Part shown: positions 1 to 64,000 of the stretch, in pieces
How positions within the stretch are numbered: the first letter of the stretch is position 1
Layout of the letters: every line of letters starts with the position of its first letter
Assembly (NCBI GenBank): GCA_030704615.1
Contig: CM060731.1
Span: 29,326,001 to 29,390,000, forward strand
Length of the DNA: 64,000 nucleotides
Source: Takakia lepidozioides
Lineage: Eukaryota; Plantae; Bryophyta
Direction: 5' to 3'
The notes under the pieces: generated by a model
What the model saw: the letters and a program-made list of their open reading frames with translations, nothing else
Told to the model about the DNA's origin: nothing
The model's database searches: none
Made by a program: the position numbers and the translations under genes

Positions 1-1211
1 AAATCAGACAATATTGCAGCAACCATCTTCTGCATTATCCAGAAAGGCCCCCCAGCAACACAACACTGGCATGAAATGCAGAATTAATTAGAGCCGACAT
101 CGCAAGCCTCCTGCACTGGCCAAAGGAGTGACCAAGACTGCAAGCATACACTCTGGAAAGGAAACAGAAGTGCATCTAGCTCTCAAATGCCTCAGTAGAT
201 GAAGAAGGGATTTCAGTTGCCGGACTGCCGCAACGGAGATACAAGCTGCTCAATATCTGTTGCTTTCTGCCCAAATAATTGGAAGGCAAGTTCCTTCCTT
301 TCTAATACCTCTAGTGGCGCTGCTTCCCATGTATCTTGAAGCTGCCCCCATCCATTGCTCCCTCCACTCCATTGATCAAGACCGCATTGCTTCCATGTGT
401 GGTTCCAACATTGTGCTGAAGGCTTCCATCATGGTTTGGGCTTTGTTTGGGAGGGGTAGAGTCAGGGGTAAAGAAAGACTCAACGCGAGAATTAGGGCTT
501 CCATCCATAGACCTACTTGCCTCGATCGGTCCATCACTATAAGGTCCAAGACACAATTGCATCTCCTTCTGAGACATTAGCAACAAGGGAGTGCTTCAGG
601 AGTGGAGATCTTGAGCTGAAGTTCCCCATGAGAATGATGGGAAGCCTGCTGTCGGTGCGGGTAAAACCCACTGCTGAAGCAAGCACCTGCCTATACGCTC
701 TGCATCAGCAGCAGTCAATGCCGGACAACGTTGGGAGACTGCTGACAGCAATGATTTGACTGCAGGATAGCCTTCCCGGGAAAATGTCCCACTTTCCCCA
801 CCTGTCTCTGCTGTCACGTTGTCGAGGACACCGGAAATAACACTACTCACATTCTCGGTCACTTCCGGACATGCCTCCACAATTTCAGCTATGTAGCCAA
901 TGACCTCTACAAAGTAAGTATCACAAAATTCCGAGCTGAATGAGAGAGCACCGTCCTTCGCAAAAGACGGAACTGCCTGCAAAAATTCCAAGACAAGGGA
1001 CAGACACTTTGTTTGATCCCGATCACCACAGCGAGACCGGAAAACATAGCGAGCCATTCAGAATTCCATCACACTGACGCTTCGTGACATGCACTGTCCC
1101 CCGCAGCATAGAGCCAGGAGTTGGACACTGACTCCACAACAACGCAATCCCCCCGTCCTGCAGGGCCTCATTCTCTGCAACCACATCACAAAATTCTTTC
1201 AACGCATTCAT
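1..1211 (-). CDS. PI4KA: Phosphatidylinositol 4-kinase alpha, first exon (gene continues off the left edge); several frameshifts as assembled
   Basis: Joined frames read MNALKEFCDVVAEN..WSQCP..VTKRQCDGIL / MARYV..LVLEFLQAVP..YPAVKSLLSAVSQRCPALTAADAERIGRCLLQQW / LE.KELAFQLFGQ. This is collinear with the plant PI4K-alpha N-terminus as I recall it (MEALTELCDIIAKNP...LEKQEIAFKL). Confidence 0.8.
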
Positions 1212-2589
1212 TCTGCTCCTGCCCTCTCTCCTTTCATCAGCTACAATCCACCTCCCACATGCTCATTGCAGCAATCTCACAGCACAGCCCCGACGAGAGA
1301 TCCGTGGAATAGTCTCTCTAGAATCTGAAGCCCATCCCGTCCGAAGCATTTTTCGAGGCCCGAGCCTGGTTTCATTGATAGTGCACGACTTTGGACGGAC
1401 GTTATAGAATATTCTGAGAATATTCTATTTATATCCTGCAGAAATCTGGACCGTTGACTGAATGAAAAGCGTGTTGGTGGGGCCGCCACGTTGCAGAATC
1501 AAGATGTCAAGATCCACAACGCAAGCATCTTATAGGCCTTTGAAATTTGCTCAGGTTCGGTCCCAGCTTCGGCGAGTGGTCAGGAACCCAAACCTCTTTC
1601 CAAGCCACAGACATGGAATCGTGATCTTCTGCGGAGCATAACCGGACCTGTAACGAGCCTATCCCGAGCCTATGCCTCCAGTCTGCTGTGGAAGCACGCT
1701 CTCCGTTTCTCGACGTGCGTGGGAGTTTGCGTGAGTGTGTTGTCTCTCTGCACGATTGATGCGGGAGAATCATCCGACGTTGCCGGCTGCAGCTCAGGTA
1801 TCTCCCACTTCTTGCTTGAAACCTTCTTTCTCTTGGGTTTCAACAAGTCTGTCCTCTCTTTTCTCGTTTTGAATTTTGTTTGACTGATGTCTTGTGTGCA
1901 TCACGCTTTTATATCCGGCTTACTCTGAGGCCGAGCTCTATAGCTTTCTTCCTTTTCCCTCTGGGTTTTTCTTTCGGTCTTTTCTCAACATTTTCTGTTC
2001 AAGTAGTCTCGTTCTGATTTGCTGTATGCGAGGTAGTCTTAACATCTTCCGCCTGCCTTCGTTGGCATCTTGTAGAGGCTCCTAGGGTGTGTGTGTGCAA
2101 CAACGGTGCGGTCGATTGCCAGTCTCTGTAGGATTCCGTATGGACGTGGAGTGTCTTCCTTTGTTCGCTCAGCATGAGGACACTTCAACTGAAAATTCGC
2201 CTTCTCCTCTAAATATTTCTTGTGGCTCATTATTAGTCGATTTTGGCCTGAAAATCTTAGTGAGAATGAGGTACGAGCAATGGGGGGCTTAATGCAGTTT
2301 TTGCGCGCCAGAAACCCGCATAGCTTCAAGGTTCTTCCCGGACACCATTGCATTTGCTTTCTGAAACAAAGTAATTAGCTGGCTTACAAGGTTTTGGTGG
2401 GGTTTTTCACTATCCGTGTATGTATGGCTCCCTTGTACAACTTCAACTTATAACTAGCGTGACCACTAATTCTTGGATTTGGCCATGGAAAAGGTCGACG
2501 AGTCTGAAGGGTGTTTCAAAGTCTTGATCGGTTGCTATCGTTGGCTGGATGCTAACTTATTGCGTATGGCATGATGAAGAAGGGTGAGG

Positions 2590-3963
2590 ATGTCAGGTGC
2601 AGCTCCTAAGAGTGAAGGGCCGAAGGGAGACAAGGCCCACAAAGGGGAGAAGGATGAGACCATAGCCAAGGCTGTGGGTGCCGTGATTGCAGCAGGCATT
2701 GGCTGGAGCTTGTACAAAGGGTTCCGCAGCAAGAAGTCAAGTGACCAACCTCTTTCGGAAACAGTGGACCAGCTATCTAAGGATGCCTCGGTCTGTATGC
2801 TCATATTTTTGTCCTTGGGAGAATTGTTTCAATGTGTAGAAGTGGGCCTTTGGAGGGGAGCAGAATGGGGGTAACCACCAATGCAAGGCCAAGGCTCAGT
2901 CCATCAATCACTGGGCTTCACAGTGTAACTGAAGTTGACTGTGGTTTCCCTCACTAGAAATCAATTCGTTGATCATGCATAAATGTGCATATTTACCCAA
3001 GAATCTGCATCCACTGGAGGACAACAGTTTATGGAATCGTCTTCCCCTTCTACAACTGAGTGAAAAGAGTTGTGGTGGCAAACATTCAGGATCCAAGATG
3101 GTTTCTCATTCAGAAGAGTAAATGTTTTGCAATGTTCACAGCCGTGGCTAGGCATATGGATATTATTTCCTTTCTCCCAGCTGTGTGTGTGAGAGAGAGA
3201 GGGAGGGAGAGAAATGAAAGGAAAGGAAATGGTACTTCCTCTCTCCCAGCTCTGTGAGTGAGAATGTACTCATAAGACTTTGTTTGTTGTAGCCTTGCGG
3301 CCATAGACCACGCGCCCAGTTCTGTGAGTGAAAGAGAGAGGGAGCAGATTGGCTGGGGGTGTGTTTGGAGTGGAATTTTGTGATGGTTGAGTTTCAAATC
3401 TTACTCTGTTGTGCTATTTCTAGCCTTGAAAGGAAACTGCATAACTTGAAGTCAGGACACAATGTACAGGATTCTGGCTCACGATTCGTGGAGAAGGCCC
3501 AACGAAAGAAGACCATTCTTGAGGGGAAGACTGTTGGCATCCACAAGGGTGACACTCTCTGGGGCCTTTCCCAAAAATACGGGGTATGATTGATTTAGTC
3601 CAAATGCTCTCTCTAGCCTAAATTTTTTCATGGTGTTGGTGATGCAAACAATATTGGACTTCTGTACAGTCTGTCAGGCAGGTATCTCTTTGATGAAGGG
3701 CTTGTCTTTGGATTGCACTGTGAATTTGCTGGATAGTAGACCTAACCCAGAGTGGCAACCTCGGTAAGAAAGACCAGGAGGCTCCCTGGCATGTTGGGTA
3801 GAAGAAGTCACTGCAGTCTTCGTCAGAAATATGGCAGTCTTCTTTAAACCAATTGTGTGTGGTAAAAATGGCACAGGTTTCTGTGGAAGCACTGAAAGCT
3901 GCAAATGGAATAGGGGCTGGAGATATTCTGACTGCTGGAGACACAATCTCTATCCCGAATTAG
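2590..3963 (+). CDS. Small LysM-domain protein with an N-terminal hydrophobic/TM segment
   Basis: GT-AG exons 2590-2790, 3470-3583 and 3877-3963 join in frame (133 aa): MSGAAPKS..AVGAVIAAGIGWSLYK..KTVGIHKGDTLWGLSQKYG|VSVEALKAANGIGAGDILTAGDTISIPN*, a complete LysM motif. A probable 5'UTR donor lies at ~1797. Divergent from PI4KA. Confidence 0.85.
3261..3322 (-). repeat. Short dispersed ~60-70 bp repeat (LINE 3' end or SINE-like); further copies at ~8427, 12878, 12924, 14990, 16735 and 17135
   Basis: Consensus CTGGGCGCGGGGTCTATGGCCRCAAGGCTATGGCAAACAACGTCTTATGAGTACATTCTCTC recurs in introns, in both orientations. Confidence 0.75.
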
Positions 3964-6181
3964 ACAGCTTGAGCAGTGCATCGCATGCTGACATTCTTTT
4001 ACAACAGGGATTAGATATAGTGTGGCATTATTATTGAGGCAACTCTCATTGTTTTGCACGTCCAATGTGAAGATTGGGTGTTGCAACACCTTGAAAAAGA
4101 GGTGGATGCTGTGTGGAATAAATTGGGAAGTTTGAAATTGAATCAAGGTTTTGAGCCAGAGAGTACTTGGCAGCAAATGAGTGCGCTCAACCAACCTTGT
4201 TTGGATACATCTCAAGGAGACCCTCCCTGCACAGAGAGATTTAGGGATTGGATAGAAGGTGCAACCAGAGATTTTGCAGATGGATGTGACATGGAAGAAA
4301 GAGAATAATGTCTGCAGGAAAGGATACAACAGTAGGTGCAGGATGCCTCAGGATAAGCTCAAGCTCTGTCATACATATCTGCATAATCCTATGCATGACA
4401 CTGAGCCTGCTCATTATATGAGGCGATCTCGGCAAAGCTAAGGTGACCATAGAATTTTTGTGACTCCTAGCAGTAGTTTCTTCCATAACTATTCTGATTA
4501 TGCGCTAGAGGGTGTTGAAAGTTGACAACGTCCAGCCCTCATTGGAAGGGAGACAGTCTTCACATGACTACCAAATCAGATGTTACAACTCCATACCTAT
4601 AGTAGGGTAGTAAGACTCATAAATCCCTGACATTCTTTTTTCATTCATTTTGACCTCCCGGGGGACCTCGCGACAGGGGCAAAGGGAAACAAGGCTGAAA
4701 AATGCAAACTTTTAGCCAAAAGCTGATTTGGTGGGCCCACCATTCGCCAGAGGGCCGGCAAGAGGGAGGCACATGGCGCCATATTGAATGAAGGCAATTT
4801 ACAACATAGGAGCCAGATCCCACCAACCACCTCCAGGACATCGCCTTGTTCCGAGTAGGCGGGAGGACGTGGAGCCAGCTATGGTGCCCATTTTTCTACC
4901 TAACATATATATGTATATATTTAGTCTATATAGATATACTTTGTACTGATGAATTTGTAACATGTGTATGGGTAATGGTGTTCAATTCCTAACAACTCAC
5001 TATTTTTTCGGTAGCAACCTGGCTTGGATGATAAAGTTCCTAAATATGAAAAAGGTGACCGCGTAGGAGGGCCAAAAGGATGACTGTAGAGGAGGATGAT
5101 AATCAAAAGGGTGGCAGAGGTCTACAAAAACAGAATGAGAATGTCACTTATTCATTTTTCTGGGATGAAAGGACACATGTCAGCAAGTTTAGAAAAAAAA
5201 AAAGGCTAAAACACACCTCTTCATTCTTTCATTTTTTCTCTTTCCTCTCCTTAGGCCTTAGGGCTCTTGCAAGTTGCAGAGCGTGCTTCGTAGGAACTTC
5301 ATGTTAGTATCAGTAATCACTCAAGGCTGCGATTGAAGAGAGCTAAGGCGAAGGCTACGATTGAATAGACCTAAGGCGGCAATTGGCAACTGTACAGATT
5401 CCGTGTTTACAAGCTTTGTGAGCCAAGTTACTTGGTAATTTTATTTGTATGTCCAAGAGCTTTGCAAACATTGATACTTCTTCTCTATGTGCCATGTAGC
5501 ATTAGGCAGGGTCTATTTTGGCCAGGGTTCAAATATGCCACTTAATGTAGATTGAAATGCAATATAAACCAATTTAAGGTTTTGTACTTATGAATGGTGG
5601 TTTAAATTTTTATTTTTTTGGTGGTGTTTGCCATAATTTCTGCCTAGTCTCCATGTTGAGAGCCTCCAATTTGCTATGTCAATTCTGGGTTATTCGCCTC
5701 AGCAAGTCTACTAGGTTTTAGGTTCATTCGCCCAACACCCATTCAAAATCTCATATTATCGCCAGTCATTTCGACTCACTAAAATCATTCCTAGATCGTC
5801 ACACCTACAAATGATTTTTTTCATGGATTTTTCATTAATCAATCATAGAAATAAGCTACATGCATGTACATGTACAATCAATTGAAGGGATGGGTACAGT
5901 TATGTGCGAGAATTATTATGTAGCTTTGATTACGTGTCTAATCGACTTGAACATGATCATCCGAAGCTTCTTCGTCCTCATAAAGCTGCAAGTCTTCTTG
6001 CTCATCAGTCATTGTCATAAATGGCCTGGTCACCAAAAGGCATATCTGAATCATCTTCCACCTCGGTTTCAATGACCATGTCTTCATCTTCTTCTGCAAC
6101 ATCCACATCTGATGGAGCCTCATCGTATAGGGTCCGGGATACATTGTCCGGGGCGTCATCATTCTTTTGTACCCCCTCTAT

Positions 6182-7345
6182 CTAACCTCGGCCAACATCA
6201 GCGTCATCATGATCAGTCTCTTCCTCCTCCGCATTTGCCCCGCCCCATGTAGATCCCCGACCATGATAGATACGTCTTCCTCTTGGCTGAGCATGCACAA
6301 CCACTTTCCAATTTCCTGATCCGGAGAAAAAAACTTGATCTATGTCTGAAGGCGATGGAAAAGGCTCATCGGAGGGATGATGAGTAGACTCGAGTCTATC
6401 TGTATTGACGCGCATGAAACCACACTCGTCTTCCACTATTGTTGCGGATGGCCCCACAAGATGTGGCTGGAACCACCTTGCCTTGAAGATAAGAGGCTGG
6501 TGCCTTGTATACTGAAGTTGGAGTATGCTCTCAAGCTCTCCAAAGTAGTTGAGTGTGCTCATGGTAGGTCGTGTATCTCCCCTGCCCCACACGGAGTCTT
6601 GCCAATATGGGAAACACAAGCCAGAATCAAACGTTGTTTTGCGCTTCATGTCAAGAGCACGAATGCGAAAATGACGACCATGAACCCAAACCGCCGTGTA
6701 TGAGGTCGCAAATTGAGAAGGGCCCCTTGCAATGTCTTGCACCAAATTTGAAACCACCTCACCTTTCACAATGCTATCCTCTACTTCAGTCTGAAACCAA
6801 TGGCTTAGAGGCTGCAATTCCATGGGCAATTCTTGTGAAGACACATTTATACGCCGGCCCCTTGCTCGCGGAGCGCGTGTAGTCGCCCTTGCATAGTTCC
6901 GCCTCCACGCAACCATCTCCTCATGTCGTTGCTGAACAAGGTTATTGTATCTTGCCTCCCACTCATGTATGGATGGGGTGTTCTTCAGTATGAACTCATG
7001 CGCTTGGTTAATCACCATGATGGGTAATTTTACCCTCTTTGAATTTTTGGGCAAAACGATGTCATTGGTTCGTACATCCTCATCTTCCTTCCACATCGGA
7101 GGGGCTTCCTCATCCACCCTTGCCAAGTACTCCATGCAGTAGAACATAGCCTCTTGCAATGTATACCTCTCCGCCATGCCACCCTCCGGGTGTGCCATCA
7201 AAGTCTTCATGTATCGCTCAAGGTAGTACATCCACCGAGAATGAACGGGGCCGGCAATCGAAGCCTCTTCCACTAAGTGCACTATCAAGTGCATTTAGAT
7301 GTCAAAGAAGGAGGGATGAAGGTGCATCTCCAACATTACTTGATG
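6182..7345 (-). mobile_element. CACTA/En-Spm transposase (TnpD-like, DUF4218/DUF4216 region) remnant
   Basis: LEMHLHPSFFDI*MHLIVHLVEEASIAGPVHSRWMYYLERYMKTL..HPEGGMAERY..YFGELESILQLQY..FKARWF..DEPF..QVFF are hallmark TnpD motifs. There is an in-frame stop, and no TIRs were found. Confidence 0.85.
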
Positions 7346-7419
7346 TTGTCAATGTCGGGGGAAGAGAGCTTGTGTCTATTTAGGGAATTCCAAAAAGGCC
7401 TTGATGTGAAATGCATCGC

Positions 7420-7580
7420 AATTCACTTGATCAGTATGCAAGACATCTTGCCCATTGTAGTACGTGGGACATTGACTCCCGAGGTTCGCGAGAGAGTCTA
7501 TATGATTGGGAGCATTGTTCCGATGGATTTGCTCCAAAGAGCTGGAGAAAACGGACTTTCCACGCATGAAGAATCATGCT
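7420..7580 (+). mobile_element. Inverted upstream fragment of a CACTA transposase
   Basis: MQDILPIVVRGTLTPEVRERVY..(frameshift)RWICSKELE matches the TnpD segment that precedes FFDIMxHL, but lies on the opposite strand. Confidence 0.6.
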
Positions 7581-8007
7581 GAGTTTGTCCTTTAGTCACC
7601 ATATAAGCCCTGCCTGAACAGATCCTTCGTTTCAACGTGACCGCGACCTTCGGCTTTGGCGTCGATGAAAGGGGAGAGCCAGGAAAAATGGCGAGCAAAA
7701 CGCGGCGGGGGAAAACAGGCACGGGCAGCGAACGAAACTAAAACTTCTACCGAACATTTGCTACGGTAACTTTTCAGTGCGGCAGCGATAGTGTTAGTTG
7801 GAGCAGCTGTTAGGAAAACGGGCCTGTTAAGCCGTTAGCAGGTGTTCTACGCTAGCAGCGCGGTGCGGACGGGGCCTTACAGACAGTGAAGAAGCTTGAC
7901 AATGCTGCAGATCTCTATGTATGCAAAAGGCTTAGACCAGGAACAAGAAGCTCCAAAGCAAAGGGGAGGGATACATAAGTAGTTTTTACAAAAAGGAGGA
8001 GGGAAGA

Positions 8008-11000
8008 ATGCAGTCCTGCCAATTTGCTCGCCTCGCACTACGCATTGGCTCTTCAAACCCTTGCCACAGGGATGAGCTCTTGGGAGGTGGAGTGGTTCGT
8101 CCATGGGCTTTGGTAGCCAGGGTGGATTCTCTGCATGCACCCATGGGCCTATGGCGATTGCTTGTATCCAAAGCAGGAACAGTGCCTGGTGTACTGGGGT
8201 CTTTGTCAACTACGGAAGCGGAAGCACTTTATCCAACAGAAGAGAAGCAGCAAAATTGGACTAGGAATTACCAGACAGGCATGAAGGCAACCTTTTTGAG
8301 GAAGGAGATGGTTGGCCTTTATGGTTATGAAATACTGAAAACTGCAAAGGGGTTTCGCATCTTTGCCCAAGATGGAATTGACAAGTAAGTTCCATGCAGA
8401 CTTAAGAGTTTGGGACCCTGGCTTACAATGTACTCATAAGACGTCGTTTGCCATGGCCTTGACACTATCTTATCTGACGAGAACAACAGGTTAGAACTGA
8501 AAAGGTAGAATGTGACATTTCCAGTATTTACTAGTTTCTGGGATCATTACATTCCTGTTCTATGGTGCCTTGTCAATCATGGTTGTTTTGCATCCAGGAT
8601 GGTGCCACATTTATTGAACACTGCCCTTATGACGAAATCCAACATTAACTCATGGGGTGCATAATTTGAAATTCTCACATAGGTTTTTAATTTTGTGAGG
8701 GTCCCTTGCTCTCCCTCAGAAGTGCGGTGTATGTGCATACTCAAGGTAAAACACTATGCAGGCTTAGGAGGATGTTAGCATATTCTTTCCACTCTGCTGA
8801 TCCTAACAAATTCCCAGACTAAGGATTTCATTAAAGTGCAGTTATTTGGTGTTAATGTGGACAGATCGGAGGACCTGATAAGGCGCATTCAAGAGATGCC
8901 TCCATCAATGGATGTCATTCGTGCCATGGATGACATCTCTGATACGGTACTCCTGATCCAGCCTCTGAGAGTCTTGCTCCGCATGTGCTCTCAATTTACA
9001 GGATGCTATGAACATGAGAGGAACAAAGAGAAAAATGAATGTGAATTTCACCTGCTTGGCAAACAAACTGAAATGAAGGTAGGAGAGAGATAAGTGCGCT
9101 ACCTACCATGGAACAGATGTTGTAGCCTTGCAGCCAGTTACTTCATGGAAGGGTGACGAGAGTATACCTGGTGCTCTTTCGTGTGGATATCATCATCTGA
9201 TGGTTTGGGTTGATGTGAGGCAGGTCTGCACAGTAGTGGATGCAGCTGAGCTGTGTCGAAACACACATCCTGACAAGTAAGGTGTATTTCTTGCACCTCT
9301 TTCTTTATTTGTCCCCATACACTGAGCAGTAACACATATGAGGACACTAACCAGGGTCAGTGTTTATGTCGATTGTTGGAAATATGTCTTTGAATAACTA
9401 ACAAAACAATGAGCTCCTTTGGTGCAGCCTATTTTTAAGGGTCCAGGTCTACTGGGAGCTAAGCTGTATAGGAGGACCGCCACTGTTTTATCTATACACC
9501 TCAATAATTGTTGTTGTTGGAGTTTGTTGGTTTGGCCAGTACCTAGAAGTGCTAGCAAGCCTTCTGTGGGTGCTATAGTGCCTTACCCATTAACAGGATT
9601 TGTTTTCTCTTTAAGGGTTGCAGGAGGTTGTCTGTTTAAATACATAGGTGACTTTTTGCAAGGCTTCCAGACCCCTGCAGCCTGAGGGTCCTGGAAGGCC
9701 TCCTGCTGGGCAGTTTGCAGTCCTCAAAAGTAGTGGTAGGAACTGTATCATTTTTCCGATTAAAAATTTAGTAGTGAAATTTTGTAGGCTGGTTATCTAT
9801 AATTCCTGTTAGTTTTGGAAAGGGGTGGATGTCTCCATGTTTTCTTCGTAGGATGCCCTGTCTGTTGCAGGGAATTTGTGGAAGAATCCAACCATGCCTC
9901 CATGAAGGTCTACGAGTACTTGCAGGTATGCACATTTCTCCTCTACCTACTCCCATTGCACTGGACTCCATTTGGAAGTCTTAGCTAGGGGCTCGATGTG
10001 TGAGAAGGTGCATGGAACTTCTCATGTGATTCTATGTATGGTTTACTTTTTAACGAGATGGAAATTGCAGTAAATAGATGATCTGCAGGCTCAGTTCCTC
10101 GAAGGTGCTAATGTTGACATGGGATGGCAGTATTTGAACTCTCATCCGGTGCTCTACAAAGCGGTGGTTGGTGTGGAGCAGTCTCCTGATGCATTGACAT
10201 CAGAGGAAGCTAGGAGGGCTGCCAAGACCCTGCGCATGGACTTCGAGAGGGGGGGAATCCATCTTCCGGTTGGTGAGGACTTCCGTTTCCTTGATCTAGT
10301 GTTGTGGTTGCTTGTACCTCCAGAAAACTGATCACAGTATAATGTGAAAGCTGTAAGAGCAATTTGGAGGGTCTGTTTGTGTTAGGTTCTGAATATGACA
10401 TTGGATATTTTACCCAGTATTCCTTGGTCCCCTTTGTTGGTGTATGTTTGTAGCTTCTGCCTATTAATGTTTTGCGATTTTATGCACTGGAACTCTTATG
10501 ATGTATAAGATGGCGTGGCAATCTGCTGCAAGGACTTCAATCATTGTGGTAAGATACAGAACATGATTACAACAGGAATTCTGAGACATGAAAGGCAGCT
10601 TAGGGTTTGTATTAGGGGAACCACATCTTTCTGCCGGCCATTGCACTTTGTGTGACGGACAATGAGGTGTTAAGTGTGTTCATGGGTGGTGAGGTTGCAG
10701 AGAAGTTGAATCGCGCAAATGATCTGAACCTTGAAATCACTCGACTTGGCAGAGAGTAAGCGACGTTTCCTGTTTTCGTCTCACTCCAAGGAAACTTATC
10801 ACTGTTTGCATCTCCTTACCATTAAGATGCTGTACCTTTGGGGATCTCTCCTGCAAAACTTATCAAAGTCAATGTCAATTGGAGCCTTACATGTTTTCAC
10901 TTCCATACCAGGTTTGGGGAGCACATGATGAGAGATCAGGGTCAGCTTGATATATTTCCAGCATCAGCCATTCCAAAGAGTATTCAGCACATGATGAAGC

Positions 11001-14000
11001 CCATTTGGGTGGAAAAAGATGGTCGGGTTGGATGGTCTCGGAAGTCTAAAGTGGTTGCAGCAGACGACGACAATATGGGAATGCGTGTGATAACTGAGCC
11101 TGTTGTTCTCTCATCCATTCTGAAATATGTCACAGACTCTGAGGTGGGTTCTTAATGTCGAGGAAAAGGAAATTGAGGATTCAGGGTATGGTGCAGTGAA
11201 GCATCTTACCATCAGACCCTCTTAACGGTGTTAGAGCTTTCCAGATGCTATTTTCAGCCTCCTGGAGGTCAATCTTTGTCCTTGCACTCTGAGCTGGGCT
11301 ATTAACTTACTGTACGCTTCTCTTATCCTTGAGATCCATGGGAAGAGGTGATTAATGTTTAAAATGGGAAGGTTCCTTCCTCATCGTAACATATAGTTTG
11401 ACATGTTGGTTGTTGAACTTCATCACGTGGCCAAAGAAGCATGCCAAACCGTGTCCGCCGGGGCTTGGTTTGGACTTGATTCGCTCATAGGATGCCAGTA
11501 GTTAGTGATGAAGGTGGACTACATCTTTTAGGAAATCAGCTGCAATGCAATGACAGACTTGAGTATAATACAAGGATGCATCTAGAGTCATATTTGTAGT
11601 TTCTTGTGGCAAAGATGCTAAATGCAATGGTAACATACTCATGCATCACAAAGAAGTCTATCGCAGGTGAGAAGAAGGGTGTATATGGTGGGGCATAGTG
11701 TGCCTAAAGCCAATTTGCGAGTGCTGGACCATCTCATTGGTGCTCGGCACGAGCTTGCGCAGGTATGCATGTCTTGCAGTAGACCAATTTGTAGATAGCC
11801 GGCTCTTAGATGAAGAATGAATCAAGAAATCTACTCTAGTGGCACTGCCTGCTTCAGCCTTTTGCCTATTCCCCACTTTAGAGCAAGAGAACAGTGAGTT
11901 TGTTGTCTAGTTCAAGAGAATCTTTAGTTCTAAATGCTAAGCGGTTATTCGTATTGATTTGACTGAGGCAATTCATGGGCATAGATTTGTTTCTCATCTT
12001 TCCATCCTACGCCTACATTTATTAGATTGTTTTCAAGGCTGACACGTTGTCATCCTGCATATTTGTAGGGCCGTGACTTAGACCTGCATGATTAATATAT
12101 CTTTCTTTTTAATCTGTACGGATGTCCATTGGGTAACAATGCTACCTGTTTTTCTTGTCACTTCACTTCTATGTCCTTCGTATGTTGGAAACTTGATTTA
12201 TGAATAAGAATGAGGTATGCAGCTCGTGGGGTATAATTCGTATGCGGAGTTTGCAATTGCACCAACTATGGCTCAGTCCCCAGAGGCTGTCATCTCATTC
12301 TTGGAAGAGATCAGCACCAAAATCCGTTCGAAGGCTGATGAGGTATTGGACCGTCATTGGTATTCACCGAAGTTTGTGTCTCAAAGCTTGTTGATTTTTG
12401 TATTAGTATACAAGATGCTATATAAGTTTCTCAACCTTGAAGCGCTTGCGAGCTAGTTACAATCGACTAGGATATACTTGTGATGAATAATCATTAGGAC
12501 TGGGTTAAAGGGAGCCTGCACTCCTATAGCAGAGCTTATGTCAATAGCTGCAAGGACCTTGTGCACTATACCTGTCCCTGCCCTCAATTTGCTCCTCTCA
12601 TCTCTTTCGAAACATCCAAACCCAGCCATTCTGAATGCATGTCATCCATGCTGTAGGAGCTGAAGATGCTGGCAGAATTTCAGAAGCAGGTGGATAGCGG
12701 ACGGAGTGACAGTGCAGTGAATCCATGGGATGAGTCCTACTATGCCGGCTTGCTCAAGGCTCGCACTCATGATTTGAATGCTGCGGTCAGTTTGCGTGAC
12801 TAGCACTTCACCATGATACTTGTGGTGTGTGTGATATGTTTCTTCTTCTTTCTCTCTCTCTCATAATAGAATGAGAGAAGGCTACGGCAAACAACGTCTT
12901 ATGAGTACATTCTCTCTCATAACAGAATGTACTCGTAAGATGTTGTTTGCCATAGCCTTGTGGCCATTGACCCCGCGCCCAGTTTGAGCGGAACACAAAC
13001 TGTTATCAGAGAGCGGAACACTACTGGCGTCAGCCCCTGACAAAGGTAGGTTCTGTCCCTTCGAGTTCTGCTCTCTGATAACAGAGAGAGATCAAGAGGT
13101 CTATCCTGCATTGAATTACTACCACCACACTGAAGTTTACTTGGAGGGGTTATGGCCACCCAAGATGACTTCCGCATGCTAGTGTCTTCTGTTTTGGCAA
13201 AGCATTTGAGCTGATGTGGAATAGACGGCTGGATAGGTGGGGAACACATTCGCATGTACATCAATAGCAGTTTATTTGCGCGCATCAGCATCAGTTAAGT
13301 ACATGTATAGTGTGCTATTGAAGACTGCAGGTAAGTAGTATGTAACTTATGTCAATCATCTTGACCAGTGCCCTGTTGCCAGCAATCTAATCTCGTAAAG
13401 GGGATACTGTAATGACCAATTACTGACGAGTACATGGCTTAGACAGGTAGTGGCATCCTACTTTCCTGTTGGGCAGTGTCTAGAAGCCCTACGGGTCATG
13501 AGCAGGTCATTGTTTGGTGCAACCTTTGAGGTAGTGCCATTGGCTCCTGGAGAAGCTTGGGATCCAGATGTCCAGAAGTTGACTCTCCGACACTCATCTG
13601 AGGTAATTTGAGGCCCCCAAAATCTTTTCTATCGCAAGGTGTCAGAGATCATGACCTTGCTGGTATATAAAAGAGAATGGGAACTGCCTCAGCTATGTTG
13701 CTATCTGCATGAGTGCATCGGCTTTTGGTCTGCTATTAGGCTGTCTGAGGTTTTGGAGCATCGTATGACAAGCTGCAGAGAAAAAGTCAGTAGTAGTTGG
13801 CCACTTATCAGCCCTCAGGTGTTGGCTCTAAACTTCATAAAATGAGGAGGGTAGGGGATGAAGAAGCGGCACAAGGAGTGGATGGAGAGGATAATGGAAA
13901 GGGTTTATGTGTTGGTGAGGATGCCAAATGTTGTTTAACTGGGGGTCTCATTTCACTCTTGCATGCGGACTCAACATGTAGAGGATGATCTAAACAGAAG

Positions 14001-17000
14001 TGGGTATTCCCTTTCTCAGCACTCTAAGTCTGAATCAAGGTTTCATCCTTTTTTGAGCTATGCAGTAAAGGAGAACGAGTGATCATGTGTTATATTTGTG
14101 AGGGTGCAGGGTGAGTTTGGGCACATGTATTTGGATCTGTATGCACGGCCAGGGAAGTTCCCTGGCTGTGCACATTTCACGCTGAAGGGTTGCCGGCAGC
14201 TTTCGACCTCAGACCACCAACTCCCGGTATTGATCGAGTTTTTGGGGAACCATTCATAGGCTGTTATATTAGCGAAGTCATTTGATCTTGTTGGACAGTG
14301 TAGATCACTATGGGGATTGGGGCATACCAGCTGGGCTGCCCTCAGTGACCCATAGTTGCGGACATATTATTTGCCATCGGGGTCCTGGTAGCATCTCTAC
14401 ACTCCGATTACCGCATTTAGCTTTTCACTTTGCTGAGAATGCGAAGTCAGAAATTGAATGTACACCAATCTATACTCTTAGATTAGTAAATCTAGCTCTT
14501 CAAGTTGGAAGAATGGATAGTGTAAATCTGAATTTATTTCCCTATACTGTCATTTTTGCCTGAAGTTAAACTGTACCTCCTGAGCTACAAAGCTTTATCT
14601 ATGCAAGTGCACACATTATGATGTCTGCTGATCCTGCAGAACTGCTGTGAACACAGGTAGTGGCATTAGTGTGCAACTTTGTCAAGCCCAATGGGAATGC
14701 GCCTCCAATTTTGAACCACTGGGAAGTGGAGACATTGTTTCATGAGTTTGGCCATGCTATCCACTCGCTGCTCTCCCGCACGGTGATGCCTCATAGACAC
14801 AACCACCCTCTTTGGTAGAACGTTAAAAGCTCACATCAAGGGTGCAGATAAACTTAGCAGGAGTGTGAGAACCTTGTGGTTGGTAGAAGCTTTAGATACA
14901 TATATTGACTAACTTAAAAATTTACCAATTCACTGTCTGCAATTGTGTTTGTTAGGTTGCGTCTTTCTCTCTCTCTCGTCGGGACTTTTGCGGGGTCTAT
15001 GGCCACAGGACTATGGCAATCGACGTCTTATGATTACAATCTCGTCTGGACTGACATTAGAAGGTGTATGCTTTACACTAAGAGATCTGTGAATCGTTCG
15101 ATCCAAAAGTGGCAATTTCTCTGTAGGGAAGAGGCCCAGGCCTTGAAAGAGGCTCTCCCACCCTTCAATTGCTCCGAGATCTCCCCTCTTGCTCGGGTGA
15201 TGCAAGAAGTGAGATCGAAAGAGCTATGGACTCTTCAGAGTGTTTCGCCATTCTGTGGTTAATATGATGATTGAAAGGAAACTAATTGTATTGTAGTGCG
15301 TTTCAAAGGTTTTCACAATCTCAACCATAGAAGTCACCTGAACCCTTGTCATTCCTTAAAGCGTGTACCTGCTGAATTTTTGGGCCTGTAAAAACGCTGT
15401 AAGGCCAACGAGGATCCTTTTATCATTACCGCTTCCCAATACGTTTTCTTTTAAGCCTTCAGCTGATTTACATCTTTTCGCAGCTGGGAATATCTAGAGC
15501 ACAGCTCTTTGTCATCTTTGTAATTATAGCAGTCCCTATGAAACACCCGTCTCTTGGTGATCTTAAGATTGATCTCATTGGTCCACCAATTCACTGCAAT
15601 CCAAGACAACCCTGATGAACTGGAGTATATCACAAAGGGATATAACACGCCCATTAGTTCGTCTGAGGTTGCTGAAGCAATAGAACATCGCTATAGAGCC
15701 AGTGGGTGTGATGGCATTGTGAACCTGCTACTCAAGCATGGTGGCAATCCTATGGTAGAGGCGCTTGCCATCCTCTTGAACCTTACTTGGAAGACTGAAA
15801 TGATACCATATTGCTGGAGAGAGGGTGTCATTGTCAATCTGTAATACCCTGGCATTACACTTCTTAACGCAGTTGGCAAGCTGTGTTGTAGGATAATAAG
15901 AACCCCTCTCGAGGTTGATTTGGAGTCTAGAAGTGCTTTCCATGAAGGTCAGGTGGGCTTCCGGAGAAATAGGCATTGCCTCGACCATTTTTTTACATCC
16001 AGGAAGAAGACAAACGTGGGTTTTCATTAGTTTCCCGTCCCTGGATAGTCCGGCTTAGGGTGGCTTATCACCGGTATGGTGTGATGGCTCTTGAGGTCAG
16101 GGGAAAAAATTTGTAGGATGGTCCACAACCTGTATGCAAACAACAAATTTTTTGTTGTGGTCAAGCCAGAATCTAATTTCTTTGACATTGACCAAGGTGT
16201 AGCTCAAGGTTGTACCCTCTTCCTACTGCTCTTCAATGTTTTCATGAATCAGCGCCTTTAAGAGGGATTTGGGTTAAAGGTGGGTGATGCCACCATACCA
16301 GCTGGTATGTTTGCAGATGACTTTGTGGGCCTAGGGAATACCCCATCCAATCTTCAGGAGTTGATTGAGTGTGTGAAGAGGTACTTTGACCTGTGGAGGC
16401 TGCAAGCCAATGTTAGTTAATGTGCGGTGGTGGCCTTCAATGATCGTGGGGAAGGAAGAGCAAATGGACATGGGGCAGTGAAGAGATCCCTGTGCTCCCT
16501 TCCTTGCTATGGGTTCAATTTGTCCATGGCACAGGGATTAATATGGACCTGCTTTGCAATGTTATATGGCCTACCTTGGGGTATGCATCTGCCGTGTTGG
16601 AAGGCAACTCCAACCATGCTAAACCTTTAGAATTAGAGGAAATCTGGAAAGCCCGATCAAATTTTTCATATCAAAGTAAGTCCTACTGGAGTGAGCCCCT
16701 CACAAAGGCGTCTCTGTTCCCTCTTGTTCTGCCCTGGGTGTGTCTATGGCCTCAAGGCTACCGCAAACAATGTTTTATCAGTATATTTTTCTGTTGAGAA
16801 ACTATGTGCAATCCCTTGAGCAATAGTTGCTTTTGGGCTTCTTGTGGCCTCTCTCTTGTTTCTCACTTCCTCTTGTCCCATAAGCTCTTTGAGCTTTCCA
16901 CGGATGTTATCAAGTATCATTTAATTTCATTTCTCTTTCAACTTCCAGCCACCTTTCAAAACCGAGGCTGAGCCTAAAGCCCTGGCCCTGTTGGGGTCTA

Positions 17001-19195
17001 ACTGCTGGGCAGACTACCTGGCTTTCTCGAAGAAATCTGGAAAGCCTGAACAAATTGCTTAGATCACAGTAAGTCCCACTACTGGAGTGAACTGCACACA
17101 AAGGTAGTGTCTGTTCCCTTTTGTTCCACACAAACTGGGCTTGGGGTCTATGTCTGCAATGCTATGACTAACGTCTTTTGAGTACATTATCTCTCTTTTG
17201 AAAGTACCATTTCATTTCATTTCATGTTTTCTTCGGTGTTTTGAATGCTAAAACTATGTCATCACTGAGTCTTCCCTGTGTTGTCACAGTAACTTAGTAC
17301 ATCTTCATCCTTTGTTGGGAACTAATGAAGTTAGTGGTGAGTTGTAATAGCTGGTCACTGTTATACAGGATGTAGTTGGTTTCTCTCCTTCTCTCGGATT
17401 GGCTCTCTAAGTGACGAGACTGCATTCTTTCTGGTTTGATTCATTTTGTTGTTCTTCTTCCCTGTGTTTTTCCTTGATGTTTTGTCCTGGTACTTGTGTT
17501 TTGTCTCTGAATGCTCTTCCTTATGTTGGATGTGGCTATCTTATTGTCTATGTTACCTTCCAAATATGAGTTCGGCGTCTAGGCTTTTACATTAATAGTT
17601 ACAATTTACTGTCTGGCTGGGGCTTTGCTGTTGTAAGTTTTTTGTGTGATTTGCACAGAATGGACTGCTGTAATAATGCCAAATTTCATGGGGCCAGGGG
17701 AGAAGTTTGCACTTTACATGTCATTGTATCTGTGTTATCTTGGGTGTTTTTTCATGTCAAATCCTTTGCAGTGAAGTACAAGGAAGAGTGGCAGCTGTCA
17801 GTAAGAAGCCCTGCATTTCCTGGGGGCTGAGGCGTAAAACCGTGTTAACGTGTCTGTTGGAACATTTTCCTGGTCCCACAACCCATTGTGCATCTCTTCT
17901 GATTGTAGATTAGTCTGAATTTGTATTCAGTGCCATTATTCCTGATTTTCTATATTGTGGGGGATTCCGTAACAGGATTATCAGCACTTCTCTGGCACAA
18001 GAACAGTGCTTGATGTCTCAGAAACGCCCTCTCAACTCTTTGAGTAAGCCTTTTAATCCCGGAATGGATGCACGTATTTGCACAGTTGCAATTGGATTGC
18101 ATAATGTCTGCATAAGATTGCATACCAGTGAGAGAAGAAAGAAGAGATCTTTCCATGTTTTGGCTTCAAATGTTTGGTCTGGGGTGTTTTCTCTTTAAGA
18201 GGACATTTGAGGGTCTATCATGAGGATCTTTTGTAAACCAGCAGACCTTTGAATATGGATGGAAGCTAGTCCTCCATTGCACAGTTCTGAGTGGTTGTAC
18301 TTGAAACATTGCAATTTGTAATCGTACGAGGTGCATCAAAGAACATGACATTTGTGGCAGGTATTATGCTTGGGATTACAGGGTTCTCAGTAGATTTGCG
18401 AGGCACTACCTTACGGGTGAGCCTATTCCAGAGAAGATGGTTGAGGCCATGAACCAAGCCAAGCGAATGCTATCTGCCACCGAGATTCAACGCCAGGTTG
18501 CATCCCTGTTTATTCCCTTCAAACTGTTACCCCCTTCTAGTAGAAGCACCTGCACCCATTCAACTTGAGTGTTCTCCCCCAGTTCTTGTATTTCAAATCA
18601 GTGATGTTATTTTGGTTGAAATTTATTGTGGACTAATCTGGGCCATTTATGTAAACTGCAGGTGCTATATGCTTTGATCGACCAAACCTTATTTGGCAAA
18701 CAGCCTCTTCCTGCAAAGGACACCACGGCAGTGATAGCAGAATTGAAGCTACGGCATACGGGAGTCAAGCATGTTGATGGCACTCATTGGCATACTCGAT
18801 TCAACCATCTTGTCAGCTATGGTGCTGGTGTATATCTCTTACCGTATCATCTCTTTGAAGTTTGTCATAACAAAACTACCAAAGAGGGGGACCCAACTGG
18901 TTCTGTTTTGTTGTTTCTCCATAATTTGATCCAGTGTTGTAATTGTGCAGGGTACTACAGCTACTTGTATGCAAGGTGCTTTGCAGCAACCATTTGGCGC
19001 AAACATTGTTTGGATGATCCCTTGAGTATAACTACAGGGGATAGACTGCGCTCTGGCTTTCTAATGCATGGGGGTGCCAAGGAGCCATCCAAAATGATGC
19101 AAGACTTTCTAGGGGAAGATTCACTGGTTTGCTCTTCATTGGGAGTCCGACCCTGCACTGAGCAATTGCTTACCGACATTGGGATCCCACAATGA
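8008..19195 (+). CDS. OCT1: Mitochondrial intermediate peptidase (M3A metallopeptidase, OCT1/MIP), 17 exons
   Basis: GT-AG exons 8008-8384, 8865-8946, 9224-9276, 9871-9925, 10131-10272, 10701-10755, 10912-11143, 11667-11762, 12223-12342, 12657-12785, 13447-13602, 14110-14226, 14657-14782, 17976-18043, 18361-18496, 18662-18827, 18951-19195. Motifs: GLYGYEILKTAKGF, DAAELCRNTHPD, LFHEFGHAIHSLLSRT (HExxH at 14741-14755), QHFSGTR, HLVSYGAGYYSYLYA. The start codon is less certain. Confidence 0.93.
12878..12959. repeat. 36-bp inverted repeat with a 10-nt loop, formed by two opposed copies of the short repeat
   Basis: AAGGCTACGGCAAACAACGTCTTATGAGTACATTCT / AGAATGTACTCGTAAGATGTTGTTTGCCATAGCCTT; 33 of 36 positions are Watson-Crick. 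Confidence 0.9.
15285..16795 (+). mobile_element. Degenerate non-LTR retrotransposon (LINE) RT fragment in OCT1 intron 13, with an inverted 5' segment
   Basis: Plus strand: GCDGIVNLLLKHGG..IPYCWREGVIVNL..GITLLNAVGKL..QVGFR..GVAQGC..MFADD. Minus strand at 15285-15597: WWTNEINLKITKRR...FETHYNTI (the EN-RT linker). It ends in a copy of the short repeat at ~16735. Confidence 0.8.
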
Positions 19196-19930
19196 TAGGT
19201 CACTGCTAAACTGCTGGTCAGAAATGTTCTTGCATTGGGTAATAGACTGGAGTGCAAGAGTTAGCGCATGCCCACAGCGCAACTGGGATGACTTCATCAC
19301 TCAGTGAGGCGAACCATACGTGGCCATTAGAAAATCTTAGTGAGGAAAGAGGAGGGAAAGGTGGGGAAAATGGGCTGGTCGCGGTGGATATGCTGTCAAC
19401 AAGAACCAGGGCAGCTTCTTCTCTCCTGGGTTGTTTATGCAGAGAGGATATGGTCATTGACATTTGCATGACACACCCTTGGACGTCTTAATATTTGCAC
19501 AGGTCATGTCCAGTTACAGTGGATGAAGGAGTGATCTAAGGGCTGGCATCAGCATCACAGTCGAGCATCATGTTGAATCTGTACTGGGATACAGTTCTGT
19601 ACCCAGTGACATTATAGTGAGAGAATGGGGAGGTAGATGTTTGTAGCTCATAGCTTTTACTTGTCCTAGCCCTGTTGCTTGCTTCTTAAAGGGAGCGACT
19701 TGGAACAAGAACGTCCCCTTATGCAAGCGGATTCCACCTGAAATGTAGGTGTAGTACAAACTCAAATTAGGAGAACAAGGCTTTGTTGGCGTTTTGCCTC
19801 TTGAAGTTTGTCGGAATGGACAAGACAAGGTACTGAATCTTTATTGCATAAGATTAAAACTAGAATATTGCATCTTGAGAGTGCAAGCATAAGCAAAGCT
19901 ACCGAGATTTTTTGGTTCCTTTTGAGTTAG

Positions 19931-20130
19931 ACACCACCGGTTGGTGGATACAGTACTGATTGCCACCCAGCTGATTCTGGGTTCAATTCTGGGTGTGGTA
20001 TGTCCCTCCCGTCCCTTGGGCGGTGTCCCTTAGGCTTGGCGCTGCATGGCGAGTTTACTACGAAAGTCGGTAGCTGAATTGGATAGAGCACTGGCTATAA
20101 CCTGGGTAATTTTGCGTTCAATCCTTCTTC
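19931..20130 (+). other. Two degenerate tRNA-like segments (tRNA pseudogenes or SINE heads)
   Basis: The first has a TTGCCAC anticodon-like loop (Gly-GCC) and B-box GGTTCAATTC. The second has A-box-like TAGCTGAATTGG and B-box GTTCAATCC. Cloverleaf stems are poor. Confidence 0.35.
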
Positions 20131-21582
20131 CTTGAGAGGTGTCGTATGTTCTTCCTCCCAAAGGTGCCTCAGCTGATGAAAGAGGTTATTTTCAGTGTTG
20201 TGGGGTTCAGGTTGGTTTTAGTATGGTTAACTAGAATTACCTACCTCTAGTTAATTATGACATTTTGGATATTTGTACTTGTATTTTGTGTGTTGGGACT
20301 TCATTTGGTCTCATATGTAGAGTGAGGTGTCAAGCTTCACTTGGGACATGGGGAGAGGTTTTCCGCTTGTGAGGGCTGAGGATTGTTTGAAATTTGTGAA
20401 ATTCCGAGAGATAAATGGCCCACATCTTTTTGCACATTCCCACCATGCAATCCCGGGGAGCAGGGATTCTGGTGATCAAACCATAGAGAAATGTATCAGA
20501 GAAATGGACACTATGAAAACCATTATTAGCATCCTACGTACCACTATGTAGAACCTCCACCGTAGAGTGGAGGTTCACAAGTTGAGACTATTTTCAATCA
20601 AGAAGAAGTTATTCCGGACAACTCCATTGTCCCTGAAAAACAGGTTGATCCACACATGTTGAAAATCAGATTATATAAAGAGGCAAATCTCGCCGTTCAA
20701 TACATCATCCGGATACAATAATATTTCAAGAGCTAAATGCAAAATCCTAAAGGAAAATTTGAGAATGGAAATTGTCTGATAGTTGTGGGCTACTATGCAT
20801 TTCCATCCACTACACTCTTGTGAGAATTTCCTGCATCCAAAGGATGAATAAGGATCTCTCAAATCGCCCTCAGGGTCTCAGGGGAATAGTGTGGAGGGGT
20901 ATATGCTGCAGGGGAATAGCTCAGAGATCCAGGGATGTACTCTGGCTACGCTGGGGAAAAGCCAGGAGAGCCAGAGACGTATCCTGTGGATTCGAGTGGA
21001 TACTAGGGAGAGGGAGATGATGAAAGGTATCATACTGTCATATTTCTCGACCTAAGGTCATAGCATTCAGGGGACTTTGGAGTATATCCTGGGGAATCAC
21101 AAATTGTGCCAAGACATCTCGGAGACCCCGTTCTGTGATGTGGTGAACCAGATGAAAATATCTGTGGGGAGGGATATCTTCCTCTCTGTAGCTTTTTATT
21201 GTGCTGGTTTCTTCCAGTATCTAATGATGACGAACTCCATTGAACCCTGATGGATAAATGATCTGGGTAGAACCCCCAACCGCTAATATCCGAAATTTCA
21301 TTTACAACACTCTTCTTTGAGCCATGTGGTTCTGACACATCAAGTTCTCGGTTTGAGTTGTCCGCTTCCTTGATGTCTAATGGACTCTGGCTCCTGCGCC
21401 TCTTACATAGCCCGCAGTCGGGTTTATCCCCAACCGCAGATACCGGTTCCCCTCCTACGCACCGGTTATTCATACTGACAACACAGAGAATCACAGCAAG
21501 AAAGACGACATAAGGAAATTTCGAACCTCGATTGTTAAGTGGAGGTTTAGAACTTTCAATTCCTCTCGTTACTTCAAAAATA

Positions 21583-22353
21583 CCGTACTTACCTAGCTTA
21601 TTAGGCAATAATTCATTCAAAATCAAGTGCCTAATTAAATTTAGACCATTTTTGGAAAATATGCCTAAAACTTGGAAAATGCTCCTGAGAAGTGCCTAAT
21701 TGCTCAAAAACTGTGAAAAAAACCAAAATGTCCAAATATGTGAAAAAAATGTCTAAATTGTATTATTTAAAGTCCAAAAAATGGCAAAAATGCCTACAAT
21801 TACCTCAACAATAGTTTTTGTGGGAGGTAAAAAATAATTGTTCATTATGTTATTTTGTTATGGACATGGTGCCTTTGGATAAGAACCGTAGATCCTTGAC
21901 AAGAGTGGATGGATGTTTTCTCAAATCAAGTATATTAAGGCTCAACCGAAGATCTAACAACTATGGAGGTGTGCTAAGAGAGAGGAGAGCCATATTTTAA
22001 TAATACGTATCAAAGAGAGAGAGAAGACTCCGGGCAAAACTGGCGAAACTAAGAGCCACTTCGCCTTACGGCTATGCCCCCTTTCGGGGGTGGGCCCTAT
22101 AGACACGTATCAAATAACGCTCTAGTCATGCCTTTTTCAAGTATAAATTTTTACAGAGTAAAGATTTCATAACATCAAGGGTGACATAACAAAAAAGTAG
22201 GTAACATTTATCCAGGGTCGACTGTAATACATGCCTAATGTTTGGAAATTACCTAGGTGAGGTGCCTAAATAATAAAAACGAATCTGCCTAATAATATTC
22301 CATTTTAATTAATTATTAGGCGCGGAAGTGCCTAATAAGCTAGGTAAGTACGG
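21583..22353. mobile_element. Tc1/mariner-pogo-type MITE
   Basis: 25-bp perfect TIR CCGTACTTACCTAGCTTATTAGGCA, flanked by TA on both sides; no ORF. Confidence 0.9.
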
Positions 22354-23874
22354 TAGTCTATCACGTTACGTGTAATCACACGTTCACAAATCCTCTCACA
22401 TCAATATACAATTTTCGTGGGACATATTTGAATTTACCCATTGTGAAGATTTCTCTGGGGATCCATCCAATTTTAAGTGTTTCGTTGAAAAGATTCACAA
22501 GAACCTCCACTGGACACTGGACAAACGAGGTTCTTGTGAGTGCTTCTGCTACACGTCACGTAGGTCTGCATTTGTTCTCACGTGGTTTTGAAAATACGGG
22601 AAGTGACATCCCCAAGTGAGGGGAGCAGATTGAGCGTAGGAGAGCAGAGGTGAGGGGAGCACAACAATCTAGAACGAGTTGCAGAGCAGACCAGAAAGGA
22701 GAGAGTTTGGTGTTTGGCACATCGAAATGGCTAAATCCAGCATGTAAACTTCAAAAAACTTTCTGTTTGCCTATTCTTTTTTAGCCCACGACAAGATGTG
22801 GACTTCTACATAAATTCCACTGTCTGTTCTGTTGAACCCAATTTGTCACAAAATTCTTCGAAAACAAGGATCAGAAATGTTAGGTTACCTGCATAAGGCC
22901 TTCACTCCTAGTCAATAACTCTAGCAATAGTTGTATTTTTGGCTCTGGTTTCGTTCTTGCTCTCACTTTACTATGGTAGAATCTTCACTCTTGCTCTGGT
23001 TTTGTTTGTTCTCTCATGTATACTTCCATTTTGTCACATAAGCTCTATGAGCTTCCCGCGGTCGTTATAGAGCACCATTTTAATTCATTTCATTCCATTT
23101 GTTGCATGTTTGATCACTGTGCTGTCATGTCTTTTGCTCCGCAACTCTTTGTTGTGCTTTGCTTTGCTGCTACTCTTTCAATACACTGTTTGATTTCATT
23201 TCATTGTTGTTTCTCTTTCATTCCGTATCATGCCATTTATTTGTTTCATTTCATCGTTCTTCTCAGTTGCTGGTGGTTTTGTGTGATGGCGGGTTAGGGT
23301 GGTGGATTCTGTATTCATGATTGTTCATGGTTTTGTTGAATCCTTTGTGGTCTTTTTTCTTTTTTCTGAACCGTTTCCATTTATTCTAAACCCATACTCC
23401 AGCGGTAGTTTTGCAATCGTAATTCTCTTCTCTATTTTTCTGTGTGGCAATGTTCTGGCAATTTCTAATGTGATCCAGATTCAACAAATTGAGTTCGGTA
23501 TATTTGGTTATCGCAAAATCCACCGTAGCCTAGTCTAGTCGTAGGCCACCATAGACCTTATCTTGATCTCTGAAGCTATTCGCAGTGTGTAGTATATTTT
23601 TTTTGAGGTAGTATTTTAGAAAAAAATTACTTAAAAAATATGGTTGACAATATCGTTTCACCCAATTTAAAAATATATATATATATCACAAAATATCCAG
23701 AGTTTGACTTTTTAAAAATAATATAATAATTTTTTTAATCTACAGTATAATGTATCCATCCTTGTGAAGTTTCTCATATTTCATCTAGCTCTAATCCATA
23801 AGGATGAAATCAGGTAGAGGTCACCTGAAGTTCAAATATAATTCCAGTGATACACAGTGGATTGATGTTGAAAC

Positions 23875-24467
23875 CAGTGTTAGGCGGATATAGAGTCATC
23901 AGGATATCAATAGTAGGATATCAACCCGGATATCAATGTATCCGGATCCGGATCCGGCAACTATTTGATATCCGGCTATTATTTATATCCGGCGGATACA
24001 TAAAACGGAGGATCCGGATAGGATCCTACCCGCCGGATATAAAAAGGTTTAATAACCGAATTGTATCCGGATATGTAGCCAAAATACCGGATCTCAACCG
24101 GATACAAGAAAATCAAATAAAATATTAATATTTTATTAGAATTTTAATAATTTAAATTGATTAAAAATTAAAAACAAATTACGAGTAAATCTCAATAAAG
24201 TTAAATCAAGGCTACAATGCCCCTGTTTAACAAAAAAAAAATTTCATGATTATTTATATCCGGACTACTCTATAACCGCCGGATATTAAAATCTAAATAT
24301 CCGGACTTATTTATATCCGGCAGATTTTTTAAAAACTTCCACTATGCATAACCAGCGGATATTAGAAATGCAAATTACTCTAATATCCGGATCCGCGGGA
24401 TATATCATTCACTAATTTGTCAAGTATCCCGACCCGGCTGATATAAAAAAAAACTAAGAACCGCCTG
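23875..24467. mobile_element. hAT-type MITE 1 (right TIR partly deleted)
   Basis: Starts CAGTGTTAGGCGG and ends CCGCCTG. 8-bp TSD GTTGAAAC at 23867-23874 and 24468-24475. Dense ATCCGG subterminal motifs. Confidence 0.8.
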
Positions 24468-24475
24468 GTTGAAAC

Positions 24476-25327
24476 CAGTATTGGGCGGGTATTCATTACC
24501 CTGATATACATGGCGGGTATATCAGGGTATATTGATATATATATACCCTGGTGTGGCAAGTTTAGGTACAGGATGTATACCCTTATAGCAGGGAATATTT
24601 TTATGATATACCCTTATCCTTATATTTACCCTGCCAAGACGTTCAATATACCCTACTTTTCTGAAGGGTATATGTTAAAATGAAGGGTATATCTAGGGTA
24701 CATAATAAGGGCCTTTATGTGCCTACATAGCCTTTATGTGCTAGGTGTTTTCTCTTTTTGTTGTGTTGTTAGAAAGCCTTGAGCTATAAGAAAGCTCTAT
24801 CATTCCTAAAATGTCATATAACCCAAAGAATACCTCTTCAGATCTTGCATATATGTTCTTAAAAAAAACCTGGGAGCGACAGCCCACAATTTAGGCCCTT
24901 GGGGGGGGGGGGGTGGATTTTGTGTTTTTTTTAAATCTCAAACCTCCTCCATCTTGCATTGGGAATTAAAACCAAAATATTCTGCAATATCTTATCAATT
25001 TTATCTTTTACCATAGTTTTTTTTTTTGCATTTTTTGCATTTTGTACATATTGAAGAACATCATATATTCTTTAAAACCATTAAATTATATATTAATTAA
25101 ATAAGTATCCATAGGCGGAAACTATTCATACCCTCAGGGTATATTTTGGCATACATATCCATATCCGGGGGTTATATAGAAATCTGAAAAGTTTATTACC
25201 CATACTCGGAGGGTAAATAATTTTTGAGATTTCCAATTTATCCAGTCCCGGAGGGTAAATGATTTGACAAAAATAATTTACTTATATCCTAAGGGTATAT
25301 TGAAATCAATATACCCGCCCAACACCG
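24476..25327. mobile_element. hAT-type MITE 2, in tandem with MITE 1
   Basis: TIRs CAGTATTGGGCGGGTAT...ATACCCGCCCAACACCG; flanks GTTGAAAC and GTTGAGAC (25328-25335); ATACCC subterminal motifs. Confidence 0.85.
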
Positions 25328-25355
25328 GTTGAGACCAGAATCTCAACAGTGACTA

Positions 25356-25675
25356 CCGTACTTTGCTGTCAGATTCAACAGCACAGTGCCGAAATAATTA
25401 TTTTTTGGAGGTTTAGTCCATTTGGCACCTCATATTTTATACTACAGGGTTTCGGCAGTTTAGGATTGAATTTTTTTGAAGTTTAGTATGTATGAAGTAT
25501 GCGTGTTTAGTATGTATTCTGTTCTTTAGTAGATTTTTTGAGATTTTTCAAATTTTCTTATTTTTGGACAAACGTATGTAATATTTCTGGATTTCTAGAC
25601 ACACTTGAATTAATTCAAAAATTTCAACAACCCAAAATATAATTAATTTGTGTCGAATCTGACAGCAACGTAGGG
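25356..25675. mobile_element. Tc1/mariner-pogo-type MITE at the distal end of the LINE fragment
   Basis: Imperfect TIR CCGTACTTTGCTGTCAGATTCAACA / CCCTACGTTGCTGTCAGATTCGACA; TA on both sides. Confidence 0.8.
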
Positions 25676-25677
25676 TA

Positions 25678-27465
25678 ATAGAGTAGACTGGAGACTGGAT
25701 TGCTGTTGTTTTTGAGTATAGTTAAGTAACAGGTTGATGGGTGATAATGGCTGAGGGTCCCAGTCTCTGTAGAGACCCTTTACCAAAGGCCAGATTTTCC
25801 TCGGTGCGTTGCAGCCAAGAAGGCAATGTTCTAGTATCCAGCAGGCCTGGAATTGGAGCCACTCTCCAACCTTAAAGAGCCCTGTTTGCAATTTGCCACA
25901 GGAATGCTGAAATTTTCGCAGGTCTAGTTTTTTGCCATATAGAGCTCCAAATGGCTTTCCAGTTTTCGTTATGAAAGCCGTAGGATTGCCATCTAGTGTT
26001 CCATTTGTCATGAAGGGGTTCCTGGGCTGCCATAGCTCTGTAGGCCTTTCTACTGGTGTAAGCAAAGAAGGGGGGGTTGGTGACCCTTTGAATGCCCAAC
26101 TCCATTCTTTGGGGTCAAATTGCAGGTCTTCCGAGGATCCAAACAAATGTAGAACTCGAAAGCCAGGCCTGAATGGGTATTGCAGGGTCTGGCTGCGGGT
26201 TCATGTCTTTTGTGGGGGAGGACCAACAGCATATTCTCGCCGGGGTATGAACAAATAGAGGGATGTGTGACATGTCTTGGTTATGAAGGGATAGGACCAT
26301 TGTAATCGGGTGAATAGAGAATGGATAGCCCAGGAAGCCGTTTTGAATTCTATCCACCACGAAGAAGACGGAGATTGCTGTTCACAATCCCTAGAGACCA
26401 AAAATTGGTATTCGGAGATGAGCCTCCCAATTGTAGGTTTGCAAGCTAGGATGATGGAATTGAGTCCTTAACTGCCTGATAGCCCCAATCAGCTCTAGCC
26501 TTACGACTTTGAGAGCAACGGATGTGTGGTCTTGAAAAGAGTGGTTGGTCCAGATATCCTTGATTTGACTAATCCCTTCTTTGTCCCAGGAAGACCATCT
26601 CTTTGCCTGGGATTTCTGAGCTTGCAATAGATCATTGCTGTTCAGAAATAAATGTTGCCTTAATGTTCGAAGGATAGGGGTTCCGATTTTCTGAGAAGGT
26701 GTCTTAGCCTTCCCCACGCTTGCCAGATGGTTGACCATAGAGAGGATCCTATCGATTTGAGTTTAAATCCTTGCGTGACCCAGCGGAAGGATGGGTTCCA
26801 TAGAGAGTGTTTGAGAGGCGAGGAGCTTTGAATGTTCCAAGAATTTCCATCATCCCCCTTCCGGGCCAAAGAAACGTGGTATCCTTTTATCTAGCAGGCC
26901 GTGATTTGTGTGTCTGGATCAATGAGGCCAAGGCCCCTGAACTTTTTGGGGAGGCAGATTTGTTTCTAGGATACTTGTGGCCTTTTGCGATGGGAGTTTG
27001 AATCCTTGGCTCCCCAAACAAAATTTCTAAGAAGAGCTCTGATCTGCTTGGTTTGAGATGGATTAGGCCTCCATGATGAAGAGAAGAACCAGATGCCAGC
27101 CGAATGAATTTGATTGACTGCCAGAACTCTGCCTGTCAGTGATAGGTGCTTGGACCCCCAGAAGGCAAGCTTTTTTTTAATTTCGAGAGAGTCGGTGCAA
27201 AGCGTTGCTAATCCGTGAGATCCACTCCGAAGGTGTAACCTAGGTATGTTGTGGTTTGACCTGGTTGAAGCCATGAGAGGCCTAAATGTGACCCCCAGGA
27301 TGGAATGGTGCCTATGGACGATGATGCTGTGTTCCCCACTAATATTGCACATGTTTTGGCCCAATTAACTTTGAACCCCGAAGCTTGACAAAAGGAATTC
27401 AGTGTTTCTGATGTACTATTGAGGTTTTGTGTGGTCGCTTTCAGAATTAGCAGGGTATCATCCAT
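25678..27465 (-). mobile_element. L1/Tx1-clade LINE ORF2 3' fragment (end of RT plus zf-RVT region), degenerate
   Basis: DDTLLIL..SGFKVNWAK..YLGY..LSLTGRVLAVNQI..LRNFVWG..WKAIWSSIWQKTRPAKISAFLWQIANRAL; many frameshifts. Confidence 0.8.
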
Positions 27466-27649
27466 TGATTTGCGCAGGCAGGTGGGTATGGTAGTTTGAG
27501 ACCTGTAGTCCTAGGATGTCTTGGTTGTTTTCTAACATATATCCCAGGGAGTCTGCGACAAATAGGAATAAAAATGGGGCGCATATTCATTCTTTTCAAT
27601 TCTGTATGGAGGAAAAAGCCCAGTCCTGATGTCTATGCATGGCATTCAC

Positions 27650-28670
27650 CGATCTGTGAAGAGGAAATGGTTTGGAGAGCTGCCCATTGACTATGACTCG
27701 GCTTGAGGAGTTTTGCAAGAGGATTCTCACCCAGCCACAAGCCTGGAGTGGTTTGTCTGATGGGCGATCAGCTTTCGCTTTTTTGGTTTACATTGACAGT
27801 CTGGCTCCCTCAATGGCTGGAAGTTTATGGCGGACTCGCAAGGCACTCTTCACTCCCCTAGTATGACGGACATCCCTGAATGATCTGCTTGTGCACTGGT
27901 CAGGTCGATCCGCAGCCTCCTGTCAATATCAAGCACTACAATGGAGCCTTTCGCTGGTTGCTTGAAAGCTCCTCTGCGTTTACTTCAGTTCGATCCGAGT
28001 GGTCCTGGCTGTCTAAAAAACGGGACCCTTTTTTCGCATACACCGTCAAGCTCGGTTATACGCTGCTTAACATCCAGAGCACTGCAGATCGCAAATGCTC
28101 CCATAAGTGGAGGCATCATGCTGCCAAGCCCGCTTCGTGGAGGGTTATTTGGAATGATGTATGGCGTAAGGATAGGGCTGCAAAGATTATTGGATTTCTT
28201 TGGAGACTGGTTAATAGAATCCTTCCAGTTACCCATCTCTCATCTGGCTCCCCTTCTACCTGCCAATTCTGTTCAGTGCTAACTAAGGAAACGCCGGAGC
28301 ACTTGTTTGTTTCCTGCCCAATCTGCTCTTGCAGGCGAGGAGCCTGAGGTCAACTGGCGCCACAAGCGCAGCTGTACTAGGAAGGCTAGAGCAAAAATCC
28401 ACCTCTCTTTTGAGCCTATCTTAGCATGAAAGTGTAGTGCTCCCTAGCTCGGTTTCTATTAGGATGCTCTCCTGATCGCTGGTTCTACCTAGGCAGTGGC
28501 TCTCCTCTCAGCTTCTTTTAGAATCTCCCCCTGAGCTCTGGGTCAGAGCACTGCCTCTTCTGTTGGTCTCTATGGCTTCCCCCGCAAGATTATTTTTTCT
28601 TTGCTTGTCCTCTTTTTAAATTATCAGTAGGTTCTCAGGGCCTGTCCCCTGTTTCATTTTTTTTTTTTTT
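27650..28670 (+). mobile_element. Second L1-type LINE 3' fragment (zf-RVT)
   Basis: WNDVWRKDRAAKIIGFLWRLVNRILPV..CQFCSVLTKETPEHLFVSCP. Boundaries are approximate. Confidence 0.7.
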
Positions 28671-29364
28671 AAAGGACCCATATGATCAAGTAGGTTCTCT
28701 CCCTGTCACTAGGGAACTTCCCTTTACATTCGGGTTCCACCTGAGAATGCCACAGGGAGCTTATCAAGTGACAGTTCCGTGACAGAAGCTAAGCTTAAAG
28801 TGTCTCATCAAAGTTCAAATTGTCACAGAGGGGTCTGGGTGAAGAATCAGGTTATATCTACCACCATCACTGTAGTGCGTGGCATAACCTTGCCCAATTG
28901 TACAGCATCACTTCACTGCACAATTCATGGTGTTGCTTGGAATATAAATTGTACAGAGCACAGCATTTACTACTTCTCAAGACAGGAGATAGTTGTTCAC
29001 GCCTGCAGACAGCTCTCTTAGGATGGACAATCCACCCTTCACAGAAACTCCACACCTGGAGGCAAACTCTAGCAAGTTGTACAAGGAGACAATCAAAACT
29101 CCATCCAACAACTCCACTCAACAAATCCCTAGATCACCTTTACTAGCAATAAATCCTCACATTGATGAAGAGACTGGTCCTTCACAGTCTAGGCAGACCT
29201 GGAGGAAAAAAAATTATTCAATTACATCAAAGAAATGTCATCCTTAAATGACACCCTGACAAAAGGGTCTCACCCAGTGGGATGCTCTCAATCAAAATTA
29301 CCATAAGTGCGCGCAGAGCAACCTAGGCACAAAACTAGACCCAAGCCTACAAAACTGGCTGATC

Positions 29365-31850
<2,486 letters not shown>

Positions 31851-34800
31851 GGCTGCTGCTTCCACCAAACCCCAAGCACACCACGATGCAGCGCAAGAAC
31901 GCTGCTCTCTCTCTCTCTCTCTCACTCGCACGCCGCCTCCCTCTCTCTTGACTCTCGCTCTCGCTGCACTGCAATGCAGGGCTGCTTGCGCTTTACCGCG
32001 CTCTTCTCTCGCTCTCTCTCTCTGCGCGCCAATCGTCTCCGTGGATGACTCTCATCCAACTTTTGTAACCCTACCTTTTTCTTCCAATTTTCTAACTCAA
32101 TGTTGACTGTAGATTTAACAACTTTCCGTCCAAATCGGCTGGAATCTGTGGGTTCCCCAGATCCAACCAATGCGGATCTTACACGTGCCACAATGGATGT
32201 CGCTGACCTGAGCACCAGGCTGGTGGAAACTGGAAACCTGGACTGACACTGACAGAGCGTAACTTATAATATTACGAGTCAGCCCTCAAATATTTTATTC
32301 TGACAATTTTAGAACCTCACATGTACTGGGAGATCGAACCCAGGATCGGTTGGAAAATTGTGACAAACATTCTTTCTTCCTCTTGCTTGTTGACCAATGA
32401 CACAGAAACCACCCGCTATTGCGATCTCGTGTTGGCCCAAAAATTGGAAACAAAGAGAACATAAATGAGGGGGGGAAAAGAAAACATATGATGATATATG
32501 ATGTGTATAGGCCCAGTGGCAGCAGTTCCAGCGACAAACTATGGCTGTCCGCAATCTGTTCGGCTCCTCCCCATCGAATGGTCGAATGATTCGATATGGT
32601 GCAATTTTAATAACCCTTTTTTCTTTTTTTTCCCTTTTTTTTAAAGAACAAGGCGTGTAAACTTTAACAGGATTTAACGGGCCTTTTATTTTTTATTTTT
32701 AAAAAGTACAGGGAGCCCCACAAGGGAGAATGCCAAACGGCCGATACGGGTCAGGGAGGCTTTCCATGTGAACCCATTGTATGACATCATCCACGAATGA
32801 GTTTGACATTGGAACACATCTGTTGACTCTTTGCAGGTCTTCCAGCGCAAGTCTCGATTCGGTGGTTTCCGCGTTTCCACCGGATGGACTTCCATGCCAC
32901 CCGCCCTCTCTCTGCATGCTTTTGCACGTATCGGGAAAGAATGGGAATGGGTGCGGAACGGAAATGTCCCGTTTTCCTCCATGTGCGTACATCAGCAAGA
33001 TGGAGAAATGTGTCACATGAAAATTCGCTCTCATTTGTTTTTTTTTTTTTTTTTGCGCAACAGGGGGATCTCATATTTTGTTCTCAAAATATTCCACAGC
33101 ATCTCGTTTTCCCAACTTGAAATTCTTCTCCCTTTCATTGGAAGAATCACAAAAAAGGGAAAAGCGAAACACAAGAGAACGGTGGATCACTCACATTCTT
33201 CACAGTATTATCTTCCCATCTTATATTAGTGTTAGGACCTCTCATATAGGACTTCTCTTGTTTTTTCAGGTCAATATAAATTTGTTTTATTCAATATTTT
33301 GGGTCACTGAGATCCAGAATGTGAAGGTGGCCCAATAATAGGTAAGTGAGCGCCGTCGCAGCAGTATTATTAGGGCTGCGCAACGAGGTACATAAGTGCA
33401 GAGGTAAGGAAGGCATGGCAGATGTGGGTCCAATGATTTTTTCTCTTTAATGAATTAGTGTGACTGCCCACCCAATTTTGTCAGATCAACACCAAACACT
33501 TCCTCCTCACCATTACTATATATTTATATAAATATATATATTTATATTTAGGATATATGTTTGCATAATAATTAGGGTGAGTGTTGCAGGCCTGCAGCGT
33601 CGGTGATGAGAGGGGAAGGCAGGTGATCCAACGGTGGGGCGCCACACAGCCAGGTGCGACAGGTGGCACTACTCTGTACGCCATGAATGTGCGCCGCTCT
33701 ATCACGCCCACTCATTCACCGGTCCATCCTGTTTCTCATCCCTCGGACACAAATTCATCTGTTCTCTTATACTCATCCATCTACAGATTTGATTTTTTCT
33801 AGAGATTCCCTCTATCATTGGCTCTTTGAGGGTTTTATCTTTTCCCTTCCAATTTATAAGAAAATGCTTTGTGGGAAATAGAAAAATATAAAAAGAAAAA
33901 CAGGCCTCTTATTGTTTATTTTTATTTTTATCTTGATTGATTTCTGTTTTTTATTTTTAAGGCCTTTGACGATAGAGGGAACGTGAACGTGAGGTGAACG
34001 TGAACTGAGGGGAGGGTGATAAGTTCGGCCGAGAGTATGCACAAGACACCCTAAATGCTGTCGATTCGTGCATTATGTAGAAATCCTCCTAGAAATTTTC
34101 ATGTTGAGAGGAGAAAATACCTTACACCAAAGACACCTAGGGCCTTACAAAATTCGGAAGATGGCGATTTTTGGGGGGCCATGAAGGGCAGGTTGGTTTT
34201 ATGTACTATGGAATGGCCTGCAACATGCCATTGTGGCAGGTGGTGGCGAGCTGGAGTGCGAGCTGCCGCCGAAACCGCCATAAGGACATGTTGCTACCCA
34301 TTCCATAACGTAAAGGATTGCGTTGCCGCCCTCTCATTGGCTTGCAAGTCCTAATCAGACACATTATGTTTCATAATGTGCTAGTGGGCGTAGAATTCTG
34401 CTTTTTAATCCTCTCCAAATACGCCATACTAGGCAGGCAAAATCCTTTACGAGGGGCTGAATCGTAAAAACTGTGGAAGAGCCTCATGAGCTGCCCTTCC
34501 CCGATAAATAAAAGAGAGGGATGGATTTTGAATTTCCAGCAACATATTCCAAACTCAAAAGCCATATTGGTGGATAGACTAAGCTGCATAATGCAACCCT
34601 ACCTTTAGCGTTTATTGACTCTCTTGTAGAGAGAGACTTTGCGGAGACATGCAAGTCAATGGAGAAAATGTGGTCAAAGGACCTTACACCGTGTCAAGGC
34701 GCTGATTGGTTGTTGTGCTGAGTCATGCTCCCTAGTCCTACCTTCCTCTTATGTTGTGCCAAAGCAAAGGAAAGCAAAGCAAAGCAAAGCAAGAGAGCCA

Positions 34801-36020
34801 ATTGCCGTTTGAGGCTTGTTTATCTATCATAGATACAAAGACATTGGATAGACATTAGTAGATGTATTTGGGTTTTAAATAACTTATTGTTATGTTTTAG
34901 TCCACATAGTTAATGGCAATTCGATGTATTAATAGGATGTCAGGCTGAATGGAAAACAATAGGAATAATGTAAGAACTTAATGCATGGGTACGATCGAGT
35001 GTTATGCGGGTCCGGGTTTTGACCCCAGTACCCATCGACTTAGGGTCTGGGTCATCACCAGAAACCCGGAACCTGACCCGGGTCCATTTCTAAAACAGTG
35101 GACCCAGAACGGGACAGGACCAGCCTTCTACGTCCCCTTATATCCGGGGAGAGGGCAAATGTAGCGGATGGGGTCTAGGTTTTAATTTTAATAAATATAC
35201 ATATATAAATATACAAAATTCTGAGAAAATTTTAAAATGGATACTTACCTTGTACTTGCGCTGAGACCTTGAGACTAGCATCTCCTCCCTCAGTGGATGA
35301 CCTCATCGCAAGTATTACTCCTCCTCCCTCTTTGCATTTGGTTTTTTCCAATTGTGCGGATATTTGATTGAGACTCAAACCCCCGGCGGACCCCACCCCG
35401 GATATGTATACATATATGGATCTGCAGGAGGTCAAAAAATCAAATATCCGCCTCCGTTAAGAACCGTCGGATTTAAAGAGATTGGATAACCGGATCAGGT
35501 TGAGAACCGGTGATTTGTTTTTTTTTTAATTTGCTATGAACTGGAACTGTGGTCCAAAAGAAGCAGGTTATGAACCCATATATCCAGCATTTAAAACCGG
35601 ATAATAGACGGCTATTGCGTTCACTCCACATGAACGAAGTGGGTCATAGTCATGAGCTGGCCTTGTCTTCATTTCTACTCATCATGTTATGTGGACATTT
35701 GATTCATGAAAAGGAGGCAATAGTGGATCTTTTATCTACCATAATAATTGTAACTATTTTTTCATTAGTATTTTTAATACATTTTAGATTTTTTAGTTTG
35801 GGTTATTTTACTTTTTTTTTTAAATAAACTTGGTTTTGTTTGATAACCGGATACTCAACGGCAGGAGGTCATCCTAACATAAACTCCATTTGTCCACAAC
35901 CGCATAGGGTTAAATTTTGTATTTGTTCTCAACCGGCAAGATATCCGAAATAGGAAAGCTCCAAAACTCCGGAACCGGAGGATGTGAACACAAAGTTAAA
36001 GTTAAATATCAGTAACCGGC

Positions 36021-36622
36021 CACTACAGCAAATGGGGGGGGTGGGTTTGCGACGCCAGTCGCGCACCTACGCCCCGCGCGGCGTTGAGCGACGCAATCCC
36101 CCGCTGCGACACCATTGCGACGCCCAGCCGTCGCAAGGTGGCATGAAGGGGGAAATGGGGCCCTGTTGGGACGGATTTTATTTATTTTTTGCAACACCGG
36201 GGTGTCGCAAATCCAATATATATATATGGACGGTGCGACGCCTCGGCGTTGCAAAAGCGTCGTTGAGGGCGTCCTAGCGCCTCTGCGACGCCAGGGGCGT
36301 CGCAACAACATCACCACAGTGGGGGTTTGTTTTTTGTTTTTTGTTTTTTTGGGCTTTGCGGCCTTCAACGTCATAAAAGTGTCGTTGGGGGCGCCCCGCG
36401 CTGGGACGCCAAACGCTGCGACGTCAGGGGGTCGCAATGGTGTTGTAGTCAGCTTAGGTCACCACAAGGACGTCGCTTGGGACATCTGGCTGTGGGGGGT
36501 TGCAACAATAGTGACGACGTTACGGCTAGGGCTGGGGCTGGGCACTAAGGCTATGGAGGTTGCAACTCCCCAACGTCACATGAGGAAATTCCTTAGAAGG
36601 AATTTGAAAGAAATCTTCATGC

Positions 36623-36706
<84 letters not shown>

Positions 36707-37160
36707 TGTTTTTGTGATATATAGATGTAGCGTAGGTGTGTTGGTAGTCTGTAGTGTCTTAAAAATATTATAATGTAGAGGTCCTAGGTTCAAGTATGCA
36801 TTACATAATATATGTAGAACAATGAACATATCGCCATTAGACAGAACTAGAGTCAATGGTCAACAATTTTTTGAAATTCAAATTTCAAATTCAATTTTTA
36901 CCGCCTAAATTCAAATGTACCCCCTTAAATGGCATTGCAGTGTAGTTTGTTTTTTTTTGTTTTTTTTTTTTTTTTGCGCAACGCCTGGGCGTTGCATATC
37001 GCGGTTTCGCCTTTTTGCGACCCTCATTGGTCGCAAATTTGCGAGGTTTTCTTGGAGACGCCGTTGCGACGGGCTTGCAATTTGGTCCCTCCCCCCCCCC
37101 TAAAATGTGGTTTGTTTTGCAATTTGTGTGGAGGGGACGAGCACAAAACGGCTGCAGCAG
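36021..37160. mobile_element. Truncated non-autonomous CACTA-like element
   Basis: Begins CACTACAGCAAAT, followed by many TGCGACG/CGTCGCA subterminal repeats. No matching right TIR or TSD was found. Confidence 0.5.
36624..36703. repeat. (TA)~40 microsatellite
   Basis: Direct read of the sequence. Confidence 0.97.
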
Positions 37161-38156
37161 GCAGCCCCACCACGCAAGATATGCAACCAAGTTGTAACCT
37201 AGTGGTAATGGGCTCATGATACCACTATTGGTATTGGTGTCACAAAGTTGTCCACCTTCCCACTCGAAGGCCGTGGCCCTTCAGGATCAAGTGACACCAT
37301 AATTTACGCTTCCTTGGAGAGGTCTCATATATTATTATTAGGCCAGGCCCCACAGAGGTTGGGTAGCGAGTGAGCATGCTCACGTGAGTACAAGGGCATA
37401 TTTCCCAAATTCCCGGGAAATTTCCACAGGGAAATGAAATTGACGAAATTAACAATTATGCGAAACTAACACATAAAGAACAACTAGCCCCTATACCTGA
37501 TGAACATGTTATCCTATAGACGTGGCTTTTTCTCCATAAGAGGCAGGAGAGTGGGCGGTGAGGCTTCACCTCAACTTTAAATAAATAAGTAAATTAAAAG
37601 TCTCCCATGGATAATTTCACATTGCAAAATTTCGCTTAAGAAGCAATCACATTGTGGCTAAGAGGATGAATAGGTCACTTTTCAAGCCCCCACCCATTCC
37701 TTTTGGACATAGGATTTTTGGGTGATGGGATTTCTCAATACAAAACCCATTGCTTGCTAAGTTTGTGCCCATATCATCAAGTATTTCTCTGTGCGAAATT
37801 CACCGCTGCCTAGTTTGTGCGCATATCACCAAGTAATTCTCAGTGCGAAATTCACCGCTGCTTAGTTTGTGCCCATATCATCAAGTACTTCTCAATGCGA
37901 AATTAACTGCCGCCACTACAGAGGTTTGGGATTTTTGGCTATACTACTGAAGGTTTCGCTTTGCTGAATTGGCATAAATGTATTGTACAAATGCACCAGT
38001 CTTCTATACTCGCTTATGGTTTTATTCCGTTTTGAAAACATATAACTCATATGACCAAGGTTTAAAAACATAAAACTCCCATGACCGTGGGTTGTACTCA
38101 CACGAGCACGAGCGTGCGGACGTGAGCATGCACACGTTGTGCTCGCAGGATACCAA

Positions 38157-38880
38157 TGTCGCGCACCTCACCTCGGTAATTTCCCCTTCATGTCATAGAT
38201 AATCGCTTTGATGCGCGCGCCTAACTCCCAAACTGGCCGTCGGGCCAACTCGGAGCTTCGGCTGCTCACCGGGACATAACGGTCCCCCTTTGCTCCTCCA
38301 CAAGACCCTCGCTCACTTTGGGCCTAGTGTAAATTCCCTTTGGTTGTTGGCAGTCTGGAACAGCTCCCCACACCTTGGTCGTTTTCCGGTTCACAAGCTT
38401 ACTCACTAGTTTTTGGTCACCAACGGGCTTGCACCGTTCTCGGGGTTACTACTCCCTATATATACTTCTGTGACTATCCGCGGGGGTTTCACAAACAACA
38501 CCGTCCTTCTATGGCGAACCACCACGAAGACCCTTGATTCCTAGTGATGAGTCGCGGTGAGTCTTGGCCCACCCACCACGGCCCCAATGGATCGTGATGA
38601 GTCCCAAGACTCCCCACGACTCCTACCACAAGGTCTCCGCCCCATGGTGAGTCCTATGTCACCCCCACTAAGACCCACTAAGCTACCACCACCCCTCGTG
38701 GAACCACCCCCACCGCAACCCGGTGTGCGGGGCTCCACCTAGTGAGCGCCTCCGCCTCCTTGAGTGCCTTGGGCACTCAATGGTGCTTCAGCCCCTATAC
38801 CTATTGTTGCCACTGCCCCCACCATAGAGGCAGCCCCTCTTGTGTCCAGACCCCTGCCCTCAAGGTTAAGGGCCGCGACA
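38157..38880 (-). repeat. 3' LTR of the outer chromovirus
   Basis: Direct repeat of 57056-57781, roughly 5% diverged by eye. Confidence 0.95.
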
Positions 38881-39576
38881 CACTCCCCTACCAACAGGGA
38901 GTCGATATCCTCATCGACTTGTCCATTTTGTAGAAACTAACATCCAAGTTGTGGCGTCCCATGACAAAGAACCAAACCCCCACTTGACTCTACTCTCCAC
39001 TAGCTAGTTTGGCCGACTTCCTCCAAGTCCCGCCCAAGGGTGGAGCCTCTCAAGCTCCACCCAGTGCACTCTTCTTGGCCCACTTCTAGGCCAAGGAACG
39101 ATCCTCCCCGAGGATCGAATCGCCTTACTGCAACAACATTGTTTGCGACCGCTCATGATGGCGCTTTTGGCATCACCTTGAGCAAGGGTTCACCTTGAAC
39201 CCTTTTTTACTAGGAAGATAACCTTGAACCAATCGTGCCCCCCATTCACTACAATTGAGTCCGCCTTGGAATGCTGGCCTGAGGTACCGAAGCCGCACTA
39301 CAACTTCGTCCCGAGGTTACACGATTATAGTACATGAACGAAAGCACGTAGCTTCCGCGTTAGCCTGCACTACAAGATAACCCCCTCGGTAGCGCAGTTA
39401 TAGTACGCGCACACGTCAGGTGCGCACTAACACGTGAACTCCTAAAGAAGGCGCAAATTTCCTTGCCCCTTGGGTGGGAGTCACCAAATTTCGGCACTGC
39501 GCAAATACACGCTTAATCCAATTTACCTCTCCCACTTTTGTAAGCTAGCATGCATTCTACACACTAGCCAACCATA

Positions 39577-40104
39577 TGTCGTGCGCATACATATTGCTAC
39601 ACAACTACATCGCTGTCCAAACCACACCACACATATGTGCACAATAAAGTAGTCTGCCACAATGATAAGAAAACTAGAAAACACACTGCTCACACCAGAA
39701 ACAACATGAATCCATCGCTATCACTCTTTAAAACAGAAGTCGAGCCAGGGGCACCCCAAGCTATGGGGACTCCACCCCACAACAACCTACACTCCCATCA
39801 TAAGCACACTCAAATCTAAACGCATGAAAGAGCTCGGTCGCGCAGGCTCAACTCGAGAGAGATGAGCCGCGCGACTGCCGCTCTCGTGAAGATAAGACGG
39901 ACCAGGTGTCAAACTAAACTTGACACCTGATTTAACACTTGACCTAAATCCAAGTGTTAAATACAAATAACTAGTTTTATTCTAGTTGTTTTCACACTGT
40001 GCTTATTTAACTTGACAGTTGTCGTGCGCATACATATCGCTACACAACTACATCGTTGTCCAAACCACACCACACATATGTGCACAATAAAGTAGTCTGC
40101 CACA
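39577..40104 (-). repeat. Terminal A-B-A' repeat block (85 bp + 355 bp + 85 bp)
   Basis: A and A' differ at 2 sites and B and B' at 3, all transitions. Every unit is TG..CA. Spacers are 'a' (39662) and 'gt' (40018-40019). A PPT-like TAGGGGGGCGAT abuts A' on the minus strand. Confidence 0.95.
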
Positions 40105-40362
40105 ATCGCCCCCCTAGCTGGTGGATAGGTCCCTCTACCTCCAGATAGCTACAAGATGTAATAGCCACAGCCGTACTAAGTCCTCTATCACTGTCCTATT
40201 GTACTCAAACTCTATAGACCAAGGGCCGGGTACAAGAGTAGCCCCATCGTTAGTCGCCGTCTTGCAATCTGTGAACTTGAGCCAAGATCTCGTGTGTTCA
40301 AGGTCTCCTAGTAGCTGGGCCTTGCATTTCTTGTTAGCCTTCCATGGTTGTATCCACTCCCA

Positions 40363-40515
40363 CTATCCAATGCAATGTGGACATAACCAATCCCCATCTG
40401 GAACCATCTCAAGAGGTGGAGTCAAGCATCCCATATGCCAACCTCTAGAGCATCGATCGCACACCAGCATGGTGGCTGCCCCCTTTAGCAAACCCACACA
40501 ACATGCACCTCAAAC
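40363..40515 (-). CDS. PHD finger (C4HC3) at the integrase C-terminus
   Basis: CMLCGFAKG(frameshift in a G run)AATMLVCDRCSRGWHMGCLTPPLEMVPDGDWLCPHCIG*. Confidence 0.9.
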
Positions 40516-40519
40516 CTGC

Positions 40520-43400
40520 AGATACCACTGCCAGGTTTGGGTCAATCCTGCCATCGACATTCGGAAGGTGACATGGCGCACAATTACGCACATGGTCCTT
40601 CCAAGTTATGCCATCCCGACCCTCCAAGACCAAGACGCCTGAGGGCAAGACCTCTCGAACCCTCAAAATAACACGTCCTGCAGTCACATCCAGGGTCGTA
40701 GGAGCAGTCTGCTGCAGATAGACATAATCACCAAGGTTGAATCTCCGAACCCCAGGACGATAGCCCCCACCACGTATGGTAGCATACCTCAACGTATCAC
40801 GGTGTTGTGCAATGGCAAGGTTCTCGAAAGCCATGGGCATGACTCTGTTGAACAACTCTGCACGCTGCTCACATGCACGTGCCCACATGTCCGGATCGTC
40901 AAGGTTAAGAACTGTAGCAGCTTCTCTATGAATGGATGTAGGCAAATCCGGCTCTCGGCCAAAGAGAAGAAAGTATGGTGAGAAGGAGGCAAGTGATGCT
41001 TGCTTGCTGAACCTGTAGCCCATGGCTAACCAGGGTAAACTGAAGGTCCCAATCTCCTAGGTGTCCCTTCTGCAAGCCATACTTGCGCAAACCCCTCTTT
41101 ACTATCTGAACAACTCTCTCTGCCAAGCCATCGGCCTCAGGATGATCCCGAGAAGTGGTGCGGTGGTCTATCAAGGCCTTGTCACACAAAGCCTGAAACT
41201 CCCCCAAGAACTCTCTCCCTTGGTCCGTGAGTACCTCAGCTGGAGCACCGAATCGGCTAAGCACACAATCCAGGAATGCATACGCAGCTCCCTCACTAGC
41301 CTTATCAGGCAATGGAACCAATTCAATCCACTTGGAGAAGTGCTCCACCATCACCAACACGTACTTGTTGTGGCGCATGGTCAGTGGCAACGGCCCTGCG
41401 AAGTCAAGACTCCACCTGTAGCCCAATCCCATGATCGGAAGAGGGTGCAATTGTGGAGTAGGGGCGTTGAATGAAGCACGCACCCTGTCACACACCATGC
41501 ACCTAGCCACAAATTGTTGCACCTCTGTGTGCATACCACGCCACCAATACTGCCTCTGCAGTAGACTATGAGTGCGTCGCACCCCAAAATGCCCCAACTC
41601 CTCATGGGCATGGCGCACTAACCGTCCCGCTGTGTTGGGTGAGGCACAATCCTCACTCGACCATCCTCCCACACTCGGAGCAGGTGTGTCCCCTCCCACC
41701 TGAACCTCTTGGCTTGTTGTAGGATCCGATCCCTCTCCTTGGCAGTCACAGTGGCTGCCGTGTCTCCAGTGCGGAGGTAGTCCAACACAACTGAATCCTC
41801 ATGTATATCTTTGGCGCCACCTTGCTCATTGCTGGCCTCAGGGTCCTCAGACACTTGATCTACAGTCATCCCTGTTGCAGGTCCAACCTGGCCTTCCGCT
41901 GCCAAGATACACAGAAATGCAGATGCATGCCATCCGGGCACCATCTCCTCGTCCGTCTCACCATGCCACCGAGCTCCAGTGTCATCCTGTTGGCTCGTGC
42001 ATGGATTGCGACTCAACCCATATGCATTGCGATTGACCAAACCCGGTCGATGCACCACCTGAAAGTCATACTCTTGAAGGATGAGTGCCCACCGTGCAAG
42101 CTTCCCCGTAAGCTTGTCTGACTCCATCAACCACTTGAGTGGTTGGTGATCCGTGACAAGGGTGAAGAGATTGCCGTATAGATAGCACCTGAAGTGTACC
42201 ACGGCCCACACTGCAGCTAAGCATTCTCCCTCATATGAGCTATACTTAGACTCTGCAGCATTGTTCGAGCGGCTAGCATAAGCCACTACGAACTCTCTTC
42301 CCTCATCATCCACCTGTGTGAGCACCGCTCCAAGCCCCAGCATGCTCCAATCTGTATGCAGCTGAAAAGGACGCCCCCTGATAGGTCGTCTCAAGATGGG
42401 CGCCGAGGTCAACCTCGCCTTGAGCTCTTGAAAAGCTTGTTCTTGCTCATCTTCCCACTGCCACTCCTGGTCCACCTTGGTCAGCTTGGTTAGAGCCTTT
42501 GCAATGGCACTGAATCCCTTAACAAACCGTCTGTAATAGTTTGCTAACCCCATGAAAGCTCAAACTCGGCTCACATCCGTGGGGCGTGGAACCTGTGCAA
42601 TGGACTCTACCTTAGTCTGCTGTACCCCCAATCCTCCAGGATATATCATGTGACCCAGATACTCAATCTGGTTGTGGAAAAACTTGCACTTGCCCGGATG
42701 TAACTTCAATCCGTGCGTCCTTAAACGCTCAAATACCCCTTGAAGGTGTCTCTCATGCTCCTCCACCGTAGCACTAAAGATGATGATGTCATCTATGTAG
42801 CACCGAGCAAACTCCACCCCTGCTAGAATCTGTCCATGACTCTTTGAAACTCAGCGGGAGCGTTTTTAAGCCCAAATGGTAAGAACCGCCACTGGTATAG
42901 GCAATCCTTCCCGTACTCATTGATCCCCCAGAATGCCGTCTTTTGCTTATCCGTCTCCTTGATCGGCAACTGGTGATATCCGGATCGTAAATCCAACGTG
43001 CTAAAGACCTTGGAATGCCCAATGGCATCAAAGATCTCCTCTGGTGTTAGCATGGCATACCTATCGGACTTGGTCTGACGATTTACAGGCCGGTAATCAC
43101 CGCACATACGTCTCTCCGTCCAATTGCCATATACATCCTTCTTAGCTGGCATCACTGTGGCTGAAGCATACTCTCCACCAGAGAGCTCCACCAAACCTGC
43201 CTCCCAGAGATCTTGAGTCCTCATCTGAATCAAAGACCTCTCCATGTCACTGTATCTATAGGGTCTCCGAAAGATTGGCGTGTCAGTGGCCAACTCAATA
43301 CGGATCTCTTGACCCTTCAGTGCTCCCAAGTCCTTCAAACTGAAGGCAAAGCAATTCCTGTAAGCCCTCAGGAACCGCCGTATACGTCGTCTCTCTCCTC
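40520..43400 (-). CDS. Inner element RT, RNase H and DDE integrase (gypsy order), with stops and frameshifts
   Basis: RMCGDYRPVN..FSTLDLRSGYHQ..LPFGLKNAP..CYIDDIIIFS; LHTDWS..YEGECLAAVWAV..LVTDHQPL; HEELGHFG..CMVC; SLDFAGPL..VLTDQGREF..DGLAERVVQ. Confidence 0.93.
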
Positions 43401-43779
43401 CGGTGACAATGGGTCCAATGTCAGGCTCCCAATTGTCCTCCGTAACTGCAACCTTAAGTCCAGTGGGCTTAGAGGTAGAGGACGCGTCCCGTGGTTGCTA
43501 TGCTGCAACCTCTTGAGCAGTACTCCCTTCCCGCTCAGTCAATGACAAGGCCTCATCCTGCCCCATCATCTCATCATTGAGAACCTCCTCATCCCGAGAA
43601 GAATCCCCAACCTCATCCATCACAGCTGCCTTGGCTGCCAACTCCCTCTGAACCTCGAGCACCTCCCACGTGTGCCATGGATGTCTATACCCCGTGGTCC
43701 TCACCAGCTCGCCCCCACTCGCTGCCTGTACCGTCTCGGTAGGCAGAGAGACCGTCAAGGGAAGTGCGCTCCGCACTCT

Positions 43780-44750
43780 ACGTTGCTCAGCCATAGCCAA
43801 GCTGATAATCCAGGTCAAGCAATTGAGATCCATTGCTTGCCCCAACACCTGACGACGTGATGCCTCAGAAAGAGAAGGCACCGCCGTGGTCCCAGTGGAA
43901 AACCCCATAGCCCGCTCTCGCTCGTCGGCATTAGGCTCTACTAACTGTTGCAACTGAGCATCCCACAGGAGGCCAGGTCCACCATCCCGAAAAGCATGGG
44001 ATCCTGGGAAGCTGAGCAGTGTAGGTAATGCTGCTCGTGGTTGACCCACCCTGTTGACCACTGCCAAAGGCGAACGGTCATCGTGTCTCACACGTTGAGA
44101 CTGCCTTCCTGTGTCCAAAATACCATCCACGGTGAGGTGTGTTGGCCGCTGCACCCCATCAAATGCACGCTTGAGCAGTGCGGGTGGCATCAAGTTAGTC
44201 CACCATAGTCGTGGACGATGAGCCCGTGACCCCACTGCAGCTGCATCCAGCAACACTGCTGACCCAAGCCACGACCGGACTTGATGCACACTGGCCATCA
44301 CCCTGGCCCGAGAATCACCCATCAGCGGCACATTCTCCAAGATGTATGCCGGAGATACAGCTTGATGAAGCTGCAAGTGGCGCAAAATCCGCACCATCTC
44401 CCAAAACAAACCCGTCCTCGAGTCTAGCAATCCATTGCCATGCCCGGCTGATGAATGCCCTTGGCAGGGCCAACCTGCCACTACCAGATCAATGGAGCCA
44501 ACCCGCTCCAAATCCTGGCCCCCAGCAACGCAATGTCTGCTGGCAAGGCCTGCTGATATCCACGAACTGCAGACACCGGCAACAACTCAGGGTACTGCTG
44601 CAGCACTGAGCAACATGGCGCAGTGAGACGCGTCGTGCAGTCTCATCCTTCTCCACATACAGGTAACGTCGAACTCGTACACCTGCCTGTAGCACAGCAG
44701 CCAATCCGGTGCTGATCCAGTCAAACAAGTCCAGAAGGCAAATGCCTTCA
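43780..44750 (-). CDS. C5 cytosine DNA methyltransferase domain, DNMT3-like, within the polyprotein (two frameshifts near 44500-44610)
   Basis: Motif I LLDLFDWISTGL; II YLYVE; IV IDLVVAGWPCQG (catalytic PC); VI YILENV; VIII AHRPRLWWTNL; IX ERERAMGF; X RRQVLGQAM, in canonical order. Confidence 0.92.
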
Positions 44751-44911
44751 TCCGGATACTGCCACACAATAGGTGTGGTATCCAATGGTGACAACTGAGG
44801 TGGTCCTGGTGCAATACCCGCACTCTCCTCCTCTCCTGACGGAACAAAAGCCTCTACCCAGGCTTGTTGCACCCGTCGATCAGCAACCTGCTGCAAATCC
44901 TTGCTCGTACC

Positions 44912-47697
44912 CTACAATGGAGTGTGAGCAACCATGGCAGGCAACTCCGCCATACCATGCATGTCATCCTGCTCTGCTGGAGGTGGCACATCCTCTGCAT
45001 GGGCATTGCCTTCCAGCAACTCTCCAGGCCAACTAACTGCAGCTGTAAAGGCGGCTAGTGTTGGCATCTTGCCCCGCTGGGCAGCCGCTATACCCCCAAT
45101 GAATGTCACAGGGAGCTGTGCACGGTGACCATCGCCTGACTGCCATCCAGGCCTATAGGATGCTGACTCCTCCCAAAAGTCCAGGGTGAAGCCCATGGAG
45201 TATAACACTGCCCCACCAACAAGGACATCGTAAGAGACTGCGTCTGTCACAATGGCCTTGGCTCGCATTACTGAGCCATCGATAGGATGATCCAGCTGCA
45301 GTCTAATGGCCAACTGATGCCGTGTCATGCCCTGAGCCTGCTCTGATCCTCCCAGAGATGTCTGTATCTGGAAAGGACAAGGCTCCATATTCGCCTCCAT
45401 GAGGCCCAAACCTGCAATAGCAGCTCTGCCCAACATCAGTGGCTGAGCTCCTGAGTCCAACAAGACCCGCAGTGGCCGGTACTTCTTGCCTGCCAGTCCA
45501 CTCAAAGTGAAAATGCCTCCCTGGTTGTCTAACAAGACAACTCCAGGTGTCACCATGGCGCGCTCAAAGGCTGGCCTAGCTGGCAGCTCCGTCAATCTGG
45601 CAGCTGCAGCTTGCCAGGGCGCTGCCATGGCAGTCTTGACCCTCAAATCTGAGGATCCCTCTGCCACTACACCTTCCACTAACTCCGCAGAAGATGAAGT
45701 GACCTCTCCACTCTCGCAGAGTGTTGCTGCTAATCTGAACACTGCAGCTGGTCTCACTCCCGGCGTCGCAATCATGGTTGCCGAGAACAGTGGGGCTTGA
45801 CACACAGAGGTGGCTGCCCCCAACAACATACCGGCTGCACTAGCCTTGGCAGCAGGTGTCAGTGCTGCACGTGTAGCTCTCCCCAATGGCATAGAAACCT
45901 CCGCCTCGGTAACAATCGGGCGAGAACTAGGTGCCATGGATGGCGTTGACACTGTCTCCGCCAAGGTGAATGACTGAGGCAGCCTCGCTTGACGGCTTGC
46001 CTCCCCACGATGTGGATCCAACTCCACCTCTGCACCTCGTGGCTCAGGAACTCGTGCTGCTCCTCGAGTCACGGCTGCAGCAGACTCCACATGCTCTAGT
46101 GGTAGTGCTGCTTCGCACATGAATCCCATGCCTCCCATATCTCCTCCCTCAGGAGCAGGAGGTGGACCATCCCGCCTGGGAGCCGGTACCGCCTGAGCTA
46201 TAGCCATGGCAGCGAGCCTCTGCTCTAGCTGCTGAAGCCGATTGGCCATGCCTTGGTCAACACCCTGACCTCCGCGTCCTTGGCCATGTGGAGCTTGCCC
46301 TTGGCCTGCACCTCGTGCCCGACCACCTCGTCCTCTTTGGGCTGGTCCACCTCGCCCCCGGCCACCATTGTTCCCTTGGAACTGGCCTGGGCGCAACTCA
46401 GGATGCAAGTCATAACACTGGGCATCTACATGCCCATACTTGCCACAATGCCCACACTGCAACTGTGCAGGCTGTGCTTGTGCCGGCCTTCTGCCATTCT
46501 CTGGGCAATCTCTTTTGACATGGGGTCCTCCACATGTCCAACATATCACCCCTGGTTGCTGTTGGCCTGCAAAAGATGCCACGGGCCTCTGCACCTGAGG
46601 TCCCCTGTAAGCTCCATGGAACTTGGGCTGGGCAACCTTGCCCCCCTGACCACGCTGTTGGGCAGTCCCTTGTGCCTGTGGGCTGACAGCTGTGCCCCGT
46701 GCAGGCATGTCCTTGCCAAATCCAATTGTAACAACTCGCTCCTCCACCATGTTGAGCTCAATCCGCTCAGCCAGCAGAAACACATCTGCTAATGTGGGTT
46801 GGGCTGCTTGTAACAGGGTTGCATCTCGCACCCTTCTCTTGAGCTCCTTGTCCAGAATTCCATACCAAAACTGGATTGCCTGAGCTTCAGTAACCCTTGG
46901 GTCACACTTATCAAGCGCCTCATACGAGTGTACGCCTCTCGCAGGCTCTCACTGGGTTTGCGCTGGAAGTCTTGCAAACTTCGCAGCTTCTCTGTCCGTA
47001 CACCTTGGTAGTTCCTCCGCAACTCCTGGAAGAACTCCACCACCGGGTTGAATCTAGGCACATGTGTTGTAGTCGTGGCAGGAGGAGTAGTAGCACCTTT
47101 TGAACTGGTACCACCTGCAGAAGTACCAGCACTACTTGTTCCACTACTAGTGCTGGCAGTGGGAGATATTGGTACTGATGCAGCTACTGGTCGCGTCGTG
47201 CCTCGAGTAATGGAGACGTAGTCAGGTGACCAATACATCCTCCACTCCTCAATCTCTGCTTCATGTCCTCGCCTGAACTCGTGGTAATCGTCCATAGGCG
47301 GGCCTTCCAAATGCTGGAACAGTCCCTTCCACGCCATGAATGGGGTGAATAGCTGTGGATTGCGCATCTGCTGCAAATCACACCAGCTGTCGAACTCCTG
47401 GATAAAGTCATCCAACTCGATTGTGCCCACAGCTCCAGAGTACCTACGAGGCCCCTTGGTAGCTCCATACATCTCCTCCATGTCGTCCCACAACAATGGC
47501 GAATGAAAGTGCACACCTGTTGATGAAGCCTCCGAGTCTGTGTCTGACTCTACAGTAATTGAGGGTGGCGGTGAAGGTGGTCTGAACCGAATACCTCGTC
47601 TTGTGAACCCACTCTCACTGTTACTGCCTGTAGCCGTACTCCCCTCAAAACCCTTGGGTAACTCCGTAATGACACTCACAATGTGCACCTCCTCCAC
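44912..47697 (-). CDS. Inner element Gag (two zinc knuckles) and aspartic protease; one frameshift near 46830
   Basis: FQRKPSESLREAYTRM (gag core), CWTCGGPHVKRDC, CGHCGKYGHVDAQC, VLLDSGAQPL, YDVLVG. Confidence 0.88.
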
Positions 47698-50339
47698 GTG
47701 ACACTGTAAGGCTCTAGTACTAATCTAATAGTGACACGGGTGGGCACCTGTTGCAGTTTAAGGGTCATATCCCAATGGCTCAGGGCACCTGCACCTGCAT
47801 CCACCGCAAGAACTCATATGGTTGGCTGGTCATCAACCCAGCCTCACCATAGAAGAAACACTGGTGGTCTTGCTGGTCATCACTCCAGCCTCACCACCGA
47901 CAGCATACTCTAGGATTGACCGGTGATCAAATCCGGCCTAATCCCTATGAAAGCAAGCGCCCACACAAAACCAACATGGCGCACAGTCAAGCATGCAGGT
48001 GTTGGGGGGGATCCAAACACAAGAAATCAAAACATCAACACCCATACACCAAAATCCAGCTGCAATGCTGATCCTGCAGAATATCCCAGCCCAAAACCCC
48101 GGACTGACTGGCCTCCACCAAGAGAGGCTTTGGCAACTACGAGTACAAGGTAATGAAAATAGTACAGAGATGGAGGGGAAGAATAGAAGCCCGCCCAAGC
48201 AAGATCTAATCCTGATCTATGCTATCAACTTCCAGACTTCTCTCAAAGTGCCTCGCTCTGCGTGATGGTAAGGTGTAGGAGGTATATCTATGTCCAGAAA
48301 CCTGCCACTAACTTGTCCCAAGCTACAGTAGCTCGCTCTAACCAACCCTCCTCCTCTTTCTGCCAGGTAGAGACAAAGCAATACTCCCCTATCTCCCGCT
48401 CACTGAACACTAAAGAAAACAAGGTAGGGTGTCTGATAGTCTCTCAACTCGAAAGCTTTGAGACGGTTGCGGGTGTCCTCATTGCGAATGACTGCATCTC
48501 CTTCACGCACACAAACATGTCATTGCTGATGAACCCCGCTCGTGGTTGCCTTGTGCAGAGCGTATCCGGCTGCAACCATGTCTGATTGCACAAACTTGTG
48601 TAGCTCCTGCTCCTCTGCTCCAGTACACCACGGCCTTGTGGCTGAACACCTTGGTCCCCGGGGCTGTCTTTGGCTGTGTTCCAAGCCTAGCTTTCACCCA
48701 CTTTGGTGTTTCACCTACAGCTGCAGAACTGCTGGCTCCAACAGAGTTCTGACTGTCCAAGGCGATATTGAGGCCCTCAACGCCAACTACAGCAGTTTAT
48801 TGTCCACTACTAATGCCTGACTCCCAGTATGCAATCAACTCGTCCAACTGTTCTCCACTCAAATCAGTTTGAGTTCCTTGGGAAACATAAATCTTGTCCC
48901 CTTTGGTGCACAGGCTAAGAGAAGAGACCTGCCCTTCAATCACGTCCTCATTTCCCCCAGCCATACAAGGAGTACATCCCCAGATTTATCTCTCATGTAG
49001 ACCAGAACAGGTTCTAGAAACAGGATTGTGGATCTTTCATGGCACACTCACACTCTAAAAATTCCATAGATTTTTAGCAGAGTCCAAAAAACAGAAACCA
49101 AGTCTAAATAGGTAGATTTCCCCTTTCTGCAGCTATCCCCTCAAAAACTGAGTCAAACGGAGCCCATTTGACAAAGATATGACCAACCAGGCTCTTTAAA
49201 CATAACATTTATTTTTATTTTTATTTTTTTAATAAGACAAAACAAATACAAAGAAAACTCTATTGTCTTGGTTCCCTGTTCCCTGGTTCCCTGTTCCTGT
49301 ATATGTGCCCAAAGTTTCAAATTGGTACCAGCGGCTCTTAGGTATTGTTCATATTCGCCTGGCAGCCGTCGTCTCTGTGGCGAACGCAGCCCGCCAGTCT
49401 CCCGCAATCCTGTCAGCTCAACTTGAGCAACACAGATCGTTCTCGTGCACCATGATAGCTCCAAAACTATGGGCGGCCCAGGAAGACGACGTCTCCTCAC
49501 TTAATGAGAACGCTGAGTGCAAAAGGACAATGGTATAAACGGACAGCTGAAAGCGGCTCACAGTAAGGCCGGGGAGGCTATCTTTTGGCAAAGCAATTCA
49601 AACGTTCATGCACAAACTAGTACCAACCCTGGACGAGTTCCCTGGACGCGTCTAGACTCCCACCAAGCATGCTTGCCCTGCTGGAAAGGGCGGACCCGAC
49701 CCATTCACTTCTTCAAGCACAGAAAGAGAAGGAAAATCCCTTGGTGACGAAGGACTTGGTGCTTGAGGTGCCTGAAAACTGCTTCGATGGGCCTCCCTCA
49801 ACATTGGTTTGAGCCTCTTCCTTCTCAGCTGCTGCCTGAGTCTGCAAATGCTGCACGCAGCATGCTCCTAACTCCCACCTTCAATTCTTAGCTTGCATGT
49901 CTTACTTTGTCAGTCTCTTGCTTGTTGCTCCCACTGCTGCTAGGCTGGTGATGCATATCTGCAGAGGACCAGCAGCTCCCTCCCATGTGTGGAGCACCCC
50001 TTCTTGAGTCCATCCCTCATCCATTGTACAGTTCTGATGTCTATATAAGAGGTGGGAAGAGATATGGCTGATTGTTCAGGGATAAACAATGTTGCAATGA
50101 GGCAGCTGCAAGCTGCCAAATCAAAGACTTAGATGGCCATCAGCTCCTTTGGTTGTGCCCTGTTCTTTCATGCTCAAGCTCTCTCTGAATGGTCTCTCCT
50201 GAGCTGACAGTGCCCAACCTGTCGACTTCTCCACATTCTCTTTCACATCTCTACCGTCAGGTTGCTCTACCGAGACATCGCCGCTCCCGCTTCTTCCTGT
50301 CTTAACAACGTCCTCTGCCTCTTCAACCTTCAGTTCTCT

Positions 50340-50625
50340 TCTTCTCTCATGAGAGGTTTGCAATCCAGTGGGTTCTCCTAAATATTTTGCAACTTCCCAT
50401 TGTCATTTCTGCTGGGAACTGCACCATTCTCAGAGATCCATTTGTCTCGAATGCTTTCAAGTAGAGCTCGGCTGGACGGTTCTCATTCTGCACCTTCACA
50501 TACCAGCATTGTAGCGGCTTGCGTGCAAAGCGTAGCCTCATACTCTCATAAGCCTGTCTTGAGACACCAACGTAATATAGAATCTTTTCCTCATAAAAAA
50601 TGGCATACACACTTGCCTTCGAGTC
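50340..50625 (-). pseudogene. Captured fragment of a plastid/cyanobacterial-type GIY-YIG domain gene
   Basis: VYAIFYEEKILYYVGVSRQAYESMRLRFARKPLQCWYVKVQ..RP(frameshift)RALLESIRDKWISENGAVP..ENPLDCKPLM. It resembles cyanobacterial GIY-YIG proteins and the GRXS16 N-terminal domain (recognised from memory). Confidence 0.7.
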
Positions 50626-50820
50626 AGGTTTGCTGCAATCTGCAATCGTACCTCCTCAGTCAAGAATGCTACGAACTCGAGATCACTCAAAATAAAGAAA
50701 GCCACCCACTTGTGCCTGTCGCCTTCGCAGTGCATCTTGCTTCCGCCTATATTCTTCTTGTGCCTGGAATGTGAGCTGCCGTGTTTGTCTTGGTGTTCAT
50801 CGGCTGCTGCCAGTTTTTTA

Positions 50821-51043
50821 CTTCCACGTCCTCCATTATCCGAATTTGTTGTCTGCTTTCCCATCCAGATCCATGTACTCCGCAGCTTTCATCTTCTCCT
50901 TGATTTGCCTTGTGTACTCCAAAGCCTTTGGTGACGGTAGCTTCAGCGACTGCAACAACAGTGACGGCTCTAGCATCGTCATCCTCCAGGCGTTTCAGGG
51001 CACGCTGAATCTTGTGGTCACATTCAATGATATGCTTCTCAAA
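50821..51043 (-). pseudogene. LUC7: Captured exon fragment of a LUC7-family (U1 snRNP) gene
   Basis: FEKHIIECDHKIQRALKRLEDDDARAVTVVAVAE..(frameshift)LEYTRQIKEKMKAAEYMDLDGKADNK matches the plant LUC7 coiled-coil as I recall it (ECDRKI.RAL.RL.EEDAKA..IKEKMKEAD..DLEGK). It is preceded by an AG. Confidence 0.75.
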
Positions 51044-51132
51044 CTAAGCACTACTTACACACAAATAATCTTGCAAGTGCTAACCCTCAACTCCTACCTT
51101 GCACTCACAGGTAAGAGAGCATCTCTCTCGAG

Positions 51133-51487
51133 TGATAAGAAAACTAGAAAACACACTGCTCACACCAGAAACAACATGAATCCATCGCTATTACTCTTTA
51201 AAACAGAAGTCGAGCCAGGGGCACCCCAAGCTATGGGGACTCCACCCCACAACAACCTACACCCCCATCATAAGCACACTCAAATCTAAACGCATGAAGG
51301 AGCTCGGTCGCGCAGGCTCAACTCGAGAGAGATGAGCCGCGCGACTGCCGCTCTCGTGAAGATAAGACGGACCAGGTGTCAAACTAAACTTGACACCTGA
51401 TTTAACACTTGACCTAAATCCAAGTGTTAAATACAAATAACTAGTTTTATTCTAGTTGTTTTCACACTGTGCTTATTTAACTTGACA
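51133..51487 (-). repeat. 5' terminal repeat B'
   Basis: Near-identical to 39663-40017. Confidence 0.95.
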
Positions 51488-51654
51488 CATACCGTGCATC
51501 ACCATTCCAAACAAAATAGGAAGCACAACATTTGGAAACCATTTCATTTATAAACAAAATTTGTACAACACAAGTTTTTGCAATCGGATTCCTGAGCTAG
51601 CTAAGCCGGAGTAAGCATGCATTTCCTCCCCCACGATCTAAGGTTGATGTCCCC

Positions 51655-54600
51655 CTAAACACTTCTTCCACTTTTGAGGTCGCCTTTCGAAGTTGCAACC
51701 GCCTCAGATGCATTTCCCATCTCTGAGGCACCCACCCAAATTACCTCCACTTGATCATAGCCCTTCCATTTTACGAGATACTCCGTTTCTCGATTCTTGA
51801 ACTTCCTCGACTTAAGCACTGTCTCCACCTCGTACTCAGGTTCATTTTCATGATCCAAAAGCACAGGTGGCGGACGCAACACTTGATGCCGATTCGGACG
51901 CGCCTCATCTTTGAAGTAAGGTTTAAAAAAGGAAACGTGGAATACCGGATGCACCTTGTTGTTTGCTGGCAGCTCCAAATTCATACACATCCTCATTCAT
52001 AACCTTCCGGATGCGAAAGGGCCTTGCATACGGAGGTACGAACTTCAGACTCACTTCCGGAGGTAGTCGAAAATTCTTGATGTTCAACCAGACCTCCGTG
52101 CCTGCCTCAAACTTAACTTCCCTCCGTTTTCGATTTGCATGTCGTTCATACCGTTTCCTAGCTTTGGCAATGTTGTACTTTGCGAGCTCCAACAAACGCT
52201 CGCGTTCTTCCAGTACCGCTAGTGCTGCCGGTTCCTCAACGTCCTGGGCGGCCCAACTCGTCGGCACCAGAGCGCATCCAAGTGCTCTACCCAGTTTGAC
52301 TAGTCTGCCGACACATAATTATGCAAAATTTGCTTCACCACGGCATTCACTCTTTCCGTTTGGCCGTCCGTTGTAGGTCGGAAGACGGTGCTCGTCCCCA
52401 TTTTATTCCAAAGTGCCCTCCAAAATTTATTTGTAAACTTTGGGTTGCGGTCTGAGACAATATCCTTAGGGAGTCCATGATGCTTGAAGACGTGGGCGAA
52501 GTAAAATCGCCCCGTCTCTTGCGCCGTTACCGTCTCCTTGGTGGGAATGAAATGGCGCATTTTACTGAACCCACTACAACAGATCGCGGTAGTTATGACT
52601 GCCAAACCGTGGTAGTCATGGTTTTCATAACTTTGACCATGACTGCACCATGTTTTTATATGAAATTGACTTCCCGCAGTCGTTCATACGACTGTAGTCA
52701 TATGAACGACTATCTAAATAGTCGTCTGTATGACTACATGGCTCCGGAATGGGCGGAAGGCTGGTCAACGGCAATTGACCAAATTTAGCTCACCATTCAT
52801 AGTCATTTCCATGACTACAGTGTACATAGATGAGGTTACATGGTCATGATGACTACTGAGGATTTTGTAATTTGGTGTGTTTAATACAATTAAAACACCA
52901 TATGATCATATGAATGACTAATGGGTGTATTGGTTAACAGGTAGTGAACTATAACCCTTATAGTAAAGAGGTTGCAGGTTCAAACTCCTCTAAGTACAAT
53001 CAAATGGATAAGATGGCCCTAGGGTTAGTAGGCGAGCTAGGGATAGCACGTGGTATCCTAGATGGATTGCCACGTGGTTTTTTCATTATTATAAAATGCA
53101 TTACGCCACGTGGCACAATGCGGTGGCATTTGACATATGTTTTTATTTTTTTTATTTTTTTATTTAATCTAATTTTTTAAATCAATTGTGCCTCGCCTGC
53201 GCGGCAGAGTGAGTGGCGGAGTGTGGCGGGCTGCAGTATGGTATATATGACTGCAGTGAGAGATATCACTTGGTTCATATGACTGTAGTTATCCGGACCG
53301 TACCATCATGTACTCATTGTATTGACTTGGTTTGCACGACTTACAGTCATAGAAGTCATATGTACCGTTTATGACTGCAGAATAGTTATATATATAGTCA
53401 TAAATACCGCGATATGTTGTAGTGACCTATCCACCACCACCATGATTGCATCAAATCATTTTGACAGCGGCAAAGAAGTCATGACATCCATCGAGACACT
53501 TTCCCAATACCCATCTGGAATCGACAAGGGTTGTAACAGCCCCGCTTGCTTTTTGTACTCGCTCCGATTTTGTTGGCATGTGGTGCATGTCTTGATATAC
53601 TCCTCGGCCTCCTTCCTCAGTTTGGGCCATAAATACTCTTTCTTCAAGAGTGCCGCGGTGCGCTTGGCTTCGCCGTGGCCCGCAAGCGGGCCATCGTGGC
53701 ATTCTTTCAAGAGACTATCTCTGATCCTTCCCTTCAGCACATAAAGACGCTTTTGCTTGTACCGGAGCAGTCCATTGTGTAAGCGGAACTGCGATTTAAC
53801 CCCCAACCTCAAGTCCTGCATCACGGACTTTGCCATCTCATCCTTCCGGTAAGCCTTCCGGATTTTCCTTCGGAGCGTTGTTTTGTCCCTGGACACTAAC
53901 ATGAGCTGCTATTTTCTACTTAAAGCATCGGCCACCATATTGTCCCGTCCCAGTTTGTACTGGATATCCACGTCGAACACTGCCAAAGTGTCTTGTCACC
54001 TAAGGTGTTTGGGGGACAACTTAGGCTGCGTGGCAAAATACTTCACCGTGACATTGTCTATGAACACCTTCACCGGGTTGGAACCAACATAGTGGCGCCA
54101 AAGCTCAAGGCAATGCACCACCGCCTTCAGTTTTTTTCTCGTGCGCATGCCACCGTCGCTCCACTTCATTCAGTTTCTTACTTTCGTAAGCCACTGGACG
54201 TCCATCCTGCATGAGCACATCCCCAATTGCGAAGTCTGATGCATCTGTATGAATCTCAAATGGACGGTCGAACTCCGGGATTTTCAGGACTAGAGCTTCC
54301 GCCATCCGCTGCTTCAACTCGGCAAAAGCTTGGCCACAAAAGGTGTTCCATACCCATATCTTGGACTTACACAGAAGGTCTGACAACGGCCCCGCGATCT
54401 TGGCGAAATTTCACAGATACTTTCGGTAAATAAGAAGCGAGTCCTAGGAATGATCACACTCCCGGGACCGAAGTCGGAGGCTCCCAGTCCAAGATTGCCA
54501 TCACCTTTTTGTCATCCATTTTGATCCCATCCTATGTAATCACATAACCTAGGAACTCCACTTTTGTGACCCCGAATTCGCACTTTGAAGCTTTGGCATA

Positions 54601-57000
54601 CAACTTCTCTTCCCGGGAACACCCTTTTTAGGTGCTCCAGGTGCTCTTTCTTTGTTTTCGAGTACCCCAGGATGTCGTCGATGTACACGATCACAAAGTC
54701 ATCCAACCACTCCTGGAAAAGGTTGTTCATTAGCGTGCTAAAGGTCGTGGATGTGTTGGTGAGCCCAAAATGCATCACCAAAAAGATATGATGCACGATC
54801 ACACGATCATATTAACCATATCTTGTCGTGCACGCGGTCTTTTCCTCATCTCTTTCCGCCACTCGGATTTGATGGTAACCTGAGCACAAATCGATCCGGC
54901 TGAAATACTTTGCTCCTGCCAACCGATCGAAGAGGTCGTCGATCCTTGGAAAAGGGTACCGATTTTTTATAGTCACCTTATTCAGAGCCCTGTAATCGAC
55001 ACACATCCGCATCGTCCCATCTTTTTTGTCTGCGAATAGCACCGGGGTTCCGTAAGGTGACTTACTCGGCCGGATGTACCCCTTTGATATTAGATCGTTG
55101 AGTTGGGCATTCAGCTCGACCAACTCTCTGTGGCTCAACCGGTACGACACGTTGGCAGGCGGCTCCGATCCCAGTATCACCTCTATTTTGTGGTCAACTC
55201 CTCTTTGCAGTGGCAAGCCGCTTGGTAAATCCTCCGGCATCACATCCTGGTATTTCTCCAGGATCCCCTTGATCCAATTTGGGCTAGGCTCCCTATCGAC
55301 TTCTTCTTCCACTTGTCTTACGTAAAGCAAAAACTGGGGCTCGTGTGGCTCCTCCACTGCCTACTCATTTGCTGTCAACATGTTTAATCGCGAGTCCCAC
55401 TCGGTTGGGCGTTTCCGATACCTGTAAAACTTCGCCACCATTCCCACACGGTAGCGTGATTATTCTCTTGCGGCCATCTATGACCGCTCCGGATTTGCTC
55501 AAAAATGTCATCCCCAAAATGAGATCCACTCCATCGATATCGCAAATGGTGAAGTTTTCACGTCCCTCCCAACCCCCGAGATGAAGAGGAACATTGAACA
55601 CCAACCTCGTCGCCAGTTGTGGTTAACTTTTGGCATAACGCACTTCAATAGAGGCCCCCACATCAAGACGGAAGCCCCAGCTTCCTGCCGTTTGACGGGG
55701 TAGGTGGTGTTGTCTATGAAGCGAGTGTACCAACAACGACACGTTAGTTCTGGAAATTATCCCACTTACGAACATTAACTGACTCCCTTTACGCAAGGGG
55801 CCAGTCTCCTGATACAACTCACAAGCGTAGTTGTCTACCTTGCAAGTCTTGGCGACTACTGCCTCTACCAAGCGACTGATGGAATCTTCAGACAGCTCCG
55901 TGGTCGCCTGATCATGTTCAATTGTCGGGGTTTCGCGCACTTCTTGGCCATGTGCCCAGACTCCCCGCAATTAAAGCACACTCCATCGAAGGTCACCTTC
56001 TGTCCGCCATAAGCCGCCGCACCTAATTTTCCTTTCGAAGCACCGAGTGCCGCTTTGATGTGTGAATGCCCTCCCTTCGATTTCCATGTGTCATTGTTGC
56101 CACGTGGCCTATCCTACTTTTTTTCTGGTCGGAAGGAGTCACCCTCGGCTCGCCGGGCCTTCTTGTGGTTCAGCTCCGTACGGCCTTGTCTTTCGCCCCT
56201 AGGAACATCCGAGAAACATTCAGCCCTTTCAATTGCCACATTCAAAGTCTTAGGTGGCTTCTCCTCCAACTTCCGCCTGGCCCATGGGGCCAGTCCCGCC
56301 ACAAAGTTGAAGACCATTTCTGGTCCGCCATATCGGCGACTTCGAGCAACAACACATTGAAAGCCTGAACATATCCCCGAATGTCATCTGTTTGCTTCAA
56401 ATTCCTCATTTTGTCTCGGGCGAGCCATGATGCGTTGAGGGGCACAAATTGTCTTTTCATAAGTTCCTTGAACCCACTCCAGCTCAAGGTTTCTGGGTTT
56501 AGACCTTGGTCATGAAGGCGTTTCTGCCACCATTGTTGAGCATAGCCCCTCAAATAGGTGGGAGCCACTTCCACCTGATCCTCGTCACTCAACTTGGTCG
56601 CCCGGAAGTACTGCTCCAGCTCCAAAAACCAGGTGTTGAGTGCCTTCCGATTTCGAATGTCCTCGAAGGTGCCGGGTTCCTTAGGCTTCACCTTAAACTT
56701 TGCCTTAGTGGAAGTGACATTAGCCGCCCTTATCACGTCTTTCAACGTCCCGCCAAACTGCGCCAACAACCCTTCCCAAAAGGCTACTGGCATGGGAGGC
56801 ATCTGTTGGTCTGTCGAAGCCTCCGGGAAGTCCTTGGGCTCCGACTCTGCAGATTCCTCCCGTTCTTGAACGGCCTCGCTTTCAGAAGCATAAATCGCCT
56901 TTTTCAATTGCCGCTTCGGTGACACGTCGCCCCCACCGGGCTCACCAGGATCATCATCTTTCGGGTCGTTCCGTTTTCGCTTTGTCTTGCCCGACCCCAT
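51655..57000 (-). pseudogene. gag-pol of the outer chromovirus (Gag, CCHC knuckle, PR, RT, RNase H, integrase, chromodomain), frameshifted
   Basis: KPKEPGTFE..WFLELEQYF; CFNCGESGHMAKKC; [19 protein letters not shown]; VYIDDIL; HTDASDFAIG; ECHDGPLAGH..CTTCQ; VSDRNPKF; EYEVETVLKSR..EYLVKWKGY (chromodomain, ~51700-51840). Confidence 0.92.
52572..53424. mobile_element. Non-autonomous CACTA element (853 bp) inserted in the chromovirus integrase
   Basis: TIR CACTACAACAGATCGCGGTA / CACTACAACATATCGCGGTA; 3-bp TSD ACC; ATGACT subterminal repeats. Integrase reading resumes on both sides (MVVVD|..FSKMRHFIP). Confidence 0.95.
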
Positions 57001-57041
57001 GATGAGGCCGATCTCAAGGACGATCGCGTACTGAACTCTAA

Positions 57042-57053
57042 GCTCTGATACCA
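57042..57053 (-). promoter_or_regulatory. Primer-binding site for tRNA-iMet
   Basis: TGGTATCAGAGC on the minus strand, 2 nt from the 5' LTR. Confidence 0.95.
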
Positions 57054-57055
57054 AG

Positions 57056-57781
57056 TGTCGCGCACCTCACCTCGGTAAGCTCCCGTTCATGTCATAGATA
57101 TTCGCTTTGATATGCGCGCCTAACTCCCAAACTGGCCGCCGGGCCAACTCGAAGCTTCGGCTGCTCACCGGGACATAACGGTCCCCCTTTGCTCCTCCAC
57201 AAGACCCTCGCTCACTTTGGGCCTAGTGGAAATTCCCTTTGGTTGTTGACAGTCCGAAACAGCTCCCCATACCTTGGTCGCTTTCCAGCTCACAAGCTTA
57301 CTCACTAGTTTCTGGTCACCAACGGGCTTGCACTGTTCTCGGGGTTACTACTCCATATATATAGTTCTGTGACTGTCCGCGGGGGTTTCACAATCAACAC
57401 CGTCCTTTTTATGGCGAATCACCACGAAGACCCTTGACTCCCGGTGATGAGTCGCGGTGAGTCTTGGCCCACTCACCACGGCCCCAATGGACCGTGATGA
57501 GTCCCAAGACTCCCCACGACTCCCACCACAAGGTCTCCGCCCCATGGTGAGTCCTATGCCACCCCCACTAAGACCCACTAAGCTACCACCACCCCTCGTG
57601 GAACCACCCCCACCGCAACCCGGTGTGCGGGGCTCCACCTAGTGAGCGCCTCCGCCTCCTTGAGTGCCTTGGGCGCTCAAGGGTGCTTCAGCCCCCGTAC
57701 CTATTGTTGTCACTGCCCCCACCACAGGGGGAGCCCCTCTTGTGTCTCGACCCCCTGCCCTCAAGGCGAAGGGCCGCGACA
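57056..57781 (-). repeat. 5' LTR of the outer chromovirus
   Basis: Direct repeat of 38157-38880; adjacent to the PBS. Confidence 0.95.
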
Positions 57782-58314
57782 ACCAACCCCGATCTCACAC
57801 ATCCATGCTATAGTGATCGATGTTTAAGAGTTCATATTAAAGAATGGAACTCAAATTCTATTTTAATTCTATTTTAATTCTTTATGAATTAGCCATACAT
57901 ATTCATGGTACATTTTGAAGGAATATGTCTTAAAACAAAACTCACCATAAGGATTTAGTTTTTTAGTTTTTTAGTTTTTTAGTTTTTTAGTTTTTTAGTT
58001 TTTTTTTTTCTCCAGCCAAAAATAATTTTATCTCTAATTATTTTTCATTAAAAAATCAGAAGTTTGGCAAGAAGGAGATGGTAGCGTGACGGCTAGATGA
58101 TATGCATTATAATGATAGGGTCTGAGGTTTAATTCGTGGGAATCAAAGCACATCGAATGATTGGTTGCATATGCGACTAATTAATGTATTTTTTCATTTC
58201 CCAAAAAATTCTAAGTCCCAGATCCTCGCTCCGCTCCTTTGTTCCTGATATCCGTTCCCCCATGCTCCACTCCTTGTTCCCTGTCCATTGTCCTTGCTCC
58301 CCTATTCCTGGCCC

Positions 58315-58437
58315 CCTCCTCGCCCTGTGGAACACGGCTTGCTCCTGGATTCCAGGTCGCCGCTTCCCTCCTCGCCCTGTGGAACACGGCTTGCTCCTGG
58401 ATTCCAGGTCGCCGCTTCCCTCCTCGCCCTATGGAAC
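58315..58437 (+). repeat. 52-bp tandem repeat (~2.3 copies) in the foldback core
   Basis: CGCCCTGTGGAACACGGCTTGCTCCTGGATTCCAGGTCGCCGCTTCCCTCCT at 58321 and 58373, with a partial copy at 58425. Confidence 0.9.
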
Positions 58438-59867
58438 GTGGTTTGCTCCCTTTTACCCGGTCTTCACTCCCCTCTCTCCCCTCCCACTATGGGGGGGGGG
58501 GGGGGGGTGGTAACTTGTGAGCACAGTGTGTGCATGCTCACGTGAGCACGCTCACGCTCGCATAAGCACAACCCACGGTCATGGGAGTTTTATGTTTTCA
58601 ATCCTCGGTCACATGAGTTATATGTTTAGAATAAACCATAAGCGGGTGTAGAGGACTGGTGCATTTGTATAGTACATTTGCGCCAATTTAGCAAGGCGAA
58701 ACCTGTAGCCAAAAACTCTAAACCTCAAGTGGCGGAAGTGAATTTCACATTGTGAAATACTTGCTGATATGGCCACAAACTAAGCAGTGGTGAATTTCAC
58801 ACTGAGAAATACTTGGTGATATGGGCACAAACTAGGCAGTGGTGAATTTCGCACATAGGAATACTTGGTGATTTGGGCACAAACTAAGCAAGTGGTGGGT
58901 TTTGCATTGAGAAATCCCATCACCCAAAAATCTACATCCAAAAGGAATGGGTGGGGGCTTGAAAAGTAACCTATTCATCATTTTAGCCACAATGTGATTG
59001 CTTCTCAGGCGTAATTTCGCGAAAGTATCCATGTGAGATTTTTATTTATTTATTTATTTTAAAAGCAAGGGAAAGGACCTTAAAGTTGAGGTGAAGCCTC
59101 ACCGCCCACTCTCCCGCCTCTTATGGAGAAAAAGCCACGCCTATAGGGTAAACATGTTCATCGGGTATAGGGGCTACTTGCTCTTTATGTGTTAGTTTTG
59201 CATAATTGTTAATTTCGTCAATTTCATTTCGTTGTGGAAATTTCCCGGGAATTCGAATATGCCCTTGTGCTCACGTGAGCATGCTCACTCCCTACCCAAC
59301 ATCCACTATGGGGAGCAATAATGGGAGAATGTTTGGGAACATGGTCCTGAAGATGGGGAGCATGAGGAGGGAACAATAGGTGTGGAGCGCTCCCCACATT
59401 TCTAATGCGGGATGAGATTTGATTGACAGTATGCTGGAGCCTGCAATGCCCCCACCAGCACAAACGCTTGCCTTGAACTGGTTGGGTAAGCGTAGTATTT
59501 GCCATAAGAACATTTCAATTTATTAATATTTTACGATAGTACATGTAAAATATCATTATGGTAATAGCTAATGAAATGTCAAAATTCTTAATATTGAATT
59601 TTTATAGCTGTATATATTTTTGAATCGTCAAAAATATAGATATATTAATATATTATGATTACACATCAATAAATTCAAACAAATTTATATTGAAAATAAA
59701 TTGGATATCAACATCGTCAATACAGCCAAAATCTTAATGTAAAAAGGTAAAACAATGCATAAAATGGAAAATCTTAGGAGCAGGGCATATTGAATCTTCC
59801 CAACCCTCTCTTGAGAGTGACATGGGCTGAAGGAAGTGACAGTGGGTTACATAGAGGGAGTATAAAC

Positions 59868-60733
59868 CAGTGTTGGGCGGTTAACCAGACTGACCCCGAT
59901 TGATTAATCGACGGATCAGGTTCCGGTTATTAACAACCGATCCAGAACCATTTGGGAGTACCGAACCGGCCCTGGATTTTGGTTTTGATGGAACCGGAAT
60001 CGCTGGTTCCTAGTGGGGTCACGAACCGCCACTAACGGAACGGGGAGCAGGCAGACGGGTAGGTTCCGGTTCCTGGAGTTATGTGTAACTCCCTACTCCC
60101 TAATGCGGGCCCGCCAGCCACATCAAGTCGGCTCTGCTGCTGGTTGGGTATGTGTGCATTGCCTGGGTGATCCTAGGTTCAATCCTTCAACATGTGCCTT
60201 CAGCTATCCATTGTCCATAGGCCCTTTGGGCTGTGTGTATGCTCTGTAAATTCACTGGACATTATATATATATATATTTGTGAACATAAACTTTATTTTT
60301 ATCTTTACTTCATATTTTCTACCTCATATTTTATTCTCTATCCTTCCCTCTCGCTTCACTCTCTTGATTTTGTTTTATTTTTTGTTTTAAACCTTGTGCT
60401 GCAGCGAGCGAGCGGGAGCAGTTGCAGTAAAGAGGAAGGAGTAGGGATTCCGCCATCTGCCACAGCAAATGTCTATTTGTAGGAAAACATAAAATTGGGT
60501 TTTAATTATTTTGAATACTTAATTATGTAACCGGACCCTTAACCGGAACCGGCAACTTTTTCCAGCAAATAACCAGAATTGGAACGGTCCTAATGTTCAA
60601 GAACCGGAAGGGAACCAGAACTGCTTTTTTTCCATCCCAAATAACCGCCCCGCAACCGGAACCGCAATTTAAACCCTACCCTATAACCGGAAAACGTGAG
60701 GTTTTTGAGAAAAGGAAGAACCGCCCAACACTG
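59868..60733. mobile_element. hAT-type MITE
   Basis: 15-bp perfect TIR CAGTGTTGGGCGGTT; 8-bp TSD GTATAAAC; GAACCG subterminal repeats. Confidence 0.95.
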
Positions 60734-63459
60734 GTATAAACTCCTATGGGGTTTACACGGTGGAGAGTGTAACTCCACTTGGGGTTACACTTGATACAAG
60801 GAGGGAAGTGTAACTCCAACGATGTAACTCACACTTGGTCTCAAAATTTGATTCGATCCAAATTTGGCTAAGTTAAAACTGGACTAGAAAGGTCTGACAA
60901 TCTCTTGCATTCTAAGTATTTGATAGTAGTGAATCCGAGATAAGACAAGGTGGGGAAGATTTGATAGGGGACATGCCAAAGTAGCCCACGCTACCCAAAT
61001 CTGGCTAAAGTACCATCGAATCATATGCCTACGTTATATTTCTACATTGTTCTTAATTTTTTTTGCCTAAAATATATTTTCAATCAAAAGGGACATTGTT
61101 CTAAGCAGTCGTCACTAGTAGTACAGAGCAAACGTAACCCTAATTGAGTATTTTAGAATGCAGATGATTGTTGTGCATCGACAAGTAGTCTGTTGGTAAA
61201 ATGATGACAACAGTTGGTATGAGGTGCATGGTACGGTTTTTGATGGACATTTGTATCACTCCAGTTTATGTGGTTTGTGTTACCCAGGTGTTTGGTGCAA
61301 CAGTTTCTTTTTATTACCATACTGAACTTTCGATCTAGTAAATTTTCATGACACCTAAGTGGGAGTTACCTCAATGGGAGCGGCAGACCCGAGTCCGTTC
61401 CGGTCACTCCTCGCGTGTCACCATGTTCCAACTCCAATGCCACTCCAATCTGCCACTATTGATATGGGGAAGATTTGACATGCTGTCAGATATCGTACCA
61501 GTGTACTTCTACCGTTACATTTTTTTGTTCGAACACTCTCTGCATCCGACTTCATTCATCGGAGTTACGGTTGGATGAGAAAACAAAGCAACATAAAACG
61601 GGTTGCTGCGTCATTTAAGGGTTAACATCACTAATACAGACAAGGAGGATCTGAGCCATTAAAATTTATGTCACACCACATTCCCCAATCTCCTTTAATT
61701 AGGAGTAGAAGAGCTCAACGTGTGAGTCAAAGCAACTCAATCTAAAAGCATCTTTGAAGTGGAAGTGCCTTGTGAAATTATAATATTAGAGGTGTGAGTG
61801 AAGTATGTCTCTAGTCTCTATCAGGGTAAATAGGAATAAGATAAGATAAAGTTTCTTTAACGTCCAGTGAATTTACAGTGAATCAGAGGATTATTTATCC
61901 TCCGGGTAAGGGTAAATTATTTATATGTCCGTTTATTTATCCTACGAGAAAAGGGTTAAGGCCAATATTTTTGATTGGGTAAGGATAAATGATTTACCCT
62001 TTTTATACCCGCCAGGTAAATAAAGGATATATTGAAGGATATATAGTTTTTTGCTCAACTCAAAAAATATAACTAATTAATTTAAGGTAATCAAATTTTG
62101 GTCTATTTTTTAGTTTAGTATGAGCCTGGCTGATAAGTTGTATCATATATTGTGAATAATATGAGGGATGATCATGTGCGTGTTTGTGTTTCGTCACACC
62201 AAAGATAATAATCAAACAAAGCTAGATGGCTTACCAAAGCTCAACCTCTCACAAGCACACATTGGCCTCCACCTCTCCCAACTAACCTCATCTAGCTATC
62301 ATAGTAAGACAGGCCAAATTAAATATGACATCCTCCAGCTCCTTGTTCATCTTCATCTAAATTGTCACTGACACGTTTCATCAAGTAAAAATGATCGCTG
62401 CAACACAAGGAGAATCCATGGCCCTACATGGATGTAGATGGAAAGGCACCCATTTTAGTCCCCCAAATTGATTCAGCCAGTTCCAAATCTGGTAGATTAC
62501 ATGCTCATGGTGGTAGGTATTTCTATCCATAAGATCGCTCCTCCGTCAGCAGACAAATCATTGATTTGCACTACAAAAGACTGTTCTTATTGGCTGGTAA
62601 GCTGCAATACTCAGCTCTTCCCATGATTTACTCATGCAAGCAAGCCAAATTGATAGACACAACCTTACAGACTCATCGCCGCATCCTTGTGGTCAATTAT
62701 TAGAATGTGTTAAGGATGCATTTCAACAAACTATGTACTCGTCCCTGACACATACGAGCCAAGTAAACTATGTCTCCAATTCGAGAGGCAATCCAAGATA
62801 AAAAGGTGTGACACTTGCATTTTCAATGGAAGTTAGCTAGGGTGGTCTTTAAGCACTTCAATGCACAACCATTTGTGGTGGAGATGATAGAAACCAGGCT
62901 TTAGTCCTGCAGAAGACTAAGGCCTCATAAATGTCCTCCCCACCAAGAACAAGCTTCTTTGTGAGCTGGTGCAGGGCAGTCTTCTTCCAATGTTCAGTTT
63001 GCTTCCATGGAGGAATCCTGTCCTGGAAATTGACACAGCCATCAAAGCTGACATCATGAAACGGGTATGAACTGGACTGATATGTGACGAGCATCTCGTG
63101 AAATGTTGCACACTAGTCCCAGTGTTTACTTTAAAGGTCGATTGCCAGGAAGATTTAGTATTGCAGTCCTTCACTCAACTTCTCGTATTTTTGTGTCAAA
63201 ATGTGTCCCAGCATCATCTTGAGAGTTCATGTTGACCCTCCCTCAGCTGGCCCCAACCATCCACAAAATAAGAAAACAGAAAACAATAGTCACTTAGCCA
63301 TGTCACTGCATAAAACATAGCCAGACAAAGGGTCATTTGCACTATACTCTACACGCTTGCACATGGAAAACCGACTCTGGTTTACTCTCTAGGTCCCTAT
63401 GTATCTAGTATGAACTTTGTCAGTGTTTAGTAAAGATGGGACACACCTCCTTCCCATAC

Positions 63460-63642
63460 TCATGCGGAAATGAGGCCAATGTACGCTGCAAGAATGGCCA
63501 AAATGTAGGCAACAACATATGCGGCAGCAATGATATATGGCTCTCTTACGCCAAGCAGCTCTAAGTGATGGTGAAAAGGTGCCATAAGCAGCCATCGCCG
63601 GCCTTTCCCTTCGAGTCTTTTTGTCAATTTGAAGTACAACAC
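63460..63642 (-). CDS. MraY: Last exon of plastid phospho-N-acetylmuramoyl-pentapeptide transferase (MraY); gene continues off the right edge
   Basis: cag|[60 protein letters not shown], with the MAPxHHHxEL signature and a plant-type C-terminus. Confidence 0.88.
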
Positions 63643-64000
63643 CTGTCTCAATCAGGCCACTCGCCACACATAAAATTGCATGGAAGTACAAGCACCACGA
63701 GTTAATAAAAATGCTGCACAGAAATATCTCAGCTTCTTTCCAGATCTTCCAGCAATGTAACCAAGACGAACGATGCCTGCTCTTTGTAAGCATAGGTGAC
63801 GCTTATGTGTTTTCTTCTGAAAGAACTTCCACCCTCAGCAAAGCGACTGAAAGTTCTATGCAAAGATGCTGAACTGCCCCATGATTGATGTTACCCTTGT
63901 CACTCAAGCGTAAGCAAATCGAACTCTTTCACTTAGAATATTTCAGTAGGAAATGATTTTGGAGCAGAAGACCCTTTCCTTGTATCAATGTTCTTGGTAT

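Follow-up and report, generated by a model that had tools for sequence, protein, structure and literature searches.

The element and its state

The window analysed here is the whole 64,000-nucleotide stretch of Takakia lepidozioides contig CM060731.1 (positions 29,326,001 to 29,390,000), and it holds on its minus strand a whole Ty3/Gypsy-type retrotransposon with a DNMT3-like cytosine methyltransferase between its protease and its reverse transcriptase, as the first-pass annotation of this DNA had proposed; a profile match, ordered motifs and the RNase H, integrase and PHD finger encoded downstream all bear this out. The features, in the 5' to 3' direction of the element, are:

39577..51487, minus strand: whole Ty3/Gypsy-type retrotransposon, 11,911 bp, TG...CA termini
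51488-51491 and 39573-39576: 4-bp target-site duplication bordering the element
51133..51487, minus strand: split direct repeat A1, 5' end of the element, 355 bp, 3 mismatches against A2
47725..51132, minus strand: 5' leader, 3.4 kb, with degenerate ORF pieces
46388..47481, minus strand: Gag with two CCHC-like zinc knuckles; frameshift near 46890
45128..45475, minus strand: aspartic protease (PR; LLDSGA)
44912..44914, minus strand: premature stop in the PR-DNMT linker, private to this copy
43760..44750, minus strand: DNMT3-like C5 cytosine methyltransferase domain (DNMT); frameshifts near 44605 and 44520; motif I altered
43492..43500, minus strand: conserved in-frame UAG and the CAA-CCA after it (a readthrough-type context, CAR-YYA); closes ORF1 and shares the frame of RT
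42050..43497, minus strand: reverse transcriptase (RT) and RNase H (RH); frameshift near 42830; premature stop at 42560-42562
40990..41640, minus strand: integrase (IN; H2C2 finger plus DDE core); two frameshifts, near 41630 and near 41035
40363..40520, minus strand: C-terminal PHD finger, with a frameshift near 40485, and the ORF2 stop
40020..40106, minus strand: split direct repeat B1, 87 bp, 2 mismatches against B2
39663..40017, minus strand: split direct repeat A2
39577..39663, minus strand: split direct repeat B2, which closes the element at its 3' end

The domain order is PR-RT-RH-IN with a DDE integrase, and the DNMT sits between PR and RT; the target duplications read TATG and CATA, and the terminal repeat order A1..B1-A2-B2 is also found in loci L065/L071. 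The 5' leader contains a GIY-YIG-like ORF piece (50350-50652), and nothing among the fetched loci matches this leader. With seven frameshifts, two premature stops and an altered motif I, the window copy is dead as assembled, and it is a broken member of a multi-copy plant retrotransposon family.

A DNMT3-like domain inside a transposon

The PF00145 profile search that the first-pass annotation had recommended matches the ORF at 43498-44586 with 47.9 bits (E 1.6e-12, against a score cutoff of 22). In the numbering of the C5-methyltransferase motifs (I, IV, VI, VIII, IX, X), the minus strand carries in order motifs IV (GWPCQ), VI (ENV), VIII (AHRPRLWWTNL), IX (ERAMGF) and X (GQAMD), with the catalytic PC of motif IV at 44469-44464, and motifs IV to X are open and intact. 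The earlier claim of ordered motifs with a catalytic PC holds for these five; motif I in this copy is changed at 44719/44721 and sits in the upstream frame. Across relatives, the SAM-binding motif, the catalytic Cys, the ENV glutamate and the motif VIII arginines are all conserved. The predicted structure of the domain from the intact relative L053 (pLDDT 92.4) finds DNMT3A/B/C in all 30 PDB matches listed, and its fold fits DNMT3 and not DNMT2, with unpermuted motif order; compared with DNMT3A, the transposon domain has an 18-aa insertion, and the PWWP/ADD targeting modules are absent. Both sequence and model indicate a DNMT3-related, unpermuted, intronless C5-methyltransferase.

A family in liverworts and mosses

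DNMT relatives are 69-75% identical in Calypogeia, Marchantia, Riccia and Sphagnum and 46% identical in Klebsormidium, and the domain occupies one and the same position in the liverwort, moss and Klebsormidium elements, so that the land-plant example anticipated by the first-pass annotation does exist in liverworts and mosses. That annotation had also named absence of the domain from other copies, neutral evolution and grouping with host DNMT3 as a recent one-off capture as outcomes that would count against its reading, and the first two were not seen: relatives with the domain occur in each of the genera above, and dN/dS of the DNMT is 0.09, 0.14 and 0.18 for three subfamily pairs, placing the domain under purifying selection between subfamilies (Ka/Ks < 0.2). 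A recent capture of a host gene that is now decaying neutrally would fit the broken state of the window copy and the dN/dS of about 0.65 among close, decayed metagenome copies; however, because RT gives a similar value within the family (0.54), this ratio reflects decay after insertion, and in addition none of the joints listed for sister contigs (15 of 24) skips the domain in more than one contig. Such a capture is excluded by the breadth of the family and its constant domain position, and we regard it as extremely improbable.

The DNMT is also co-inherited with RT, since the tree distances of the two correlate (Spearman 0.68; 0 of 999 permutations; two near-duplicates left out, and the L071 DNMT paired with the L065 RT). 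In a tree with prokaryotic and viral outgroups only (6 long or partial rows excluded, 8 of 76 second-clade rows included), the transposon DNMTs cluster against these outgroups in 100/100, with a long-branch warning and no resolved sister position for the branch from Klebsormidium. The second clade just mentioned carries its DNMT between RNase H and integrase. No host DNMT3, DRM or CMT is among the matches listed. Viral contigs gave only distant C5-methyltransferases (16 loci, E 3e-13 or weaker). Of 32 loci in prokaryote genomes, 3 are close; each of these is an entire retrotransposon contig within a metagenome bin, and gene transfer was rejected for them in favour of eukaryotic contamination. 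Collectively, the evidence supports the view that this Gypsy family of land plants carries the DNMT3-like enzyme as a stable component.

Two reading frames and the stop between them

The first-pass annotation placed the stop at 44912 in frame with PR and the stop at 43498 in frame with RT, and both placements are correct, but the PR and RT frames are not one continuous frame, as the two single-base frameshifts inside the DNMT separate them. The two stops also differ in kind. At 44913, sister contigs of run X1 carry a different letter in 633,321 out of 634,098 units of depth (depth not being taken as copy number), and the residue at this site is a single conserved one in 54 of 58 loci and a stop in 1; at 43492-43502, no variant reaches 1% in sister copies from any of four runs, while neighbouring positions vary by 8-19% in X1. 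The 44912 stop is private to the window copy and the 43498 stop is conserved.

The first-pass annotation had advised looking for intact copies, and intact relatives do not show the continuous Gag-PR-DNMT-RT-RH-IN-PHD polyprotein that it had considered probable. Their coding sequence falls into exactly two ORFs in a single frame, one for Gag-PR-DNMT and one for RT-RH-IN-PHD, with UAG-CARYYA between, so that ORF1 ends after the DNMT at the conserved stop in its readthrough-type context. In intact L053 an ORF1 of 1369 aa and an ORF2 of 1047 aa share one frame across the junction TAG CAG TTA; the junction is TAG CAA TCA in L097 and L059, whose ORF2 also measures 1047 aa, and TAG CAA CCA in L015. 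Together with L052 and the window element, all of these carry an in-frame UAG and CAR-YYA with the ORFs in one frame. In these the second codon after the stop is Pro, Leu or Ser yet stays YYA, and since YYA is kept across three amino acids, the constraint acts on the nucleotides. More broadly, an in-frame stop followed by CARYY occurs in 53 of 60 DNMT-RT junctions and 7 are off pattern (21 of 81 loci were dropped with no RT start within 600 nt), while the chance rate is 4 stop triplets with CARYYA after them among the window's 5,569. Clustering at 85% identity reduces the 59 metagenome junctions to 7 groups, and the independent sample is therefore small. The largest metagenome family has the weaker context CAA-CCC. 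No conserved stimulatory RNA structure was found downstream of the stop. Marchantia and Calypogeia ORF1 proteins terminate 75-79 aa past the DNMT. Marchantia and Sphagnum gene models that fuse DNMT to RT were set aside, as their predicted introns probably skip the stop.

What the enzyme may do

What is observed directly is the domain and where it sits, the division of intact relatives into two ORFs, a stop conserved along with its context, purifying selection, and joint inheritance of DNMT and RT. The explanation that we favour, at a little under an even chance when taken as a whole, builds on these observations in steps of falling certainty: readthrough, then release and packaging, then catalysis on the element's own cDNA. 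The conserved UAG-CAR-YYA stop would very probably be read through at low frequency to give RT and IN. Because this leaky-type stop separates the DNMT from RT, the DNMT is likely to be made at Gag level, in bulk, as the end of the Gag-PR-DNMT ORF1. The protease would probably release it, and it would be packaged with Gag. With slightly better than even confidence, the enzyme would be catalytically active on DNA, its target being CG sites in the cDNA of the element itself, ahead of integration. Fresh insertions would in that case already be methylated on arrival, and the PHD finger may steer the integrase to chromatin with unmodified H3K4. The window copy itself is unable to do any of this as assembled. 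In favour of this reading, codon-boundary CpG observed/expected is 0.28-0.30 in the window element versus 0.76-1.05 in an adjoining DNMT-less chromovirus, the single control; against it, CpG is also scarce in a host exon of the window (0.31), and depletion in L097 is mild (0.59-0.74).

An enzyme that is active and abundant might instead work in the nucleus, on the insertion site, existing copies or host chromatin and not in the particle, and we consider this unlikely. In its favour, Gag-level DNMT would presumably far exceed the one or two cDNAs in each particle. The integrase PHD finger is closest to those of CHD4, PHF21A, KDM5A and ATXR5, a class that reads unmodified H3K4, as does the DNMT3 ADD domain, and this suggests a chromatin-side role. 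However, fusion to Gag delivers proteins by default into cytoplasmic particles, the targeting modules of DNMT3 are missing, and the methylome of K. nitens is described as land-plant-like although such elements are present (PMC5890265). The domain could also be kept for nucleic-acid binding or protection, or for RNA methylation, and not for DNA 5mC, which we find decidedly unlikely. In its favour, the related KnitGypsy-Dnmt3 produced no methylation in yeast, a result that its authors call inconclusive, and RNA methylation is a possibility that de Mendoza et al. bring up for other retro-DNMTs (PMC5890265). In addition, motif IV reads EC instead of PC in 11 of 78 domains of the PR-DNMT-RT type and in 32 of 79 of the RH-DNMT-IN type, and the insertion relative to DNMT3A points the same way. 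Against this stand the conserved catalytic and SAM-binding residues, a fold that is not that of DNMT2, and the failure of human DNMT3B in the same yeast assay (PMC5890265).

Alternatively, the stop may be real, with ORF2 expressed by splicing, reinitiation or a shorter mRNA, which would leave the DNMT at Gag level all the same; we judge this comparably improbable. The junction ends in AG and so resembles a splice acceptor; in 41 of the 43 non-redundant copies of the main metagenome family, an ATG in the same frame lies two codons past the stop; and the flanking sequence of the Tca2 stop alone is reported to give no readthrough in yeast (PMC4132726, PMC2194720). No ATG lies at that site in the window family, L015, L053, L059 or L097, however, and neither splicing nor reinitiation needs YYA across three amino acids; one contig from run X7, taken as RNA only by guess, spans the junction unspliced and argues weakly in the same direction. 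TAA replaces the stop in 11 of the 43 non-redundant copies of that metagenome family, and since G-to-A rates elsewhere are comparable (9 of 43 at the +31 site), this does not decide between splicing and readthrough. Returning to the leaky stop and the packaged enzyme, a wider history can be sketched, about which we are rather doubtful: one ancient DNMT3 capture may have founded a large and for the most part undescribed PHD-Gypsy clade with living members in mosses and liverworts, the domain would since have moved between two polyprotein positions, and the plant-virus-type leaky stop of the branch with the bryophyte elements would put DNMT at capsid level, so that particles are loaded with it and copies integrate CG-methylated.

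Why this family matters

Why a transposon should bear the enzyme that silences transposons is a puzzle, and the hosts of the previously known examples are difficult experimental subjects. Marchantia polymorpha, in which this family is present, is a genetic model for which methylation mutants exist, and the question thereby becomes testable. According to one review, land plants such as tracheophytes lack methylase-encoding transposons (PMC6338049); contrary to that account, such transposons are clearly present in mosses and liverworts. A quantitative clue also comes from the conserved stop, in that selection holds the enzyme on the abundant side of a recoding site. Furthermore, gene models such as Mp4g09160 and Mp8g17980 represent ORF1 of the transposon, and any tally of the host's DNA methyltransferases that included them would be too high. 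The literature searched mentions neither the bryophyte range nor the leaky stop nor the RH-DNMT-IN second clade, and that search returned nothing on Phygy/Selgy with a PHD finger or on CARYYA readthrough in retrotransposons.

Comparison with known systems

Mammalian DNMT3A/B and moss DNMT3 are the best sequence and fold matches and share the unpermuted motif order, but identity is about 22% (structural alignment), and the domain has no PWWP/ADD, has family-specific insertions and is transposon-encoded. REM1, a PHD-bearing Gypsy element of Chlamydomonas, has a split terminal repeat. Gypsy-7a_cRei, also from Chlamydomonas and compared by description only, likewise has a PHD finger in a Gypsy polyprotein, whereas a methyltransferase is not among its listed domains (PMC9940879). 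The REXdb non-chromovirus clade Phygy is described as a short element filled by its polyprotein, with an NCGN target-site preference (PMC6317226), and by that description the TATG/CATA duplications and 3.4-kb leader set the window element apart. In TMV the readthrough signal is CARYYA, and Tca2, SIRE1 and MuLV contain stops that are in frame (PMC4132726, PMC2194720); the junction described here resembles Type I (TMV-like) readthrough sites in its single in-frame stop, its CAR-YYA hexamer and its lack of conserved downstream structure, but differs from those of SIRE1, Tca2 and MuLV, as described there, in following a protease and an accessory enzyme, and not gag, and in not preceding env.

Other retrotransposon-borne C5-methyltransferases are the dinoflagellate SymbioDIRS-Dnmt3, reported to methylate CG de novo in yeast (PMC5890265), and the EpiLTRs (bioRxiv 10.64898/2026.05.21.726589). 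By these accounts both are independent captures, the former being a DIRS element with a tyrosine recombinase, and the latter DNMT4-related with DAM and a chromodomain. The closest known system is KnitGypsy-Dnmt3 of Klebsormidium nitens, described as a Gypsy element with an intronless DNMT3-related domain under purifying selection (PMC5890265), and the K. nitens PR-DNMT-RT-RH-IN protein that is 46% identical over the domain is presumably this element. Its repeat layout is DIRS-like according to the figure legend, and that of the window element and L065/L071 is A1..B1-A2-B2. The main text of PMC5890265 contains 0 mentions of Marchantia or readthrough. As described there, its DNMT lies in the Pol ORF, and a single called protein holds both DNMT and RT in each of the Klebsormidium-clade relatives P0058, P0061 and P0062, whereas in the window family UAG-CARYYA parts the DNMT from RT, and the hosts include land plants.

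Structure and setting of the element

The methyltransferase is carried by a Ty3/Gypsy retrotransposon:

51487 to 39577, minus strand: whole element, with TG start, CA end and 4-bp target duplication

Protease (PR) lies upstream of the DNMT3-like domain (DNMT), and RT, RNase H, integrase and a PHD finger follow downstream; two whole LTRs are absent, and the order is instead A1 (355 bp), coding region, B1 (87 bp), A2 and B2. Since A1 and A2 differ at few positions (3/355), as do B1 and B2 (2/87), the insertion is young. The copy is nevertheless broken as assembled, with seven frame switches (near 46890, 44605, 44520, 42830, 41630, 41035 and 40485) and premature stops at 44912-44914 and 42560-42562; because a homonucleotide run of 2-5 bases lies close to every switch and the terminal repeats are <1% different, part of these frameshifts may be assembly errors. 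Two relative loci, L065 and L071 (probably a single locus seen twice), show this layout too, including a 4-bp duplication and a B end that is similar. At the B1/A2 junction (40017-40021, minus strand), the right end (CA), two extra bases and the left end (TG) resemble the junction of circularised or tandem cDNA. The 3.4-kb leader holds a GIY-YIG-like fragment (50350-50652, minus strand; Atlas score 0.95) that gave no match in a Pfam search, presumably resembles the N-terminus of plant GRXS16 and may have been captured from the host.

The neighbouring element is a decayed Gypsy copy with a chromodomain (51655-57066, minus strand), whose repeats (57047-57781 and 38149-38880, 93.7% alike) enclose the DNMT element on both sides, so that the latter seems to be nested inside it. 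An 800-bp inverted repeat pair (84%; 37355-38155 and 58508-59303) containing 52-bp tandem units bounds the entire nested block, and the window also holds host-type genes:

29704-32051, minus strand: exons of what we take to be adenosylhomocysteinase
18620-19195, plus strand: exon, presumably PI4K-alpha-like
596-1057, minus strand: peptidase M3 exon
6182-7294, minus strand: CACTA-type DUF4218 ORF

The methyltransferase domain

A PF00145 match at 43498-44586, minus strand (47.9 bits, cutoff 22), confirms the domain seen in the first-pass annotation, which had the main C5-MTase motifs present in order; motifs IV, VI, VIII, IX and X, in what we take to be the standard numbering, follow in that order on the minus strand, and motif I is altered in this copy. 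The likeness to DNMT3, proposed from motifs, is borne out by structure: among solved structures, the top matches of a Calypogeia relative were DNMT3A/B/C, followed by DRM, HaeIII, HhaI and DNMT2; an AlphaFold model of the domain from the intact locus L053 (pLDDT 92.4, pTM 0.90) drew DNMT3 entries in 30/30 Foldseek matches listed (best E 1.6e-19, TM 0.72); and an Atlas structure search also points to DNMT3. Motif IV reads G[WF][PE]CQ in 68 of 78 domains of the PR-DNMT-RT type (GWPCQ 54, G[WF]ECQ 11).

NG86 dN/dS among 10 open full-length DNMT copies was 0.14 (L052/L053), 0.09 (L052/L059) and 0.18 (L008/L015) between subfamilies, where neutral evolution is thus not seen; synonymous sites are saturated in pairs involving the window copy, and close decayed copies gave 0.65 for DNMT and 0.54 for RT. 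Tree distances of RT and DNMT correlate (0.68 across 58 elements; 0/999 permutations).

The stop between DNMT and RT

Both stops flanking the domain had been read as breaks in an ancestral Gag-PR-DNMT-RT-RH-IN-PHD ORF that was probably continuous. This holds for 44912, which is private to the window copy: another letter fills 99.9% of the depth of X1, a sequencing run with contigs from sister copies, and one residue is common to 54/58 loci at this position. It fails at 43498, where positions 43492-43502 show no variant at or above 1% in four runs (X1 depth >1 million), whereas the neighbours 43503, 43504, 43490 and 43480 vary 8-19% in X1. Among 81 loci, 60 have the RT start near DNMT, and an in-frame stop followed by CARYY occurs at 53 of these 60 junctions (absent in 7), 5 being TAG-CARYYA and the others carrying a different sixth base (36 TAG, 12 TAA). 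The 59 metagenome loci form 7 groups at 85% identity, so the real junction sample is a handful of lineages, which are nonetheless decisive. L053 is intact, with two ORFs in one shared frame (ORF1 1369 aa, TAG CAG TTA, ORF2 1047 aa), which speaks against a continuous ORF; L097 and L059 have TAG CAA TCA, L015 and the window TAG CAA CCA, and YYA is thus kept whether the codon is Leu, Ser or Pro. This CARYYA context, which follows just 4/5,569 of the window's stop triplets, is the signal for readthrough of the TMV type (PMC4132726).

ORF1 proteins of Marchantia and Calypogeia terminate at the corresponding place, and 17/17 rows ending 60-180 aa past DNMT sit in one 21-row clade of modest support (92/64) with 0 fused DNMT-RT rows. 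Two observations speak against readthrough: CAA-CCC-ATG follows the stop in the largest metagenome family, and a search for conserved RNA structure downstream of the stop found none. Four Gag-PR-DNMT proteins of 1160-1278 aa (P0075, P0079, P0082, P0139), which branch close to the Klebsormidium elements, stop 12-13 aa after DNMT, possibly a separate ORF1 boundary.

Proposed mechanism

Beyond the two-ORF layout we infer both the mechanism and the function of the predicted methyltransferase: most ribosomes would halt after DNMT, yielding Gag-PR-DNMT, and a few would continue past the stop into RT-RH-IN-PHD; the protease would free DNMT within the particle, in Gag-like numbers, where cDNA would be the DNA available to it. 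CpG observed/expected at codon boundaries is 0.28-0.30 in the element, 0.05-0.74 in four relatives and 0.76-1.05 in the neighbouring chromovirus (one control), a depletion that weakly suggests CG methylation by the element; a host exon in the window is likewise CpG-poor. The PHD finger is most like those of CHD4, PHF21A, KDM5A and ATXR5, which read unmodified H3K4. By analogy with SymbioDIRS-Dnmt3 (PMC5890265), the likely target context would be CG. In yeast, neither the Klebsormidium enzyme nor human DNMT3B showed activity (PMC5890265).

Host range and a second architecture

In X1, perhaps the source sample, 22,342 contigs align to 1.8 kb of the element, so the family is multi-copy in that organism, depth giving no copy number. 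Protein searches returned 90 longer and 257 near-length relatives (120 of 257 listed), and 2,902 protein clusters at E ≤ 0.001 (199 at 1e-30). Compared with the open portion of DNMT in the window, relatives are identical at 75% of positions in Calypogeia fissa, 73% in Marchantia polymorpha, 71% in M. paleacea, 69% in Riccia sorocarpa, 56-70% in Sphagnum and 46% in Klebsormidium nitens; no vascular plant is named among the relatives listed, of which a minority of rows carry names. The DNMT tree groups the window copy with elements of liverworts and Sphagnum in a clade of 10 rows (100/99). The extension of retrotransposon-borne DNMTs to land plants, which the first-pass annotation proposed, is solid. 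Bacterial metagenome bins also contain whole eukaryotic-type retrotransposons (L097, L098 and L099; two of the bins are labelled cyanobacteria and one Minisyncoccia), probably as contaminants.

DNMT follows RNase H or precedes integrase in 77/233 proteins, 25 of them full RT-RH-DNMT-IN-PHD:

P0063, P0066, L098:3061-9516, L099:1-9042 and ~75 more proteins: second architecture

These rows cluster as a single clade in the DNMT tree (76 rows, support 96; 97/98 for the 8 rows used in a further tree), 38/39 share one clade in the RT tree, and motif IV is often EC instead of PC. This RH-DNMT-IN Gypsy clade was not found in the literature searched.

Comparison with known systems

In the open literature searched, Gypsy-Dnmt3 naming was found only in de Mendoza 2018 (PMC5890265) and a 2026 preprint (bioRxiv 10.64898/2026.05.21.726589), which has 'streptophytes (Gypsy-DNMT3)' with bryophytes unmentioned by name, wording that may reflect a wider known range. 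The conserved, readthrough-type stop corrects the first-pass reading and is the newest part of the finding. In-frame stops occur in Tca2, SIRE1 and MuLV (PMC2194720). In the Klebsormidium branch a single called protein contains both DNMT and RT, where the window element has a stop between them. KnitGypsy-Dnmt3 combines DIRS-like repeats with Gypsy domains, as its figure legend describes (de Mendoza 2018, PMC5890265), and the window element has the arrangement A1..B1-A2-B2.

Follow-up and report, generated by a model that had tools for sequence, protein, structure and literature searches.

A Ty3/Gypsy-type retrotransposon of Takakia lepidozioides with split repeats, a covarying predicted self-primer and insertion ends that appear to lie inside its LTR

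The window analyzed here, 64,000 nt of Takakia lepidozioides contig CM060731.1 (assembly GCA_030704615.1, positions 29,326,001 to 29,390,000), contains a retrotransposon of 11,911 nt on the minus strand (39577-51487) with split repeats in the arrangement A...B-A-B. It sits in the 3' untranslated part of a second, chromovirus-like element, the LTRs of which are 93.7% identical. No target duplication is evident at the ends of this host element (38149 and 57781), in which an interruption near 52.7-53.4 kb breaks the integrase region. The host element lies between the two arms of an inverted pair of ~800 nt with 84% identity (37355-38155 and 58508-59303), each arm holding three 52-nt tandem units, and a long (AT)n microsatellite is found at 36610-36705. 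Along the minus strand the inner element reads A1, primer-binding site (PBS), an insert, gag, protease, C5 methylase, reverse transcriptase (RT), RNase H, DDE integrase, PHD finger, purine tract, B1, the dinucleotide AC, A2 and B2. The features are as follows.

38149-57781, minus strand: host chromovirus-like element, with LTRs at 38149-38880 and 57047-57781, a TGG-type PBS and a chromodomain
51488-51491, plus strand: right copy of the target-site duplication CATA, with which the empty-site joints agree
51133-51487, minus strand: repeat A1 (B' of the initial annotation), 355 nt, its TGTC being the 5' end of the inserted element
49200-51040, minus strand: low-depth insert between PBS and gag, with GIY-YIG-like broken frames and a poly(A)-like tract near 49213-49235
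44915-47724, minus strand: gag and protease region, frameshift-broken (Retrotrans_gag, E 0.007; protease by way of the relative L082)
43501-44911, minus strand: C5 cytosine DNA methylase domain, frameshift-broken (PF00145, E 1.6e-12)
43498-43500, minus strand: TAG in frame between methylase and RT, with CAA CCA after it
41621-43497, minus strand: reverse transcriptase and RNase H, frameshifted
40929-41624, minus strand: DDE integrase (zinc finger and core)
40366-40509, minus strand: PHD finger after the integrase (PF00628, E 1.7e-10)
40107-40119, minus strand: polypurine tract, directly before repeat B1
40020-40106, minus strand: repeat B1, 87 nt, ending in GACA
40014-40023, minus strand: internal att-like junction GACA-AC-TGTC, formed by B1, a 2-nt spacer and A2
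39663-40017, minus strand: repeat A2 (B of the initial annotation), with 3 differences from A1 in 355
39577-39663, minus strand: repeat B2, ending in GACA at the 3' end of the inserted element, with 2 differences from B1
39573-39576, plus strand: left copy of the target-site duplication CATA, matching the right copy

The inserted unit (39577-51487) starts with TGTC, ends with GACA and is flanked by a 4-bp target duplication. Run contigs join 39572 directly to 51488, with four letters that fit either side (11 contigs of X3 and 4 of X1, the two runs being one sample), and these joints come from host-element copies in which the site is empty. A reading of the two copies of A as a plain LTR pair was given up: no target duplication surrounds the pair and no purine tract precedes A2. 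An 87-bp target duplication was likewise rejected. At the A2/B2 joint (39663), the PBS border meets the purine-tract border. Judged from where the PBS and the purine tract lie, the normal LTR would be B plus A, and the inserted copies would end inside it. Within repeat A, at 51372-51432, there are two perfect-looking hairpins, the first of which reuses the TGTCAA end motif on both arms.

The element has the gag-PR-RT-RNase H-DDE integrase order, the purine tract and the short target duplication of Ty3/Gypsy elements. A DDE (rve) integrase is present where DIRS-type elements carry a tyrosine recombinase, and a scan of window frames and of 4 of the 16 frames listed for L082, among them both long open frames of that relative, found no tyrosine recombinase. 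The frames of the window element gave no match to a Chromo domain either. Because the coding frames are broken, the window copy is probably dead. Besides the window, 37 collected loci gave methylase-like matches. A stop at the same place between methylase and RT is found in four of the five relatives spanning the position: L082 has TAG followed by CAA TCA (3489-3491), L027, L022 and L036 have a stop followed by Gln, and in L078 it is absent. The TAG-CAA-CCA of the window fits the leaky-stop motif UAG-CAR-YYA; with a leaky TAG, the methylase would be made in excess over RT. The insert at 49200-51040 has GIY-YIG-like features, scored in the atlas with very high confidence, and over 50334-50818 it matches at ~94% a contig of X8, a run guessed to be RNA. 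No homologs of it were found among longer proteins. The insert is likely a captured piece of a host mRNA.

An integrase search gave 297 matches at E ≤1e-40 among 932 candidates, and the 120 matches listed include proteins of Calypogeia and Riccia (both ~85%) and of Sphagnum, Klebsormidium, Haematococcus and Tetrabaena, many of them with a PHD finger. No relative was found by protein among viral contigs, and none of 37 pattern matches contained an integrase match. The initial annotation had compared the priming with that of Tf1/sushi-type elements, from which the element departs in having a PHD finger and a DNA methylase and no chromodomain at the integrase C-terminus. Its RT is 32% identical to that of the neighboring chromovirus, and in a quick RT tree (47 rows, midpoint root, with no Tf1/sushi/Tcn1 reference) the family stands apart from 17 chromovirus-like RTs (SH-aLRT 87). 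In this tree the window element groups with Klebsormidium and chlorophyte homologs.

With a 27-sequence alignment as the query, 80 metagenome loci (the best 80 of at least 419 confirmed) and three genome-contig loci were collected. These loci are not independent, several being the same insertion in different assemblies, and they were merged by flank at a loose threshold that also merged L080 with L066/L067; copy forms in the window organism were judged from run contigs only. The 52 3' ends comprise 39 distinct ones, of which 18 read purine tract-B-flank, 18 read A-B-flank and three are unclear. Twelve elements have both ends, eight of the form A...B and four of the form A...B-A-B, and their target duplications are exact over 4 bp in eight, match at 3/4 in three and at 2/4 in one. 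The B/A junction is GACA-NN-TGTC or a decayed form of it, with the spacers AC (12), GC (11) and other (4), counted without de-duplication. The A/B joint falls where the PBS border meets the purine-tract border, L028 having an insert of ~20 nt there. The distance between B1 and B2 is 0.062 within elements versus 0.082-0.084 between them (13 loci, three of them one insertion). A possible solo A-B unit is L014 (179-582), where B comes after a decayed A and a coding region is missing.

As the window element lies within another retrotransposon and contains a likely captured insert, its A...B-A-B arrangement might be regarded as an isolated result of nesting, recombination or misassembly. This is largely refuted, and we consider it very improbable, given the 18 distinct B-A-B 3' ends in the collected loci, the 4-bp duplications around whole units, the empty-site joints, the GC form of the junction in organism A (run X2) and the identical layout stated for Klebsormidium (PMC5890265, Fig. 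4 legend). No B stands before any of the 15 distinct PBS-bearing 5' ends. Outside these 15, contigs L027, L078 and L082 have purine tract, B, A and PBS in a row, the order of an ordinary LTR, and L082 has a terminal overlap of 127 nt. We take these contigs for one-LTR circles or for assemblies that collapsed, but an ordinary LTR would give the same picture.

The 5' end of the element contains the two features on which our interpretation is built.

51321-51334, minus strand: predicted self-primer, 13-14 nt, the predicted RNA 5' end, with a CA initiator (A at 51333)
51120-51133, minus strand: primer-binding site, complementary to the self-primer, its first base being the terminal A of repeat A1

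As first noticed in the initial annotation, CATCTCTCTCGAGT (51120-51133) is an exact 14-nt reverse complement of 51321-51334. On the coding (minus) strand, the repeat (51487-51133) terminates in ...TTATCA and is followed by CTCGAGAGAGATG, so the reported lack of a TGG tRNA PBS after this repeat holds as well. Base 51133 is shared: the repeat ends with it, as the A of the terminal CA, and the 14-mer begins with it, so that 13 of the 14 PBS bases lie outside the repeat. In 20,000 dinucleotide shuffles of the repeat, no complement of at least 13 nt was obtained, the best being 12 nt, in two shuffles. A scan of the whole window at every fifth position on both strands found complements of at least 12 nt in 25 position bins (100 nt by strand, mirror matches counted apart), two of which are the PBS/self-primer site. 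Since complements of this length occur elsewhere in the window, it is the exact position directly at the repeat end that matters. The neighboring chromovirus-like element with its TGG-type site has a self-complement of only 6 nt. No tRNA genes were found in the 64-kb window and no Rfam matches at 49000-51700.

Compensatory changes in both 14-mers across relatives, proposed in the initial annotation as a check on the pairing, were seen across five sequence types (the window, the L019 type, L027, L082 and L078). Over 13 positions, 65 of 65 pairs are Watson-Crick and the geometry of site and PBS is identical in all five types. Ten of the 13 pairing positions vary; positions 1-3 are invariant, the primer ending in AGT and the PBS beginning at the terminal A. 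When the site of one type is set against the PBS of another, 4-11 of 13 positions pair. L027 and L082 are closely related and differ by one compensated swap. These two types and L078 came from a blind search for complements of at least 11 nt, which returned many chance pairs, and had complements of 16 nt (L027), 13 nt (L082) and 16 nt (L078) at the repeat/PBS position. Their perfect pairing is thus partly selected, but the place of their sites is fixed independently by the upstream junction. Of 15 related 5' repeats of the L019 type, 12 have the best PBS partner where it is expected (9-14 of 14 Watson-Crick pairs); in L007, L012 and L071 the best partner lies at another place. A 5' repeat with a PBS was not found among the collected loci for the L070/L075 type, L022, L081 or L083.

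A variant at 51125 (~11% of the summed depth in two runs) breaks one pair, and no compensating change of the partner was found among 40 of 55 rows. Three runs of organism A contain diverged contigs whose alignment starts at 51119/51120; past this point, one loose-end row differs. A hairpin in repeat A of L027 (8820-8856), L082 (7228-7255) and the L019 type has the primer site as its loop and 3' arm, with a stem of 12 bp in L027 and L082; such a hairpin would hide the 3' copy of the site.

A host RNA (a half tRNA, a tRNA fragment or a small RNA) could also serve as the primer, in which case the self-complement would have another role, for instance in packaging or in holding the ends close to each other as the internal complementary region of DIRS1 does. 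Half-tRNA priming does occur in plant copia elements (PMC6317226). Against this, the PBS differs between the five types but in each of them matches the type's own repeat, a TGG start being absent from all five, the complement begins exactly at the end of A that forms the A/B joint, and none of the five PBS types pairs over 8 nt with the 15 tRNA genes of the collected loci, a weak comparison as these are not host tRNAs. We therefore consider a host RNA primer quite unlikely, and Tf1-like self-priming of the window element very probable on the evidence of its sequence and those of its relatives.

The site also has marks of a transcription start. The initiator-like pyrimidine context claimed earlier is present as CTC-A-TCTC, and all five types have a CA near the primer 3' end, at a distance of 14 nt in the L019 type and of 13 nt in the other four. 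Three of them (the L019 type, L027 and L082) have a TATA-like box 29 nt before the A of this CA. In the window there is no canonical TATA but only a TATC, at 31 nt, and L078 is without any such box. When an RNA starting at 51333 was folded, its 5' end paired with the PBS (z -3.6), and in an RNA starting at 51400 the site was buried in a local hairpin. In six of six cases, the pairing probability was 0.8-1.0 for starts 14-17 nt from the primer end, and in five of six it was at most 0.13 with 60-80 nt more 5' sequence; the exception is L019, in which the pairing is retained with long 5' extensions. Contigs of runs guessed to be RNA have no bearing on expression (those of X8 are without cover at 51172-51595, and X9 has one contig). 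The earlier proposal that the RNA primes itself from a start near 51333, a predicted position, is thus well supported by the covariation in five types, the CA/TATA spacing and the folding, which frees the site only in RNAs with a start close to it.

The same 14-mer has a second copy in the 3' repeat A2 (39851-39864), and covariation alone cannot separate the two copies. The primer could accordingly be the 3' end of the RNA at this second copy, folding back onto the PBS with no need for 5' cleavage. Such an origin is improbable, since the spacing of CA and TATA points to a start at the 5' edge of the site and since, with upstream sequence as in A2, the site is buried in a predicted hairpin in five of six cases.

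Self-priming from the RNA 5' end alone is not rare. Tf1 primes with 11 bases that are cut by RNase H (PMC7175516), Tf1-type self-priming was proposed for Tj1 (PMC4600332), and it was predicted for 12% of plant LTR elements, in Tcn1 and TAR, with a PBS complementary over at least 10 nt to a site in the 5' LTR and no tRNA site as the criterion (PMC6317226). The PBS of the window element has such a complement in the 5' repeat and no tRNA site, as in Tf1/sushi elements including Tcn1. The element differs from Tf1/Tf2 and Tj1 in a primer of 13-14 nt, not 11, and from the Tf1/sushi group in that its inserted ends lie inside the reverse-transcription LTR and not at the outer ends of two full LTRs. 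Self-priming appears here in a lineage without a chromodomain. What is new is the covarying self-primer that fixes the cDNA ends, together with the census of forms: as the self-primer fixes where reverse transcription begins and ends, the inserted ends are not the cDNA ends.

From these features we propose how the element could replicate. Transcription would start from the CA at ~51333 and the RNA 5' end would fold onto the PBS, RNase H would cut after ...AGU as in Tf1, and minus-strand DNA would copy the remainder of A and then jump to A2. We hold this first step to be highly probable. With such a PBS and purine tract, standard LTR reverse transcription yields a linear cDNA that carries B+spacer+A at each end. 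An ordinary linear cDNA with an LTR of B, spacer and A is accordingly the likely product here too, its plus strand being primed at the purine tract. In the third step, which is plausible and which we favor with some reserve, the integrase would ignore the linear ends and cut after CA on both strands of the internal junction; both products would have CA-3' ends and 5' overhangs of 2 nt, a geometry like that of retroviral ends after processing. The form A...B would arise when a one-LTR circle is opened at the junction. For A...B-A-B, the A end would be joined to the B start, either in a two-LTR circle or through end repair once the element is inserted, and the 5' junction would be used. This second form would be the master form because only its RNA holds the second A needed for strand transfer.

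A symmetric two-LTR circle was rejected as a complete account. It predicts A-B-A...B equally often, and this form was seen in 0 of 15 cases (P ~3e-5). Either the 5' junction would be preferred, or A-B-A...B would collapse to A...B through its two adjacent A copies during repair. The 18:18 split of 3' ends fits such a collapse without showing it, and the collapse itself is speculation.

The lack of A-B-A...B (0/15) is also accounted for if self-priming holds and no junction is cut: on an RNA extending through B2, RT or a DIRS/Ngaro-like template switch would produce a cDNA with A at its start and B at its end, which the integrase would insert; the layout is that of the split direct repeats of PAT/Ngaro elements (PMC6681497). 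Synthesis from the PBS, however, begins with A and cannot include B2, the purine tract is at the start of B and not of A, and the fixed 2-nt spacer in a palindrome-like junction is left unexplained, so we regard this route as unlikely. Taken as a whole, our account of a self-priming Gypsy element, whose copies end at GACA-NN-TGTC inside the LTR and whose integrase is predicted to cut there, seems to us the probable one.

The closest published description is that of KnitGypsy-Dnmt3 of Klebsormidium nitens, in which DIRS-like repeats (A-coding-B-A-B) accompany Gypsy domains and no mechanism is given in the available text (de Mendoza et al. 2018, PMC5890265). It shares with the window element a Gypsy polyprotein with a C5 methylase (a PF00145-level match here) and the A-coding-B-A-B repeats (PMC5890265), and Klebsormidium proteins are among the integrase homologs, the methylase-bearing P0071 being on the same side of the RT tree. 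The description, in its available text, is without a primer site, purine tract, target duplication, junction, A...B form or PHD finger (PMC5890265), and KnitGypsy is not mentioned in the text of three of its supplement files. In contrast to KnitGypsy-Dnmt3, close homologs of the window element were named from liverworts (~85% identity) and Sphagnum. In the accessible part of 10.64898/2026.05.21.726589, Gypsy-DNMT3 is only named. Gypsy-7a_cRei of Chlamydomonas is active in the laboratory, bears a PHD finger and has 'LTR subparts' in a figure legend (PMC9940879); the likeness is by description only. Phygy and Selgy are similar as non-seed-plant Gypsy elements without a chromodomain and with a 4-bp duplication. 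They have tRNA-Trp and tRNA-Ala primer sites and no extra polyprotein domain (PMC6317226), unlike the window element, which lacks such sites and has extra domains. In the literature covered, incomplete for most subscription papers and Repbase, self-priming, an internal junction and two forms were not found for a Gypsy-Dnmt3-like clade.

The recombinase elements PAT, Ngaro and VIPER have split direct repeats A1...B1-A2-B2 (PMC6681497). The window element has the same repeats, but it differs in having a DDE integrase with no recombinase match, a 4-bp duplication and an LTR-type PBS and purine tract. As to the cutting of junctions, the DDE enzymes of IS3/IS911 cut end-to-end circle junctions into integration-ready ends. 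Foamy-virus integrase cuts a palindromic 2-LTR circle junction (PMC1180852). In both systems the junction arises from true DNA ends; here, in contrast, it would be templated inside the LTR and apparently be the normal route. On balance, we slightly favor the view that the integrase attachment sites of a green-lineage LTR clade have shifted away from the cDNA ends and now lie at a templated junction within the LTR, with a DDE integrase routinely using a circle-type junction and with DIRS-like split repeats that arose by convergence. If this is true, integration from a circle-type junction is routine in a widespread eukaryotic element, the split repeats of Klebsormidium are explained too, and the old question of whether LTR circles are productive integration intermediates becomes directly testable.

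Such elements defeat LTR finders that expect a target duplication around a repeat pair. Because these finders fail, and because half of the distinct 3' ends are without a second repeat pair, the clade is probably under-annotated in bryophytes and algae. Three of the collected loci (L081, L082 and L083) lie in contigs filed under prokaryotic genome bins, which is probably due to binning contamination.
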